Shown piece after piece: positions 1 through 64,000 of a stretch of 64,000 bases of DNA (positions are counted from its first letter, which is position 1; each line of letters begins with the position of its first letter). This DNA is from Gemmatimonadaceae bacterium (GTDB lineage Bacteria > Gemmatimonadota > Gemmatimonadetes > Gemmatimonadales > Gemmatimonadaceae): positions 3,624 through 67,623 of the forward strand of contig DASQFN010000031.1 of the NCBI GenBank assembly GCA_035633115.1, written 5' to 3'. Both the position numbers and the translations under genes were made by a program. The notes under the pieces are model-generated. The model made no database searches. It was not told the DNA's origin and was given only the letters and a program-made list of their open reading frames with translations.

Positions 1-141
1 CGTCACCACGAAGCGACCGGCTCCGTCCTCGATCCAGTAAAGAGGGTCGCCAGGATTTGCACCGAGACGTCGAGCGACCTCGTTCGGTATCGATGTAACG
101 ATCGAACCGCCCTGCACGCGGGTATTGCTGGTCAGGATCAT
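1..141 (-). CDS. AbrB/MazE/SpoVT-family DNA-binding protein (probable antitoxin), 3' end outside window
   Basis: Manual translation from ATG 141: MILTSNTRVQGGSIVTSIPNEVARRLGANPGDPLYWIEDGAGRFVVT, an AbrB-like pattern; GAAGGAG RBS upstream; not in ORF track. Confidence 0.75.
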   Translation of the reverse strand, partial: MILTSNTRVQGGSIVTSIPNEVARRLGANPGDPLYWIEDGAGRFVVT

Positions 142-166
142 GGCTCCTTCTCAAGTTGGATGATTT

Positions 167-184
167 TGTTACATAAAAGTAACA
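167..184. promoter_or_regulatory. Palindromic operator candidate TGTTAC-N6-GTAACA
   Basis: Perfect 6-bp inverted repeat in AT-rich spacer between divergent TA genes. Confidence 0.55.
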
Positions 185-257
185 CATCCACACCTTGAGG
201 TAAACCCTACGTGGTCAACCGCCCTGCGGCCACGAGGAATGCGGTTATACTAATGGT

Positions 258-494
258 ATGAAAACCGCCGTCTCCCTCCCCGACGCCGTGTTTCGCGCCG
301 CCGACCGCCAGGCGAAGCGATCGCAAAAATCCCGAAGCCAGTTGTATGCAGAAGCGCTGGCCGAGTACCTGAGCCGTCATGCCCCCGACGAGGTTACCGA
401 TGCGATGAACCGTGTCGTCGACCACCTCGATGAGCCGCGCGATCCATTCGTGCTCGCCGCGGCGCGCTCGGTGCTCGAACGCGCCGAATGGTAG
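258..494 (+). CDS. Ribbon-helix-helix (CopG-like) antitoxin
   Basis: MKTAVSLPDAVFRAADRQAKRSQKSRSQLY RHH pattern; overlaps downstream MazF gene. Confidence 0.8.
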   Translation: MKTAVSLPDAVFRAADRQAKRSQKSRSQLYAEALAEYLSRHAPDEVTDAMNRVVDHLDEPRDPFVLAAARSVLERAEW

Positions 495-835
495 AGGTTG
501 CGCAAGGCGAGATCTGGTGGGCGGACCTGCCCGGCCCGACAGGCTCAGCGGCGGGATTTCGGCGACCGGTAGTGGTAGTTCAGGGTAATCCGCTGAACCG
601 CAGCCGGCTCGCGACAGTAGTGTGCGTCCCGCTCACAAGCAACCTGACGTGGGAAGCCGCACCCGGGAACACATTCCTCCCGTCCAGACTGGCGGGCCTC
701 CCGAAGGACTCGGTAGCCAACGCCACTCAACTGTTCGCAGTCGATCGCACCTACCTCGGCAAACGCATTGGAAAGCTGACCCCAAAGCGGCTCGAGCAGA
801 TATTGACGAGCATCGACGTAGTGCTGGGACGGTAG
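488..835 (+). CDS. mazF: MazF/PemK-family endoribonuclease toxin
   Basis: QGEIWWADL...GFRRPVVVVQ...VVCVPLTS...DSVANATQL motifs. Confidence 0.9.
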   Translation: MVEVAQGEIWWADLPGPTGSAAGFRRPVVVVQGNPLNRSRLATVVCVPLTSNLTWEAAPGNTFLPSRLAGLPKDSVANATQLFAVDRTYLGKRIGKLTPKRLEQILTSIDVVLGR

Positions 836-935
836 GCCAGATCCCGCGGCCGATGCCGTCCATCGAATCGGGCGGACAGGTCGTGCCGAACGCGAAGGCA
901 CCGCAATCACTCTCGCCGAGCGACGCGAATCGCGC

Positions 936-1016
936 ATGCTCAGAATCGCATCTGAAGCGCCGCGTATATTGAAGAGGATTCTGAAGCAAGCGCGTATACC
1001 GTTCGTCGGAAGGTGA
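936..1016 (+). pseudogene. hicA: hicA C-terminal remnant
   Basis: Frame reads ...ILKRILKQARIPFVGR*, matching the HicA C-terminal LxxILKQAG motif, immediately upstream of hicB. Confidence 0.5.
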
Positions 1017-1019
1017 CCA

Positions 1020-1241
1020 ATGAGCCGATATCTGGTAATCATCGAAGAATCAGCGACTGGCTATTCCGCTTTTCTGCCGGACTTGCCTGGTTGCATCGCA
1101 ACCGGAGCGACTCGCGAAGAAGTCGAGAATGCGATGCGGGAAGGTGTCGATTTTCATCTCGAAGGCTTACGCGAAGCCGGGGAGCCGCTTCCTCCCCCGC
1201 GTTCTACGGCGGCCTACGTCGAGGTTGCTGCACAGACCTAG
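1020..1241 (+). CDS. hicB: HicB-family antitoxin (short, no DNA-binding domain)
   Basis: YLVIIEESATGYSAFLPDLPGCIATGATREE motif. Confidence 0.9.
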   Translation: MSRYLVIIEESATGYSAFLPDLPGCIATGATREEVENAMREGVDFHLEGLREAGEPLPPPRSTAAYVEVAAQT

Positions 1242-1314
1242 CGCTGCATGACGCGGATTCGAAGTAGGAATCATCCTCCGTCGGGCTGCTCCACGCAGGC
1301 TCGCCATGGCCGGG

Positions 1315-2412
1315 CTACTGCATCGCCGGCGCTTCTATCACATTCGCACCTTTGTACGCGATCGGCACGATCCGGTATCGATAGACCATTCCGTGCTCGC
1401 CGACGACGTATCCCGCGGTTTTCGACGGCAGCGTGAACGCATTGATTGTCGCTGGAAACTTGAGCTGGCGTGTCATCCATCGCTTGCCACCGTCGGACGT
1501 ATGGATGAATGTCCCGTATGGCGAGACGCCCCAGCCGAGTCGCCCGTCTACGAAGCGGAGCTTGGCTGCCTTTCCGCCTTCGAGAACGGCGCCCGCGACA
1601 CCAGTCCACGTCTTTCCGCCGTCGCGGGTCGCGTAGATCTTCCCGCCCCACATTCTGATGAAGCCGTTGTTCTCATCGAGGAACACGACGTACTCGGCGC
1701 TTACGTTCGGCTCGGGGATCGTCGACGTGGTCCACTCAGCCCCGCCGTTGGTTGTCTTCGCGACCACGAACGCAGTCGTGCCGACACCGCGACTCACAGC
1801 GTAGCCGATCTGCGGAGTCGCGAATGATACGCTCTCGAAGTGACAGCTCGAGTTTCGGCTGAGTCCCTGCACAGTCACGCTGACCTGGCACTTGTAGGCA
1901 TTTGTCCAGGTCTTGCCGCCGTCCTTCGTGTGATAGATGTCCTCGCCGTAGAGGTACACGCCATTTTCGGCGGACGTGAACTGGTAATCACCGCGATGCT
2001 GGCCGACTGTCCCTGATTCGGTCCACGTCTCGCCGTCCATGGTGCGATAGAGTCGGTGGTCACCGCTGGCTTTGCCCTGAACGGCGAATACGACTCTGTC
2101 CTTCACGAACCGAAGGTCCACGATCGGCCGGTCCGCTCCTTTCGGGTCTCCGCCGAGCTGGGCTGTCCAAGTCTTTCCGTGATCGCGCGTGAAGAGGATC
2201 GTTCCCGCCGCGCCCGCCGCCCATCCGACCGAGTCGTTCACGAACACCACGTCGTGGAGCTCGAGATCCTGCGGGTAGTTCACCGCCTCGAAGATCGCTT
2301 TGAATTTCGGTTGTGTCGCTGCTGTGCGACTTTTTTGTTGGGCCGCCCCGGAAGCAGAGATAAGGAAAAACCCAACGAAGAGAGAGAGGAGAGTGTGTGG
2401 TGGACGAGTCAT
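1315..2412 (-). CDS. Secreted YCF48/BNR-repeat beta-propeller protein
   Basis: Signal peptide; repeated TxDGGKTW (Asp-box/BNR) motifs. Confidence 0.8.
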   Translation of the reverse strand: MTRPPHTLLSLFVGFFLISASGAAQQKSRTAATQPKFKAIFEAVNYPQDLELHDVVFVNDSVGWAAGAAGTILFTRDHGKTWTAQLGGDPKGADRPIVDLRFVKDRVVFAVQGKASGDHRLYRTMDGETWTESGTVGQHRGDYQFTSAENGVYLYGEDIYHTKDGGKTWTNAYKCQVSVTVQGLSRNSSCHFESVSFATPQIGYAVSRGVGTTAFVVAKTTNGGAEWTTSTIPEPNVSAEYVVFLDENNGFIRMWGGKIYATRDGGKTWTGVAGAVLEGGKAAKLRFVDGRLGWGVSPYGTFIHTSDGGKRWMTRQLKFPATINAFTLPSKTAGYVVGEHGMVYRYRIVPIAYKGANVIEAPAMQ

Positions 2413-2480
2413 GGTTTGGCCTCCAACGGATGCTCGTTTTTGCCGCTGATCCCGCTATGTCCAACTGTTTATAGCACGGA

Positions 2481-2681
2481 CTATCGGGGGCCGGAAGATC
2501 TGGTCTGCGCAGATCTCGAAAGGATGAAAGCCCCTGGCATTGGCGATGTCGATGCCGACGAGCTTCCCGCTTCGTCATGATCGAGAACCACACCGTCGGA
2601 GACTTCGCGGCTCTCAACGCTGGTCTGCCCCGACAGGTCGATGTAAAGCGAGTCCGTATCAGGATAGTAAGTGACTTTCAT
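2481..2681 (-). pseudogene. DUF2283-family protein, frameshifted near 2565
   Basis: MKVTYYPDTDSLYIDLS...VVLDHDEAG; expected continuation KLVGIDIANA lies in another frame. Confidence 0.75.
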
Positions 2682-2704
2682 CGTCGGAACCCGAGTCCGG
2701 CGCG

Positions 2705-3022
2705 CTAGAGCTTCAAGAGAACGTTCAGGATCCGCTCGACTTCCTCGATGCGAGGGTACGTCAGATCCCCACGATAGCGCAGCAGTCGTTCCTTCGAGAC
2801 AGAGCGGACCGCTTCCACCATGATGTAGCTGTCCGACTCCAGACCCGCCTCCCCCTTCGGAACAAGGACGTGCGACGCAATCCGCCGATTGGTACGTGTG
2901 AGCGGGATAGCGATGACGAGCTCCGCCGGGCCCTGGTTGAACTTGTCGACGGAGTTGATCATCGCCGGGCGCGAGCCTTCCTGCTCACGCCCTCTCGTCG
3001 GACTGAACTGAACTTGCCACAC
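2705..3022 (-). CDS. mazF: MazF/PemK-family toxin, orphan, 5' end probably damaged
   Basis: (PSRGE)VWQVQFSPTRGREQEGSRPA...AIPLT...YIMVEAVRSVSKERL; homology extends upstream of the GTG but meets a TGA at 3053-3055. Confidence 0.8.
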   Translation of the reverse strand: MWQVQFSPTRGREQEGSRPAMINSVDKFNQGPAELVIAIPLTRTNRRIASHVLVPKGEAGLESDSYIMVEAVRSVSKERLLRYRGDLTYPRIEEVERILNVLLKL

Positions 3023-3037
3023 CTCGCCTCTTGAAGG

Positions 3038-3328
3038 TTGCTGACTGCGCTCTCATGGTTCCCGGGGACAGTTCTTCAGTCGCTCGGGATTACCCGGTTG
3101 AAAGAGGTGCGTTTTCGCCAAGCGGATGGGACGATATTGTCCCGGTGGACCGGCGCGGCACTCGTCTACGCCGGGGGCACGACCACAAATGACGAAGTTG
3201 TGTTTGGGGAGCCAGACGACCTGATACTTCTCGGCGCCCGATCTCTCGAAGGACTCAACCCGCGCGTCGATCCAGTAACCATGCAGCTGGTCGATGCGGG
3301 GCCAGCACCGGCGCCTGTCGCAGCATAG
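3038..3328 (+). pseudogene. Clan AA (retropepsin-like) aspartyl protease, N-terminally truncated
   Basis: LSWFP...RFRQADG...VVFGEPDDLILLGARSLEGLN C-terminal pattern; the DTG catalytic motif expected just upstream is absent. Confidence 0.65.
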
Positions 3329-3335
3329 ACCGCGG

Positions 3336-4319
3336 TTACGCGCTCACCACTTTGCGCAGAGTGTCGGCGTCCAGATTGCTCCCGGTGAGAATCACACACA
3401 CCGTTTGACCCTCGAGCTCCTCCCTGAGCTTGAATACTCCAGCGAGGCCCACGGCGCCCGCCGGCTCCACGAGATTGTGCGTGCCGCTCAAGATCAATCG
3501 CGTTGCATCGATGATCTCTGCCTCGCTCACGGTGACGAATCCCGCCAGCCCATCGCAGAGAGCGCGGAACGTCATCTCGTACGTCTTCGCCGTCGCGATC
3601 CCGTCGGCGAGCGTTCGCGGCGGAATCGGCGGTGACGGAGCGCCGGCCTTCCACGACTCGTATACTGCGGGAGCACCCGATGCTTGAACGCCGAACACCC
3701 TGACGTTCGGCCGAAGCTCAGACAGAACAGCAAGCGCACCGACCGTCTGTGACCCGCCGCCGACAGCGAAGACCATCGCGTCGAGATCGTCCGCCTGCTC
3801 CAGAATCTCGAGCGTTATCGTGCCCGCACCGGCGACGACGTCGCGGTTGTTCGTCGAGTGCACCAGCGTCAGGCCTTCGTCCCGCGCAATTCGCTCCGAC
3901 TCGGCAGCCGCCTCGTCGTACATCGTGCCGTGTTCGATTAGCCGAGCGCCGAGGGCTGTCATTGCGGCGTTCTTGTCGGGGTTGTTTCCGGCAGGCACGA
4001 CAACAGTCACGGGAATCCCCAGCTCCCTTCCGGCGTAAGCCACGCCCTGCCCATGGTTGCCGGTCGAACCGCACACAACGCCACGCTCGCGCAAACGCGG
4101 CGGCAATGCCGTCATTGCAGACAAGCCGTTTCGAATCTTGAACGCGTTCGTCGGCTGATGATTCTCGTGCTTCACGAGCACGCGGATTCCGTGGCCGACA
4201 GCGGCATCGAGCGCCGGGTAGGAACGGAGCGGCGTTCGATCGATGAATGGCCGAATCCGCTTCTCCGCGGCGCGCACATCATCGAAAGTCACCGGATAAG
4301 TAGAGCTGCTCCGCGGCAT
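3336..4319 (-). CDS. PLP-dependent threonine/serine dehydratase
   Basis: [16 protein letters not shown] (PLP lysine), [15 protein letters not shown] motifs. Confidence 0.9.
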
Positions 4320-4336
4320 AAGATCTCGATCCAGTG

Positions 4337-4711
4337 TTAGCGCGTTGTTACCTCCTCAAGGATCACTTCAGGGTGGCGTTCAGCGATTTGCAAAAGTCGC
4401 AGCGCTGCCCCGCTCGGCTCGTTTACGCCCTGTTCCCAGGACTTTACCGAGGCTGAGCTAACATTTAGTGCATCTGCAAAGACTGGCTGCGAGAGCTTCA
4501 TCAACTTTCTAAGCCGAGCTATCTGGATCGCCCGATATTTCGGTGCCGGCGTTGCTTTCGCGCGGCGAGCAGTCACAGTTCGGACGGTTGCACCCGTCTT
4601 CTGTCCCGCCTGAAAAGCTATTGCCTCATCGAGTGCTTCAATGATGGCAGCTCCCATCGAGATGCCCGCCGATCGTTTCGTCTTCTTCCTGGTCTTCGTC
4701 GTCTTCTTCAT
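4337..4711 (-). CDS. higA: XRE-family HTH antitoxin (HigA-like)
   Basis: [29 protein letters not shown]...PSGAALRLL; downstream of RelE-like toxin. Confidence 0.8.
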
Positions 4712-4753
4712 GTTCGTCGCCTCAGTCGTGGAACTGCCCAGTCGTGTTATTTG

Positions 4754-5101
4754 CTACTCCTCCTTAAGTCTCGCAACCATCCCCCGGATTATCTTCTTCT
4801 CCGGCTTCGTGATGTTCTCACGAACGTTCTTAGGGAAAACCCACAGCAAATACACCGTTTCAATGTCCTCCACATACAGGTAGAGGACTCGCGCACCTCC
4901 GCGTTTACCCCGCTGTCCAATGCGCGCCCGAATCTTCCTGACGCCGCCCGTCTCAGCAATAACCGGTGCGCCTTTTGGATTCCCTGCTATGTCTTCCTCC
5001 AAATCCCGCTCATCGTCGTCCGAAAGCAAGCCTCTCACGGTTCGATCAAATGTTTTGAGCCTGACAAAATGGACATCGGTTAGCGAGCCTGGCATGGTCA
5101 T
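4754..5101 (-). CDS. higB: RelE/HigB-family toxin
   Basis: NPKGAPVIAETGGVRKIR...GKRGGARVLYLY...YLLWVFPKN; toxin-first order. Confidence 0.85.
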   Translation of the reverse strand: MTMPGSLTDVHFVRLKTFDRTVRGLLSDDDERDLEEDIAGNPKGAPVIAETGGVRKIRARIGQRGKRGGARVLYLYVEDIETVYLLWVFPKNVRENITKPEKKIIRGMVARLKEE

Positions 5102-5141
5102 ACTATAGTATCGAATAGTATACTATGCAATAGTATACTAC
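5100..5141. promoter_or_regulatory. Triple palindromic operator of higBA
   Basis: ATACTATAGTAT (5100-5111), ATAGTATACTAT (5115-5126) and TAGTATACTA (5131-5140), 15-bp period, over the toxin start. Confidence 0.75.
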
Positions 5142-5279
5142 TGGACTTGCGTGGCGACCCATGATCGTATCCTTGAGCTCGACAAACGTCCGAGGCCACT
5201 GTGTCAGAACGCTCCGCTCGCTTGAACTGATTCTCAGGGGTAGCTTGGTGACCGTTCAAGCCCATCGGATGTTCGACGC

Positions 5280-7691
5280 ATGGAGCTACGCGACCGCCTC
5301 CAATCGACCCTCGGCTCCGCCTATTCCGTCGAACGCGAGCTCGGCGGCGGCGGCATGTCGCGAGTCTTCCTCGCCCGCGAGCTCTCCCTCGGCCGCAATG
5401 TCGTCGTAAAAGTCCTGAGCGGCGACCTCGCCGCGGGGCTCAGCGCCGAGCGCTTTGCAAGAGAAGTCCGGCTGGCTGCATCCCTCCAGCATCCCAACAT
5501 CGTACCAGTCCTCACCACCGGCGTCGCCGACGGCATCCCCTACTACACGATGCCATATGTGCGCGGAGAATCCCTACGGGCGCGAATCAAACAGGGGCCG
5601 ATTCCACCACGCGAGGCATACTCTCTTCTCCGCGACGTCGCACGCGCACTCCAGTACGCGCACAGCGAAGGGGTCATCCACCGCGACATCAAACCCGAAA
5701 ATGTTCTGCTCTCGGGTGACGTCGCCGTTGTCACCGACTTCGGAATTGCAAAGGCAATCTCGGTAGCGCGGACGTCGTCGTCAGGCGATGGCGAACCGCA
5801 AAGCGGACTGACACTCACCCAGGCCGGCTCCTCCATCGGCACGCCGGCGTACATGGCGCCGGAACAGGTGGCGGGCGACACGCTCGATCATCGAGTCGAC
5901 ATCTACGCCTGGGGAATTCTCGCGTACGAGATTCTCGCCGGAGCGCATCCGTTCGCAGACAAGACCTCAGCCGCCCAGCTCATGGCTGCGCATGTGAGCC
6001 AGCCGCCGGTTCCGTTGATCGAGCGCGCTCCTCGCGTTCCGCAGCAGCTCGCGCAGCTCGTGATGCGCTGTCTGGAGAAGATCCCCGACGCGAGGCCATC
6101 ATCCGCCGCCAACCTGCTCGAAGACCTGGATACGGCACAGGGGTCTGGCGAGCAACGGTCGCTCCCTGCCGCACTCCGGCGTCGCTCCGTCACCGCTGCC
6201 GGCGCGCTCTTCCTCGTGATACTCGTCGCGATCGGAGGATACTTCTTCGCCACCCGGGCGCGAAAGCCAGCAGCACCAGCTCAAAGAAGCTCCGTCGCGG
6301 TCCTCCCATTCGCCGCCGGCGATTCTGCGAACGCCTATTTCGGTGAAGGAATAGCGGACGAGCTGACGACCGCCCTCGGGAAGGTCCCTGGCCTGCGCGT
6401 CACCTCGCGCACTTCGGCATTTGCACTCGGCCGAAGACGCGACCTGGACCTACGCGAGATCGCAAGCCGCCTTGGAGTCTCCACGGTTGTCGAAGGAACC
6501 GTCAGACGAGAAGGCGGGCGCCTTCGCGTTACTGCGCAGCTCACGAACGCGACCGATGGGCTCACCTTGTGGAGCGAAGTCTACGATCGCGACTCCAGGG
6601 ACGTCTTCGCCGTTCAGGACGACATCACCAAGGCGATCGTGGCCGCACTTCGGCCCGAATTCGCCGGCGCCGGCGCTGGTGCGTCACTTAGAGCAGGACC
6701 TGGCACATCGAATCCGACCGCATACGACCTCTACCTGCGCGGGCTCTATCTCATCGAGCACCGCGGCGCAGGCGTTCCGCGTGCCGCGGAGTATTTCACG
6801 CAGGCAATCCAGCACGACACCACGTTTGCCCGAGGCTACGCCGCGCTCGCTCAGGCGCTTGTGTTCTTTCCGTATTTTGCCGGTGTCGCGCCGCACCGAG
6901 TCGAGGCACGCGTGCGCGCAGCAGCCGAAAAAAGTCTGGAGCTCGACCCCACGCTCGCGGAGCCGAGGGTGGCGCTGGCCATGTTGCATTGGCATGCGTT
7001 CCGATGGGACGAAGCCGACGCCGAATTTCGAAAAGCAATTGCGGCCGACTCAACGTCGCCGGTCGCGCACACGCAATACGGCCGGTTTCTCGCCAACCTC
7101 GCGGACCTTCCCGGCGCGCTGAGAGAATTCCGTACTGCTCGCGCGCTCGACCCGCTTGCACCAACCGCATCGGTCTGGCTGGCCCATACCCTGTCACTGA
7201 TGGGCGATCACGCAGCTGCCTGGGAAGAAAGCAAGCGCGCAAGAGAGCTCGATCCCAATCTGTTCACGGCCCGCACTCTGCTCGCCTGGGATCGAGCCCG
7301 GACGGGACACCTGGACGAGGCGCGGACGATCCTCGGTGAACCGATTACGGTCTCTTCATTCGTCGGCATGAGTGCGTATGCTCTCCAGCTCGTTGGTGAT
7401 ACCGCCCGCGCTGCAATAGTTCGACGGAAACTCGCGGCCACACCAGATACGACGTATGCGATTCACACAGGAAGGGCTTACGGGTATCTCTCAATCGGGG
7501 ATACCTCGCGGGCGTTGTCGGAGCTCGAGGCCGGTCTCGACCAGGGTGAGCTGGTGCCGCAACACATTCTGTTCGTGGAGCCGGTGCTCGATGGTGTCAG
7601 GCATAGCGCCCGTTTCGCGGCAATCGTGCGGCGAGTCGGACTCGACCCGCGCACGTTCACCGGACCGGTTAAAGGAAGACCGGCGCGCTGA
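5280..7691 (+). CDS. Ser/Thr protein kinase with TM, TolB_N-like and TPR domains
   Basis: GGGGMSRV, VVVK, HRDIKPEN, DFG, APE motifs; hydrophobic segment; SVAVLPF...YFGEGIADEL; TPR tail. Confidence 0.95.
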   Translation: MELRDRLQSTLGSAYSVERELGGGGMSRVFLARELSLGRNVVVKVLSGDLAAGLSAERFAREVRLAASLQHPNIVPVLTTGVADGIPYYTMPYVRGESLRARIKQGPIPPREAYSLLRDVARALQYAHSEGVIHRDIKPENVLLSGDVAVVTDFGIAKAISVARTSSSGDGEPQSGLTLTQAGSSIGTPAYMAPEQVAGDTLDHRVDIYAWGILAYEILAGAHPFADKTSAAQLMAAHVSQPPVPLIERAPRVPQQLAQLVMRCLEKIPDARPSSAANLLEDLDTAQGSGEQRSLPAALRRRSVTAAGALFLVILVAIGGYFFATRARKPAAPAQRSSVAVLPFAAGDSANAYFGEGIADELTTALGKVPGLRVTSRTSAFALGRRRDLDLREIASRLGVSTVVEGTVRREGGRLRVTAQLTNATDGLTLWSEVYDRDSRDVFAVQDDITKAIVAALRPEFAGAGAGASLRAGPGTSNPTAYDLYLRGLYLIEHRGAGVPRAAEYFTQAIQHDTTFARGYAALAQALVFFPYFAGVAPHRVEARVRAAAEKSLELDPTLAEPRVALAMLHWHAFRWDEADAEFRKAIAADSTSPVAHTQYGRFLANLADLPGALREFRTARALDPLAPTASVWLAHTLSLMGDHAAAWEESKRARELDPNLFTARTLLAWDRARTGHLDEARTILGEPITVSSFVGMSAYALQLVGDTARAAIVRRKLAATPDTTYAIHTGRAYGYLSIGDTSRALSELEAGLDQGELVPQHILFVEPVLDGVRHSARFAAIVRRVGLDPRTFTGPVKGRPAR

Positions 7692-7825
7692 ATTAAACTC
7701 GTGGCAGGCAGAGGGCGAACGTGCTTCCCTTACCCGGTTCGCTTGCCACCGACAGATCTCCACCCATTGCATGCGATGTCGCACTTGACGGCAAAATCTC
7801 CCCTACGACTCCCGAGGTGCGGCGC

Positions 7826-10198
7826 TCATCCGCTTTTCAGTCCGACACGCTGCAACAGCCCATCGAACCGGGGATCAGACCGCAATGGATCAAGCCGCGG
7901 CTCGATCTTGAGATAGCGTACTGAGCCCGAGCGCTCAGAAACCGCCCTGTCGAGCCACAGAAATGCGTCGTCCTTTTCTCCCATCGCCGTGTAAACAAGC
8001 GCGATGAAGAACGGGCTGATGGGCTCCTTTGAGTCCAACAGCCCCTTCAGCACGCGTCGAGCTTCGTCAGTCCTTCCGGCCAACGCCTGACTCCGCGCAA
8101 GCGACGCGAGGTAGTTCGGATTTCCCGGCCGCAGCTTGAGCGCCTGCTGGTAGGCAGCCGTCGCTTCGGCCAGCGACCCCTTTTGCTCGTACGCCATTCC
8201 CATTATCCAGTACGAAGTCGCGAACTGGGGCTCGAGGCGAAGCGTCTTCTGCTCCTGTTGAATCGCGCGATCGTACTGGCGCGCCCCGTAATAAGCCATC
8301 CCCATATCCGCGCTCATCCTGGCCGACAACGGGTCGAGCTGCTCCGCACGCTTCATCGCCGCTACGGCCTGATCGACCTTCCCGACGGATGTGAGCGCCA
8401 GCGCGTACCAGTGATATGTCGCCGCCTGCTCAGGGTCGAGCTCCAGCGCGCGCCTGAACTCCGCCTCGGCTTGATCCCATTTCCACTCATGAAGCAGCAC
8501 ATGCGCCAGCGACGTGTGCGCCTCGGCCAGCGTCGAATCGAGCGCAAGGGCGCGCATTGCTGCCGCTCTCGCGCGCGGGTTCGCCTCCTCCGGTGGCAGA
8601 ATTTCGTAATCGAAGAGACTGATATACGCGTCCGCCATTCCTGAATACGCGTCGGCGAACGCAGGGTCGCGGCGGATTGCCTCCTCGAAATACCGGATCG
8701 ATTCCTTGAGGCCATCGGGGGTTCGCTTGTTCCACGCATAACGGCCTCGCAGGTACCGATCGTACGCTTCGAGATCGGAGGTTCCGTGACGCGCCCCCGC
8801 AGCGCGGGCGGACCCCGTGTCGAGCTTGACGCGAAGCGCTCCGACGATTGCACGCGTTATGTCGTCCTGAACACTGAAGACATCGCGCACCTCGCGCTCA
8901 TAGCTGTCGCTCCATCTCACAAGACCGTCGCTGGCGCTGGTGAGCTGAGCGCTCACGCGCAGACGGTTGCCTGCTCTGCGAACCGTTCCTTCGAGAACCG
9001 AGCCGACGTTGAGCGCGCGTCCCACTTCGCGCGCGTCGACCCGCTTACCCTGGAAGGTGAACGCCGAGCTGCGGGCTGCCACTCGAATCGCGGGGATTTT
9101 CGCGAGCGCATTCGTCAGCTCATCAGCCATCCCTTCGGCAAAGTACGCATTCGCGGTATCACCACCGACGTTCTCGAACGGAAGCACCGCCAGAGACTCT
9201 ACTCGGCCCGATACATTCGGCGCCGTCGTTCCACCGCGATTGCGAAGCGCGACGGCCGACGCAATCACGAGGGCAACGACTGCGATGGTGCCGCCAACCA
9301 GCAGGCGATTCCGAGTGAGCACAGGACTCGGCAGCGGGTGCTGTCCTGAGGAGCCAGCCACCGATTCCAGTCGCTCGACAATCTCGCGCGCTGACTGTGG
9401 CCTCTCGTCCGGATTCTTGGCGAGGCATTGCGTGACCAGTGCTGCAAGCGCGTGAGGCACACTCGGCTTCCCCGATTCCACGGGTGCTGGAGTCTCCATC
9501 GCATGCGCGATTGCAAGCTGATGCGACTGCCTGCCGGCGAAGGGAGTTTTTCCCGCGAGCAGCTCGTACGCGAGACAGCCGAACGAGTAGATGTCTGCGC
9601 GCCGGTCAGTCGCGGGATCGCCGAAGGCCTGCTCGGGAGCCATGTACGCCGGTGTGCCGATGCCCACGCCGGCTCTCGTAAGCGTTTCGCCGGAGCCGGC
9701 GGTTTGTGCCGCGCTCACCGCTTTGGCAATGCCGAAGTCCGTCACGACTGCGGCGTCTCCCGAAAGCAGGACATTCTCCGGCTTGATATCGCGGTGGACG
9801 ACGCCCTGATCGTGGGCGTACCATAGGGCGCGGGCCACGTCGCGCAGGATCCGAACGCATTCGGGAACTGAGAGCGGGTCTCCGCTCGTCATGCGCAAGC
9901 GGAGCGACAAGCCCTCCACAAACGGCATCGTGTAGTACGGCAAACCTCCGGCATCGCCTGCTGCGTGGAGGGGTACGATGTTCGGATGTTGAAGATTGGC
10001 GGCAAGACGAATCTCGCGCGCAAAACGCTCCCCGCTGACGCCTGCCGCGAGCTCGGGTGCGAGAACCTTGATGACCACCTTCCGGCCGAGCGCAGTTTCG
10101 ATAGCCACGAAGACGCGTGACATGCCACCGCCGCCGAGCTCGCGCTCCAGCGTGTACGTTGTTCCAAGCGCGGCTTGCAGCTGATCACGCAGGTTCAT
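7826..10198 (-). CDS. Ser/Thr protein kinase with TM, TolB_N-like and TPR domains
   Basis: Same motifs; likely start ATG 10198 (MNLRDQLQAALG), which overlaps the stop of the upstream fragment as TAATG. Confidence 0.95.
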   Translation of the reverse strand: MNLRDQLQAALGTTYTLERELGGGGMSRVFVAIETALGRKVVIKVLAPELAAGVSGERFAREIRLAANLQHPNIVPLHAAGDAGGLPYYTMPFVEGLSLRLRMTSGDPLSVPECVRILRDVARALWYAHDQGVVHRDIKPENVLLSGDAAVVTDFGIAKAVSAAQTAGSGETLTRAGVGIGTPAYMAPEQAFGDPATDRRADIYSFGCLAYELLAGKTPFAGRQSHQLAIAHAMETPAPVESGKPSVPHALAALVTQCLAKNPDERPQSAREIVERLESVAGSSGQHPLPSPVLTRNRLLVGGTIAVVALVIASAVALRNRGGTTAPNVSGRVESLAVLPFENVGGDTANAYFAEGMADELTNALAKIPAIRVAARSSAFTFQGKRVDAREVGRALNVGSVLEGTVRRAGNRLRVSAQLTSASDGLVRWSDSYEREVRDVFSVQDDITRAIVGALRVKLDTGSARAAGARHGTSDLEAYDRYLRGRYAWNKRTPDGLKESIRYFEEAIRRDPAFADAYSGMADAYISLFDYEILPPEEANPRARAAAMRALALDSTLAEAHTSLAHVLLHEWKWDQAEAEFRRALELDPEQAATYHWYALALTSVGKVDQAVAAMKRAEQLDPLSARMSADMGMAYYGARQYDRAIQQEQKTLRLEPQFATSYWIMGMAYEQKGSLAEATAAYQQALKLRPGNPNYLASLARSQALAGRTDEARRVLKGLLDSKEPISPFFIALVYTAMGEKDDAFLWLDRAVSERSGSVRYLKIEPRLDPLRSDPRFDGLLQRVGLKSG

Positions 10199-10374
10199 TA
10201 CTGAACCGGCCACCGTGCTTTCAATTCTTCGATCAGCGCCACGGGCCGATCATGCTTTCGATCGATCGCCCGGTACACGATCGCCATGCCGCCGCTGCCA
10301 ATCTCGGCTTCAACGGCGTAACAATCGCCGAGGGCGGCAGTGAGGCGGCGGCGGTCCGGGACCGGCTCAACCAT
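10198..10374 (-). pseudogene. Internally deleted Ser/Thr kinase (first ~46 and last ~12 codons)
   Basis: LTAALGDCYAVEAEIGSGGMAIVYRAIDRKHDRPVA (subdomains I-II) fused to LIEELKARWPVQ*. Confidence 0.75.
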
Positions 10375-10502
10375 TATCCATCCTGCGTCGGAGAAACCCG
10401 GTGAAAACCGCAAGTATCGCCATAGCCTTGGCCACGTTCAAGGCGCCGAGTTTTGATTGCTGATGAGCGCGAACGATGTTGCGTCCCGGGCCCGGGCGGC
10501 TG

Positions 10503-10520
10503 TATATCTATTGTAGATAC
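10503..10520. promoter_or_regulatory. mazEF operator candidate TATCTA-TTG-TAGATA
   Basis: Inverted repeat 10505-10510/10514-10519, ~30 bp upstream of mazE. Confidence 0.55.
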
Positions 10521-10547
10521 GGCCGGCGGTCTGTTGAGGGAGATGAA

Positions 10548-10787
10548 ATGGTTACTTCGGTTCAACGCTGGGGCAACAGCCTCGCGATTCGAATTCCCAA
10601 GGCATTCGCCGCACAGGCGCAGCTCAGCGAAAACACTGACGTCGACATTTCGCTGGAAGGAGACAAAATCGTCGTCACTCCCGCACGCCGCACGTGGAGC
10701 CTCCGCGAGCTCGTAGGCGATATTACTCCGGCAAACACACATCGCGAGATCCACTGGGGCGAGCGCACCGGCAAAGAGAGTTGGTGA
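10548..10787 (+). CDS. mazE: MazE (AbrB-type) antitoxin
   Basis: MVTSVQRWGNSLAIRIPK...LEGDKIVVTP...E.HWGERTGKESW. Confidence 0.92.
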   Translation: MVTSVQRWGNSLAIRIPKAFAAQAQLSENTDVDISLEGDKIVVTPARRTWSLRELVGDITPANTHREIHWGERTGKESW

Positions 10788-11137
10788 AGCCCCCTGCGAA
10801 ATCGCGCCCGTACGTGCCCGAGCGCGGAGATGCGGTCTGGCTGACGTTCGATCCTGCGGGTCATGAGCAGGCGGGACGGCGGCCCGCAGTCGTCCTGTCG
10901 CCGCGCGCATACAATGGTCGCAGTGGGCTCGCACTTCTCTGCCCCGTAACAAATCAGATCAAAGGCTATCCCTTCGAGGTAATACTCCCCGAAGGACTAC
11001 CCGTGGCCGGTGCCGTTCTCGCGGATCAGGTTCGAAGTCTCGACTGGCAGGCGCGACGCTCAACCCGAATATGCTCGCTCCCCGCAGACACGATGGACGA
11101 GGTCCTGGGAAAACTGGAGCCGCTGCTACAGCGGTAG
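10784..11137 (+). CDS. mazF: MazF endoribonuclease toxin
   Basis: YVPERGDAVWLTFDPAGHEQAGRRPAVVLSP...CPVTNQIKGYPFEV; GTGA overlap with mazE. Confidence 0.93.
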   Translation: MKPPAKSRPYVPERGDAVWLTFDPAGHEQAGRRPAVVLSPRAYNGRSGLALLCPVTNQIKGYPFEVILPEGLPVAGAVLADQVRSLDWQARRSTRICSLPADTMDEVLGKLEPLLQR

Positions 11138-11209
11138 CGCCCTCAACCCACCGCTCTCGCAAGTCCTCGATGAGCTGATTGAATCTCTTGTCGTCCCTCG
11201 ACGACTCCC

Positions 11210-11352
11210 GTAACAGTGGCCGGGCATGGCAATGACGATGTCAGCCCACGTACATTGAAGAGTATCCTGAAACAAGCCGGCCTCGAAAAACCCCGGCTGA
11301 GGGGAGATAAATGAGCCGCTATCTCGTAATCATCGAACTGACTCTAAATTGA
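11210..11352 (+). pseudogene. hicAB remnant (3' half of hicA, first 13 codons of hicB)
   Basis: VTVAGHGNDDVSPRTLKSILKQAGLEK...* then MSRYLVIIELTLN* from 11311; the hicB start ATGAGCCGcTATCTcGTAATCATCGAA is nearly identical to 1020-1046. Confidence 0.8.
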
Positions 11353-11399
11353 AGGTTCAGGGCTCTCCCAACGCCTCACATCTCACCAATGGTCACAGC

Positions 11400-12038
11400 A
11401 TGACAGACATCACTGATTCGATCCATCCGCGCCGACGATTCATCGGCCGAGCCGCGGCGGCAGTTGCCGCGCTCACGGGCTTCCCCGGACTCCTTCGCGC
11501 CAACACCAGCGCCGATGATTCAAAACACGACGCCTGGATGGGCCAGCTCAAGGGAAAACATCGCCAGCTCTTCCACGCCATCGACCTGAACGACAGGGCG
11601 ATGCTGATGGCGAACAATTATCTCGACGCCTACCAGAATGAGTTCGCCGAAAAGCCCGGCGAGGCGAGCGCCGTGATCGGGGTTCACGGCCCGGCCCTCT
11701 ATCTCGGGTTCAAAGATGCGGCGTGGACAAAGTATGCCTTCGGCAAGGCTGCGAATCTCATCGATCCCGCAACCAAAGAGCCGTCAGTCCGGAATATTTT
11801 CGCGACGGGCGGAGAGCTGGCCGTCGACACAGCGCAGAAGCGCGGCATCCTGTTCCTCATCTGCAACACCGCGCTTCGCCTTCGGTCGCGCGCCCTCGCG
11901 AAAGAGCGGGGTGAGACGTACGAGGTGGTTTACAAAGACCTCGAGGCGTCGCGGCTACCCGGCACCATTCTCGTTCCCGCATTGGTCGTCGCCATCAACC
12001 GCGCGCAGGAAAAGGGCGTGACCTACGTCAGAGTGTAA
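11400..12038 (+). CDS. Tat-exported DsrE/F-like protein
   Basis: PRRRFIG twin-arginine signal; GILFLICNTAL and VPALVVAINRAQEKGVTY resemble the DsrE-fold C-terminus. Confidence 0.6.
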   Translation: MTDITDSIHPRRRFIGRAAAAVAALTGFPGLLRANTSADDSKHDAWMGQLKGKHRQLFHAIDLNDRAMLMANNYLDAYQNEFAEKPGEASAVIGVHGPALYLGFKDAAWTKYAFGKAANLIDPATKEPSVRNIFATGGELAVDTAQKRGILFLICNTALRLRSRALAKERGETYEVVYKDLEASRLPGTILVPALVVAINRAQEKGVTYVRV

Positions 12039-12127
12039 GAGTACGCGACACGGTTGGGATGCTCGTCAGCACGGCATCGAGCTCCCAACCGGTACGCGAT
12101 CACGCTGATTGGCGCTGAGCACACCGA

Positions 12128-12628
12128 TCATCTCTCGAGCCGCCGCTTGAGCGCTCGAAGCAAAACGACATCATCCAGATCTCTCGGCCGGCCCGCAGCT
12201 TCTTTCGACCGAATGATGTCGTCGAGCGAGGCTGCCTGAAATTCAACTCCGAAGGCCTCGAACCGTTCGGCACCTCTGATGAGATCGTCGTAACCCTTCG
12301 TCCCGGCCGGCATGAATGCAAGGTCAACCCTTCCGGCCTTTGTCACGAGATTCCACATCGCTGCCCGACTGAGCGTCGCCGCGGAGCAGTCGAACGCGAG
12401 CCCCTGAGGCACCGACTCAGTGTACACCCGGGCATCGAGCTCGCGAAGCGCCGCTGCCAGTCGGTCGAGGTTCCGCTTGTCGCTCGCCGGCGTGATGTCG
12501 GCATCGGCTGTCAATCTGGGGAAACCGTGGAGTCGCGCCGCCAGAGCACCTATCAGGATGAATCGAACGCGATGAGTGTGAAGGGCGCGGAGTAACCGCT
12601 CGGGATCAAACGCGGCAACATCAGACAC
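12128..12628 (-). CDS. Nucleotidyltransferase (DNA pol beta superfamily)
   Basis: FILIGALAARLHGFPRLTADADI (GxxA...DxD), VDLAF, IIRSKEAAGRPRDLDD. Confidence 0.8.
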   Translation of the reverse strand: MSDVAAFDPERLLRALHTHRVRFILIGALAARLHGFPRLTADADITPASDKRNLDRLAAALRELDARVYTESVPQGLAFDCSAATLSRAAMWNLVTKAGRVDLAFMPAGTKGYDDLIRGAERFEAFGVEFQAASLDDIIRSKEAAGRPRDLDDVVLLRALKRRLER

Positions 12629-12944
12629 GACGCGCCGCGGCGAGGAAGCGACTCACGTGCGCCGCCTCGAGGAGGCGTTCCTCCGGAGTCAGGCGGAGAA
12701 TCCGCGCGACATCGTCGAGCTCCGACCGGTCGAGCCTGCGAATTCTTTTCAGCTCGGGCACCACGTTGAACCCCGCTGCGCGGAGCAGCCGCGCGAGCGT
12801 ATGCCATGTCGGACTGGTTTCGCCTAGCTCGACGCGCGCCACAACGGACTGCGCCGTGTGCGCCTTCCGCGCAAGGTCGCGCTGGGTCATGCCCGCCTGG
12901 AGCCTGGCGGTCTTCAACAGCTGAGCGACATCGTTGCGGGCCAT
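12621..12944 (-). CDS. XRE-family HTH regulator
   Basis: ARLQAGMTQRDLARKAHTAQSVVARVELGETSPT; C-terminal LTPEERL; 8-bp overlap with the NTase gene. Confidence 0.85.
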   Translation of the reverse strand: MARNDVAQLLKTARLQAGMTQRDLARKAHTAQSVVARVELGETSPTWHTLARLLRAAGFNVVPELKRIRRLDRSELDDVARILRLTPEERLLEAAHVSRFLAAARRV

Positions 12945-12950
12945 AGCGAA

Positions 12951-12970
12951 TGATAGCTAATTAGCTATCA
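12951..12970. promoter_or_regulatory. Perfect 20-bp palindrome TGATAGCTAATTAGCTATCA, operator candidate
   Basis: Read directly; 6 bp upstream of the HTH gene start. Confidence 0.75.
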
Positions 12971-13052
12971 ATTGTCGAGCGCGCCGGCTCCATAGGTCTT
13001 TCCGCAGGCGTGCTGATGGCCGGTCATATTGAGGATGAGCGCCACCCATCAG

Positions 13053-13268
13053 GGCATCTATGACGGAGGTTTCAAAGAGATTCGGCGGTTTATCCGGATT
13101 GAGTCGTACTGGCGTAAATGCCAGAGCGCACAACCGAACCTCTCATCTTTCTAGTTTTTAACAACAAAAAAATCCACATGCTGAGTGGCGGTTCGCCTGC
13201 GCGGGAGCCAGCTCGGAGACAATCCGGATAATCCGCCGAATCCTTTCGAAACCTCCTTCATAGATGCC
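13053..13268. repeat. Non-coding inverted-repeat element copy A (MITE/REPIN-like, 216 bp)
   Basis: Left end GGCATCTATGACGGAGGTTTCAAAGAGATTCGGCGGTTTATCCGGATT; right end is its imperfect reverse complement (...AATCCGGATAATCCGCCGAATCCTTTCGAAACCTCCTTCATAGATGCC). Confidence 0.9.
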
Positions 13269-13283
13269 TGATGGCCGCGCAGA

Positions 13284-14528
13284 TCAAGGGACGAATAGCG
13301 CTCCGTGCGGCATCGCCATGCCCTTCACTGCGTTCGGCCAGGTGTCACGTTTGTAGCTGACCCCGGGCTTCGCCGCGCCGGGATCGCGAAATGCCTCGTC
13401 CCACGACAAACGGCCGGTTGACTTGTCGAGATTCGCGATCAACACCATCGGGGGACCGTCGGCCTGATCGGTGACCACGACGCGATCGCTCCGCGGATCC
13501 GACGCAATCCAGTGTGGGAAGAAAGTCGAATCTGTTTGAAACGATGCGATTTCCTTCGGATTCGCAGGGTCGGAGATGTCGATTGTCGCAAACCGGTGCG
13601 CGTAGGCAATCGGCATTATCCAGAATTTTCTCGCGATCAACGGCACGGAACACCCGATGTTCGCCGGCTGAGGCAGGGCGAGCACGCGCGTGATCTGCGG
13701 TTCGCCGTCGAGACCGGTCAATCGATAAAAGCCACAGTAGTAGCTGTTCACGAGCACCGATCCGTCTTCGAGCGCGCGCAGCTCGAACGGATACCTGTGC
13801 GAGGAATCTCCCGCCACCTCGGGGACTGGCAATGTCTTGAGCAGCTTCAAATCGGATAGACGCCACACCTGGACGACGTCAGCCGCTCGCTCGCTGTCCA
13901 TCGGCGAGCTCGTGGTCACGACGCGATCGATCTTCGGAAGAGCAGCGAGGGCATACGTTCGAATTCTCGCGCCCGGGAACGCCGGATCACGCGACGATCC
14001 GCTGCGAACGAGCTTGCCCTGCGGGTCGAACTCGGCGAGACCGCCAGGATCTCCGGTGACTTTGCCGTCGCCGAACTGATAGCTCGCGAGAACATTCCCA
14101 TTCGGCAGTCGAAGGAACGAATGAACCCTTCGTCCACCGGGAACCTGCGCAACGCGGCCGCTCGATTTCGGGTTCCTCGGATCGCTGAAGTCGATCAGGA
14201 ACGACTTGTCGCCGGTGAAATCGTTTGCGAACAACGGTCCCTTTGCGGGAAGCTCGAACTCCGTGTGATGCGGCATCAGCCCGCTGGAGTCGACTGTCTG
14301 AGCAGCGATGACTGATCCGTACGTTTTGCTGGTCGGATCGGCGTCGAGCACGGTGATCATGTTGAGTCCGGCAGTCGAATCGTGGCCAGTGCCCGCCCAC
14401 ACATACAAGTAGCGTGATGGTCCGCTCGCGCTCGATTCGGCGGTCGATTCGCCGTCCGGGCGAGCACAGCCGGCCACGACCGTCACAACAGCGAATACGA
14501 GCGAAATCCGGCCTTTGAAATCCGTCAC
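13284..14528 (-). CDS. SBP56/methanethiol-oxidase-like beta-propeller lipoprotein
   Basis: Likely GTG start 14528 with VVAGC lipobox; YLYVWAG...TVLDADPTSKTYGSVI...PHH N-terminal pattern. Confidence 0.6.
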   Translation of the reverse strand: MTDFKGRISLVFAVVTVVAGCARPDGESTAESSASGPSRYLYVWAGTGHDSTAGLNMITVLDADPTSKTYGSVIAAQTVDSSGLMPHHTEFELPAKGPLFANDFTGDKSFLIDFSDPRNPKSSGRVAQVPGGRRVHSFLRLPNGNVLASYQFGDGKVTGDPGGLAEFDPQGKLVRSGSSRDPAFPGARIRTYALAALPKIDRVVTTSSPMDSERAADVVQVWRLSDLKLLKTLPVPEVAGDSSHRYPFELRALEDGSVLVNSYYCGFYRLTGLDGEPQITRVLALPQPANIGCSVPLIARKFWIMPIAYAHRFATIDISDPANPKEIASFQTDSTFFPHWIASDPRSDRVVVTDQADGPPMVLIANLDKSTGRLSWDEAFRDPGAAKPGVSYKRDTWPNAVKGMAMPHGALFVP

Positions 14529-14608
14529 CCCGAGCTCCCGTTTGAAATTGTGAACGGGGAGTTTGCAGCCAACGCCCCTCTTATGCAAACGGCTGTCGCG
14601 CCCATCAA

Positions 14609-14822
14609 GCATCTATGACGGAAGTTTCGAAGAGATTCGGCGGATTTTCCGGATCGAGTCGTACTGGCGTACAGGCTAGTGCCCGCAATCGGACGTCTCT
14701 CTGTTTTGTTGTTAACAACAAAAACAGTCGCCAGGCTGAGTGGCGGTTCGCCTGCCTTGGCGCCAGTTCGGAAACAATCCGGATAATCCGCCGAATCCCT
14801 TCGAAACTTCCGACATAGATGC
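14609..14822. repeat. Non-coding inverted-repeat element copy B (214 bp)
   Basis: Same TIRs and colinear interior as copy A (roughly 80% identical by eye); central perfect palindrome TTTTGTTGTTAACAACAAAA at 14704-14723. Confidence 0.9.
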
Positions 14823-15022
14823 CGGCCAAGGGCGCAGAAGCCGGGTGAGCACAGATGATGGCTGAAACCGTGGGCGCGGGGTAAGGCAAACGACCTAGTC
14901 GGGCACACCAAGAACCGATCGGACCCTCGCCGAATACGGTGATCGCCCAATTCCTGCCACCGCGCCAAAACACGAAGACTTCGGCCAACAGACAATCCGT
15001 CTCCCCCGAATCGAGGAAAACC

Positions 15023-16366
15023 ATGCGAACGCGAACCTACCTTGCCCGGTGGTCCGTCATCGTCCCCGCCATCGCAGTGCTCACCGCCTGCAGCGACGCC
15101 GTTTCACCCACAAGTCCGCGCGCCGCGCCGGACCCGACAGCTACCCTCGTGGCCACCGACGGCTCCATTCCAGGCAACTATATAGTTGTTGCCAACTGGA
15201 GCGCCGACGTTCTCGCGCTCACCGCGCAATACGGCATCGAGCCGAAGTACGTGTACGAGCATCTCATCAACGGATTCGCGGCTGCCTTCCCCACGGAAGT
15301 CGCGAACGCACTCGCTGCCGATCCGCGCGTCCTCAAAATCTCGGTACAGCGCCAGTACTCGAAGGTCGAAACTGTCACCCAGGCGCATGCTACGTGGGGC
15401 ATCGACCGCATCGACCAGCGCGCGCTGCCGATGGACTCGAGCTACTCCTACGACTTCACGGGAGCCGGCGTCACCTCGTACATCATCGACACCGGGATCC
15501 GTTACTCGCACAGCGAGTTCGAGGGGCGAGCCGTGCGCGGGTTCGACGCCTTCGCCGCCGACCCAGCCGATCCCCTACTCGGCTACGACGGGTCGGGTGA
15601 TTGCGACGGGCACGGCACCCACGTCTCAGGTACGGTAGGTGGAAAAACGTGGGGCGTCGCCAAGAAGGTGAAGCTGGTCGGCGTCCGAGTGCTGAACTGC
15701 GCCGGTTATGGATCGGATGCAGACGTCATCGCCGGAATGGACTGGGTCGCGAAGAACGCAACCCTTCCCGCCTCGGCCAACATGTCACTCGGCGACGTCG
15801 TCCCGACCAAGACGCTCGGAACCAACGGCCCGGTTGACGACGCGGTCAAGGCACTCATCGCTTCGGGCGTGACGCTCGCTGTCGCTGCCGGCAACGGCTG
15901 GGGCAATGGGACCGTTGGCGCCGACGCGTGCATGTTCCCGATCTCGAACGTCCCCGAAGCGATCACGGTCGCGGCCAGCACGAAGACTGACACGCGTACG
16001 ACGTGGACGAACTACGGCGCATGCATCGACGTCTTTGCGCCGGGCTCGAGCGTAATGTCGTCGACGTTCGACAACGACACATCGTTTGGCACGAAGAGCG
16101 GCACATCCATGGCGGCCCCGCACGTCGCCGGCGTGGCGTCCCTGATTCTTCAACAGGCACCCGGCGCCACACCGCAGCAGGTGCGCGACATCATCGTGAG
16201 CCAGGCGACGCAGAACATCATCCTGCCGACCACGACGAACAACGGTCACACGATGAACAGCCATCTGCTCTACAGCAGAGCGGTGGCGCCGGCCGCACTC
16301 GTTGGTAAGCCGCCGAAGAACCCCAAGCCGTGCACTCCGAAGCGGCAGCACAACGGAGAGTGCTGA
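15023..16366 (+). CDS. S8 subtilisin-like serine protease (aqualysin/proteinase K-like) with I9 propeptide, lipoprotein
   Basis: IIDTG, DGHGTHV, GTSMA triad; LTAC lipobox; GAGGAAA RBS before ATG 15023. Confidence 0.93.
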   Translation: MRTRTYLARWSVIVPAIAVLTACSDAVSPTSPRAAPDPTATLVATDGSIPGNYIVVANWSADVLALTAQYGIEPKYVYEHLINGFAAAFPTEVANALAADPRVLKISVQRQYSKVETVTQAHATWGIDRIDQRALPMDSSYSYDFTGAGVTSYIIDTGIRYSHSEFEGRAVRGFDAFAADPADPLLGYDGSGDCDGHGTHVSGTVGGKTWGVAKKVKLVGVRVLNCAGYGSDADVIAGMDWVAKNATLPASANMSLGDVVPTKTLGTNGPVDDAVKALIASGVTLAVAAGNGWGNGTVGADACMFPISNVPEAITVAASTKTDTRTTWTNYGACIDVFAPGSSVMSSTFDNDTSFGTKSGTSMAAPHVAGVASLILQQAPGATPQQVRDIIVSQATQNIILPTTTNNGHTMNSHLLYSRAVAPAALVGKPPKNPKPCTPKRQHNGEC

Positions 16367-16563
16367 TCTAAATCGCTGCGGTGGTCAGTCGACGCCGCAG
16401 CGCACGGACATCGCCAGGGCATTCGGGCTCACATGGACGAAGCGCGATGCTCGCGGGGGGGTGGCACCATCGCCCCCTCGCCTGGCGAGGGTCGAAACTT
16501 TAAGCGCTGGTGCCACGGGTGAGGGAAGCGGTGTTTCGTGACGCGACCGCTCCAGCGTAGCCG

Positions 16564-17010
16564 CTAGCGAACCTCGAATGGCCGAGACGCTGCGCGATCC
16601 GGCGGCACTGGCCTTCCGTCCTCACCGAGCAAACCGGTAAACACGACTCGATAGGTACCTGCCGACATTCCGGTGGGGATATCGAAAAGCGCGTTGATCG
16701 ACGCCCCTTTGGCGAGCGACCTCGCCTCCGCGGTGCAGGCACCGCCGGCCGTCGGCCACTCGAAAACCACGACCCAGCTGTTGTCCACCCTTCTCTCGAG
16801 GCGACGCTGACAGAGGTTGTACTCGATCGTCTTATCGGACGTATTCCGAATCGTCGCTTCGCCCGTGCTGCCACGGTTGTATTGATCTCTGTTCGTCGTG
16901 ATCTGATAAGCACCCGACGAGCCGCCGCGACCGAGCAGACCGCCGCAGCCGCCGAGTGTAACCGCACCTGCGAGAAGTGCAACGAGCGCCGTTCGCATTT
17001 GAAACCGCAT
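16564..17010 (-). CDS. Hypothetical lipoprotein with Ig-like domain
   Basis: TLGGC lipobox; TNRDQYNRG...IRNTSDKTIEYNLC...GTYRVV Ig-like pattern. Confidence 0.6.
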   Translation of the reverse strand: MRFQMRTALVALLAGAVTLGGCGGLLGRGGSSGAYQITTNRDQYNRGSTGEATIRNTSDKTIEYNLCQRRLERRVDNSWVVVFEWPTAGGACTAEARSLAKGASINALFDIPTGMSAGTYRVVFTGLLGEDGRPVPPDRAASRPFEVR

Positions 17011-17117
17011 CTTGATCCTCCACTTTGAGATCTGCTGGGCGACGACTGCGAAACGATTCACTTATCGTACCAACCACTTCCCGCGTGCTCGGCGCCGACA
17101 CCCGAAGGTCGCCGCGT

Positions 17118-17143
17118 ACGTACATATTGTGCATTTTGTACGT
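17118..17143. promoter_or_regulatory. Operator candidate ACGTACA-N12-TGTACGT
   Basis: 7-bp inverted repeat 20 bp upstream of the Phd-type antitoxin. Confidence 0.55.
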
Positions 17144-17162
17144 TGTCGATAACTTGACTGTC

Positions 17163-17417
17163 ATGACTCGTCTTCCTGCCACCGAAGCACGGATTCGATT
17201 CGCCGAACTGGTTAATGATGTCGCGTTTGGCGGCGAGCGTGTTGTATTGCAGCGGCATGGCAAAGACATCGCCGCCGTTGTGCCAATAGAGGATCTCGCT
17301 CTCCTCGAGGAGCTCGAGGACCGCATCGATCTCGACGCGGCTCGTAAAGCGCTTCGCGACAAGGAGCCCGCCATTGCCTGGGGCGCCTTGAAGCGCGAGC
17401 TGGGTCTCAAGCGCTAA
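17163..17417 (+). CDS. Phd/YefM-family antitoxin
   Basis: ATEARIRFAELVNDVAFGGERVVLQRHGKDIAAVVP motif. Confidence 0.88.
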   Translation: MTRLPATEARIRFAELVNDVAFGGERVVLQRHGKDIAAVVPIEDLALLEELEDRIDLDAARKALRDKEPAIAWGALKRELGLKR

Positions 17418-17474
17418 CGTCGCGCGGACGGGTAATTCTCCGCCGGGTCCCAAATCACAGGTCCGGACCGACCT

Positions 17475-17732
17475 CCGTATCGAATCGAGATCTCGGCGCG
17501 AGCGGCGTGGGAATTTCGAAAGCTCGAGCCGGCGGCTCATCGGCGGCTGAGTCGTAAGATCGATTCGCTGTCGCTGGACCCACGCCCGCCGGGCGTCAAA
17601 AAGCTATCGGGTAAGGAAGGCGTCTATCGTGTTCGGGATGGAGATTTCAGGATCGTCTACAGCATCGAGGACAGGAAGCTGCTGATTCTGGTGCTCTCAG
17701 TCGGCAACCGTCGCGACATCTACAAGCGTTGA
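17475..17732 (+). CDS. relE: RelE/ParE-family toxin with no canonical start codon
   Basis: Manual translation PYRIEISARAAWEFRKL...DPRPPGVKKLSGKEGVYRVRDGDFRIVYSIEDRKLLILVLSVGNRRDIYKR*; the frame opens after TAA 17433-17435 with no ATG/GTG/TTG before the conserved start. Confidence 0.8.
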   Translation, partial: PYRIEISARAAWEFRKLEPAAHRRLSRKIDSLSLDPRPPGVKKLSGKEGVYRVRDGDFRIVYSIEDRKLLILVLSVGNRRDIYKR

Positions 17733-17777
17733 TCAAGAGCAGAGAGCGATGATTATCGTGTCAGTGCCATCGACCAA

Positions 17778-19004
17778 TCACTGCCTGCCAGCAACCTTCA
17801 CCGGCCTGAAATACCTCTGCACCGCAAGTTTCCCGATCGACACTCCCATCGCCTTCCCCGCATCCGCCGAAAAGCGATAATGCACTCCGGCCATGATGCG
17901 GGACTCGGAAACTTCATCGATGTATTCCTGCGCCGAGTGATATCTGCGGAGCATCGTCTTCTCCTGGTCGACGACGATCGGCGGCATTTTCTTCCCGAAT
18001 TCCTGATCGATCACCGTCCCCACCGCTGCCGCTGAAAGGCAGTGGCCACACGGATACTCCGGATGTGCCGGAGTCGTTGCGATCATCGTTACCCACGTCG
18101 AATCGGCGGCGGTCGAATCGTTACCATCCATCGCGGCACTTCGGATGGCCGTAACCGGACGCCACAGGTTGTACGCGTACTTGCCGTCCATCATAGCGAC
18201 GTATGAATCAGCCCACGCCATCTCCGCCAGGGCCAGGAAACGTGCATCGTCCACCAGGCTCCGCCCTGGTAATCCAATGAGCTGCCGCAGAATGAGTCGC
18301 ACGTCACGTCCCGCCCAGAACATTCCGACGTCGCTCTGCTCGGCGCTTCGGGCCTTGCTCCCCTTGGAGCCAATCGCCTTGATCTCGTTGTAGTCGCGCA
18401 CCCATGCCGCACTCTTGAGCGCCGGTGGAGGCGGGGGCCTGAGCTCATCCGGCTTCTTCATCACCCAGGGGCTCTGATGTGCCCAGACCATTCCGATCTG
18501 ACGAAGTGTCGGCACATAGACCCCTGCGGTTGCAGGCGACATGAACGGATCCTTTCTGTCGGCCTTCGAATTTGCCCGGGCGGCGAGAACTGCCGCAGCT
18601 GCCTGTCGTCCCACCGCAGCTCCGTTCTCTCGCGAAACGCTGTCCTTGATCAGGGCAAGTGAAGACTTTAATGCGGAATCGAACGCCGATTTCTGGTCCG
18701 CGCAAAGTTTGACGAGAATACCGTGGGCGGCGGTCGCCGCCGCAGCGTCCATCGAGCTGCCGGGAGCGGCGACTATCTTTGCGGTGTACGGCGTGTACTT
18801 GCCGGCTATCGCGTTGATTGCCTCGAACATCGCGACATGCATCATCGCGTATTCGTCGGTCTGCGATGCGTCTTCGCACTTGTCAGCCTGATCGCGCCAA
18901 TGGAGGAGCACGTTGTTCACCACTCCGGCGGACGTGATTGCCGGGAGGAGCAAAACTGTGAGAAGTATGAACGGTAGGAATCGGCGGGCACGATCGGAGT
19001 GCAT
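17778..19004 (-). CDS. Vanadium-dependent haloperoxidase/PAP2-like protein, secreted
   Basis: GKYAYNLWRP, HPEYPCGH, SRIMAGVHY motifs; N-terminal signal; likely ATG 19004. Confidence 0.85.
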   Translation of the reverse strand: MHSDRARRFLPFILLTVLLLPAITSAGVVNNVLLHWRDQADKCEDASQTDEYAMMHVAMFEAINAIAGKYTPYTAKIVAAPGSSMDAAAATAAHGILVKLCADQKSAFDSALKSSLALIKDSVSRENGAAVGRQAAAAVLAARANSKADRKDPFMSPATAGVYVPTLRQIGMVWAHQSPWVMKKPDELRPPPPPALKSAAWVRDYNEIKAIGSKGSKARSAEQSDVGMFWAGRDVRLILRQLIGLPGRSLVDDARFLALAEMAWADSYVAMMDGKYAYNLWRPVTAIRSAAMDGNDSTAADSTWVTMIATTPAHPEYPCGHCLSAAAVGTVIDQEFGKKMPPIVVDQEKTMLRRYHSAQEYIDEVSESRIMAGVHYRFSADAGKAMGVSIGKLAVQRYFRPVKVAGRQ

Positions 19005-19045
19005 GACTATCTCCTGACTACCGGCAATGCTCTTATCTGCCGTCA

Positions 19046-19104
19046 ATGAGAGAAAGCTCAAACGGATTCGGCGGATTATCCGGATCGAATTGTACATGCG
19101 TAAA
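19046..19104 (+). repeat. Half-copy (single left TIR) of the inverted-repeat element
   Basis: ATGAGAGAAAGCTCAAACGGATTCGGCGGATTATCCGGATCGAATTGTACATGCGTAAA aligns with the left end of copies A and B. Confidence 0.75.
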
Positions 19105-19123
19105 GCTCTTCCGCAACAGACGA

Positions 19124-19225
19124 TCAACGAACCGCGCTCACCTTTCCCAGGTATCGATCGAGCCAGTCGAGCGTCTCGCGAATCATCTCCTCTCGCGGAA
19201 GAAAGTGCTGCGTGGGATAAATCCT
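19124..19225 (-). pseudogene. C-terminal remnant of an alpha/beta-hydrolase (DLH/S9-like) domain
   Basis: RIYPTQHFLPREEMIRETLDWLDRYLGKVSAVR*, typical hydrolase tail including the catalytic-His region; a stop lies directly upstream. Confidence 0.6.
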
Positions 19226-19365
19226 TCACGTCCATGATGACGTGATCGCGATACGCACTTCCACGGCGTGTGCTTGAATGCCCGTCACGGATGAGGAAAC
19301 GGAGCTCAGCCCTGGCTGGGTAGCGCAACAAGGGGATCGCCTTCACCTTTGCTAGCCGATCCCCC

Positions 19366-22005
19366 ATGCAGACCGACGCACTCGAGCGCGTCACGCGCAC
19401 ACTCGCCGACCGCTACCACGTCGAACGCCTTATCGGCGAAGGCGGGATGGCGACGGTGTATCTCGCGCGCGATCTCAAACACGACCGCGACGTCGCCCTC
19501 AAGATCCTGAACCCCGAGCTCGGCGCGGTACTCGGGACGGACCGCTTCCTCGCTGAAATCCGTGTCACGGCCCGGCTTCAGCATCCGAATCTCCTCCCGC
19601 TTTTCGACAGCGGCGACGCCGAAGGAATCCTGTTTTACGTGATGCCGTTCGTCGAGGGCGAGTCGCTGCGGGCACGTCTCGAGCGTGAACGACAGCTCCC
19701 GCTCGATGAAACGATTCACATCGCCGCCGCGGTGGCAAACGGGCTCGACTACGCCCACGACCACTCCGTCATCCACCGCGACCTCAAGCCCGAGAACATT
19801 CTTCTTCAGTCCGGCCAGCCGCTCATTGCCGACTTCGGGATTGCGCTTGCCGTTACCGTCGCCGGTGGCCAACGCGTAACCCAAACCGGCCTCTCGCTCG
19901 GCACGCCACAGTACATGTCGCCCGAGCAGGCGACGGGCGACCGTCAGATAGATAGACGCACCGACATCTACTCGCTTGGCGCAGTCGTGTACGAGATGCT
20001 CACTGGTGAGCCGCCTCACACGGGCGGAACCGTTCAGGCTATTGTCGCGAAAGTTCTCACCGAGAGGCCGAGGCGTGTGAGGCTCATGCGGCCGAGCGTG
20101 CCGGAGCATGTGGAGCAGGCGATCGACTCCGCGCTGGAGAAAGTGCCGGCGGACAGATGGCAGAGCGCCGGAGATTTCGCCGATGCACTGCGCGGGCGCG
20201 CGCGGACCCTTCCATCGACGAGTCGCAGCTACAGTGCAGCAGAGGCTTCGGCCTCCGCGCGAACACTCGGGTCGCGGCTGCGTGATCCTATAGTGGTGGC
20301 GGCCGTTGCTCTGGCAGTGGCTGCTTCCGGATTCGCCGCGTGGAGCTCGATGAAAAGCGAGCCGCAGGCGTTGTCAGGACCCGTCCGCTTTGCTTTCGCT
20401 GCTCCCGAGGAGGTCGCGTCGGTGATCGGAACCCTGGACATCTCGCCGGATGGGCGCAACATCGTCTACCTGGCGAGCGTCGGGGGAATGAACGCGCTTG
20501 CACTGCGGTCGCTCGACTCGCTGGCCCCGCGACTGCTCGAGGGTGTTACAGCTCCCGAAAGTCCGACTTTTTCTCCTGACGGCCGGTGGGTCGCATTTCT
20601 GTCAGGGTCAGCCTTGAAAAAAATCTCTGTCGATGGCGGTCCAGTCATCACGCTCACGGAATGGACGCGCCCGAGAATCGGCCTCTATGCCATTCGATGG
20701 AGCGACGACGGGATCCTCGTCGGATCGGAGCGCGGATTGTTTCTCGTTCCTCCGAGCGGAGGAGAGCCGCGTCTGTTCGCGCCGATCGATTCAGCGCGCG
20801 GCGAAACCTTTCGCGCCGGTCCCCAGCCGATTCCCGGCACGCACGCGGTGCTCTTCGCGTCGGGCAGGGCAGCGCCTAGCCCGCCCCGGATCGGGGTTAC
20901 GATCGTTCCGACCGGAAAGACCAAGGATCTCGGGATTCTCGGATTCAACGCGCTCGGTGTTGTAGCGGGGCACCTCCTGTACCTCGCGAACGAAGTCGTC
21001 ATGGCCGTTCCCTTCGACCTGAAGAAGCTCGAGACGACGGGAACCCCTGTGCCGGTCCTCGACCGTGTAAATGGAGTCGGACAGATTGCTCTCTCGCAAG
21101 CCGGAACGCTCGTGTATCGCATGGGATCGGGAGCGGACCAGCCGTCGCTCGTTTCCCGCGACTCGGTACAGCCATTATTGCCTGTGGGACGCTATACGCA
21201 CGCCGCGTATTCTCCCGATGGGCGGCGCATCGCCCTGTCGTTACTGGACGGCGACAAGATTGACATTGCAGTGTACGACATCGCGGCGCGATCTCTCACT
21301 CGTCTTACAACTGACGGCTCAGGTAACGATCGTCCCGAATGGACTCCGGACGGCACGCGAATCATCTATCGGTCGACGCGTCAGGGCAAAGAGGCACTGT
21401 GGTGGCAGCCGGTTGATGGAAGCGGTCCGGCCGAGCTTCTTCTCGAGCGGCCCGGCGGCGTTCAGGAGGGGGTGATTACGCCGGACGGAACGACGCTGAT
21501 CTATCGCACGATCAGGCCGGTCACGGGTCGCGACATTCTCGCGCGGCGACTATCAGGCGATACGACCAGCCGGCTGATCGTCGGGACCGAAGCCAGTGAG
21601 TCGCACATCGCCGTTTCTTCCGATGGGAGATTTCTGGCGTATCAGTCCAACGAATCGGGAAGGGCTGAAGTTTTCGTTCGGTCGCTTCAGGGCGCCGGGG
21701 CGCGCTGGCAGGTCACTAACGATGGCGGAGCCAGTCCGGTGTGGTCGCGAGACGGCAGGAAGCTTTTCTATTTCAGCGGGCGAACCATCGCATTCGCGCG
21801 TGTTTCGACCGACGGCGGCCGCTTTGCCGTCGTTTCGCGGGACACGCTCGCCACCGGCTCGTACTTTCGTTCGCCCAGCCACCGCTCCTTCGATGCCACG
21901 CCCGATGGCAATCAAGTGCTCGCGTTGGTGTTCGCGGGTGGTGATGTCGTTCCCGTTGTTGTCCTCAACTGGGTGACAGAGCTCAGACAGAAGCTCGCTC
22001 GTTAG
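19366..22005 (+). CDS. Ser/Thr protein kinase with TM and PD40/TolB-like beta-propeller
   Basis: GEGGMATV, VALK, HRDLKPEN, DFG; repeated SPDGR motifs; C-terminal VVLNW. Confidence 0.95.
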   Translation: MQTDALERVTRTLADRYHVERLIGEGGMATVYLARDLKHDRDVALKILNPELGAVLGTDRFLAEIRVTARLQHPNLLPLFDSGDAEGILFYVMPFVEGESLRARLERERQLPLDETIHIAAAVANGLDYAHDHSVIHRDLKPENILLQSGQPLIADFGIALAVTVAGGQRVTQTGLSLGTPQYMSPEQATGDRQIDRRTDIYSLGAVVYEMLTGEPPHTGGTVQAIVAKVLTERPRRVRLMRPSVPEHVEQAIDSALEKVPADRWQSAGDFADALRGRARTLPSTSRSYSAAEASASARTLGSRLRDPIVVAAVALAVAASGFAAWSSMKSEPQALSGPVRFAFAAPEEVASVIGTLDISPDGRNIVYLASVGGMNALALRSLDSLAPRLLEGVTAPESPTFSPDGRWVAFLSGSALKKISVDGGPVITLTEWTRPRIGLYAIRWSDDGILVGSERGLFLVPPSGGEPRLFAPIDSARGETFRAGPQPIPGTHAVLFASGRAAPSPPRIGVTIVPTGKTKDLGILGFNALGVVAGHLLYLANEVVMAVPFDLKKLETTGTPVPVLDRVNGVGQIALSQAGTLVYRMGSGADQPSLVSRDSVQPLLPVGRYTHAAYSPDGRRIALSLLDGDKIDIAVYDIAARSLTRLTTDGSGNDRPEWTPDGTRIIYRSTRQGKEALWWQPVDGSGPAELLLERPGGVQEGVITPDGTTLIYRTIRPVTGRDILARRLSGDTTSRLIVGTEASESHIAVSSDGRFLAYQSNESGRAEVFVRSLQGAGARWQVTNDGGASPVWSRDGRKLFYFSGRTIAFARVSTDGGRFAVVSRDTLATGSYFRSPSHRSFDATPDGNQVLALVFAGGDVVPVVVLNWVTELRQKLAR

Positions 22006-22046
22006 CCGTCGACGGCGCGCCCCCGTCGCTTTTACGCCTGAGGCGC

Positions 22047-23060
22047 TCAGCGCACGACGGCAACGACGAGGGCGATCAGCCCGAGCACTGCACCAAAGCC
22101 TGCAATCAGCACAGCCGCCTGCCCGGTCTTTCTCCATCGCAGCTCGGCGGCTTCGATGGCGCGCATCAGCCGATCTTCGCTCGACGGAGCCTCGTCCCCG
22201 AAGAGCGACTGTTGCATCACGCTCTTCCCGCCCATTACCTCGGCCATGGCCCGCTCCATCTGCCAGTGATGAATTCGCTTGGCCTCGTCAATCCCCGGCT
22301 CCGCCGCAGCCATCGTCGCTGCCTTGAGAACGGCATTCTTGATGTCGCCGCCGCTCACCAGGTATCTCTCCGCCAGATCGCGAAAATTCACATCGTCCGC
22401 CAGCGGAGTCTTGGATGGATGGATCTGTACTTTCCAGATCTGCTCACGCTCGTCGACGCCCGGCATCTCGAACAACACGTGAGTTCTAATGCGGCGCTCG
22501 AACGCGGGGTCGAAGTTCACGGCGAGGTTTGTCGCAAAGATCACGACACCGTTGAACGCCTCGAGCTCCTTGAGCAGAACATTCACGACGGTATTCGATT
22601 CGCGCGCATACCCCTGCACCGCACCGGTCGTGCGACGTGAAGCAATCGCGTCGGCTTCATCGAAGAAGAGAACCGCATCCTCCTCGGCAGCCATCCTGAA
22701 CACCGCGGCGACGTTCTTCGGCGTCTCACCCGCCCACATCGACTCCATCTCGGCGTACCGCACCGACAGCAGCTTCTTGCCGAGCGCGGTCGCGATCGCC
22801 TCGGCACAGATGGTTTTTCCGGTGCCGGGCGGGCCGGCAAAGTTGAACGCCAGGCCGAGGCCGCTCGAGTGCCGCTCGCCCAGGCCCCACTGGGTGAAGA
22901 TCAGCGCGTGGCTTCGCACCAGACTCAACGCCTCGTCAAGCTGCGCGCGCGTGCGAGGCGGGAGGATTACATCGGCAAACGTGCGGCGCGTGTCGATTGT
23001 CTCGACCGCTCGGCGGCCGCCAATTCGGCCAGCGATGAAATCGCGGATGGGGGTAGGCAT
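22047..23060 (-). CDS. AAA+ ATPase with C-terminal membrane anchor
   Basis: GPPGTGKT Walker A, FFDEAD Walker B, ATN...DPAFERR SRH; hydrophobic C-terminal tail. Confidence 0.88.
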   Translation of the reverse strand: MPTPIRDFIAGRIGGRRAVETIDTRRTFADVILPPRTRAQLDEALSLVRSHALIFTQWGLGERHSSGLGLAFNFAGPPGTGKTICAEAIATALGKKLLSVRYAEMESMWAGETPKNVAAVFRMAAEEDAVLFFDEADAIASRRTTGAVQGYARESNTVVNVLLKELEAFNGVVIFATNLAVNFDPAFERRIRTHVLFEMPGVDEREQIWKVQIHPSKTPLADDVNFRDLAERYLVSGGDIKNAVLKAATMAAAEPGIDEAKRIHHWQMERAMAEVMGGKSVMQQSLFGDEAPSSEDRLMRAIEAAELRWRKTGQAAVLIAGFGAVLGLIALVVAVVR

Positions 23061-23139
23061 CTGACAATGGATTTAACGAAGAAAACGCGTCGGGAACAAG
23101 GACTAGAGACACCGTTTCTCGCCGGTTTGATCCGGTCAG

Positions 23140-23703
23140 GCATCTATGACGGAGGGTTCTTCAGGATTCGGCGGATTAACCGGATTGACTCCGCGCGTCA
23201 GAAAAGCATGCGTACTGGCAGAAATTGATTATTGGGGAACTACGGAACTGCGTACCGTTCTGCTATGCGTCAACTCGTCGAGCAAGAGCTCACAAAATCC
23301 ATCATTGGTGCGTTCTACGAGGTCTACAACGCCCTTGGATTCGGGTTTCTCGAGCACACGTACGTAATGGCGCTGGAGCGCGAGCTCAGGGCCCGCGGAC
23401 ACCAACGTTGCCCGGGAAGCCTCGGTGCGAATCATGTACAAGGGCGAGGAGCTGTCCTACCAACGACTGGACATGATCGTTGACGGCAAGGTGATCGTGG
23501 AAGCCAAATCCACGCTGGAGCTTCATAAGAGTGCCCGGCGCCAGGTCTACAACTACCTGAGAGCGACTGATCTGGAAGTGGGATTGCTCCTTCATTTTGG
23601 CCCCACCGCCAGCTTCTACCGCGAAATCCGTAGTACCCCAAAAAAGAAATCAGCCGAATCCGTTAAATCAGCCGAATCCCTTTAAACCCTCGGACATAGA
23701 TGC
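23140..23703 (+). mobile_element. TIR-bounded element carrying a GxxExxY gene (putative autonomous partner of the 215-bp elements)
   Basis: Left GCATCTATGACGGAGGGTTCTTCAGGATTCGGCGGATTAACCGGATT; right end reverse-complements to GCATCTATGTCCGAGGGTTTAAAGGGATTCGGCTGATTTAACGGATT; encloses only the GxxExxY gene. Confidence 0.7.
23265..23685 (+). pseudogene. GxxExxY protein (PD-(D/E)XK-like), +1 frameshift near 23400-23406
   Basis: ELTKSIIGAFYEVYNALGFGFLEHTY (GxxExxY) in one frame; VAREASVRIMYKG...RLDMIVDGKVIVEAK...QVYNYL...GLLLHFG in the next. Confidence 0.88.
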
Positions 23704-23796
23704 GTGAGAGGCGCCACGCAAGTTGCCTCACCGCCTTCTCGGAGCATTCCAGGGTGTCCGCTGAATGAGCCGGCGACTCTTATTGCGCAGTTGCCG

Positions 23797-24018
23797 CTAG
23801 TCCTTGTTACCCGGCTCGTACTTGAATGAGACCTTCACCTTCGCGCGGTAAGTCTCGATCTTGCCGTCCCGCATCTGCACGTCGAGCTGAGAAACTTCGG
23901 CGACTCTCAGCTCTCTCACTGTCTTCCCCGCCCGTCTGAGCGCGGCAGCTGCTGCTTTTTCCCACGATTCAGTGCTCGTGCCAATCAGCTCGATCACTTT
24001 GTAAACGCTTTCTGCCAT
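23797..24018 (-). CDS. Dodecin-family protein
   Basis: SVYKVIELIGTSTESWEKAA...YRAKVKVSFKYE. Confidence 0.9.
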   Translation of the reverse strand: MAESVYKVIELIGTSTESWEKAAAAALRRAGKTVRELRVAEVSQLDVQMRDGKIETYRAKVKVSFKYEPGNKD

Positions 24019-24136
24019 GTCATCTCCGTGTTTGTAGTTTCACGACTTCGGCTAGAACTGCCACCACGTTGCGTCCCGCATCAATAACCGCACCAGAACG
24101 ACGCTGTCACGGCACGCACTGAACTCAGGCCGTCGG

Positions 24137-24560
24137 TCACTCCTTCGTCCACGCCGAGAGGGCGGCTAAATCCATCGGACTCAACCGCGCGTCGGGATGG
24201 AGCGTCAGGTAGTACCACAGCGGCATCCGGTGAGTCGCTGTTACACGATCGATGTTCATTCGCAGCGCTCGCTGATGCACGCTGTCGTAGCTTGCCCAAT
24301 CCGAGAAGTTCAGGAACCTGCGGGCCTTTTCTACGTCCGCGACAACCTGCCACGACAGCGGCGCCACGTACGCCCAGATCGGCCACCGCGTTTCAGTGGA
24401 GTGACAGTCGTAGCACGCACGCCGGAGAATCCACTGTACGTTGCGCGGCGCGTGAGGATCTCCCGTGCCGAGTCGATTCGTTCGCTGGACGGGGATGAAC
24501 TGAATGCCGACGAGTATCAGGGAGCAGCAGCGTCGCCGAGTAGAGTAAGTACCGTTTCAT
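24137..24560 (-). pseudogene. Heme-binding (Haem_bd) monoheme cytochrome c-like protein, +1 frameshift near 24520
   Basis: MKRYLLYSATLLL in one frame; LILVGIQFIPV...ACYDCHSTETRWP...LNFSDW...MPLWYYLTLHP in the next; CxxCH motif. Confidence 0.8.
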
Positions 24561-24657
24561 GGTGCGTGAGTCATGGCGGGATAACCGGGGCGAAATCTGC
24601 GACCCAGGGTTTCTGCGGGACTTGCGATCGTGTGAGGGGTGATCGCCCTGTGATTTC

Positions 24658-26907
24658 CTACTTCAGGCCAATCCGCTGCACCAGCGCGGCGTACCGCGGA
24701 TCGCCCCGCAGAGGCTTGAACCCGGGATCGAGGTGCAAATAAATCAGCCCGGCGGATCGCGTCTGGTACGCGCGTTCGAGCGACGCAAAAGCCTGCTCGA
24801 GATTTCCCAATGCGGCGTAACCCATCGCCAGAATTTCCGAGCGGACATAGTGCTGCCTGCCTTCTTCCTCGAGACGCGCCATGATTTCCTCTCCCTCGTC
24901 GCGCCGGTCGAGGTTGGCGAGGGCGCGGACAATGAACGCATCATATGAACGCACACTCGATTCCAGTCCCTGGCCCTTCCGGTACCATTCGAGCGCCGTC
25001 TCCGCGTGTCCCAGCGCGAGGTGTGCGGACCCAAGATCGAGATAAACGGCCAGATTCCTATCGTCGATCTCGATTGTTTTCTCGGCCTGCGAGATGGCGC
25101 CGGAGTAGTCGCCCGTGTAAAACAGAAAGCGCGCGAGCCAGCGGCTGTAGAGGGGATCCAGCGGGTTGAGGGTCAGCGCTTTTCGAATCTCGGCAATTCC
25201 TTCGCCGAGCAGCCCGACCGCGGGCAGCACACTGCCGAAGGCAAAGTGTGCTTCCGCATCGTTCGGCGCGAGAGAAACTGACCGCCGCAGCTCCTTCTCC
25301 GACGCAGCGAAGTCCCACTCGTACCACCCGAAGACCTTTCCGAGCGCAGAGTGTGCTTCCGCAAGATCCGGGTCGCCCTGCAGCGCGCGCATCGCTGTCG
25401 CCTTTGCCTGTGGATATGCCTCGTCGGGCGCAACCCAGTCGTCGGCGAGACGGCACCAGCAGTCCGCCATTCCAGCGTAAGCCCGCGCGTAACCGGGCTC
25501 GAGCAGCAGCACTCGCTGGAAGAAATCAATGCCCTTGCGAAGGCTCGCCTCGTTGAAGCGGTGGTAGAAGAAGCGCGCCTTCAGGTAGAGGTTGTAGGCG
25601 TCGAGATTCTTGGTTGGGACGACAAGCTGCTCGCTGTCACTGCCGAGGGTGAGCTTCAGTGACTCGACAATCGCGCGCGAAATCTCCTCCTGAATCTCGA
25701 ACACATCCGCGAGCTCGCGATTGTAGGTATCCGACCAGAGGTGGTAGCCATTCTCGACGTTCACCAGCTGAGCGCTGATTCGGATCTTGTTGCCGATCTT
25801 CCGCACGCTGCCTTCCAGAACCGACCCCACGCCGAGCTTCTCCCCAACCTCGCGACTGTCTACATGCTTTCCCTTGAATACAAAACTCGAGTTGCGCGAT
25901 GCTACGTGAAGTCCCGGAACCTTCGAGATCGCATTTATTATCTCTTCCGTCATTCCGTCGCTGAAGTACTCGTTCTCCGGGTCCGCGCTCATGTTGGCGA
26001 AGGGGAGAACCGCGATCGCTTTCTTCGTGTCCGCGCCTTTCTGCGGCTCCTGCCCGCGCCGTCCCGACGTCTGGCCATCCTGCGAGATCAACCGCAGCGC
26101 CTCAGCGAACTCGGCAGCGGTGGGGAACCGGTCCACCGGAGTCCGCGACAGCGCACGCGTCACGGCCCGATCGACTTCCTCGGGCACGTCCCGCGCCGTT
26201 CGCACTTTCGGAATCTCGGAAACGAACCGCTTTGCGATGATCGCCTGAGCCGTCGGACCCGTAAACGGCGGCTCTCCGCTCAGCATCTCGTAGAGCACGC
26301 AGCCCAGACTGTATAGATCGCTGCGGCCATCCACCTCTGTTCCGCCACTCGCCTGCTCCGGGCTCATATAGGCCGGAGTGCCGACGACCATTCCCGTCTG
26401 CGTGATGGATCCGCGGCCGCTCAACGCCTTGCCGATGCCGAAATCGGCGACCATGGCGTTCCCTTCGTGGAGAAGAATGTTCTCCGGCTTGATGTCGCGG
26501 TGCACGACGCCGTGACGGTGCGCGTAATCAAGAGCCGAGGCAACTTCGCGGGTGATGCGAAGACTCTCTTCAAGCGGCAGCTGTCGCTCGTGATCGAGAC
26601 GCTCCCGTAGCGAGCGCCCTTCCATGCTCGGCATTACGTAGAAGAGCAAGCCCTCAGCGTCGCCCGAGTCATAGACCGGAAGAATGTGGGGATGCGTAAG
26701 ACCTGCAGCCATCTTGATCTCTCGAAGAAACCGGTCGGCACCGATCTCCGCGGAGATCTCGGGCCGGAGAACCTTGACGGCGACTTTCCGCTCGTGGCGT
26801 CGGTCGTTCGCGAGAAACACCACCGCCATCCCACCTTGGCCCAGCTCACGCTCAATTGCGTAGCGGCCGCCGAGCCCGGCCTCGAGACGTTCCTGGAGCG
26901 TGGTCAT
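24658..26907 (-). CDS. Ser/Thr protein kinase with TolB_N-like and TPR domains, no TM
   Basis: GQGGMAVV, VAVK, HRDIKPEN, DFG; IAVLPFANMSADPENEYFSDG; TPRs. Confidence 0.95.
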   Translation of the reverse strand: MTTLQERLEAGLGGRYAIERELGQGGMAVVFLANDRRHERKVAVKVLRPEISAEIGADRFLREIKMAAGLTHPHILPVYDSGDAEGLLFYVMPSMEGRSLRERLDHERQLPLEESLRITREVASALDYAHRHGVVHRDIKPENILLHEGNAMVADFGIGKALSGRGSITQTGMVVGTPAYMSPEQASGGTEVDGRSDLYSLGCVLYEMLSGEPPFTGPTAQAIIAKRFVSEIPKVRTARDVPEEVDRAVTRALSRTPVDRFPTAAEFAEALRLISQDGQTSGRRGQEPQKGADTKKAIAVLPFANMSADPENEYFSDGMTEEIINAISKVPGLHVASRNSSFVFKGKHVDSREVGEKLGVGSVLEGSVRKIGNKIRISAQLVNVENGYHLWSDTYNRELADVFEIQEEISRAIVESLKLTLGSDSEQLVVPTKNLDAYNLYLKARFFYHRFNEASLRKGIDFFQRVLLLEPGYARAYAGMADCWCRLADDWVAPDEAYPQAKATAMRALQGDPDLAEAHSALGKVFGWYEWDFAASEKELRRSVSLAPNDAEAHFAFGSVLPAVGLLGEGIAEIRKALTLNPLDPLYSRWLARFLFYTGDYSGAISQAEKTIEIDDRNLAVYLDLGSAHLALGHAETALEWYRKGQGLESSVRSYDAFIVRALANLDRRDEGEEIMARLEEEGRQHYVRSEILAMGYAALGNLEQAFASLERAYQTRSAGLIYLHLDPGFKPLRGDPRYAALVQRIGLK

Positions 26908-26996
26908 TCGACCAAAGATGGCGCAAACGCTGGTTGTCGCCAGCCTCGGAACCGCATATTGGGCACTCCGTGATGGTCCTCACCGACTGAGACCCT

Positions 26997-29900
26997 GTGC
27001 ACGAGCCCCAGGTCGGATCGAATCGCTCCAGGATTTTCGCCGTCGCCATCGCCGTTCTTGCGATCGCAGCGGTGGCAACAGCACTGTGGCTTTTCCCCCG
27101 CGCTCTCCCAGTCATCGAACTGGAGCAGAAGGTCACGCGCGACGTTGCGCTCGCGCGCGCTGATTCCTTCTTCCGCGCTCACGATCTCGCGCCGGCGCGT
27201 GCGCGAACCGCGGTTCGCTTTCAGGGGAACGACTCGCTCACGACTTTCATCGGCCTGGCAGGTGGTGGTCACGACTCACTGAATGCGCTTGTCCGTGGAC
27301 AGGATGTCGCTCCATTCACCTGGTCGGTTCGAGCGTTCGTGCCCGGCAATCCGCGAGAGGCGCGCGTCAGGTTCGCACCGGATGGACGCATTCTGGGCTT
27401 CTCACGTACGTTCGCCGAGGCCGACAGGCGCCCGGAGATCAGCGCGGATTCCGGGCGCGTACTCGCGGAGCATGTGCTCGCGACATGGATCAACGAGCGG
27501 ATGGATCGGTGGAAGTTCGTCGCGTCGTCGTACGAGACGAAGAAGACGAGCGGCCGCATCGATCGCAGCTACACGTTCGAGCGCATTGATCGCAAGCTGA
27601 CCGGCGCGCCGATTCGCGTCGAAGTCGCGATCGCGGGTGACACGCCGTCGAGGGTCCGGCCATTCGTCGAGATTCCCGAATCGTTCCGACGGCGGTACGG
27701 CGAGATGCGATCGGCGAACGACTTTCTCGCACTGCTCGCGGGTGTCGGAATTCTCGCGATCGTGATCGTCGGGATCGTCTTTCTCAACAGGACAGCTCGC
27801 GCCAGGCAGGTGCGCTGGCATCCGGCGCTGGTCGCTGGAGGCGTCGTTGGCGCGTTGATCTTCGCCGCCGGACTGAATGAGCTGCCGGGAAGCTGGTACG
27901 GATACGACACCGCAACATCGCCGGTGGCATTCCAGGCGATGATCGTCATCGGCGCGATAGCCATCGGTGCGTTTACAACGTTGATGGTCGGCTTCACTCT
28001 CACCGCGGCGGAAGCGGCCACGCGACAGGCATTTCCGCAGCATCTCGACTGGTGGAAGCTTTGGCGCTTTCGCGGCACGAGAGAGGTCGCCACTCGCGTC
28101 GCCGGCGGTTATGCAACCGCCTGCTTCGCGTTCGCGTACGTCACGCTCTTCTACCTGGCGACGCGAACGCTGCTCGGCTGGTGGGTGCCGAGTGCGCTGC
28201 TCGACGATCCAAACCAGATCGCATCGCCGATGCCGTGGATCTCCGGCATTGCAGCGTCGCTGAGCGCCGGCGTGTGGGAGGAAGCGCTCTTCCGCGCCCT
28301 GCCGCTTTCGCTGTTCTCGCTGTGGGTGGGCCAGCGAGCGGGACGCCGGTGGTGGATGACCGGGGCTGTTGTCCTGACCGCGATAGTCTTCGGTTTCGCG
28401 CACTCGAACTACCCATCATGGCCGCCGTACTCGCGCGGAGTCGAGATCTTCCTCGACGCCTGCCTGTGGGCCGTGCTCTTTTTGAGCTTCGGGCTGCTCG
28501 TCACGGTCATCGCGCACTTCGTCTACGACGTCGTACTGTTCGGATTGTTTGCGGCGTCCGGCACCGCCATCGAATACCGCATCTCGGCGGCGATCATCGG
28601 CCTCGCTTTGCTCTCACCCGCCATTGCCGTCGCGTGGCAGTGGGTGCGGCAGCGTGGGTTCGTGGCGTTGCCCGAAGACGCACGATTCGGTGCGTGGACG
28701 CCAACGGTCGAGGAAGAGACAGCGGTCGCGCCCGCACCGCTGAAAGAGCACACGCTCACGAGGCGCGCGACTCGGCTTGCGATGGTAGCCGTGATCATCG
28801 GCGTGATTGTCGCCATTGCGCGGCCGCCGCAGCCGACGCTTGGGCCTCAGTTCACGGCGGACCGTGCCCGCGTCGTGAGAGAGGCGGACTCGGTGCTGCG
28901 CGCCCGCGGCGTCGATCCGGCTGGTTGGCGAAGACTCACGCACACCGGCACCGACACGCTCGCCGCCTGGCCGAGATTCCTGCGCGAGTACAAACTCATC
29001 CCACGAGCGCAGGAGCTCGCCGCCACCTACGAGCCGCCGGCAACATGGGTCGTGCGCTACGTGCATACCGACGGTGCAACGGTTGAGCAGCGCACCGAGG
29101 AGTGGCGAGTACGCGTGTGGCCCGATGGACGGCCACTCGACGTGCGACACATCATTCCGGATTCAGCCCGTCGCAATGTTGCCGCTCCAGCCGACGTTCG
29201 GCGCATCGCTCTCGCTGCGCTTGCGCGCGAAGGTGTGAACACGGCCCCGCTTCGCGAGACGGAGTTCAAGGAAACCGCGCGTCCGTCGCGAAAGGATGTG
29301 ACCGTCACGTACACGGACACTGCCGTCAAGCTTGCCGCTGGCGCGGCGGCGAAGGCTTCGGTTCAAATCGCCGGCGACGAGCCGCTCGTAGCGCAACGCA
29401 GGATGGAGCTGCCCGAGGCATTCCTTCGTGCCGATCGACAGCGGCAGGCCAATCGAACGATTATCGGCGGACTGCTCGGGCTGTTGCTCGTGGGCGGGGT
29501 TATGACGGGCGCGATAATCGTCGCACGACGGCGCCCCGTGATCGACGATGGAGTTCTCGATCGACGAAAGACACTCATGCTGGTTGGCGCGGTCACTGCC
29601 CTCTCTCTCATCGACGGACTCAACGGACTGCCGCCGACCCTTTCTTCGTACGACACCTCGGAGCCGTGGAGCCGGTTCATCGGATCCACGGCGGTCGGTT
29701 TCGTCGGTGCCCCAGCCACTGCGCTACTCGTGCTTGGCGTATGGGTTGCGCTCGATGCGTTGAGACGACGCGTCGGAATCCCGATGTTGCGCGATGCGGA
29801 ATCTGGAACGGCATCTCGCGGCATGCTCGTCGCCGGGCTTGGACTCGGTGCCATGGTCTTCGCGATCGTGCGACTCGAATCGCTGGTGCCCCTGGGCACC

Positions 29901-30389
29901 GTGGCGCGCATCCCGCCCGTTCCGTCGACGCTGCTCGATCTTGCGCTGCCCTGGCTCGGTGAGGCGCCGAGCGTCCCGGTTTCCGCAATCATGACGGTCG
30001 CCGTCGTCGGCATTCCTATACTCGTCCTGGCCGGCATCACTCGGCGATGGGCGCTGCGAGCGCTCATCGCCGCGGTGGCACTCGCCCTCGTCGCCGCCAC
30101 CGCGATTGCATTTGCGCCGCCGGGCGAAGCTGATCCCGTGCGAATAATCCTGGCCGTCGTGCGAATGGGCGTGATTGCACTCGCACTCTATTTCTGGGGC
30201 ACGCTCTCGGCGTGGTCGTGGCTCGTCGCCGCCCTGGTGTTCAGCGCGCTCGGCGGACTTCGCTCGGCGGTTTACGCGCCAACGGGACAGGAGCAAGTCG
30301 CTGGTGCCCTTACGCTTCTTGTGGCGTCCGTGCTCATTGCGATCATCGTGCGACACACCCGAGCCGAAGCGAGACGTGCGCCCGCCTGA
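26997..30389 (+). CDS. Large CPBP (CAAX protease/Abi) intramembrane metalloprotease with duplicated soluble and TM modules
   Basis: WEEALFR, FGFAH, IAHFVYD motifs; many TM segments; internal repeat. Confidence 0.82.
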   Translation: MHEPQVGSNRSRIFAVAIAVLAIAAVATALWLFPRALPVIELEQKVTRDVALARADSFFRAHDLAPARARTAVRFQGNDSLTTFIGLAGGGHDSLNALVRGQDVAPFTWSVRAFVPGNPREARVRFAPDGRILGFSRTFAEADRRPEISADSGRVLAEHVLATWINERMDRWKFVASSYETKKTSGRIDRSYTFERIDRKLTGAPIRVEVAIAGDTPSRVRPFVEIPESFRRRYGEMRSANDFLALLAGVGILAIVIVGIVFLNRTARARQVRWHPALVAGGVVGALIFAAGLNELPGSWYGYDTATSPVAFQAMIVIGAIAIGAFTTLMVGFTLTAAEAATRQAFPQHLDWWKLWRFRGTREVATRVAGGYATACFAFAYVTLFYLATRTLLGWWVPSALLDDPNQIASPMPWISGIAASLSAGVWEEALFRALPLSLFSLWVGQRAGRRWWMTGAVVLTAIVFGFAHSNYPSWPPYSRGVEIFLDACLWAVLFLSFGLLVTVIAHFVYDVVLFGLFAASGTAIEYRISAAIIGLALLSPAIAVAWQWVRQRGFVALPEDARFGAWTPTVEEETAVAPAPLKEHTLTRRATRLAMVAVIIGVIVAIARPPQPTLGPQFTADRARVVREADSVLRARGVDPAGWRRLTHTGTDTLAAWPRFLREYKLIPRAQELAATYEPPATWVVRYVHTDGATVEQRTEEWRVRVWPDGRPLDVRHIIPDSARRNVAAPADVRRIALAALAREGVNTAPLRETEFKETARPSRKDVTVTYTDTAVKLAAGAAAKASVQIAGDEPLVAQRRMELPEAFLRADRQRQANRTIIGGLLGLLLVGGVMTGAIIVARRRPVIDDGVLDRRKTLMLVGAVTALSLIDGLNGLPPTLSSYDTSEPWSRFIGSTAVGFVGAPATALLVLGVWVALDALRRRVGIPMLRDAESGTASRGMLVAGLGLGAMVFAIVRLESLVPLGTVARIPPVPSTLLDLALPWLGEAPSVPVSAIMTVAVVGIPILVLAGITRRWALRALIAAVALALVAATAIAFAPPGEADPVRIILAVVRMGVIALALYFWGTLSAWSWLVAALVFSALGGLRSAVYAPTGQEQVAGALTLLVASVLIAIIVRHTRAEARRAPA

Positions 30390-30392
30390 CAT

Positions 30393-30911
30393 CTAATGCC
30401 GCAGGGCGGACACCCCGACAAGAGCGAGACCGAGCACAACGAGTGACACGTGAAGCCCGACGAGCGCCCACCGGCCAGGCGAGAACGGTGCGTGAAGCCA
30501 GGCGGGGACGGGCAACCATCTGAACCAGAACCAGACGCCAAGTACGCCGCCGCTCAGGATGCCCGCTGTTAAAAGGAGCCAACCCGTTCGCGCAATCTGC
30601 TCATCGGGTAGTTCGCTTGCGCAGATGATCAGCAGCGGCACTCCAACCAGTCCGGACGGAAGCGCCAGCAGGTATCTGAGCCTCGGCCGCCGGAGGCTGA
30701 ACATCAAAATGGAAGGCATCAGCAACCACCCCAGCGCCAGACTCGCGCTGAACCCCGGGTGCGCATCGAGCGTGACGGTTGCAAGCAGCCACACGAGCCC
30801 GAGCGCGATCGAGCTGACAAGAGCCAGGCGAATGACGCGCCTGGCGAATGCTGCATCGCTTGTCAGCTCGACCGGTTGCGACGTCGTCGCTTGCGGGCCG
30901 CGCGCTCCCAT
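30393..30911 (-). CDS. Hypothetical membrane protein
   Basis: About five hydrophobic segments; in operon. Confidence 0.6.
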   Translation of the reverse strand: MGARGPQATTSQPVELTSDAAFARRVIRLALVSSIALGLVWLLATVTLDAHPGFSASLALGWLLMPSILMFSLRRPRLRYLLALPSGLVGVPLLIICASELPDEQIARTGWLLLTAGILSGGVLGVWFWFRWLPVPAWLHAPFSPGRWALVGLHVSLVVLGLALVGVSALRH

Positions 30912-30917
30912 CGGCTG

Positions 30918-31331
30918 CTACGCGCTCGCACCTTCCCGGGCGTCAGGTAATGAAGCCGCCCACCGCAGACACGCGACAAAGAGCACCAGGAAAATCAGAT
31001 CGAACACAGCGAACCAGGCGAACACCGCGTGGAGCAGCTGATTAATCATGAGATAGTATGCGGCCAACCCTACATAGATGGCCTTGTAAACGATGCCAAG
31101 CCGTACCAGGTCGAGGTTTCGGATGATGTTCCGCGAGACATACCAGTAACCCAGTCCCTGCACGAAAACATAGGCCGTCGTGATGTGGAGATACGAGACG
31201 TGCCCGGGCGGCTCGATGGCGAGTGATTCGAAAATCGGCCTCCACGCAAGAAAAAACACTGCTCCGATAATCATGTCATATGCCGCGCCCACAAGAAAAA
31301 CCGTTTTGTAAAAGCCTTGTTTGTCGGTCAT
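30918..31331 (-). CDS. Small 4-TM membrane protein
   Basis: Likely start ATG 31331 (MTDKQGFYK), overlapping the radical SAM stop. Confidence 0.6.
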   Translation of the reverse strand: MTDKQGFYKTVFLVGAAYDMIIGAVFFLAWRPIFESLAIEPPGHVSYLHITTAYVFVQGLGYWYVSRNIIRNLDLVRLGIVYKAIYVGLAAYYLMINQLLHAVFAWFAVFDLIFLVLFVACLRWAASLPDAREGASA

Positions 31332-32665
31332 CGGTCGATTCCCTCCGCGATTGGGGTTGGCTGCCAACGTTTCTTGTACTGCCGCCTGAACGCGCGCATG
31401 CGGGCCTTCTTCTCCGCAGCGGAATACAGCTGCTGGCCGAGCTCGAGGAGCCCGCGCTCGAGCTCGGCGACTGACATTCCATCCGGACGAAAGTTGACAT
31501 CGAACAAAGTGCATTTCTCCCACGCCGTCTCATCCAGCAGACGGTCGTCCGCCCGCAACCGCTCGTACAGCGGCGTGCCCGGGAACGCAGTCATCACCGT
31601 TATCTGCACCTCGCCGAGGCCGCTCTCCTCGACGAAACGGTGCACGTCCTGGAAAACTGCCGGTGTGTGACCGTCCAGTCCGAGAACGAAGCAGCCCGTG
31701 ACAAGGATGCCGTTTGACTGGATACGCTCAATGGCTTCCCTGTATCGGTCGAATCTCTCACTCTTCCAGTTACGGTTGAGCTCGATTCCATTCAAGCCGG
31801 CTGGAGTGGGGCTTTCGAGTCCCACGAGAATCTGGACGCAGCCCGACTCGCGCATAAGGGTGAGGAGCTCGACATCGTCGGCCACGGAGATATCCGTCTC
31901 AGTGAACCAGCGAATTCCCTCGTCGCCGAGCGCCCGCATCAAGTCCTTCGAGCGCCGTTTGTTGACGAAGCTGTTGTCATCGGCGAACTCGATGAACGGA
32001 CGTGGCCAGAGGGCCTTTATCGCGCGGATCTCGGCGACCACCCTCGAGATGGACTTGAGCTTGTACCTGCTGGTGAGCGTGATGGAGCTCGCGCAGAACT
32101 CGCACCGCCACGGACAGCCGCGCTGTGTCTGGACAGTCAGCCGGTTGTATTTCGCAGGGTCGAGCAGCTCGAAGCGTGGCATCGGTGCCTCGTCGAGGTT
32201 GAACTCCTGACCGCGGGCATGGTAGAGGCATTGCGGTCGTCCAGCTTCGAGATCACACAGCAGTGACGGCCAGCTCAGCTCGCCCTCACCAACCACAACA
32301 ATATCGAAATGGCGGAGCGCCTCGTCCGGCAGGGCGGTCGCGTGCAGGCCCCCGATCACTGTCCTCGTTCCAGTTTCGCGGTAGCGTCGTGCCACTTCGT
32401 ACGCGTCCTTCACCTGTGCGGTCATCGTCGAGACAGCGGCAAGATCACATGGTGGCAGCTCGCCGAGCTCACGCAGATCGGCAATCTCGTGGTAGGATAT
32501 CTCGAACCTGTCGGGCGTCATGCCGGCCAGCGTAAGGAGTGACAGACTCGGCAGCGAGGCTATCGTCCGGCCGCGCTCGGCAAAGCCGGGCAGCGTCATG
32601 CCGATGCGCGTGAGCTCCTCGTTGAACGCTCGAACGCCGCTCATCGCAATGAGGGCAATTCTCAT
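31328..32665 (-). CDS. Cobalamin-binding radical SAM protein
   Basis: N-terminal B12-binding-like domain (GGLHAT...GEGE); RGCPWRCEFC CxxxCxxC motif; FADDN; TAFPGT. Confidence 0.9.
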   Translation of the reverse strand: MRIALIAMSGVRAFNEELTRIGMTLPGFAERGRTIASLPSLSLLTLAGMTPDRFEISYHEIADLRELGELPPCDLAAVSTMTAQVKDAYEVARRYRETGTRTVIGGLHATALPDEALRHFDIVVVGEGELSWPSLLCDLEAGRPQCLYHARGQEFNLDEAPMPRFELLDPAKYNRLTVQTQRGCPWRCEFCASSITLTSRYKLKSISRVVAEIRAIKALWPRPFIEFADDNSFVNKRRSKDLMRALGDEGIRWFTETDISVADDVELLTLMRESGCVQILVGLESPTPAGLNGIELNRNWKSERFDRYREAIERIQSNGILVTGCFVLGLDGHTPAVFQDVHRFVEESGLGEVQITVMTAFPGTPLYERLRADDRLLDETAWEKCTLFDVNFRPDGMSVAELERGLLELGQQLYSAAEKKARMRAFRRQYKKRWQPTPIAEGIDR

Positions 32666-34350
32666 CCCGACCCGCCCCTGCTCAGACGATTGCCGCCGAC
32701 GAGGCGAAGCGCTTTGCCAGTTCCTATCGCACTCCGCTGGCCGTCGCCAAGTGTGACCGCCCCGTTCACCACCACGACTGAGATTCCCACCGGATACTGA
32801 AACGGCGCCTCAAATGTCGCCGTGTCCGCGACTCGCGCCGGATCGAATACCACGACATCTCCGGCAAGTCCAACAGCGAGTCGCCCGCGATCGGCGAGAC
32901 GCACTCGCGACGCCGGCAGCGACGTCATCTTCCTGATCGCATCGCCGAGAGTGAGTACCTTCCGCTCGCGTACGTAACGCGCGAGCACCCGCGGAAAACT
33001 TCCCGCGCCGCGTGGGTGCGGACTTCCGCGGCGAGTGGGACCGTCGACAGCGAACGCCCCGCCGTCGGTGCAAACCATGCCGAGTGGGTGCGCGAGGATC
33101 CGCTCGAGATTGGTCTCGCTCATCGCGAATCCCACCATCCCGACGTCGCCGCGATTTCGTCGCAGGAGATTCACAGTCAGCTCGTATGGGTCACTGATCA
33201 TCGCCTTCGCGTATGCGCCGAGCCGTTTCCCTTCGGCCGCGCGATCCTCGGCGGCACGAACAGACGTGATCTGCGCATTGTCCCAGCCGCCTATGAGCTC
33301 GACCTTCGCCAGCGTTTCCTGGCGGATTTTCGGCGATACCGCGGGGTCGGCGAGTCGCGCGAGAAAAGCATCGGTCCCGCCGTCGCGGCTCCAGATCGGA
33401 AAGAGATTCGTCAGTCCGGTTGCGTACGCGACATATGGATAGCGATCGAACGCGACATCCAAACCGTCTCGCCGCGATTCTTCCACGAGGCGAAAAACCT
33501 GATCGAGCTTCGGCCAGTTGCGTGGGCCCTGCGTTTTCAGGTGAGAGATCTGGAGAGCGCACCTTGCACCGCGCGCAACGGCAATCGACTCGTCGATTGC
33601 TTCGAGCAGACGGTCGTCCTCGTTGCGCATGTGAGTCGCGTAGGGCAGGCGACGACTCGCGAGCGGACGGCACAGCGCAATGAGCTCGTCGCGCGACGCA
33701 AACGCGCCGGGAGTGTACTCCAGGCCTGATGACGCTCCGCATGCTCCGTCAGCTAGGGCGCGCTCGACCATCGAGGTCATTCGGGTGAGCTCATCCGGAG
33801 TCGCGGGGAGATCCGTGTCGCCGATCACCGCGCCGCGGATGGTGCCAAGTCCAACCATCGACGCGATATTGGGACCCGGGCGTAGAGCATCGACCGAGTC
33901 GAAGTGTGCAGCGAACGTTTTTTCGGGCGAGCCGTTCGCTCGGGAGCTACCGTCCGCGCCCACTACTATTGTAGTGATCCCCTGCCTGATGACGGATTCC
34001 GCGCGCGGATCGTCGGCGAGCGTGCCGTCGCCGTGTGAGTGGATGTCGACGAATCCCGGTGCAACCGCGAGCCCGCGCGCATCGATCTCCTCTCGTCCAC
34101 GCGCAGAGATGCGGCCGGCTATCGCCTGGATTCGCCCATTCTCAATCGCGAGATCCAGTTCGCGTCCACCGACGCGAGAACCGTCGAAGAGCGTCCCGCC
34201 ACGAATCACCAGGTCGTAATCGCTGCGACGCGCCAGCACAGCGGGAGCACAGGCGACGGCAAGCAGCGCGTTCCCGCTCGTGGCAACGAACGATCGTCGG
34301 CTGAGGGTCACACGATCATTGGCTATCACTGCGTCCTCAACATTTCCCAT
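32662..34350 (-). CDS. N-acyl-D-amino-acid deacylase (D-aminoacylase), Tat signal
   Basis: PGFVDIHSH, THMRNE, ISHLK, HPRGAGSFPR; SRRSFV. Confidence 0.9.
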   Translation of the reverse strand: MGNVEDAVIANDRVTLSRRSFVATSGNALLAVACAPAVLARRSDYDLVIRGGTLFDGSRVGGRELDLAIENGRIQAIAGRISARGREEIDARGLAVAPGFVDIHSHGDGTLADDPRAESVIRQGITTIVVGADGSSRANGSPEKTFAAHFDSVDALRPGPNIASMVGLGTIRGAVIGDTDLPATPDELTRMTSMVERALADGACGASSGLEYTPGAFASRDELIALCRPLASRRLPYATHMRNEDDRLLEAIDESIAVARGARCALQISHLKTQGPRNWPKLDQVFRLVEESRRDGLDVAFDRYPYVAYATGLTNLFPIWSRDGGTDAFLARLADPAVSPKIRQETLAKVELIGGWDNAQITSVRAAEDRAAEGKRLGAYAKAMISDPYELTVNLLRRNRGDVGMVGFAMSETNLERILAHPLGMVCTDGGAFAVDGPTRRGSPHPRGAGSFPRVLARYVRERKVLTLGDAIRKMTSLPASRVRLADRGRLAVGLAGDVVVFDPARVADTATFEAPFQYPVGISVVVVNGAVTLGDGQRSAIGTGKALRLVGGNRLSRGGSG

Positions 34351-34727
34351 GCAGACCGGGGACTCAGAATCGACAGCGGAGGTTTTCCTTTGACTTCCAA
34401 CAGATCTCTGTCGCCCGTGACTAGCATGTCGGCCTGCCCAGCCGTAGCTGACGCGACTACCCAAAGATCATCGGAGTCGCGAATACTCTTGTCGGCTGGT
34501 GAGGAAGGGCGTGCAACAATTGTATGATCCCGCAGCTGACTTTCAATGTCCCTCAGCTGCTCTTCGGACGCACCAGAACGACCTCCCAGCACTCGCCGCA
34601 ATTCCTGCAGGTTCACCTCTCCAGTGAGAACCTCGTGCTCCGCCAGGACGAGTCGCATGAGGTCGGCACTGAGGCCGCGCGCGGTGAAGGCGCTGACGAG
34701 GACGTTAGTGTCGAGGAACACCCTCAC
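34326..34727 (-). CDS. vapC: PIN-domain (VapC) toxin
   Basis: MRVFLDTNVLVSA...RDSDDLWVVASA...LVTGDRDLL. Confidence 0.9.
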   Translation of the reverse strand: MRVFLDTNVLVSAFTARGLSADLMRLVLAEHEVLTGEVNLQELRRVLGGRSGASEEQLRDIESQLRDHTIVARPSSPADKSIRDSDDLWVVASATAGQADMLVTGDRDLLEVKGKPPLSILSPRSAWEMLRTQ

Positions 34728-34945
34728 GAGACCGCATCGAACACGTCCTCATCCGTCAGGATTCCGCGCGCTTCGGCCAGCGGCAGGAGCCCGCGTCTGG
34801 CCTGCTCGAAGCGCAGCAACGCGATCTGCCGGCGCACCGCATCGCGGACAAGGTCGCTGCGGCTTCGGCCCAGACGCCGACTGAGCCGGTCCAGCTCTCG
34901 TTGGAGCTTGACATCGAGGCGAATCGTCACGCTGGCGTTCTTCAT
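34724..34945 (-). CDS. vapB: RHH/CopG antitoxin (VapB-like)
   Basis: VTIRLDVKLQRELDRLSRRLGRSRSDLVRDAVRR; 4-bp overlap with vapC. Confidence 0.82.
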   Translation of the reverse strand: MKNASVTIRLDVKLQRELDRLSRRLGRSRSDLVRDAVRRQIALLRFEQARRGLLPLAEARGILTDEDVFDAVS

Positions 34946-34963
34946 GTAATACAATGTAAGACA
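34945..34963. promoter_or_regulatory. Tandem TGT-N3-ACA operator boxes
   Basis: TGTAATACA (34945-34953) and TGTAAGACA (34955-34963) abutting the vapB start. Confidence 0.6.
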
Positions 34964-35017
34964 CAACCCTTTGGCGTCAATCCGTGCACGGCATACGACG
35001 AAAAACCTCGCGTGTTA

Positions 35018-35680
35018 TCAGGCGGGGAGCGCGTAGCCAAGGACGGCGATGAAATGGCACACGCTCCCAGCAGCAACGAACAGATGCCATATCATATGGT
35101 TGTATCTCACGCGCTTCATCGCGTAGAACGCAACTCCGCCGGTGTACGCGAGTCCGCCGGCCGCGATCCACAGGAGGCCCGCAGGCGGAACGTTGTCAAT
35201 GAGCGGCTTGATCGCGACGACGATCAGCCAGCCCATCGCCAGATACAGTCCTGTAGACAAATAACGAATCCGGAACCACCCCAGGATTTTCGCACCGATC
35301 CCGACCAGGGCAAGCGTCCAGATGATGGCCAGCAGCGTCCAACCCCACGCACCGCGCAATGGCCCGAGCGCGAAGGGCGTATACGTTCCGGCGATGAGGA
35401 GGTAAATCGCCGAATGATCCAGAACTCGAAAGAAGCCCTTCCACTTCGACAACGGCAGAGCGTGATAAATCGTCGACGTTCCGTACAGCAGAATGAGCGT
35501 CACCCCAAAAATCGTCGCGCCGGAAACCGCGGAAGGGTCGCCGCTCGCGCGGGCTTTCAGCCGCAGAATCGGAAGTCCGACTAAGCTTGCAATCAGACCC
35601 AGGCCGTGGGTGATGCTGTTTGCTATTTCTTCGCCGATTGAACGGTCGCGATCTGACATTGATCTATTGATTGCACCCAT
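35018..35680 (-). CDS. Hemolysin III (PAQR) family membrane protein
   Basis: EEIANSITHG, STIYH, DHSAIYLLIAGTYTP, HMIWHLFV. Confidence 0.92.
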   Translation of the reverse strand: MGAINRSMSDRDRSIGEEIANSITHGLGLIASLVGLPILRLKARASGDPSAVSGATIFGVTLILLYGTSTIYHALPLSKWKGFFRVLDHSAIYLLIAGTYTPFALGPLRGAWGWTLLAIIWTLALVGIGAKILGWFRIRYLSTGLYLAMGWLIVVAIKPLIDNVPPAGLLWIAAGGLAYTGGVAFYAMKRVRYNHMIWHLFVAAGSVCHFIAVLGYALPA

Positions 35681-35784
35681 TGCGGCAGCCCCACGCACCG
35701 TACATTCATCGACGAAAATCTGATGTCGTGCCAAGGTCCTGTGGTGTAGAATAATACTGGGACTTTTCATTCCGGTAATCGCGT

Positions 35785-36738
35785 ATGAACACGCCACTTT
35801 CCCGCAGAGAGCTGCTCAGAAACGTCGCCGTCTCGGCGGCCGGGCTGATGATTCCATTCTCTCTCTTCGACGACGACCTCGCGCGCATATCGGAATGGCT
35901 GGAAGATACTGAGTCGCTTGCCCTGTCCGACAGCGATCAGGCGCGACTCGCTGCATGGACCACGACGCTACGCCGTGAGGCGCCGGCTCCACGCAGACTT
36001 TCCCTCGGACGCAGAGCGATTCGCGTTGGTGAGCTTGCAGTCGGCACTCCTTATGAGGCCTTCACGCTCGAGGCGTATTTACGCGCCGGCGGCAATCCTT
36101 CGCGCACCGAGCCGCTCACGGTGTCGCTCAGCCGGTTCGACTGCGTCACGCTCGTGGAATCCTGCCTCGCAGTCGCCCGCGTCGCCGCGCAGACTCGTGA
36201 TCCGTCGTGGGATCGATTCGCCCGCGAAGTGGAGCGAATGCGGTATCGTGGTGGAAAACGCGGCGGCTACACGTCGCGATTGCACTACTTCAGCGAGTGG
36301 ATTTCAGACGGAGAGAAGCGTGGCCTTGTGCGCGACCTGGGTGCCGAGCTCGGTGGAATCGAAGACACTCGTCCGCTGCGCTTCATGACCGGGCATCGTA
36401 GCAGCTATCCGGCGCTCGCCAATGATGCCGTATTCCGCGCGATCGGAGAAATGGAGCGCAGTCTCGACAAGCATCCTCGTCACGTCGTACCGACGGCACG
36501 GATTCCTGAAGTCGTTGACCGCATCCAGACGGGAGATGTGGTGGCATTTGCGACGTCGATCCCCGGCCTCGACGTGAGCCACGCCGCGTTCGCTTATCGC
36601 GACTCGGGCGGAGTGCTCCGCGTGCTGCACGCTCCGCTTTCGGGTGGAGTCGTGGAGGTCACGCGGTCGACTCTTCCCGAGTACGTCTCCGCCATTCGTC
36701 GCGCCACCGGCATTCTAGTGGCGCGCCCATTGGGTTGA
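35785..36738 (+). CDS. DUF1460/AmiA-like NlpC/P60 peptidoglycan amidase, Tat signal
   Basis: SRRELL; GTPY...FDCVTLVE...RYRGG...RLHYFSEW...GLDVSHAAF. Confidence 0.88.
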   Translation: MNTPLSRRELLRNVAVSAAGLMIPFSLFDDDLARISEWLEDTESLALSDSDQARLAAWTTTLRREAPAPRRLSLGRRAIRVGELAVGTPYEAFTLEAYLRAGGNPSRTEPLTVSLSRFDCVTLVESCLAVARVAAQTRDPSWDRFAREVERMRYRGGKRGGYTSRLHYFSEWISDGEKRGLVRDLGAELGGIEDTRPLRFMTGHRSSYPALANDAVFRAIGEMERSLDKHPRHVVPTARIPEVVDRIQTGDVVAFATSIPGLDVSHAAFAYRDSGGVLRVLHAPLSGGVVEVTRSTLPEYVSAIRRATGILVARPLG

Positions 36739-36805
36739 CCGACGTAGACACCAAGGATTGGATCGGCGTCTGACCGATGTGGCCGAACGCCAGCGACGTC
36801 CGCTC

Positions 36806-37108
36806 CTATCCCTGAGACTCGGCGACGGCCTTCTCCAGGAGATCGTGCATCAGCGTTTGATAAGACTTGCCTCGGTCGGCCGCGAGGCGCCGCAAGTGCT
36901 GTAGGAGATTCGGGTTGATTCGAAACGCTATCGGTCGTTTCGTCGCGCCACCAATCGGGGGACGGCCGACACGGCGCATTGCGGCTAACTGCTCGCGGCT
37001 CAGGGGTGGAATATCAGAGAAGTCGATTGCGCTGTCGGGCACGTGCAGCACGTTCTTCCGAGCTCGCCTGCCGCGCGCTGATGACCCTGGTCGTCGTTTC
37101 GCCGTCAT
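36806..37108 (-). CDS. brnA: BrnA-family antitoxin
   Basis: IDFSDIPPL...RRVGRP...IAFRINP...SYQTLMHDLL; start uncertain (ATG 37108 or an internal GTG). Confidence 0.82.
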   Translation of the reverse strand: MTAKRRPGSSARGRRARKNVLHVPDSAIDFSDIPPLSREQLAAMRRVGRPPIGGATKRPIAFRINPNLLQHLRRLAADRGKSYQTLMHDLLEKAVAESQG

Positions 37109-37313
37109 CCGCTTCCCTCCGAGTGTAAGCGACCGTGATAATCCGACCGCCCGGCAGCTTTCCAATTAGCAGCCTGCGAGTTTCGCTCGCTGAATGGCGC
37201 AAATCCGGGCTATCGAGCGCGTCGCCGTCCGCGAACGCATTGACAGCCTCTTCGAACGAGAGTCCGTGCTTTCGACGGTTTGACTCCGCTTTGGCGGGGT
37301 CCCACGGGAACAT
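37014..37313 (-). CDS. brnT: BrnT-family ribonuclease toxin
   Basis: WDPAKAESNRRKHGLSFEEA...HSASETR...RVISARQA. Confidence 0.92.
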   Translation of the reverse strand: MFPWDPAKAESNRRKHGLSFEEAVNAFADGDALDSPDLRHSASETRRLLIGKLPGGRIITVAYTRREADDGETTTRVISARQASSEERAARARQRNRLL

Positions 37314-37700
37314 TAGTTATGTATATACGAAATGACAAGACTTGGCACGGGACTCTACAGCGAGTTCTGAATTCGCCTTCATCAAATCGACGCGGGGAGT
37401 GTCACTTCCATACCCAGGCGATCGAGGCTCGTCATGACCTCGAGAGCAGGCCTACCTTCGCGGAGTAAGGCGATCTACTTAGTCGGGCTTGTGATCCCGC
37501 CTGAAACGGCGTTAACGCGTAAGGCATCCGCCCAATTTTCGCCGCAACCCCTCTCCCACGACACTTCCCTCGAAGTCGCGGCACACTGCGGCCTCGCAGG
37601 TGATCGTAGCCGGAATTCTTCCGCGCTACACACGATACGAACTCCGGATCGCAATCAAAGGATCGATTTACGGCGGTCCGTACAAAAGGGAACGAAATCA

Positions 37701-39194
37701 ATGCCTCTCCGAGCCAACCTTCGCCAGTGGTCCGTGATTCTCGCACCCACTGCAGCGCTTCTCGCCGCGTGCACCGATGCTCCGACCAGAATCGCCGCGC
37801 CGACGTCCTCTGCGGCAGTCCGAACATCGCTCAGTCCCGCGAGCGGAATCCCCACCGGAAAAACTGTCGTAATCTTCAAGGACACCTCCTCCATTCCGCT
37901 CGCAGGTCTCGCGCTCCTCAACTCCGTCGGCGGGACAGTCACCACGCGCTGGGACAATATCGGAGTCGCATTCGTCTCCGGACTGTCTACGAGCGCACTG
38001 GCAACACTGAGCGCCAACACGCTCGTCGAATCCGTAGGCAGCGACCGCATCCTCAACTGGCTGCCCAACGTCAGGACGGCGGGCGCGATACAAGGCGATG
38101 CAGCGGCGGTGCCGCAAAACAATCCCGCGAACGCGTCGTACTATGCCAATGGAACGCAGTGGAACATGCGCGTCATTCAGGCCGACAAAGCGTGGGTAGC
38201 GGGAAAGCAGGGCCTTCCGTCGACCCGCGTCGCGATTCTGGATACAGGAATCGACTATGGTCACCGCGAGATTCGCACTCTTGTCGACCTCAACGCATCA
38301 GAGTCCTTTGCGAACCTGATCGTTGGGGTTGCCGATGGTGTTCCTTCGGTCAGTGCTCCAATCGAGCCGCAGCTTCCCGGTGACTCTGCGTTCATGGACA
38401 ATCACTTCCACGGCACGCACGTCGCTTCTACCGTTGCTTCCAACAACATCAGCGTCGCGAGCATCGCTCCTGACATCACTCTCATCGCGGTGAAAGTGCT
38501 CAGCATGACAGGCAGCGGATCGTTTGAGAGCGTGGCCAGCGGAATTCGTCACGCCGCAGGTCCAGCTAACGCCGACGTCATCAACATGAGCCTTGGCGCA
38601 GGGGTGGAGCCGGGTGAAGAGGGAGCTCCCGCTCTGCTGGAGTTGATGAGGCGCGTCATCAAGGATGCCGAAAAGCAGGGGGCGGTCGTCATTTCCGCCG
38701 CGGGGAACGCTGCGATCAACCTCGACGTTGGAACCATCGTCTACACACCGTGCGAGCAGAGCACGATCTGCGTTTCGGCGACGGGGCCGCTCATGCAGCA
38801 GAATTTCGATCAGCCCGCCGAGTACACGAACTACGGCATGTCGGCGATCGAGGTCGCAGCACCGGGTGGAAATGCGTCGGATACGGCGGAGTACGTCAAT
38901 CAGGATCTGATTATCGGTGCCTGCTCGCGACGAGCTGGTGAGGCGGGTCTCGCCCCCTGCCGAGTCAGCACTGACGGAGTCGTTTATTTCTACGCGTACG
39001 CAGCGGGGACGAGCATGGCGAGCCCGCATGTGGCCGGCCAGGCCGCGATGATCAAGTCGGACAACCCGAGCCTCTCTGTCGCCGGGATCCGCGCGAAGAT
39101 CCTCGGCACCGCAGACGACATCGGGGTGAAAGGCCGGGATATCTACTCGAACTACGGACGCATCAACGTCGCGAGGGCGCTTGGTCTGAAATAA
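37701..39194 (+). CDS. S8 subtilisin-like serine protease, lipoprotein
   Basis: ILDTG, HFHGTHV, GTSMA triad; LLAAC lipobox; likely ATG 37701. Confidence 0.92.
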   Translation: MPLRANLRQWSVILAPTAALLAACTDAPTRIAAPTSSAAVRTSLSPASGIPTGKTVVIFKDTSSIPLAGLALLNSVGGTVTTRWDNIGVAFVSGLSTSALATLSANTLVESVGSDRILNWLPNVRTAGAIQGDAAAVPQNNPANASYYANGTQWNMRVIQADKAWVAGKQGLPSTRVAILDTGIDYGHREIRTLVDLNASESFANLIVGVADGVPSVSAPIEPQLPGDSAFMDNHFHGTHVASTVASNNISVASIAPDITLIAVKVLSMTGSGSFESVASGIRHAAGPANADVINMSLGAGVEPGEEGAPALLELMRRVIKDAEKQGAVVISAAGNAAINLDVGTIVYTPCEQSTICVSATGPLMQQNFDQPAEYTNYGMSAIEVAAPGGNASDTAEYVNQDLIIGACSRRAGEAGLAPCRVSTDGVVYFYAYAAGTSMASPHVAGQAAMIKSDNPSLSVAGIRAKILGTADDIGVKGRDIYSNYGRINVARALGLK

Positions 39195-39246
39195 CGGGCG
39201 TTGCAATTCCCGAGGGGTGACATGGTGTCCCTCGGCGCGACGGACC

Positions 39247-39290
39247 CGCAAAGGTCTCATCCTGAGAGGCGATGGGGCCTTTGCGATTTT
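39247..39290 (+). terminator. Intrinsic terminator candidate
   Basis: CGCAAAGGTCTCATC / GATGGGGCCTTTGCG 15-bp stem followed by ATTTT, after the S8 gene. Confidence 0.6.
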
Positions 39291-39295
39291 CCGAT

Positions 39296-39392
39296 ACTGC
39301 GGACTGCGGAACGGCACTGCGAACTGCGGCACTACACTGCGGGCTGCGGACTAAACTGCGGAGTGCGGATTAAACCGCGGACTGCGGATTAG
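39296..39392. repeat. Tandem repeat, 5 units of 19-20 bp built from ACTGCGG heptamers
   Basis: ACTGCGGACTGCGGAACGGC / ACTGCGAACTGCGGCACTAC / ACTGCGGGCTGCGGACTAA / ACTGCGGAGTGCGGATTAA / ACCGCGGACTGCGGATTAG. Confidence 0.85.
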
Positions 39393-42304
39393 ACCGCCGA
39401 CTGCGGGACGAACCTCGCGGCTTGCGTCCTCGTCTTGCATCCGAGCTTGGCGAGGATGTGACTCACATGCACGCTCACGGTCTTCTCGGCTATTCCCAGG
39501 GCGACCGCGATCTCGCGATTCGTTCGTCCCTTCGCGACTTCGTTCAGCACTGCCTGCTCCCGACTCGTGAGACCTGAGCCCGCGACGCGCGCCTCTCCCG
39601 AGCCCGCGACGCTCGGCCTCGTGCGCACGCCCGCCCGCCGCAGCACCCGCCGCACGACCTCGCGCTCTCTCGGCAACAGTGGACGTCCGAGCTCCTCGAG
39701 CAGACGCCTGCCGAGCGCGAGCCCCTCCAACGAGTCGCCGGCTGACAGCATTGCCTCGAGCAGGGTTACTCGCGCTCTCCGGCATTCCAGACGATTTCCG
39801 AGTTTGTCCCAGGCTTCGGCCGCCGCAGAAAGAGCTTCGCGCGCTTCCTCCGTTCGGCCCTGCGCCAGGCGCACGAGTCCCACCGCGTGCGCGAGCTGCG
39901 CGGCTCCCGCCTCCGCATCCGACAGCGTCGGAGCGTTATCGACCAGCTCCGCTGCATCCTCTACGCGCCCAACGGCAATGAGCGCCTCGGCGGCGTACGG
40001 CAGCAGCTGCCGCGCGAGCAGCGGCTGACTCGGAGGCACAGACCGCAGCGCGGCTTCGAGAACCTTCGCCGCTTCGGCGTTGCGTCCCTCGGCGAGAGCG
40101 ACAAGCGCGAGGCCGACAGACCAGCCGCGATCGCCGAGCTCGATCGCTTCCTCATACGCGCGGCGCGCACCAGCCAAGTCGCCACGCGCCCGGCACACAA
40201 AGCCCAGCACACGGAGCGCATCGCGCAGCTCCGCTCGTTGAGCTCGGCGCAGCTCGTCGACCGCAGCCGAAGCTTCCGCGAGAGTATCCTCTTCCCCGCT
40301 CGTAATTGTCAGCACTGCCGCACGCATTGCGCGGAACAGCGCGTCCAGGCCAACGACTCCCTGATCTCTGCACAGCGCGCGCGCCGCATCGGCCCAGCTC
40401 AACGCGCGCTCGTATTCCTGCGCCAGCAACAGAGCCTTCACGCCTTCCGCATAAACACGGGCAAGCCGGTCGAACGGTAGCCGTCCTTCGCGCAAGAGCG
40501 CGAGTGCAACATCGAGTCGTGCAACTCCAGCGTTGACTTCGCCCCCCAGTATGCTGAGCTCGGCGAGGCCGACAAGCGCGAGTACTTCTTCGGCCCCTTG
40601 TGCGTCGCGTGACGAGAGCGACAACCCGTGCAGCAAGAGACTCTCCGCGCGGTCGAGATCGCCGCGTCCAAGCCACAATCGGCCGAGGTCGTCGTAGATG
40701 GGACCGAGCTCGCGGCTGGGCGACTCGTCACCGAGGAGACGCAGCGCTTCGTCGAGCGCTTCCGCCGCACCTTCGGTGTCGCCCTCCTCCACGCGCAATG
40801 TTGCGAGGCCGCGAAGAACACGCGCCGTTTGCTCACTCTGGCCGAGGCTGCGCCACAATCGCAGCGCGTCTTCGGCGTACTGGCGTCCTGCTGCGGCGCG
40901 GCTCTGTCGCCAGGCTACCGCCGCCAGTCGCTCGAGTACTTCGGCTGCGCGCACTCCCTCATCGCCGAGCTCCTCGAGCGAGGCCAGCGCGTTCTCGTAG
41001 TGCTCCGAGGCATCATCCCATGCGCGCAGTCGCACTGCTTCGTCGCCGGCAAGTCGCGCGTATTCATAGGCGTGCTCGTGGTCGCCGCCGAGTCGGAAAT
41101 GATACGCGAGCTCATCCAGGCGCCGCGGAGTGTTCGCCGCGCGCTTCTCGAGAGCGGCGGCCACGCGACGATGCAGCATTCGGCGTCGGCGCGAGATGAT
41201 GCTCTCATACAGCGTCTCCTGCATCAGCGCGTGCGGAAACACGTAGCACTCGCCGCTCTCGTTTCTCTCTTCACGCAGCAGCTGATGGGCGACGAGCTGC
41301 TCGAGAACTTCGACCAGCTCCTCCTCGGAAATGCCGAGTACTTCGCGCATGTCCTCGAACTCGACGATGCGTCCGATCACGGCGGCAGCCGAAAGCGTCT
41401 CCATCGCTCGCGGTCCGAGAGCGTTCACGCGGGCGAGAATCGCCTCGCTGACGGTCGACGGCAGCCGCGTACGCGCGAGTGCCGCAGCAGCATCGGCGGT
41501 GGGCTCGAGTACTCCGCCTTCGGCGAGCACCGAGACCAGCTCTTCGACGAAAAGCGGATTCCCTTCTGCCCTTCTCCAGATCTCCGCCGCAAACGCTGAA
41601 TCGGGCTCGGTCCCGAGCATGCACCGGAGCATTTCGGTGGTCTCATCGCGCCCGAGCGGCGAGAGCCGCATATCTTCGCCGACGCGGTCGCGCGCCAACG
41701 AGCCGAGCAATCGCCGCAGAGGATGTGCGGCGTGCAGCTCGTCGGAGCGATAGGTGACGACCATCATCAGACGAAGTGATGTCGCGCGGTGCGCCAGGTG
41801 ATGGAGGAGCTCGAGCGAAGTCTGGTCCGCCCAGTGAACGTCTTCGAGGACGAGTAGCATCGGATCGTCCGTCGCCAATCGCTCGAGAACGCCGAAGATC
41901 AGCGCATAAGGACGCTCGCGGTCGCGCTCGGCGGTTTGATCGGGTGCTGCCGCTGCGCCCTCGAGCTGCGGAAAAATCGGGGCGAGAATGGCGCGAAGCG
42001 GACCGAGAATCTTCGCGACTTCGTCGCCTTCACCTCGCGCAATCCGGAATCGCAGGGCGTCCATGAACGGCGCATACGGAACGGAGGACTCGGTGCTGGA
42101 GCAACGCCCTTCAATGACGCGGACGTGTCTCGCCGTTGCTTCCTGTTTGAGATCGCGAACAAGACGGCTCTTACCGACGCCGCCGTCGCCGCCCAGGAGC
42201 AGCACGGTGCCATGCCCCTCGACGGCGCGGTCGAGGCGCTCGAGAAGCGAGCGCAACGGCGCTTCGCGACCTACCGACGTGGGACAGACGACGGATCGGA
42301 TCAT
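39389..42304 (-). CDS. LuxR-family regulator with N-terminal STAND/AAA ATPase and TPR-like region
   Basis: GDGGVGKS Walker A, LEDVHWAD Walker B, GNPLF; C-terminal LTSRE...GRTNREIA...KTVSVHVSHILAKLG. Confidence 0.92.
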   Translation of the reverse strand: MIRSVVCPTSVGREAPLRSLLERLDRAVEGHGTVLLLGGDGGVGKSRLVRDLKQEATARHVRVIEGRCSSTESSVPYAPFMDALRFRIARGEGDEVAKILGPLRAILAPIFPQLEGAAAAPDQTAERDRERPYALIFGVLERLATDDPMLLVLEDVHWADQTSLELLHHLAHRATSLRLMMVVTYRSDELHAAHPLRRLLGSLARDRVGEDMRLSPLGRDETTEMLRCMLGTEPDSAFAAEIWRRAEGNPLFVEELVSVLAEGGVLEPTADAAAALARTRLPSTVSEAILARVNALGPRAMETLSAAAVIGRIVEFEDMREVLGISEEELVEVLEQLVAHQLLREERNESGECYVFPHALMQETLYESIISRRRRMLHRRVAAALEKRAANTPRRLDELAYHFRLGGDHEHAYEYARLAGDEAVRLRAWDDASEHYENALASLEELGDEGVRAAEVLERLAAVAWRQSRAAAGRQYAEDALRLWRSLGQSEQTARVLRGLATLRVEEGDTEGAAEALDEALRLLGDESPSRELGPIYDDLGRLWLGRGDLDRAESLLLHGLSLSSRDAQGAEEVLALVGLAELSILGGEVNAGVARLDVALALLREGRLPFDRLARVYAEGVKALLLAQEYERALSWADAARALCRDQGVVGLDALFRAMRAAVLTITSGEEDTLAEASAAVDELRRAQRAELRDALRVLGFVCRARGDLAGARRAYEEAIELGDRGWSVGLALVALAEGRNAEAAKVLEAALRSVPPSQPLLARQLLPYAAEALIAVGRVEDAAELVDNAPTLSDAEAGAAQLAHAVGLVRLAQGRTEEAREALSAAAEAWDKLGNRLECRRARVTLLEAMLSAGDSLEGLALGRRLLEELGRPLLPREREVVRRVLRRAGVRTRPSVAGSGEARVAGSGLTSREQAVLNEVAKGRTNREIAVALGIAEKTVSVHVSHILAKLGCKTRTQAARFVPQSAV

Positions 42305-42371
42305 GTATGGTGCGAATGTTTACTTGTGACCAACGCGCAATGTATACCACTCCGGCTTTCGCGGGAAATGG

Positions 42372-42620
42372 CTACGGGGCGGCTCCCATTTTTTCGGCAA
42401 CGCGCGCGCGAATTTCGGTCAAGGGCGGCAAAACGCCCATGAACGCCAATGATCCACCGTCGACGAGGACTGTCCCGTCATCGCAACGGACCTGAAAAGA
42501 GCCGTATGGCCCCGTTTCGAGCTCAACCTCGACGCCGAGGTCGCGGCGAAGCATCGCTGCCGCCCGGGCAGCGTGGAAATTGGTGACTCAGTAGACGCAG
42601 CGACGGATCAGTATTCTCAT
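42372..42620 (-). CDS. Rdx/SelW-family probable selenoprotein (CxxU)
   Basis: ATG 42620: MRILIRRCVY-TGA(42590-42588)-VTNFHAARAAAMLRRDLGVEVELETGPYGSFQV...; thioredoxin-like Rdx pattern continues across the TGA. Confidence 0.8.
42555..42573 (-). promoter_or_regulatory. Bacterial SECIS-like hairpin
   Basis: CGCTGCC-CGGGC-GGCAGCG 7-bp stem; loop starts 22 nt after the UGA, with G at loop position 2. Confidence 0.65.
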
Positions 42621-42624
42621 GTTC

Positions 42625-43209
42625 TCAACGTTTCCTCGGCGTTGCGAGGGGTGCAAGTCTTCTGCCCGCCGCTGAATCCTTGATCAGTGTAGCAAGGCGG
42701 CGGTCGCGTGTCGCTTCCAATTTGGCGTTCAGAACCCAACGGATGGCAAGCTTGCGATAACCGGGCGGCTGGGACTCAAAGAATTGCCAGGCGCGCTTGT
42801 TGGCCTTGAAACGCTTTTTTTCGGCCGGCGGCAGCGTCGCAGTTTTTTGCTGCTCGAACAGGTAGACGCCCGATTTGGCCGGGTCGCGCGCCTCGAATGC
42901 TCGTTTCCCGGCGGATTGCATGAGTCCGCTCTCAATGAGCTCTCCTGCCTTCTTGATGTTGACCAAGCTCCAGTTGCTGCCGCGCCGTCGAGGAGTGAAA
43001 CGGTTCGTGTAACTCTCGGCGTCGAGTGATTTTCGAACGCCGTCGATCCACCCGAAGCAGAGCGCCTGATCCACCGCCTCGGGCCACGTGATGCTGGGCT
43101 TCCCGGTGCTCTTCTTGTAGAACCCCACCCAAAGCTCGGTCTCGGACGCATGGTTTTCCTTGAGCCAGCGGCGAAAGTCGGCAGGTTTTTCAAAGAATTT
43201 CGGCTGCAT
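42625..43209 (-). CDS. YdeI/OmpD-associated family protein
   Basis: FRRWLKENH...ELWVGFYKK...WPEAVDQALCFGWIDG...FTPRR...SNWS. Confidence 0.9.
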   Translation of the reverse strand: MQPKFFEKPADFRRWLKENHASETELWVGFYKKSTGKPSITWPEAVDQALCFGWIDGVRKSLDAESYTNRFTPRRRGSNWSLVNIKKAGELIESGLMQSAGKRAFEARDPAKSGVYLFEQQKTATLPPAEKKRFKANKRAWQFFESQPPGYRKLAIRWVLNAKLEATRDRRLATLIKDSAAGRRLAPLATPRKR

Positions 43210-43419
43210 CGTTTCAAAAATTAATCTTGTGTCCTCGTGACGGCTCCTGGTGCCGACTGCTGATTGAGGGCTTTGCGGACTCAGGACCAACGGCCAGTCC
43301 GTCACAGATGATTACTCACTGGTCTCGCCGGTCTCCATTACGGGTCTCCTATTTGCCGGACATTAGCCGACCAACCCGCAGCTCGATTCTGAAGCACTAA
43401 CCAGAGGGACGGTGCCGCC

Positions 43420-44040
43420 ATGCCCCAGCCGCTCAAAGCAATCTTTCTCGTAGGCACGCTCAAAAAGAAGCAGGTCCTTTCGCATACGCTGACGCTGTGC
43501 GAAGTGGTGGCGGACATCCTCAAATTGCAAGAGGATGTGGACAGCGAGATAATCCGCCTGCGCGACTACAATATCCAGCCCGGCACCAGAACCGAAATCG
43601 ACGACGACGACTGGCCGAAGATTGTCGAGAAGATGATCGCCTCGGACATCGTCATCTTCGCAACACCGATCTGGTGGGGAATTCAGTCCTCACTCATACA
43701 GAGAATCATCGAGCGCCTCGACGAGCTGAATGACGAGCTGCTGGAAACAGGCAAGTCAGAGTTCGCCAACAAGGTTGGCGGCATCGTCATCACGGGCGAC
43801 GAAGACGGCGCAGAGCACATCATCGGCAATATTCTGAACTTCATGAGCTGGAACGGATTCACGATTCCCCCTGCGCCGTCCGTCACCTTCCTCGGCGACG
43901 CCTCCGGCGATACGAAGGAATCGCTGAAGAAGAAATTCCAGCGGCGCGGGGTTTACAAAGCCGCGCGGACCTTTGCCCGCAACGAGGCATACCTCGCACG
44001 CCTGCTGAGGGACAACCCATTCCCTCAAGCAGACGATTGA
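43420..44040 (+). CDS. Flavodoxin-like NAD(P)H-dependent FMN reductase family protein
   Basis: FLVGTLK...SHT...ASDIVIFATPIWWG...IIERLD...KVGG. Confidence 0.85.
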   Translation: MPQPLKAIFLVGTLKKKQVLSHTLTLCEVVADILKLQEDVDSEIIRLRDYNIQPGTRTEIDDDDWPKIVEKMIASDIVIFATPIWWGIQSSLIQRIIERLDELNDELLETGKSEFANKVGGIVITGDEDGAEHIIGNILNFMSWNGFTIPPAPSVTFLGDASGDTKESLKKKFQRRGVYKAARTFARNEAYLARLLRDNPFPQADD

Positions 44041-44100
44041 ATCATCCCGCTCGAGCGCGCCGCGGTGAGCGCAGAGCGATCAGCGGGCAGCGTGTTGTCC

Positions 44101-46212
44101 TCAGTTTGCGGTTGTCTTCGCCGCCCCGTTAACCCACCGCCCCAGCCAGTCAGCCACTTCCTTATAGAACAGTCGTGAATTGTACGCGTTGAGTATCCAG
44201 TGATTCTCCTCGGGCCACACCAGAAGCCGACTGGGAATCTGACGCCGCTGCAGCAGTGACCACATCTCGAGCGTGTTGTTCATCGGCACGCGATAGTCCT
44301 TCTCGCCAACGGACAGAAGCATCGGCGTCTTGAACTGCGCCGCGAACCGCGCCGGGCTCTGTGTTCGCCAGACTTCGTTCTGCTCCCATACCGGGCCGAG
44401 CGACTGGATCTCGCGATGATAAATCCCGTCCGAAGTGGCCCACTGAGACTCGAGGTTCACCAGACCCGCGTGAGAGATGAGCGCCTTGAACCGCGTTCCC
44501 GACCACGCCTCGAGAGCGTTCGCGAGATGGCCTCCGTAACTCGCCCCGCCGGCAACCTGCCGAGTGGCATCGATGAACGGAAAGCGACGGATTGCTTCAT
44601 CCGCGCCCTCGATCAGCTCTTCGGCCGGCCCGCGCAGCGGATCACCCTGAATGTTCTGCGCGAACTGCTCGCCGAATCCTGTCGATCCGGTGTAGTTCGT
44701 CATCAGCATCACGTATCCCGGCTTTGCCAGGAGGTGATAATTCCAGCGCAGCGAGATCTGATCGCGCCACATGTTGTGCGCACCACCGTGGATCAGCACG
44801 AACAGCGGATACTTCTTCTTCGCATCGAAGTTTGGCGGTAGCACGATCATGTTGTGAATCTTCCGGCCGCGCTTAGACGTGAACCAGAAATGTTGCGGCG
44901 GCTGCCAGTCGATCTTCCGCGCATCAGCGACGGCGAACTCGGTCAGATTGCTGTGGCTCTTACCGTTAACCTCGATACGAACGACTTCGGCTGGGTCGAC
45001 TGAAGAGGCCCAAAGCGCAAGCATCACCGGCGATTTGTCGGCCATCCTCAATGCGCTGTACACACCCCGTTTCGGATCGATGAAGAGCCTGGCCTGCCCG
45101 CCCTGGGCAGGGACCGTGAACAGCTTTTCCAGTCCGGCATCTTCCGCCGTGAAGTAAATAGTCCTGCCATCGGGTGTGACCACGTAGTCGTCGACGGAAC
45201 GATCTGTCTGCGCGACAACGCGCTCGTTTTTCATCGACGGCCAGTCGAATGCCATGAGGCGCGTGAGGTTGTAGACCTTCTTGTTGTTCGGTGAGAACTT
45301 CACGAAGAGAGTCTTGCCGTCAGGGCTGAACGAGGGACTGGCATACTCGCCGCCTGCGCTCGCAATGCGCTCGGGCTCGCCGCCCGTGACGGCAACACGA
45401 TAGAGATTCACCGGAACTTCCGCGTGGGCGGCAGTGTTGCGCGCCGTTGTAACGGCGAAAACGATCGACTTCCCGTCCGGCGCCCACTCTGCGTCGATGT
45501 CCTGCCGCGAGCCCTCCGCCGTCGGCACGCCGAAGCCGGGTTGACGAACCAGCTGTGTTCCAGCAAGGAGATCCTTGGCGGGTCCGGCTGGATCGAGGTT
45601 CTGTAGTATCAGGTGGACCTGCTTGTCATCGAGCCAACGGTCCCAGATGCGGACGGGGAACGCGTCGTAAACCCGGACCTTTTCCTTCCGCTCCGTCTCC
45701 TCTTTCGCGGCTATCTTGTTTGCTTCGTCGTCCATTGCCCCGGGATACACGACACTCGTGTAGAGCAGAGCCTTTCCATCCGGACTGAACCGCGGAGAGC
45801 GCGCGCCCGTCGACAGTGTAGTTATCCGCCGTGCTGCACCGCCGGCAGCATCCTGCAGGTAGATCTGGTTCGCTTCGTCCCCCTCGCGCTTTGCGGAGAA
45901 AGCGATCATACGGCCGTCGGGGGACCACGTGACTTCGCTCTCCCCGTCCTTTGTCTCGGTGACGCGGCGCGGCTTTGACTTTCCATCGCTGCTCGCGATC
46001 CACAGATCGGAAGACTGCTCCTTGGAATCGTACGACGGGTCGGTGACCGAAAACACCACCCATTTCCCATCGGGACTGAGAGCTGGAGAGCTGACGCGCT
46101 TCATCATCCACATCGACTCGTGCGTCAGTGTCTCTTTGCCCGCGGTTTGTGCACTGACGGATGTCGTCGCGAAGAGCGCGATGAAAATCGACCATCTACG
46201 TTTCACGAGCAT
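44101..46212 (-). CDS. S9 prolyl oligopeptidase family peptidase, secreted
   Basis: PD40 repeats; IHGG, GASYGG nucleophile elbow, DYRVP, ENHW. Confidence 0.92.
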   Translation of the reverse strand: MLVKRRWSIFIALFATTSVSAQTAGKETLTHESMWMMKRVSSPALSPDGKWVVFSVTDPSYDSKEQSSDLWIASSDGKSKPRRVTETKDGESEVTWSPDGRMIAFSAKREGDEANQIYLQDAAGGAARRITTLSTGARSPRFSPDGKALLYTSVVYPGAMDDEANKIAAKEETERKEKVRVYDAFPVRIWDRWLDDKQVHLILQNLDPAGPAKDLLAGTQLVRQPGFGVPTAEGSRQDIDAEWAPDGKSIVFAVTTARNTAAHAEVPVNLYRVAVTGGEPERIASAGGEYASPSFSPDGKTLFVKFSPNNKKVYNLTRLMAFDWPSMKNERVVAQTDRSVDDYVVTPDGRTIYFTAEDAGLEKLFTVPAQGGQARLFIDPKRGVYSALRMADKSPVMLALWASSVDPAEVVRIEVNGKSHSNLTEFAVADARKIDWQPPQHFWFTSKRGRKIHNMIVLPPNFDAKKKYPLFVLIHGGAHNMWRDQISLRWNYHLLAKPGYVMLMTNYTGSTGFGEQFAQNIQGDPLRGPAEELIEGADEAIRRFPFIDATRQVAGGASYGGHLANALEAWSGTRFKALISHAGLVNLESQWATSDGIYHREIQSLGPVWEQNEVWRTQSPARFAAQFKTPMLLSVGEKDYRVPMNNTLEMWSLLQRRQIPSRLLVWPEENHWILNAYNSRLFYKEVADWLGRWVNGAAKTTAN

Positions 46213-46430
46213 CAACGGTTCTCCTGGTTTGTTGAGAGCGCCCGCCGCCTTAACAGCGCGCCGATGAAAAGCAGCGCGGCGCCGGTGAGGAGCGCGCCGG
46301 GTACCGAAGTCACGAAGCCGGTAACATTGATACCACCAGCCACGAGTGTTGGTCCGATAAGGGCGAGTACCGAAGAGATCATCACGAATGCGCCAATGAC
46401 CATCAGAATGGTTCCGAAGCGTCGCATCAA
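46212..46430 (-). CDS. Small 2-TM hypothetical protein
   Basis: Hydrophobic; coupled to both neighbours by stop/start overlaps. Confidence 0.6.
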   Translation of the reverse strand: MMRRFGTILMVIGAFVMISSVLALIGPTLVAGGINVTGFVTSVPGALLTGAALLFIGALLRRRALSTNQENR

Positions 46431-47029
46431 TCATCTCCACTTCGAAAGTTCAGCCATTCGGCGGCGAGCAGACCGAGCAGTACCGAGTCCTGAGTTTCGC
46501 CGCCGACGTGATAGCGCTCGCGAAGATAACCCTCTTTGCGAAACCCCAGGCGCTCGAGTGTGCACAGCGAGGCGGCGTTCCGGGGATCGACGTCGGCTTC
46601 CAATCTATGAAGCGACAATGGTCCGAACGCAAAGTCTACCAGAATTGGGAGCATCTCGGCCATGAGACCCTTCCCCCACTCCGCTCGAGCGAGCGCAAAG
46701 CCGAGCTCGGCTCGGCGGTGGCCACGATCGAGACCAGCGAGCGTACACGTGCCGATAACGAGGTTGTCTTCACGACGCGCAAGTCCCCATTGAAACAATG
46801 ACCGCGTTTTGAAGCTACTCGTTATATGGTCGAGCAGCTTCGCCGCGTCCTCTTCCGTGGCCAACGCGGGATGACTCCAGTAGCGCGTCACCTCGGGGTC
46901 ACCGAATATCGAAAAGAGCGCCGGGATGTCGGCGCGTGTGAGCGCACGCAAGTGAAGATTCGATGCGACGAGCGTTGGCAGCTCCGACTGCTTGAGCTCA
47001 ATACCTTCAGTCACGTCACGACTCGACAC
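46427..47029 (-). CDS. GNAT (RimJ/RimL-like) N-acetyltransferase
   Basis: AELGFAL...WGKGLMAE...LHRLEADVDPRNAAS...LGFRKEG. Confidence 0.9.
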   Translation of the reverse strand: MSSRDVTEGIELKQSELPTLVASNLHLRALTRADIPALFSIFGDPEVTRYWSHPALATEEDAAKLLDHITSSFKTRSLFQWGLARREDNLVIGTCTLAGLDRGHRRAELGFALARAEWGKGLMAEMLPILVDFAFGPLSLHRLEADVDPRNAASLCTLERLGFRKEGYLRERYHVGGETQDSVLLGLLAAEWLNFRSGDD

Positions 47030-50000
47030 TAGAACCGTAGCGCTCCGCGCCTCCTCTCCTTCGGCCAGACTTCGTCCAGATTCTCATTGTACAGCACCCC
47101 GTTCTTCATCACCATCCCGACTCTCTCGGAATTGCGGATGCTCTCGAGAGGGTTCGCATCCAGCACCACCAGATCGGCGAGCTTACCTGGCTCGATCGAC
47201 CCGATCTGCGAGTCGAGGCCGAGGTAACGCGCGCCAGACATTGTCGCCGCGCGCAGAGCTTCCATCGCCGTCATCCCTCCCTGCTGCAGCATCCACAGCT
47301 CCCAGTGCGGCCCGAGTCCCTGTAGCTGACCATGCGCACCAAGCTGCACCTGGCCACCGGCGGCGAGAATCCTCTTTGCGGCCTTCGCCAGCTCGATGTG
47401 ATAAAACTCATCGTCCGGTATCAGCATCCGGCGCCGTGCACGAGCATCGAGTTGTCCGCGCGGCGTAAACCGGAGGAGACGCGCATTCCTGAACACGTCG
47501 TCCTTCTGATACCAGTAGTTCTCACCCCAGATGCCGCCGTAGCCGACAATAAGAGTGGGCGTGTACCCGGTCCCGCTCCGCGCCGCGAGAGTGATCCAAT
47601 CGGTGTTCAGCTCGGCTACCGGGATTGCATGCTCGATACCCGTGTGACCGTCCACGATCATCGAGCCGTTCATCGCCAGCGTCGAGCCGCCTTCGGGATA
47701 GACGTGCATCCGCTCTTCCCGTGCGGCCTGGATCACCCACTGGCGGGCGTCCCGCCGGAGCTGGTTGTAACTCTTCACACTGAAGCCGCCGAGCGCCTTG
47801 ATGCGCCGCAGATGTCCACGTGCGTCCTCGAGAGTGTTGATGAACGCTCGCTCCGGGTTCCGCGCCCCGTAGAGAACAAATCCGGTGGAAAGAATTCGCG
47901 GTCCGAGTACCTCTCCTGCGTCCACCAGCTCCTTGTTGCTGAAGACGAAATGCGTTGATGCGCTTGGGTCATGCGTCGTCGTCACGCCGTATGCGAGGTT
48001 TGCAGCGTATTGCCACGGGCGCTCTGGATTCACGTCGAGCGCCAGGTATCCCATGTGCGCGTGTACGTCGATCAGTCCCGGGATGATTGTTTTCCCACGG
48101 GAGTCGATGGTGCGTGCACCCGCGGGAACCTGTATCTGCGCCGAAGGGCCGACGGCCCGGATGCGGTCGTTCTCGATTATGACCGTTCCGTTCTCTATCA
48201 CCTCTTCGCCCTTCATCGTCACGATGCGCGCTCCGGTGAGTGCCACGACTCCGCTCGGACGACTGCGCGGGACCGTCAGCATCACCTCGAACACGTCACC
48301 TTTTACGACCGCGTTCGGCTTGGCGCGGGCGGCGGCCGCCGTATCAGCGCGCGCTCTCGCGACGCTGTCGGCCTGCTTCGCCGAATCCGGCTTCGCTGTC
48401 TCGCGTCTGAGCTCTTCGGCGAAAATTGAATCGAGCTGCTGGCGGTACACCGTTGGCCCGAGGCTCCAGGTTACGGCTTTGCTCCCGCTCGTCCACGCGA
48501 TCCAGTCTCCGCCCCAGCGGCTCAATTGCTTCACCGGCGTCGGCGAGCTCGCCGAGGTGATGGTCGAGGGAGCTCGGCCCACCTTCGGCAGGGGAGCGAC
48601 GTACATGTTGTGCGATTCCTTGAACGCCACGTAGCGTCCGTCGGGACTCGCTATCATTTCGTCGGCGACGTTATTCCGGGCGAGCTGACGTTCGTCCGTG
48701 CCGTCGAGCTTCACACTCGTGAGATACGTCGTGTCGCTCTTGGTCGACTGAAAAAGGATCCGCTCGCCGTCGGGACTCCATGACAGGCGCGGCATGCGGC
48801 GGTTGGCGCCGCGGTTGGCGGTGGTCATGATATCGCGCACCTGTCCGCCCTCGGCGCTCACCCAGCGAAGGCGTAGGAAGAATTCGCCGCTGAGATCGGC
48901 GCCGCGATTTACTTCATCGCTCCCCTCGACGAATGCAATCCGCCGTCCGTCGGGACTCCACGCCGGATTCGCGTATTGATCGGCGCGCGCCGTCAGGCGA
49001 GTCGGCGCCGCTCGCCGGCCCGCGCGCAGCGGCACCTTCCACACTGCGCCTCCGAGGCTGTCGCTCCACGATGTGAATGCGACCCACCTTCCGTCGGGGG
49101 AAATTGCGGGCGCGTATTCGAGCCGGTCTCCGTCGGTCACACGCTCGGGCCTTCCATTCGGCAGCGTCATGCTCCAGATGCGCCCCACTGCCTGAAACAA
49201 CATTGTTTTCCCGTCGGGCGAGATCGTCGGCCAGCGGATGACGCGCGCGCGGAAGGTATCTCCCGTTTCCAGACTTTGCGGGTAGTGCACGGTTCTGGTG
49301 ATGGGGAGCTGAACGCGCGCAGTGAACGGGATGTCGGTCGGATTTCCCGTTACGATGTCAATCGCCCTGATCTTTCCACCGGTTGCGACGACAATACGCT
49401 TCGAATCCGGCGTCCAGTCGAATCCGGGATAGGCGCCATGAAGAGTCCACGTCTCCATCTGATCGCGGTCAAGACCATCGAACAGAGCGCGCTCGCTGCC
49501 CGCGTCGAGGTTCCGCAGCATCAAAACCGATTTCGTCCCCATCCGTCTGACGAAGGCAAGCCATTTTCCGTCGGGTGATGGAGTTGGGCGCACTGCACCA
49601 CCCTCACCCGCTGTCACAGGTGACGTCGTCCCCTGTTCACGGTCGTAGCGGACGATCTGGAAGATTCCGGCGTGAACGTTCGGATTGTAGGCGAACGGGC
49701 CGGCCTGATCGAAGTAAACGTAACGGCCATCATGGGAGAACGCAGGCTCGTTCTTGTCGCTGGTAAATCCCTCGCGCGCGACGAGCGTCGCGCCCTTGCC
49801 GCCCATCGTGTGATACAGCCAGATCTCGCCGCCGCCGAGTGAGCGTTGATCGGTGACGTGGCGCTTGACGACGATGTAGTCGCCGTCGGGGCTCCAGTTC
49901 GGATTTGTGGGAAGCGTCTCCTTCTCCTTGGTGATTGCGCGCGGATTCTGTCCCGCGGGCCCAATCGCCCAGATGTTGTCTGCGCCGTCACGGTCGCTCA

Positions 50001-50325
50001 CGAACGCAATGGCGTTGCCGCTCGGGCTCCACCGCGGGATGTGATCCCACGCCGGACCGCCCGTGAGGCGCTCCGCCGCACCACCTGTGATTGCAACCTT
50101 ATAGATGTCCCCGAGCATGTCGAATGCGACCCACCGGCCGTCGGGACTCACGTCCACGCTCATCCATGTTCCCTCGCTCGTCTGGAAATCGAGCGTGCGA
50201 TCGAAGCCGAGGTTCTTTGCTACATCCCATTTGTCTTTGCTCTCAGTGGTCTGCTGCGCGTGGAGACTCGCGACTGATAGCGCGACGAGAGGAAGTGCGG
50301 CGAGCAGGAAAAGTGTGCGGCGCAT
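47029..50325 (-). CDS. Secreted amidohydrolase with N-terminal PD40 beta-propellers
   Basis: Signal peptide; many SPDG repeats; PGLIDVHAH, GIEH, GSIEPGKLAD. Confidence 0.9.
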   Translation of the reverse strand: MRRTLFLLAALPLVALSVASLHAQQTTESKDKWDVAKNLGFDRTLDFQTSEGTWMSVDVSPDGRWVAFDMLGDIYKVAITGGAAERLTGGPAWDHIPRWSPSGNAIAFVSDRDGADNIWAIGPAGQNPRAITKEKETLPTNPNWSPDGDYIVVKRHVTDQRSLGGGEIWLYHTMGGKGATLVAREGFTSDKNEPAFSHDGRYVYFDQAGPFAYNPNVHAGIFQIVRYDREQGTTSPVTAGEGGAVRPTPSPDGKWLAFVRRMGTKSVLMLRNLDAGSERALFDGLDRDQMETWTLHGAYPGFDWTPDSKRIVVATGGKIRAIDIVTGNPTDIPFTARVQLPITRTVHYPQSLETGDTFRARVIRWPTISPDGKTMLFQAVGRIWSMTLPNGRPERVTDGDRLEYAPAISPDGRWVAFTSWSDSLGGAVWKVPLRAGRRAAPTRLTARADQYANPAWSPDGRRIAFVEGSDEVNRGADLSGEFFLRLRWVSAEGGQVRDIMTTANRGANRRMPRLSWSPDGERILFQSTKSDTTYLTSVKLDGTDERQLARNNVADEMIASPDGRYVAFKESHNMYVAPLPKVGRAPSTITSASSPTPVKQLSRWGGDWIAWTSGSKAVTWSLGPTVYRQQLDSIFAEELRRETAKPDSAKQADSVARARADTAAAARAKPNAVVKGDVFEVMLTVPRSRPSGVVALTGARIVTMKGEEVIENGTVIIENDRIRAVGPSAQIQVPAGARTIDSRGKTIIPGLIDVHAHMGYLALDVNPERPWQYAANLAYGVTTTHDPSASTHFVFSNKELVDAGEVLGPRILSTGFVLYGARNPERAFINTLEDARGHLRRIKALGGFSVKSYNQLRRDARQWVIQAAREERMHVYPEGGSTLAMNGSMIVDGHTGIEHAIPVAELNTDWITLAARSGTGYTPTLIVGYGGIWGENYWYQKDDVFRNARLLRFTPRGQLDARARRRMLIPDDEFYHIELAKAAKRILAAGGQVQLGAHGQLQGLGPHWELWMLQQGGMTAMEALRAATMSGARYLGLDSQIGSIEPGKLADLVVLDANPLESIRNSERVGMVMKNGVLYNENLDEVWPKERRRGALRF

Positions 50326-50511
50326 GGATGGACTGTGGGTTTCGGGTTAAGCCCCGGCAGGCGGCATTGCGGGTCGTCCGAATTGTGCCGGTCGGCCCAT
50401 ACTTCTGCAACTCAATCAACGGCACAGTCTGGGGCACTATAAGGTGTCAACACAGGGTCAAACGAGAGAAACACGGGTCCGAGGGATGAGCAGACCAAGG
50501 CTGACGAGGCG

Positions 50512-50551
50512 GCAGGTGAGGTTTCAGCGAATCGCCTCGCGCCTCACCTGC
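50512..50551. terminator. GC-rich hairpin downstream of the metal-dependent hydrolase gene
   Basis: GCAGGTGAGG / CCTCACCTGC perfect 10-bp stem; no clear U-tract. Confidence 0.35.
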
Positions 50552-50653
50552 AAGCTGTGACCTTGAATTCCTGTGACCTCGGACCCGCGGTTCTCTCTCG
50601 GTAGGATTGCGGGCTTGGCGAGATATCAGCGAGGCGCCGAGCTATACCACAGG

Positions 50654-51577
50654 TCAATCGAGCTTCACCTCGACCGACGCCCCGTAGCGCGCATCGATGA
50701 TCTCAACCCTCGTTTCACTCAGGCCCCGCTCGATGCGGTAATACGGCAGCCGCGCCCAGTCGAGGAAGCGACGACCCGGGTCACTGAGCGCTGCTGCAAC
50801 CGCGGCGGGGTCGTTCGCATTCTTCTCGATCGTTACTTCGTCGAACGTCAGCCGCCGTGAAACGCCGGGCGCGAGTGACACCATTCCCCGCCAATAGCGC
50901 GCTCCATCGTCCGCGTAAACTCGCCATCGCACCGGATCGGCGGGAGACGCTGAGACCATCAGCGGCTGACTCAACCACCCGCTCCCGGCAAGATCGCGCC
51001 GAGCGATCCCCTCGGCGATCGCTTGCAATCCGAGCATCGTCATCACATAAGCGGATGTTACGCCGACTGCTACACGCGCCGGACGCCACGCATTTGGATG
51101 GCTCCTGCGCTCGCGGCGCCGCGACAGCCACACCCCGAGCCCGAGCACGAGAAGCAGCCACGGATCGATGATGAAAAGTGAATCACCATAGAACCAGCGG
51201 CCGTTGAAAGGCATCAGCCAGCGCATGCCGTACGAGTTCATCCAGTCGAGCGTCGGATGCGTGAGAATTGCTAGCCCTGAGAGGAGGAGTAGCTCTCGCG
51301 GCACGACCGGAGCACGCTCAACGCCTCTCGACCGCCGAGCGTACCTGTCCCACGCCACCATGATGGCGGTGAGCACGAACGGAAGCATGACGAGCGCAAG
51401 CACGCCGTGCGTCCAGCCGCGCCGAAACTCGGTCGCGCGACCGAACGGAAGCGACAGAATGTCGATATCCGGGAAATTCGCGCCGATCATGAGCGTCGCC
51501 GCGCCGAGTCCCGTTCGACGCTTGAGACCCGTCTGAGCAAGCGCCGCCCCGACGAGCGTGTGGCAGATGTTGTCCAA
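50654..51577 (-). CDS. YdjM-like membrane metal-dependent hydrolase
   Basis: (M)DNICHTLVG...ANFPDID...RRGWTHG...HPTLDWMNSYG...IIDP; TTG start inferred. Confidence 0.85.
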   Translation of the reverse strand: MDNICHTLVGAALAQTGLKRRTGLGAATLMIGANFPDIDILSLPFGRATEFRRGWTHGVLALVMLPFVLTAIMVAWDRYARRSRGVERAPVVPRELLLLSGLAILTHPTLDWMNSYGMRWLMPFNGRWFYGDSLFIIDPWLLLVLGLGVWLSRRRERRSHPNAWRPARVAVGVTSAYVMTMLGLQAIAEGIARRDLAGSGWLSQPLMVSASPADPVRWRVYADDGARYWRGMVSLAPGVSRRLTFDEVTIEKNANDPAAVAAALSDPGRRFLDWARLPYYRIERGLSETRVEIIDARYGASVEVKLD

Positions 51578-51591
51578 CTTCCGAGGCGCTC

Positions 51592-52566
51592 CTACTTCGG
51601 CAGAAATCGTTTCGGAAATTTCGCCACCACGGAGTACAGAGGATCGACGATGTTGGCGACGGTGCTCTCCCCCACCTGCCCGACGAGCGTGTACGCATCC
51701 CACTTGCCGAACCCGTACTGCTCGACCATCCACTCGATGAGCTCGACATGTGCGAGACGAAACGCATCGATGAGCGGCCGTGCGGACCCGACAACCATGA
51801 TGTAGTTCTCATCCTCGAGCCGCGGCCAGTCGATCGTCTTTCCCTTGATGAGGCTCAGCTCGAGCGTGACGTCCATCGACGTCTCGAGACCTGTGCCTGC
51901 GACCTCACCGTGGCCCTGCCGCGCGTGGGCGTCGCCGAAATAGAAGTACGCGCCGTCGTGAAAGATCGGGAGATAGACTGTCGTTCCCTCGCGCACCTCC
52001 GGCGCGTCCATGTTTCCGCCAAAATCACCGGGCCAGATTCCCTCGAATGCTTCCTGCCCCGCAGGCGCTACCGCAACTCTGCCGAGCATGGGTCGAAGAT
52101 CGATCTCGATTTGTTTTTGCCGGCTGTCGGGAAGCGTTGTCGTGGCCGTGTTCCGTTGCCGGTCGATCCGCCAGACATACCGCCGCGGTGGAATGGGATC
52201 GTTGAGAAATCGCACTCGGCTTTCGGTGGAAAGCCCACCGAAATCCGAATACAGCTGCGAGGCCGCCAGATCGTGATTCGGGCGGAGACGGCGAATCTTC
52301 ACGACGAGGATGTCCTTTGTCGTCGCGCCTTCGATGAAGATAGGGCCTACTTCCCCGGGGAAGGCGCCTCCTTTCTCCGTGTAGTACGGCCCGAAGTTCG
52401 TGTTGGATATGAGGACCGTGTTCGGCTTGATGCGGAGCACAGGCTCGCGTACGGCGAACGTCGGCTGTGCAACTGTGGGCTTGAATGTCACTGTATCCTG
52501 CGCCGCCACAGGCGTCCCCGGCGCGACCGCGAGTGCAACTGTTGCGACTATGACGTAGGTGCGCAT
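51592..52566 (-). CDS. Acetamidase/formamidase family protein, secreted
   Basis: GPIFIEGA, PMLG, GGNMD, FYFGDAHARQGHGEV.GTGLE. Confidence 0.9.
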   Translation of the reverse strand: MRTYVIVATVALAVAPGTPVAAQDTVTFKPTVAQPTFAVREPVLRIKPNTVLISNTNFGPYYTEKGGAFPGEVGPIFIEGATTKDILVVKIRRLRPNHDLAASQLYSDFGGLSTESRVRFLNDPIPPRRYVWRIDRQRNTATTTLPDSRQKQIEIDLRPMLGRVAVAPAGQEAFEGIWPGDFGGNMDAPEVREGTTVYLPIFHDGAYFYFGDAHARQGHGEVAGTGLETSMDVTLELSLIKGKTIDWPRLEDENYIMVVGSARPLIDAFRLAHVELIEWMVEQYGFGKWDAYTLVGQVGESTVANIVDPLYSVVAKFPKRFLPK

Positions 52567-52716
52567 TTGGATATCCGGTTGTGTGGCGGCCGAAGCCCAC
52601 GCTTAAGGCGGGCAGTTCAACAGGCGAGAGAAATCAAAGGCCGCGGGAGGAATTGCAACAGTGCGCTCGGGCGCCACTTTCGGCCGTCGCTCAAGAGTTA
52701 CGCGGTCGCACGCCAA

Positions 52717-53931
52717 ATGGCGTCGCGGGGCCTGCGGCTGGATGCACTGGAGCACGGGGAACGTGCTGTCATCCATGACAGCACGTTCGTGCTCGCGCAC
52801 TATCTCCTCGGCGACTTGCTCTGGTTCCTGGACAAGCAAGAGCATTCCGAGGCCCACATGACGAAGGCCTACGAGCTGAGTCGAACCGTTCCGCTCAGGG
52901 AGCAGCTCGCAATTCGGGCGCGCCACGAGCAGCTCGTCCGCGATCGTCCCGACAGCGCGCTCGCGTACTGGGACCTGTTCCGCGACGCTTCGCCGCGTGA
53001 CGCGCTCGCCTACGAGGGTCGGACCTGGGCCCTGCGCGCACTCGGGCGTCACGAAGAAGCCGCAGCGGCAGCTGATACAGCAATGCACCTCGACCCGGCC
53101 GCGGTGGTGCCGAACACTAACAACGCCATGTATTCGTGGCTGGCCGTGGGAGACACCGCGAACGCTCTCGCCGTGGCCGCGCGCGTGGCCGGCCGCAATC
53201 CTGGAGCGTCAGTCGAGGCGCGCTTCTACGCTGCTCTGCAGCGTCGCGACCTGGCAACTGCGCTCACGCTGGCAGACAGCTTATCGTTGATATCGTTGCG
53301 TGCGTCGCGGCGGCAATTGGCCCATCTGGCGCGAGGCGACATTGCCGGGGCCCGGGCTAATCTCGACTCACTGAGAGCTGACGACATGGCGCAGTTTCTA
53401 CCCCGCGCGCTCGTCAACGAAGGGTGGGTGGAGCTCGCGCTGGCTGGCGATCGCGACGCGAGCGGGCGCTACGCGCGGGAGGCTCTTGTCTGGTTGCGAC
53501 GGCGCGATCTCTCTCCGCCGGCGGTCGCGCGGCTTTCGGAGCGCATTGGAGACCTGGCCGCCCGCTCCGGGGACGAGAGAACGGTGCGCGCGGTTATCGA
53601 TCTCGTTCGGCAGCGGGATCGCGGGCGAGCGCTGCGCAGCTATGTGCTGGCTCAACGCACGCTGGATGCCGCTCTGGCTTACACGCGGGGCGACTTCGCG
53701 CTCGCCGCGCAGCGCGCCGCGGAGGCTCGACACGGTGTGTACTTCTGGCGCTCGCTCATCACGATCGTGCAGCTCGAGTCAGACGCCCGCATGGCAGCCG
53801 GCGAACGGACGGCTGCGGACTCACTGAATCGCCTCATCGCAGCGCACCAGATCGTCGATGGCGATTTCGAGACATGGTCCGTGCTGCGCGCGGCCCGCGC
53901 GAGTCGCCGGGGGTATACTATAGACCCGTGA
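52717..53931 (+). CDS. TPR-repeat protein, probably the N-terminally truncated tail of a kinase-TPR gene
   Basis: SLKSYAVARQ...ERAVIHDSTFVLAHY pattern begins ~52687, upstream of the first ATG; GTGA overlap with the next kinase. Confidence 0.6.
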   Translation: MASRGLRLDALEHGERAVIHDSTFVLAHYLLGDLLWFLDKQEHSEAHMTKAYELSRTVPLREQLAIRARHEQLVRDRPDSALAYWDLFRDASPRDALAYEGRTWALRALGRHEEAAAAADTAMHLDPAAVVPNTNNAMYSWLAVGDTANALAVAARVAGRNPGASVEARFYAALQRRDLATALTLADSLSLISLRASRRQLAHLARGDIAGARANLDSLRADDMAQFLPRALVNEGWVELALAGDRDASGRYAREALVWLRRRDLSPPAVARLSERIGDLAARSGDERTVRAVIDLVRQRDRGRALRSYVLAQRTLDAALAYTRGDFALAAQRAAEARHGVYFWRSLITIVQLESDARMAAGERTAADSLNRLIAAHQIVDGDFETWSVLRAARASRRGYTIDP

Positions 53932-56606
53932 CAACTCCTGTCGAGCAGCTCGCCAACGCGCTCAGCGACCGCTACCGAATCGAGCGCGAGCTTGGTCAAG
54001 GCGGGATGGCGACCGTCTACCTCGCCGAGGATGTGCGTCATCTTCGCAAGGTCGCGGTAAAAGTCGTGCACCCCGAGCTCACTGCGGTGCTCGGTGCCGA
54101 CCGGTTCCTCTCCGAGATTCACGTCACCGCGACGCTCCAGCATCCGCACATTCTGGCACTGTTCGATTCCGGCCAGGCAGAGGGGCAGCTGTTTTACGTC
54201 ATGCCGTTCATCGAGGGCGAGTCTCTTCGCGCCCGCCTCGATCGCGAGCGGCAGCTGCCAGTGGAAGATGCGGTGCGGCTGACGCGGGAAGTTGCGAGCG
54301 CGCTCGATTACGCACACCGGCACGGCGTCATTCACCGCGACATCAAGCCGGAGAACATCCTGCTTCACGACGGCCAGGCAATCGTCGCGGATTTCGGGAT
54401 TGCGCTGGCGGTCACGAAAGCAGGCGGCGGGCGCCTCACCCAGACCGGGCTCTCACTCGGCACACCGCAGTACATGAGTCCCGAGCAGGCAACCGGTGAG
54501 CGAACGATCGATGCGCGGACAGACATTTATTCGCTGGGCGCAGTGGCTTATGAGATGCTCACCGGTGAGCCACCGCACACGGGGAACACAGTGCAGGCGA
54601 TCATTGCACGCGTGTTGACGGAGCGACCACGGAACATTCGGGTCGGCCGACCAAACGTGCCCGAGCACGTGACGTGGGCTGTCGAGCGCGCATTGGAGAA
54701 GCTCCCCGCCGATCGGTGGGCGACTGCGCGCGAATTCTCAGACGCCATTGAAGGCAAAGCAGTCAGTTCCGCCACGAGGAGCGGCGCCCGAACATCGCCC
54801 ACGACCGACACATCATCTCGTGTCGGCTGGAAATGGCGGCTGAGGGATCCACTTATACTCGGCCTCGCAACACTGGCTCTCGCTGGAACCGCATTTGGCG
54901 TTGGTATGTGGGCCACGGGGCGTGCTCCGGCGGACCAGACCACCGTAAAGTTTCCACTCACGCTGCCGGGCGGCCCAAGCTATCTCCAGACAACGATACA
55001 ATCTCTGGCGATGTCACCTGACGGGAGCCTCATCGCATTCATTGGGCGGGGCTCCCGCGGCGAGCAGCAGATCTATGCGAGATCGCTCAATGACCCTGTA
55101 GCTCGGCCGTTGCCGGGCACCGAGGGTGCATTCACGGTCTTCTTTTCGCCCGACGGCAAATGGCTCGGGTTTGTTGCCGGCGGCCGTTTGCGAAAGGTCG
55201 CCATCGATGGCGGGACGGCGCTCTCCGTGGCAGCGATGCCCGGCCTTTACGGTGGTGCAGCCTGGAGCGGTCACGGGGAATTCATATACTCGATGGTGAG
55301 TGGCGGCCTGCTGGCTTTCCCGGAGAACGGCGGCGCGTCACGTAAGATCTGCCGCGCTCCATCGCGCCCCGGAACGCTGATAGAAGCTCTTCCACTGGCG
55401 TTGCCGGATGGGGAGACCGTGCTCTTTACCAGCTTCACAAGCCAGAACAACGCTACTGCGAGACTGGGGGCCGCATCGCTCAAAACGGGAAAATGTACTC
55501 TTCTCGACGTGCCCGGAATCCACGCGCTCGGCGTCGCCGACGGACTGCTGATCTACGCGACGGCTGAAGGAACGGTGATGGCGGTACCCTATGACGCGTC
55601 GAGCAAGCGTATCACGGGAACATCGACACCCGTGCTCTCTGATGTCGAGGTCAATCAGACGACCGGTTCTGCGCAAGCTGCTCTCTCGACGACCGGCTCA
55701 CTCGTATATGCGAGTGGACTCGCTCCGGTCTCGGTCGTCCTTGCTGATCATCGCGGTACGATTCAGCCTCTTGTAGCGGAAGCCCGAGCCTACGCATACC
55801 CGCGGTTTTCCCCAGACGGACGAAAGATCGCACTGACGATCGCGTCGCCCGGCCAGCGGGATATCTGGGTGTATGATATTCCGAGCGGAACATCGACGAG
55901 ACTTACTGCCGCAGATGACGGGTCCGTCAACGAGCGGCCCGAGTGGACGCCTGACGGAAAGCGGGTATTGTATCGCACATCGAAAGAAAAAAGGGCATCC
56001 ATCTGGTGGCGGCCGGCTGATCTGAGTGAGCGCGAAGCGCCGCTTCTCTCGAGCGACCGCGAAGATTACTTCGAAGCTGTCATGACCCCTGACGCCGGGG
56101 GAATCGTTTATCAGCTCGATACGGCCGGCGCCGACGTCATGTATCGACAACTCGCCGGCGATACGCTGCCCAGGCCGATCGCGAACAGCCCCGGCATCGA
56201 GAGCATGGGGCGCGTGTCTCCGGACGGCCGGTGGGTTGCCTACGTTTCGGAGGAATCAGGGCGCGACCAGGTCATCGTGCAGCCTTTTCCTACGGGCGCT
56301 CGGACTCAGGTATCGATCGGCGGCGGCAGAGAGCCGGTATGGTCACGCGACGGCCGCCGTCTTTTTTACAGAGACGACCAGCATTTCGTGGCCGCGAACG
56401 TGAGTACCGCTCCATCGTTCTCGGTTACGTCGCGCGAGTCGTTGTTCGAGGACAGTTTTCTGCGCGCTCCGTTCCATGCGAACTACGACGTCTCGCTCGA
56501 CGGCTCGAAGCTGTTGCTGCTCAAGCCCACGCAGGAAGCGCAGGTGATGGTGGTTCACAACTGGCTCGCCGAGGTTCGGGCAAAGCTCAGCAAACAACAG
56601 AAGTAA
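53928..56606 (+). CDS. Ser/Thr protein kinase with TM and PD40/TolB-like beta-propeller
   Basis: GQGGMATV, VAVK, HRDIKPEN, DFG; SPDG repeats; C-terminal VVHNW; GTG start 53928. Confidence 0.95.
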   Translation: MTTPVEQLANALSDRYRIERELGQGGMATVYLAEDVRHLRKVAVKVVHPELTAVLGADRFLSEIHVTATLQHPHILALFDSGQAEGQLFYVMPFIEGESLRARLDRERQLPVEDAVRLTREVASALDYAHRHGVIHRDIKPENILLHDGQAIVADFGIALAVTKAGGGRLTQTGLSLGTPQYMSPEQATGERTIDARTDIYSLGAVAYEMLTGEPPHTGNTVQAIIARVLTERPRNIRVGRPNVPEHVTWAVERALEKLPADRWATAREFSDAIEGKAVSSATRSGARTSPTTDTSSRVGWKWRLRDPLILGLATLALAGTAFGVGMWATGRAPADQTTVKFPLTLPGGPSYLQTTIQSLAMSPDGSLIAFIGRGSRGEQQIYARSLNDPVARPLPGTEGAFTVFFSPDGKWLGFVAGGRLRKVAIDGGTALSVAAMPGLYGGAAWSGHGEFIYSMVSGGLLAFPENGGASRKICRAPSRPGTLIEALPLALPDGETVLFTSFTSQNNATARLGAASLKTGKCTLLDVPGIHALGVADGLLIYATAEGTVMAVPYDASSKRITGTSTPVLSDVEVNQTTGSAQAALSTTGSLVYASGLAPVSVVLADHRGTIQPLVAEARAYAYPRFSPDGRKIALTIASPGQRDIWVYDIPSGTSTRLTAADDGSVNERPEWTPDGKRVLYRTSKEKRASIWWRPADLSEREAPLLSSDREDYFEAVMTPDAGGIVYQLDTAGADVMYRQLAGDTLPRPIANSPGIESMGRVSPDGRWVAYVSEESGRDQVIVQPFPTGARTQVSIGGGREPVWSRDGRRLFYRDDQHFVAANVSTAPSFSVTSRESLFEDSFLRAPFHANYDVSLDGSKLLLLKPTQEAQVMVVHNWLAEVRAKLSKQQK

Positions 56607-56809
56607 AGGGAGGAGGGCCGCCCGCGACGGGGACGCGCCACCACGCGCCCCGCCACGGTGGTACTGCATTGCCCTGGTGTCATCATAGGGTGAGGACGGG
56701 AGCGTGCCAGTCGCCGCGCGGCGGAAGACGTTTTTTACGCGGTGAACGGCCGGAGAAGGACGCGGAAACGCCAAACGCCCGTTCTCCGTAACGTGGTTTC
56801 CTGTCTCTT

Positions 56810-57352
56810 TTAGCGCTCGAGGGCGCCGCGTATTCGCTCGATTTGTCGCAAGTGCACGAGATCGTGCGCCGCGTAAAGCTTCATCATCAGTGCCAGTGAT
56901 TCCTCGCCGCGCTCGGAATGCACGCCGACTCGCGCTCGATCCGCGTCACTGGTTCGCTCGAAAAGTCGCAAGTTAGCGCGGCGAAGACTCGTGAAGTCCG
57001 CGAGCGACTCGTCGACATTCGCTTCCGAGTAATGCAGCCGGTCCGACCATGCATCCTGATCGTAGGCGGCTAACGCCGGGCGTTCCTCTGCCAATACCAT
57101 GCGGAAGCGTCCGCTTCCGACAAGCTCGGAATCCGCGAGGTGCTGCACCACTTGCCGGATGGACCACTTGCCGGGCGCTTCGGGCTCGCCGAGCAGATTC
57201 GGCGAGACATTCTGTACAGCAGCGGCGAGCTTCGAGGGCATTTCGCGCATTGCTTCCAGCGGATCCCGGCCGTTCAGCAGCTCGAGAAGGGAGGCGGTAT
57301 ACGACGCCGCGGCAGCCCCGCCGGCAGACGCTGGATTTGAAAACTCGGACAT
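56810..57352 (-). CDS. DinB-family protein
   Basis: PGKWSIRQVVQHLADSE...HSERG...HDLVHLRQI. Confidence 0.9.
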   Translation of the reverse strand: MSEFSNPASAGGAAAASYTASLLELLNGRDPLEAMREMPSKLAAAVQNVSPNLLGEPEAPGKWSIRQVVQHLADSELVGSGRFRMVLAEERPALAAYDQDAWSDRLHYSEANVDESLADFTSLRRANLRLFERTSDADRARVGVHSERGEESLALMMKLYAAHDLVHLRQIERIRGALER

Positions 57353-57382
57353 ACCGTAGTTGCTCCCTGCTTGCTAAAGCGG

Positions 57383-58744
57383 TTATGCGACTCTCGCCTT
57401 CGCTTCCTCTTCCCGGGCTTTGCGCTGGCCTTCGTCCACGTTCACGAAGTAGAGCAGGAACCCGCCGACTATGAAGAACGAGATGACCGCTAGAATCGCC
57501 GGGCGCATCGTTCCAGTGCGCGCGACGATGACACCGAAAAGGAGCGAGCCTAGTATTCCGGCGAAACGGCTGAAGACACTGAAGAACCCGAAGAACTCGC
57601 CCGACTTGTAAGCCGGAATGATGCTCGCGAAAAGCGATCTGCTGAGCGCCTGCGTGCCGCCCTGCACCGTTCCAACGAGAAGCGCGAGGATGTAGAAATG
57701 CGTCGCCGTCTTCATGTAGTAGCCGAAAATGCTGATGATAGCGTAGACGGTCAGGCCGACAAAGATTGCCGGCTTGGTGCCCAGCCTGCCGGCAAGCATT
57801 CCGAACGCAAATGTGAACGGAATCCCGATGAACTGAACGAGCAGGATTGCGGTAATGAGCGAGCTCCGGGGAATCCCCAGCTCGGTTCCGTATGTCGCGG
57901 CCATGCGGGTGATCGTTCCGATCCCGTCGCTGTAAATGAGATACGCGATCAGCATCAGGAAAGCCTGCTTGTATCCGCGTAGCGCCTGGAACGTCTCGGC
58001 CAGCCTCTGGAATGCAACCTTGACGGGATTCAGCCCCCGCTGCTCATCCGCCTCCAGCTTCACCGGCGGCTCCTTCACGACTCGGAGAATCGGAATCGAA
58101 AAGAGAAGCCACCATATCGCGACAGATAGAAAAGCGAGGCGGACTGGAACGGTTCCCGTCGCCGGCAGACCGAAAAGCGCCGGCTTGGTGATCCACGCCA
58201 GGTTGAGCGCCAGCAGAATTCCGCCGCCGATGTAACCAATGGCGTAGGCGGCGGTAGAGACGCGGTCCATCTCGTCCTCTCTCGCTACGTGCGGAAGCAG
58301 CGACTCGTAGAACACGTAGCTCCCCTGCATTCCGACGTTCGCGAAGATGAAGAGAATCGAAGCGAGCATGAGCTGCCCGCTCTGAATCAGGTACATGAGA
58401 GAGCACGCAGAGACTCCGACACCCATGAAGAAACCGAGCATACGCTTTTTCACCGCGGCGTAGTCGGATATAGTGCCGAGTATTGGAGAGAGGACGGTGC
58501 TGATGGCGAGGCCGATGCCGTTGGCTATCGACCAGTACGACAGCCCTTCGGCCTGCGGGCGGCCGGCACCGGCGACTTCGAGGAAAAAAATCGGAAATAC
58601 CGCGACGGCTATCGTGGTCTGCGCGGACGATGCCGCCCAATCGTACATCGCCCATGCGCGCAGCTCGCGACGGTGCAGGCCGAGCTTCCGCAGAAGCGGG
58701 CTTTGCGAAGAGCCGTTGTCCGTCGAGGCCCGATTTGCCGTCAT
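57383..58744 (-). CDS. MFS transporter (UMF1/ATG22-like)
   Basis: AWAMYDWA, FYESLLP, GGTQALSRSLFA, EFFGF; ~12 TMs. Confidence 0.9.
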   Translation of the reverse strand: MTANRASTDNGSSQSPLLRKLGLHRRELRAWAMYDWAASSAQTTIAVAVFPIFFLEVAGAGRPQAEGLSYWSIANGIGLAISTVLSPILGTISDYAAVKKRMLGFFMGVGVSACSLMYLIQSGQLMLASILFIFANVGMQGSYVFYESLLPHVAREDEMDRVSTAAYAIGYIGGGILLALNLAWITKPALFGLPATGTVPVRLAFLSVAIWWLLFSIPILRVVKEPPVKLEADEQRGLNPVKVAFQRLAETFQALRGYKQAFLMLIAYLIYSDGIGTITRMAATYGTELGIPRSSLITAILLVQFIGIPFTFAFGMLAGRLGTKPAIFVGLTVYAIISIFGYYMKTATHFYILALLVGTVQGGTQALSRSLFASIIPAYKSGEFFGFFSVFSRFAGILGSLLFGVIVARTGTMRPAILAVISFFIVGGFLLYFVNVDEGQRKAREEEAKARVA

Positions 58745-58929
58745 CGTTTCTCGAGAATCGTCCACGCGGGCCCGCGCCATACACCGTCCATCGCCGCGAG
58801 CGGCACCATTGCCTCTCGCTGTGCCGCTATTATCGCTGCCGGGTCCGGACGACCTTGTGCTCCGCCTGATGACGGGACGAGTGACATCAGCATCGCCGCA
58901 GTCATTGCCGCCAGACAGTGTCGATTCAT
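58741..58929 (-). pseudogene. 5' fragment of a secreted protein (DUF1579-like)
   Basis: Signal peptide then AQGRPDPAAIIAAQREAMVPLAAMDGVWRGPAWT, ending abruptly at the MFS start. Confidence 0.5.
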
Positions 58930-59016
58930 GGGATGCTCGGAGAAATGTGTGGACAAGATGGTGCCGACGGACGGGCGTCGCGGCAAGTGGACCGCGTTCC
59001 GTCACGCGTAAGGTCG

Positions 59017-59405
59017 TCACGCGTCGGCCTGCCATGGACTGAGCCGCGGTATCAGTCTCGGGACATGGCGGCGATACTCTGTGTAAGAATCACCGAAACG
59101 ACTCTCCAGCTGGGGCTCCTCGAGAAGAGGAATGTAGACCGCGTTGATTCCGAAAAAGATCAGCACCCACCACAAGTGCGAAGTCGACAGTAGAACGAGT
59201 GCCTCGCCAAGGAGAATGAGTATCACCCCGGAATGATCCCGATCACGAGAACGAGGCCTCCCACCACCTGCACGAGGAGCAGCGGAACCGTTTCGGCGAG
59301 CGAAAGTGTCACGTGATCCCGCCGCGCGAGCCACACGGGGATCACCACCGCCATGACGAACGGGAACACGGCCACCGCGAGCAGGTGGCGAAGCAGCATG
59401 AGCAC
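59017..59405 (-). pseudogene. Isoprenylcysteine carboxylmethyltransferase (ICMT/PEMT) family, internal deletion plus frameshift
   Basis: N-terminal TM part and SGVILILLGE...EEPQLESRFGDSYTEYRRHVPRLIP part are in different frames; the central GPYxxVRNP region is missing; junction ~59230-59245. Confidence 0.7.
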
Positions 59406-59409
59406 CGTA

Positions 59410-60117
59410 TCAAACCCTCCGCACCAGTTTCACATCCGTGCTGCGTTTTCTGGGGTTCTTGAGTCCGGTCTGCAACTTGTTCCGCACCTCGCGCAACACC
59501 CGCGGCGCGAGCGAATCACCGTAGGCGCCGATAAATCTGGTTGCTGCGGGCGGATCCTGCCGGGCGACCTCGCGCAGCGCCCATGACATTGCCTTCACGA
59601 CCATATCGTCGCGATCTGCGACGAGTGATGCACACACGGCCAGCACGCGTTCGATGTCCCCTGCATCAAGGGAGTGCCTCCGCGCGAGCGGAATCGTGCT
59701 CGCCAGTGCAGCTCGGCGCCACCACCGGTTCTTTGAGCTCGCCCACTCCGAGATCGTCTCGTCCGGTATTTGACCGTCACGCCATGCGGGACCGCTGATG
59801 TAATACGAAAAGGCGTCAACGGCGTCCCACGATTGCATTCCGTGAGCGAGCGCCTCTACATCCCCCTTGCGCAGGGATGTCCTCGCCGGTTTGTGAAAGT
59901 GGATGAGCTCGTAAGCGATGAATCGGAATTCTGCTTCGCCGCTGGCAAGAATATCGTGAGCGACTCTCAGAACCTCGTCTGGCGAAGCGGACCTGAGCTC
60001 CTTCGACCATTTCCGACGAATGGGCCGGAGCGCAGGCACTGTTCGCGTGCGGACTTCCCTGAGGTCGCGAAGAAACCTGTCGACGATTTTTCCTGACTCA
60101 CTTCGCATGGAGGTCAC
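59410..60117 (-). CDS. DNA alkylation repair (AlkD-like HEAT repeat) protein
   Basis: SWDAVDAF, WASSKNRWWRRAAL, DDMVVKAMSWALRE. Confidence 0.88.
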   Translation of the reverse strand: MTSMRSESGKIVDRFLRDLREVRTRTVPALRPIRRKWSKELRSASPDEVLRVAHDILASGEAEFRFIAYELIHFHKPARTSLRKGDVEALAHGMQSWDAVDAFSYYISGPAWRDGQIPDETISEWASSKNRWWRRAALASTIPLARRHSLDAGDIERVLAVCASLVADRDDMVVKAMSWALREVARQDPPAATRFIGAYGDSLAPRVLREVRNKLQTGLKNPRKRSTDVKLVRRV

Positions 60118-60395
60118 TCACCCAGCCGCGATTGCAGCGCCTCCACTGCTTCTTTCGCCGACTTGAGGTCAGTGCCGTATGTCTCACGATACAGTCTGAT
60201 CGCGTCAATCTTCCGACCGGATCGGATCGCGGCTTCGATTTCCGCGTCGACCTCAGCGACTTCGGTTCCTGCTGAGCCTTCTCTGCTTCGCGCGGCGGGC
60301 TTGTAGACCACCGTTGTTCGCTCTTTGGGCGCGGTGAATCGTCCGATCAGGTAGCCAAGGAGGACGAGGGCGGCGTAGAAGATCAAAGTCCTCAT
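60114..60395 (-). CDS. Small membrane-anchored protein with ribosomal L7/L12 C-terminal-like domain
   Basis: N-terminal TM; GRKIDAIRLYRETYGTDLKSAKEAVE. Confidence 0.7.
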   Translation of the reverse strand: MRTLIFYAALVLLGYLIGRFTAPKERTTVVYKPAARSREGSAGTEVAEVDAEIEAAIRSGRKIDAIRLYRETYGTDLKSAKEAVEALQSRLGE

Positions 60396-60502
60396 TTCAG
60401 TCTGGTGCGCGTGCAGACGCGTCTTGGAGTACCCGCCCGCCGACGCGCCGGAAGTTCGCCGCAGTCCGCGGTAGGAGGTTACCCCAGTATCTTTGGTTCA
60501 AT

Positions 60503-61027
60503 ATGCCGCCACGCTTCGCGTACCTGCTGTTAGCCGCGAGTCTCCTCGCCGGATGCCGCACTGGACGCAACTACCCCGACACCGAAGGCCCGAGATACGC
60601 GGGCAGACCCGCCATCGATCGGCCGGGCCGGCCAGCGAAGGGCGATACGGTTCGCGTAGTGTCGTTCAACATAGCATTCGGCCGGCGCGCAGACAGCGCC
60701 ATCGCGCTCCTGAAATCCAATCCCGCCCTTCGCGATGCCGACGTGATCCTCCTGCAGGAGATGGACGCGCGAAGCACCCGTCGCGTCGCCGATGCGCTCG
60801 GCTTCTGGTACGTGTACTACCCGGCGATTTTCTCGATGAGAACTCAGCGCGATTTCGGGAATGCCGTCCTCTCGCGATGGCCAATCGTCGAAGACAGGAA
60901 GATCGTGCTGCCGCATGTGTCACGCTACGCTCGTACCCACCGGACCGCTATTGCGGCAATTGCGATTTTCGGGAGCGACGCGCCGCGTCGCAGCATGACC
61001 CATTCAACCCAGGACGACAAAAAGTGA
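60503..61027 (+). pseudogene. Endonuclease/exonuclease/phosphatase (EEP) lipoprotein, C-terminally truncated
   Basis: LAGC lipobox; VVSFNI, ADVILLQEMD, GNAVLSRWPI; no GDFN or SDH catalytic motifs before the stop. Confidence 0.7.
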
Positions 61028-62088
61028 CTCCCGAGCTCGGCATCATCGAAGGCTTCTACGGAAAGCCGTGGACATGGGAAGAGCGGGAGGAAACCGTGTC
61101 GTGGCTCGCCCCGCGCGGCTACCGGTTCTATCTGTACGCGCCCAAAGCGGACCCTTACCTGCGCCGGCGATGGCAGGAGCTTCACCCCGATCATCTCGCG
61201 GAGCGCTTGCGAACTCTGTCGAGCAAGTGTCGCGACGCAGGCGTGCGCTTCGGCATCGGGTTGAGCCCGTACGAGCTCTACGACGACTTCAACGATGCGG
61301 CGCGGGACACCCTCGCCCGCAAGCTCGCTTTCTTCGACGACCTTTCCGTTCCCGATCTCGCGATTCTTTTCGATGACATGCGCGGCGACTCGCCCGAACT
61401 CGCCAAGCGGCAGATCGAGATCATTCACTGGGCGCGGGAGCGCACGGCCGCAACGCGGATGATCGTCTGCCCGACGTATTACTCGGACGATCCGGTCCTC
61501 GACCGCGTCTTCGGTGCGCGCCCCAAGGGATACGTCGAGGAGATGGGCGCCGATCTCGATCCGGAGATCGAGATTTTCTGGACGGGGGAGGAGGTCATCT
61601 CCAGACAATTCTCGCCGGGGCACGTCGAGCGCGTGACGCAGCAGCTGCAGCGAAAGCCGTTTCTCTGGGACAACTATCCTGTGAACGACGGGCAGCGCAT
61701 GTCGCAGTACATGCATCTGCGCGGATTTACCGGGCGCCCTTCGTCACTGAAGGAGACGATCGCGGCGCATGGAATCAACCCGGCGCTCCAGCCGACGCTT
61801 ACCCGCGTTCCCGCGATTACGCTTGCCGACAGCTATCGCCTCGGCGACGCGTACCAGTACGGAGATTCCTTCCGGAAAGCGGCGGTCGATGTGCTGGGTG
61901 AAGATCTCGGACGGCTCGTACGCGAGGATCTCCTGACGCTCCAGGACATCGGCCTCGACCGGCTGGGCGAAAAAGCGGCCCTGCTCCGCCAGCGTTACGC
62001 CGGCGTAGACCACAATGGAGCACGCGAGATCATCGCGTGGCTCGACGGTGCTTATCGCATCACCGACGAGATCGTTCAGACTCAGTAG
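61024..62088 (+). CDS. GH84 beta-N-acetylglucosaminidase (O-GlcNAcase-like), no signal peptide
   Basis: GIIEGFYGKPW, YLYAPKADPY, ILFDD catalytic pair, CPTYYS, FWTG, LWDNYPVND. Confidence 0.9.
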   Translation: MTPELGIIEGFYGKPWTWEEREETVSWLAPRGYRFYLYAPKADPYLRRRWQELHPDHLAERLRTLSSKCRDAGVRFGIGLSPYELYDDFNDAARDTLARKLAFFDDLSVPDLAILFDDMRGDSPELAKRQIEIIHWARERTAATRMIVCPTYYSDDPVLDRVFGARPKGYVEEMGADLDPEIEIFWTGEEVISRQFSPGHVERVTQQLQRKPFLWDNYPVNDGQRMSQYMHLRGFTGRPSSLKETIAAHGINPALQPTLTRVPAITLADSYRLGDAYQYGDSFRKAAVDVLGEDLGRLVREDLLTLQDIGLDRLGEKAALLRQRYAGVDHNGAREIIAWLDGAYRITDEIVQTQ

Positions 62089-62105
62089 AGTTCGACGATG
62101 GAGTT

Positions 62106-62627
62106 TCACCAGAACCGCCACCACGGCCTCTTCGCAGCAGAGGGCGAAGCACGATCTCCCTTTGGGCCGGCGGCAACATCGACCACCTTTCTGCGCTGCG
62201 CATCATAGACCACGAAACCTCCTTCGGTCACGAGAGCCTCCAGATAGCTCCACAGCTCGTCCATCTCGGCTTCGGTGTTTTCGCCCCGGCCATGCGGCAT
62301 GGAGATGCTCGCCCACGTGTCGTACAGATCGATCTCGACGCGGAAGCCGTCCTCGGGTCCGTAAAGTGAGATCCAGCGGGTGCGCGCGCGAGCTTCATTC
62401 TCAGTGATACCCTGGGATCGAGCGATCTTAGCGTAGTCGAGCTGCCTTTCCTCCAGCTCGGGAAATATGACGAGCATCGCGTCGGCTACCGCGCGCTTGC
62501 GCGCTTCGATCTGCGAATCCGGGGGCCTATCCGAAGGGTTGGCTTTCACCGCCGCAGCGGCAGCTGCGCGGATCTCCCTTTTGGAGGCCTCTGGAGGCAT
62601 ACGCACGAGGAGAAGATCGAAGCTCAT
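62106..62627 (-). CDS. Hypothetical protein
   Basis: MSFDLLLVR start; basic KRPWWRFW tail; coding-like composition. Confidence 0.55.
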   Translation of the reverse strand: MSFDLLLVRMPPEASKREIRAAAAAAVKANPSDRPPDSQIEARKRAVADAMLVIFPELEERQLDYAKIARSQGITENEARARTRWISLYGPEDGFRVEIDLYDTWASISMPHGRGENTEAEMDELWSYLEALVTEGGFVVYDAQRRKVVDVAAGPKGDRASPSAAKRPWWRFW

Positions 62628-62809
62628 CGGGTCGCTCCATTCACACCTGCGGCGGCCATCTGAAAGAATCTTTCCACGTCGTTCGCGTGGCAAATGACGC
62701 AATCGGGCATCAAACCAACGTCGCCAGACGGCCCTGCGCTTGCAATGGATAACGCAGGCAATCCGTTAGTTTCGCGAAGCTACGGCCATCGTACCGAGAA
62801 CACACGGCT

Positions 62810-63484
62810 ATGAACATATCGTCTCGGTCAACAGTTTTGGCCGGCATCGTCGCCAGTCTCGCCGTTACGGCATGCACGACGACCCGCCAAGCGCCAGCGG
62901 AAGCCGCAGCCCCCACCCCCGCCGAGCAAGCGAGGGCGGACCGTGGCCGCCCGCCATATACGCCGGCCGACGTCCAGTTCATGCAGGGCATGATCAGGCA
63001 TCACGCACAGGCCATCGTGATGACGTCGCTGGCATCCACACATGCCGCTCGCCAGGACGTCAAGATACTCGCCGGGCGAATTGACGTTTCCCAACAGGAC
63101 GACATCGCGTTCATGCAGCGGTGGCTTCGCGAGAGAAACGAGACGGTTCCGGAAATCGACGCTCGGCACGACATGGGCGGTCATCAGATGCCAAAACCCG
63201 GAGCGTCGGGCTCGGAGCTCATGCCCGGGATGCTGACGGCGGCGCAGCTGACGCAGCTTTCGGCGGCGCGTGGCCCGGAATTCGACCGATTGTTCCTGAC
63301 ATTCATGATCAAGCATCACGAGGGAGCGCTCACAATGGTCGACCGGCTTTTCTCGAGCCAGGGCGCTGCGCAGGAATCGAACGTGTTCCAGTTTGCTTCG
63401 GACGTGGAGATCGACCAGAATACAGAGATAGAGCGCATGCGCGGCATGCTTCGCGCGCTCTCCCTCTCCGGACGGAATCCATGA
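62810..63484 (+). CDS. DUF305-domain lipoprotein
   Basis: VTAC lipobox; ADVQFMQGMIRHHAQA, MPGM, FLTFMIKHHEGA, QNTEIERM. Confidence 0.9.
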   Translation: MNISSRSTVLAGIVASLAVTACTTTRQAPAEAAAPTPAEQARADRGRPPYTPADVQFMQGMIRHHAQAIVMTSLASTHAARQDVKILAGRIDVSQQDDIAFMQRWLRERNETVPEIDARHDMGGHQMPKPGASGSELMPGMLTAAQLTQLSAARGPEFDRLFLTFMIKHHEGALTMVDRLFSSQGAAQESNVFQFASDVEIDQNTEIERMRGMLRALSLSGRNP

Positions 63485-64000
63485 AACCCAGAATCGTCGT
63501 TTCTCTATCGCTCGGTTTCGCCTGCCTGTCCGCAGCGGCGTGCACTCCGTCGGCGCCCGGAGGCTCGGCACCCTCGCCGGCGCCCAACATGTCAGCGACG
63601 CCGCCGAGCCCGGACCCGCGCATCGGACTCCGCGCCGGATGGATGAATGCCGGCGAAGCGATCTGGAATCTCGAGGTGGTCTCGAAGACTCCGCCGTCGG
63701 AGAAGTTCATCAATCTCACGACGCCGGGAGACCGCAGACTCGTCAACTCGGATCTGGCGTTCGCCGGCCACTACGCGATACAGGGCAACTACAGCGGCTA
63801 CCAGGTGTGGGACATCTCAAATCCGCGGAAGCCGCGCCTGCACATCGCCTACGTATGTCCTGGCTCGCAGAGCGACGTCTCCGTCCATCGCAATCTGATG
63901 TTCGTGTCGTCTGAAGCTACGAACGCGCGTGTCGATTGTGGCATGCAGGGGATAGCCGACACCGTCAGTAAGGATCGGGCTCGGGGAATTCGCATCTTCG
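63481..64000 (+). CDS. LVIVD-repeat lipoprotein, 3' partial
   Basis: ATG 63481; AAAC lipobox; NSDLAF...QGNYSGYQVWDISNP...CPGSQSDVSV...NLMFVS; typical partner of DUF305. Confidence 0.82.
   Translation, partial: MKPRIVVSLSLGFACLSAAACTPSAPGGSAPSPAPNMSATPPSPDPRIGLRAGWMNAGEAIWNLEVVSKTPPSEKFINLTTPGDRRLVNSDLAFAGHYAIQGNYSGYQVWDISNPRKPRLHIAYVCPGSQSDVSVHRNLMFVSSEATNARVDCGMQGIADTVSKDRARGIRIF

Follow-up and report, generated by a model that had tools for sequence, protein, structure and literature searches.

The closest described counterparts of the locus reported here are systems in which one small gene is associated with repeats that fold: REP/REPIN-RAYT systems (REPtrons), whose enzyme is a Y1/HUH transposase (PF01797), and Ssn with its NTS/SRM repeats, whose enzyme is a nuclease of GIY-YIG fold. 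PD-(D/E)XK nucleases are tied to mobile DNA in TnsA of Tn7, Rpn/YhgA (PDDEXK_2) and the homing endonuclease I-Ssp6803I, which cut element ends or targets. These enzymes belong to the same nuclease superfamily as the GxxExxY proteins (PF13366/TIGR04256) but to different families, and they are larger or work with partner proteins; to our knowledge, none has been described in the loop of unit-array palindromes. PF12784 is given as a "putative transposase" (PMC3424549). The nuclease activity of Ssn has been demonstrated in vitro (PMC11893778), whereas GxxExxY is known here from sequence. A 2012 superfamily survey gives the function of the GxxExxY family as "unknown." In the literature that we searched, no function is given to PF13366/TIGR04256, mentions of GxxExxY are never tied to repeats, and a GxxExxY gene with a cognate foldback-repeat cassette is not described. 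The family is very large, with at least 7,995 matches with an E value of <=1e-10 among 8,000 scored candidates.

The window, the 64,000-nucleotide stretch of DNA analyzed here, contains a GxxExxY gene in the loop of a long palindrome, two gene-less foldback copies and a lone half copy. The features, all on the forward strand, are as follows:

13046..13275 (core 13053-13268), +, foldback element A, no gene; the inverted repeat reaches CCATCAG/CTGATGG
14600..14823 (core 14608-14823), +, foldback element B, no gene
19042..19119, +, lone half copy of left-arm type, with units GGATTCGGC GGATTATCC GGATCGAA
23136..23706, +, gene-bearing cassette, made up of an outer pair of inverted arms, an inner inverted repeat and, in the loop, the GxxExxY gene
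23136..23196, +, left arm: GGATT units at 9-nt spacing (GGATTCGGC GGATTAACC GGATTGAC) after the terminal module TCAGGCATCTATGACGGAGG
23232..23246, +, inner inverted repeat, left half TTGGGGAACTACGGA; its partner at 23627-23641 (TCCGTAGTACCCCAA) pairs with it in the DNA fold
23265..23408, +, GxxExxY gene, N-terminal part: profile positions 1-41, GFLEHTY motif; frame lost at 23404/23405
23407..23685, +, C-terminal part of the GxxExxY gene, read in the +1 frame: covers profile positions 47-108 and has the nuclease-motif D and ExK in LDMIV and VEAKS
23650..23706, +, right arm: complement of the left arm, coding for the final ~12 codons and the stop of the open reading frame

The four repeat positions of the original prediction (A, B, the half copy and the cassette) are all present in the sequence. 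The cassette arms are ~55 bp long (23139-23193 and 23657-23703) and consist of one terminal module and three GGATT units at 9-nt spacing; the inverted repeat reaches TCA...TGA at 23136/23706. Folded as single-stranded DNA, the cassette has a z score of -4.7 and element A one of -11.6 against dinucleotide shuffles, beyond what chance would give, and the arms of A and B are 90-93% complementary. A promoter scan found no sigma-70-like promoter in the cassette, Rfam returned no match for 12900-24000 at an E value of <=1, and the PADLOC defense models gave no match. The sister strain carries the cassette at the identical site. An orthologous cassette lies at the equivalent site in genome G032 with CGGAT-unit arms, and the CGGAT units are the sole sequence that it has in common with the cassette described here.

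The gene at 23265-23685 proved to be broken by one extra A at 23404/23405 relative to the sister strain, which puts the N- and C-terminal parts in different frames. An assembly made independently from that sample (L065) has the same break. Thus, the gene lacks an uninterrupted reading frame of about 125-145 aa, whereas in the sister strain (contigs L066 and L067) it is intact and encodes 146 aa (P0121). Both parts remain recognizable, with TIGR04256 matches of 35.8 bits (N-terminal) and 59.6 bits (C-terminal) against a cutoff of 35 and PF13366 matches of 39.9 and 59.5 bits against a cutoff of 22; a Pfam scan of the gene between the arms found PF13366 alone. The nuclease motif residues (the E of GxxExxY, D and ExK) are kept in the two frames of the window and in the intact orthologue, and E33, D73 and K85 are invariant in alignment A1. 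The predicted structure is a minimal nuclease fold, modelled with confidence (pLDDT 87.8), and resembles Cas4 and lambda exonuclease most closely. A fold search of the PDB returned weak matches only (E >= 4e-3, TM <= 0.54), to Cas4 SSO0001, lambda exonuclease and splicing endonucleases, and therefore pointed to no specific mechanistic relative; a PDB search by sequence gave no match. The SAESVKSAESL tail is indeed read from the right arm, as had been noticed, but it is incidental, because the sister strain translates the right arm in a different frame.

Arms and gene-less copies belong to a single family. A profile search with nhmmer found 9 full copies (209-219 bp) and about 6 partial ones in the whole genome of this soil bacterium, every one of them intergenic, and the left and right arms co-vary within copies (permutation p = 0.006). 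The gene-bearing and gene-less copies share their ends, which supports the pairing of an autonomous-looking copy with nonautonomous ones put forward in the original prediction. The CGTACTGGC motif reported from A, B and the cassette is present in all three, but the interiors of the 215-bp copies align locally with the cassette no better than shuffled sequence does. For this reason, we rejected simple deletion within this cassette as the source of the 215-bp interior. A deletion origin is clear elsewhere: in G035, a GxxExxY gene is internally deleted, and the gene-less copies of G001/G061 retain the 3' inner segment of a cassette. No direct repeats indicative of a target-site duplication were found at any of the copies (10/10) or in any comparison of empty and filled sites, confirming what had been seen by eye; the flanks of the copies extend the palindrome (TCA...TGA) instead.

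Since the species of the genus diverged, individual intergenic sites have gained or lost copies. Congeners or a metagenome relative lack the element at five positions (C117, C114, C102, C29 and B), and the intergenic DNA of these relatives is so diverged that insertion and loss look the same at single sites and neither junctions nor target sequence can be read. For example, metagenome contig L072 has no element B between its S8 and p442 genes. The reciprocal case is a site that is filled in G014 and empty in this genome, and one intergenic element site is occupied in G005, a different species, by an element of a different family with CACAGAAA arms. Filled and empty versions of a site, as required of a mobile element, therefore both exist. 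Exact-protein lookups for the neighbors of other copies returned nothing or the same sample only, and no further strain-level empty sites were found. The copies also turn over in place: the interior of element B, with or without its outer arms, is inverted in the sister strain. Element A is present there, with synteny breaking at its left end. Copies within one genome are more alike than copies from different genomes, and paralogues from a single strain resemble each other more closely than orthologues do; the copies have been amplified separately in each genome. Ordinary recombination between two copies 1.3 kb apart could account for the greater similarity between A and B of one strain.

The tie between gene and palindrome extends across the family. 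Among the PF13366 loci of relatives, 25 of 28 have unit-array inverted arms of their own that exceed the 99th percentile in a random control, and in two cases among the other GxxExxY loci of this genome and its relatives, matching gene-less copies occur in the same genome as well. The protein subfamily tracks the unit sequence of the arms: identity is 61% among the proteins with CGGAT flanks and 39% between these and the remainder (p = 1e-4), and the CGGAT motif is tied to the presence of PF13366 among 36 congeners (Fisher p = 0.002). Such co-variation of protein and arm is equally expected from simple physical linkage. One genome, G014, has a CGGAT element and no detected CGGAT-type gene. None of the three outcomes named in advance as counting against the original prediction was observed: the repeat is dispersed beyond the window, GxxExxY genes elsewhere have matching inverted arms with which they co-vary, and relatives do show empty sites.

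From these observations, we consider it an evenly balanced proposition that the locus is a decayed GxxExxY cassette, in which a PD-(D/E)XK nuclease was paired with cognate DNA foldback repeats. A cassette of this type has a nuclease gene of ~130-145 aa (GxxExxY, PF13366) as the loop of a long DNA palindrome. Both palindrome arms carry a terminal module and then an array of three or four short units (GGATT or CGGAT in this case, at 9-nt spacing). The gene-less version, of ~215 bp, keeps both arms and folds back on itself. In this reading, the nuclease would act on the arms. It may bind the spaced units as a multimer and cut at or near the arm ends while the arms are in hairpin or cruciform form, and the breaks might then be repaired from other copies or the cut element re-joined elsewhere. 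Repair or re-joining of this kind would yield insertion without target-site duplication, inversion and within-genome homogenization. As the cognate gene is dead, the CGGAT family here would consist of relics, unless another GxxExxY protein cross-acts. A bolder extension, possible but doubtful, is that GxxExxY, a PD-(D/E)XK nuclease of ~130 aa, is the dedicated enzyme of unrecognized, very widespread minimal DNA foldback elements, reading and cutting the spaced unit arrays in the arms of its own palindrome so that the breaks drive insertion free of target duplication, flips of the interior and conversion among gene-less derivatives; the window would then capture a late stage, with a dead nuclease and relics that are still palindromic.

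Several observations count against the cassette reading. The copies are at most 86% identical to one another, so there has been no recent burst. Within this genome, the GxxExxY genes are broken in both families with many gene-less copies (about 10 copies each), and no gene-less copies at all accompany the intact gene, which lies between GCAGAG arms. The gene-bearing cassette occupies conserved sites across species, adjoining an AAA gene or DUF72, and therefore behaves as vertically inherited. There is no strain-level gain or loss, as A, B and the cassette lie at the same sites in the sister strain.

Some of these observations would also suit other explanations. It is conceivable, if unlikely, that GxxExxY is a sequence-specific (possibly single-strand) DNA nuclease for which the dispersed hairpin repeats are recognition sites, with a role in DNA uptake, recombination or self/non-self marking rather than in repeat movement, and with the repeats spreading via host recombination or replication errors. 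This layout has a published precedent in small GIY-YIG nucleases that lie between their own hairpin repeats and differ in specificity among homologues (PMC11893778), and the conserved sites of the cassette, the agreement of unit sequence with protein subfamily and the missing target-site duplication all fit. However, NTS run to hundreds of sites, compared with about 10-15 per genome here; the gene is frequently disrupted with its repeats still in place; and the arms pair mutually across the gene instead of each forming a self-contained hairpin. The spread of a short binding site also does not explain why 215-bp units with a conserved interior are copied whole. If instead the foldback element is moved or copied by host recombination, by replication template switching at palindromes or by an unlinked transposase, GxxExxY could be mere cargo, such as a defense or addiction nuclease that profits from its place in the loop. 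Gene-less copies are indeed more numerous than gene-bearing ones and are retained even with a dead gene, the intact-gene family has none, and the CGGAT element of G014 stands without a detected CGGAT-type gene. We nevertheless regard this explanation as quite improbable: random cargo would not keep so tight an association as 25 of 28 family genes in relatives between their own arms, and the arms vary among protein subfamilies while the unit-array design stays constant. Moreover, known defense families gave no match, and the only Y1 transposase gene of the genome is unlinked to the repeats.

A role at the RNA level is very improbable. The arms might act in a transcript as a long stem that is processed, stabilizing or terminating, comparable to rRNA intervening-sequence stems, and the gene-less copies would then be decayed cassettes or terminator-like hairpins. 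In keeping with this idea, copies at several sites lie only 7-67 bp away from a stop codon, near the end of a gene, and the whole element folds as a rod. Among the arm mismatches, however, G.U-compatible pairs are not favored on the sense strand (G.T 35 versus A.C 44, p = 0.37) and mismatches of transversion type are commoner (89), and wobble counts in the gene-less copies are equal on both strands. The constraint on the arms is thus symmetric between the two strands of the DNA, an indication that it acts on DNA and not on RNA. In addition, one copy is inverted in the sister strain without loss, an Rfam match is absent, and the dispersal of 215-bp units to new sites is left unexplained.

The recurrence of the gene-plus-repeat design throughout the gene family may point to an undescribed kind of selfish DNA. 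Should the protein bind and cut its own arms, this would also account for many short palindromes between genes in soil and other bacteria. To the general pattern, the window adds two-way gain and loss between species, two families at one site, an interior that flips between strains, intact versus frameshifted orthologues and a test against an RNA-only role. The tie between gene and palindrome also offers a concrete and cheap functional test of GxxExxY on its own arms.

The cassette shares features with several known systems. IS200/IS605-type elements are likewise very small, leave no target-site duplication and have hairpin ends that are recognized as DNA structure; unlike the cassette, they use a Y1/HUH transposase and have no long terminal inverted repeats, their ends being differing subterminal hairpins. 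With MITEs and their parent insertion sequences, it shares gene-bearing and gene-less copies with common terminal inverted repeats, lineage-specific amplification and, in G035 and G001/G061, copies that are internal deletion derivatives. Here, however, there is neither a DDE transposase nor a target-site duplication, and the whole gene-less element is near-palindromic rather than its ends alone. As in REP/REPIN-RAYT systems, inverted copies of a palindromic repeat that is dispersed in the same genome flank a single gene, doublets without a gene fold into hairpins (here 9 full copies), target-site duplications are missing, and repeat and gene vary by lineage. The REPIN/RAYT-like membership of the original prediction did not hold up: the arms enclose no Y1/HUH gene, and the genome's one PF01797 gene, on contig C25, has genome-unique flanks and is unrelated to the repeats. 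REPs are also single hairpins of ~20-35 nt, in contrast to the ~55-nt arms with units at 9-nt spacing and the ~215-bp gene-less unit with a conserved interior found here. Like Ssn with NTS/SRM, the cassette has a small stand-alone nuclease gene with a hairpin-forming repeat on both sides and elsewhere in the genome, and repeat variants go with protein variants. Membership of the Ssn family (GIY-YIG, cd10448) was rejected, since Pfam finds PF13366 only and the predicted fold is PD-(D/E)XK-like, and NTS occur in hundreds, each as its own short hairpin, in contrast to about 10-15 copies with arms that pair across the gene. The GxxExxY cassette type is best read as analogous to RAYT/REPIN and Ssn/NTS, and if the protein binds and cuts its own arms, a PD-(D/E)XK partnership of nuclease and repeat would join the HUH (RAYT) and GIY-YIG (Ssn) ones.

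The window corresponds to C31:3624-67623 of its source genome, which is Gemmatimonadaceae-like and was assembled from a metagenome as 123 contigs totaling 4.13 Mb. Profile searches matched the one gene of the cassette to TIGR04256 (GxxExxY) and PF13366 (PDDEXK_3), and the architecture described in the original prediction, a gene-bearing copy together with gene-less copies that have common ends, was borne out by the features in the window:

13053-13268, gene-less element A, bounded by the arms of the cassette
14608-14823, gene-less element B, bounded by the arms of the cassette
19042-19119, half copy of the repeat
23136-23706, cassette of 571 bp with a single gene between its arms
23136-23196 and 23650-23706, outer arms of the cassette, about 55 bp each
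23232-23246, pairing with 23627-23641, inner inverted repeat of the cassette

Each arm consists of two modules, a terminal module (TCA)GGCATCTATGACGGAGG followed by three GGATT units at 9-nt spacing (for example, GGATTCGGC GGATTATCC GGATTGAG). As single-stranded DNA, element A folds into a rod (z = -11.6 against shuffles), and the cassette fold has a z of -4.7 against shuffles. The upstream extension of a 540-aa open frame (17778-19400, minus strand) crosses the half copy; the true start of this frame probably lies further in, at the signal-peptide-like MHSDRARRFLPFILL.

The GxxExxY gene of the window is split into an N part (profile positions 1-39) and a C part (47-108) in separate frames; the E of GxxExxY and the D and ExK of the nuclease motif are retained. 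Three contigs for comparison were found through the identical neighboring dodecin protein. An independent assembly of run SRR6683738 (L065) is the same as the window, including the frameshift, and two contigs of a sister strain (L066 and L067) have the same gene order of AAA, cassette, and dodecin, with an uninterrupted GxxExxY gene of 146 aa. The frameshift is one additional A at 23404/23405 in the window (CCAACG versus CCACG in the sister strain). The SAESVKSAESL tail does come from the right arm, as originally proposed, but is incidental, since this arm is translated in a different frame in the sister strain. Structure prediction, with a confident pLDDT of 87.8, gave a minimal alpha-beta nuclease core, for which the closest solved folds, Cas4 SSO0001 and lambda exonuclease, are weak matches. 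A PDB sequence search with the protein gave no match, and it matches none of the known defense families.

Searching the whole genome with a profile built from full copies of this CGGAT repeat family recovered 9 full-length copies of 209 to 219 bp (two on C31, the contig of the window, and one each on C11, C111, C29, C117, C114, C21, and C102) and about six partial copies, so the repeat is not limited to those first noticed. Every copy is intergenic, many lie 7 to 67 bp from a stop codon, and the flanks often prolong the palindrome (TCA...TGA). Identity among copies is 63 to 86% in pairwise comparisons, and a recent burst is thus ruled out. The arms co-vary within copies, with a complementarity of 0.79 within versus 0.75 between copies (permutation p = 0.006), and the copies on C102, C117, and C114 each carry matching changes in both arms. 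In the region C111:133559-134481, the gene-less element lies 7 bp past the stop of a DUF72 gene; a GxxExxY gene is convergent with the DUF72 gene in six congeners (loci L031 and L049-L053), and the DUF72 site in G006 is without a cassette. The C111 element may be an old cassette site that shrank to a foldback.

Two further PF13366 genes in the genome are each framed by their own distinct arms. The gene at C58:178479 is intact, with arms of GCAGAG-type units, and its family has no gene-less copies in this genome. The gene at C58:55086 (cassette C58:54930-55400) is truncated at profile position 82, and its arms consist of CACAGAAA three times at 8-nt spacing; the same arms bound at least 10 gene-less pairs of 116 to 200 bp (e.g., C58:19695-19873, C114:148043-148234, and C86:7734-7934). 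The CGGAT family is the older of the two, since the arms of the CACAGAAA family are 87 to 97% identical between copies. Both families that have gene-less copies have a broken cognate gene, and gene-less copies are thus abundant exactly where the gene is broken. The interiors of some CACAGAAA-family copies (C106:129938-130114, C79:215958-216093, and C11:43374-43553) resemble the inner hairpin of the GCAGAG cassette (GGGGAACAGCCCGCGCGGCTCGGGCC), so inner modules seem to be common to families with different outer arms.

Among other genomes, 14 of 36 within the genus contain the arm motif, compared with 0 of 24 that represent different genera of the order; a reversed-pattern control had zero matches. 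Related genomes contain 0 to 11 PF13366 genes, many of them fragmentary, and among these 36 congeners motif presence is associated with gene presence (Fisher p = 0.002). Matching flanks at GxxExxY genes elsewhere, and co-variation of repeat and protein, were both recovered: of the 28 PF13366 loci in relatives that could be tested, 25 have flanking inverted arms that exceed the 99th percentile for random control sequence, built as arrays of 7- to 10-nt units that vary by locus, and CGGAT-flanked proteins form their own cluster (61% identity within, 39% to the rest; p = 1e-4). The orthologous cassette in G032, another genome, adjoins the AAA gene and has solely the CGGAT units in common with the window cassette, which suggests that the constraint on the arm falls on these units. 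Among arm mismatches in 28 cassettes, 35 are of the G.T type and 44 of the A.C type (p = 0.37), besides 89 of the transversion type; wobble counts in gene-less copies are equal on both strands, and Rfam gave no match. This strand symmetry points to a constraint on DNA rather than on a sense transcript.

To compare occupancy, the 400 bp on either side of each copy were joined and searched against the genus, in which relatives other than one sister strain are 20 to 30% diverged in DNA and site calls are without exact junctions. Empty sites in relatives, sought by the original prediction, were found as uninterrupted sequence at the C117, C114, C102, and C29 positions. B is absent from a metagenome contig where the S8 peptidase and p442 genes adjoin. 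In G005, a gene-less CACAGAAA-family element occupies the C114 site instead, and one intergenic gap has thus been used by two families. G014 has a full CGGAT element whose matching site is empty in the source genome (C47:355366-355385). At the species level, copies were gained or lost within the genus. The comparison with the sister strain gave no strain-level change in occupancy, and the cassette site is conserved across strains and species.

Both A and B are present in the sister strain (p442 protein 95 to 96% identical). The interior of B is flipped there (81% identity reverse-complemented versus 71% in the same orientation), and A-B likeness within strain (84% and 87%) exceeds orthologue likeness between strains (77%). 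Synteny with the sister strain (L082) stops exactly at the left end of A (window 1-13046 side), and element A is a boundary of variable DNA. To the left of A lies a toxin-antitoxin-rich block in the window and an unrelated gene in the sister strain. G032 and metagenome contig L088 have the AAA and p442 genes side by side; about 7.2 kb separates the two genes in the window (14823-22046; S8 peptidase, antitoxin-like gene, 540-aa gene, and Ser/Thr kinase), a block that begins at B and includes the half copy. Copies in G001 and G061 retain the 3' inner segment of a gene-bearing cassette, and the gene of the G035 cassette is internally deleted, so gene-less copies can arise through deletion. The interior of the 215-bp copies of the source genome had no significant match to the window cassette.

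The system was originally likened to REPIN/RAYT pairs. Membership in REP/RAYT is ruled out because the arms do not enclose a Y1 gene and the only PF01797 gene of the genome (IS200-like Y1 transposase; C25:286-642, on a 3.9-kb contig) has flanks that are unique in the genome and no tie to the foldback repeats. A DDE-type IS/MITE pair is also ruled out, since the absence of target-site duplication noted at the outset holds at every copy. The simple picture of an active transposase is disfavored by the conserved cassette sites, the static strain-level occupancy, and the occurrence of the largest copy sets beside broken genes. From the family-wide framing, the co-variation of units and protein, and the DNA-level signature, we infer that GxxExxY would be the enzyme acting on the arms. 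The closest published analogue of the GxxExxY cassette is Ssn/NTS (PMC11893778), in which a small nuclease gene is bordered by a hairpin repeat of its own.
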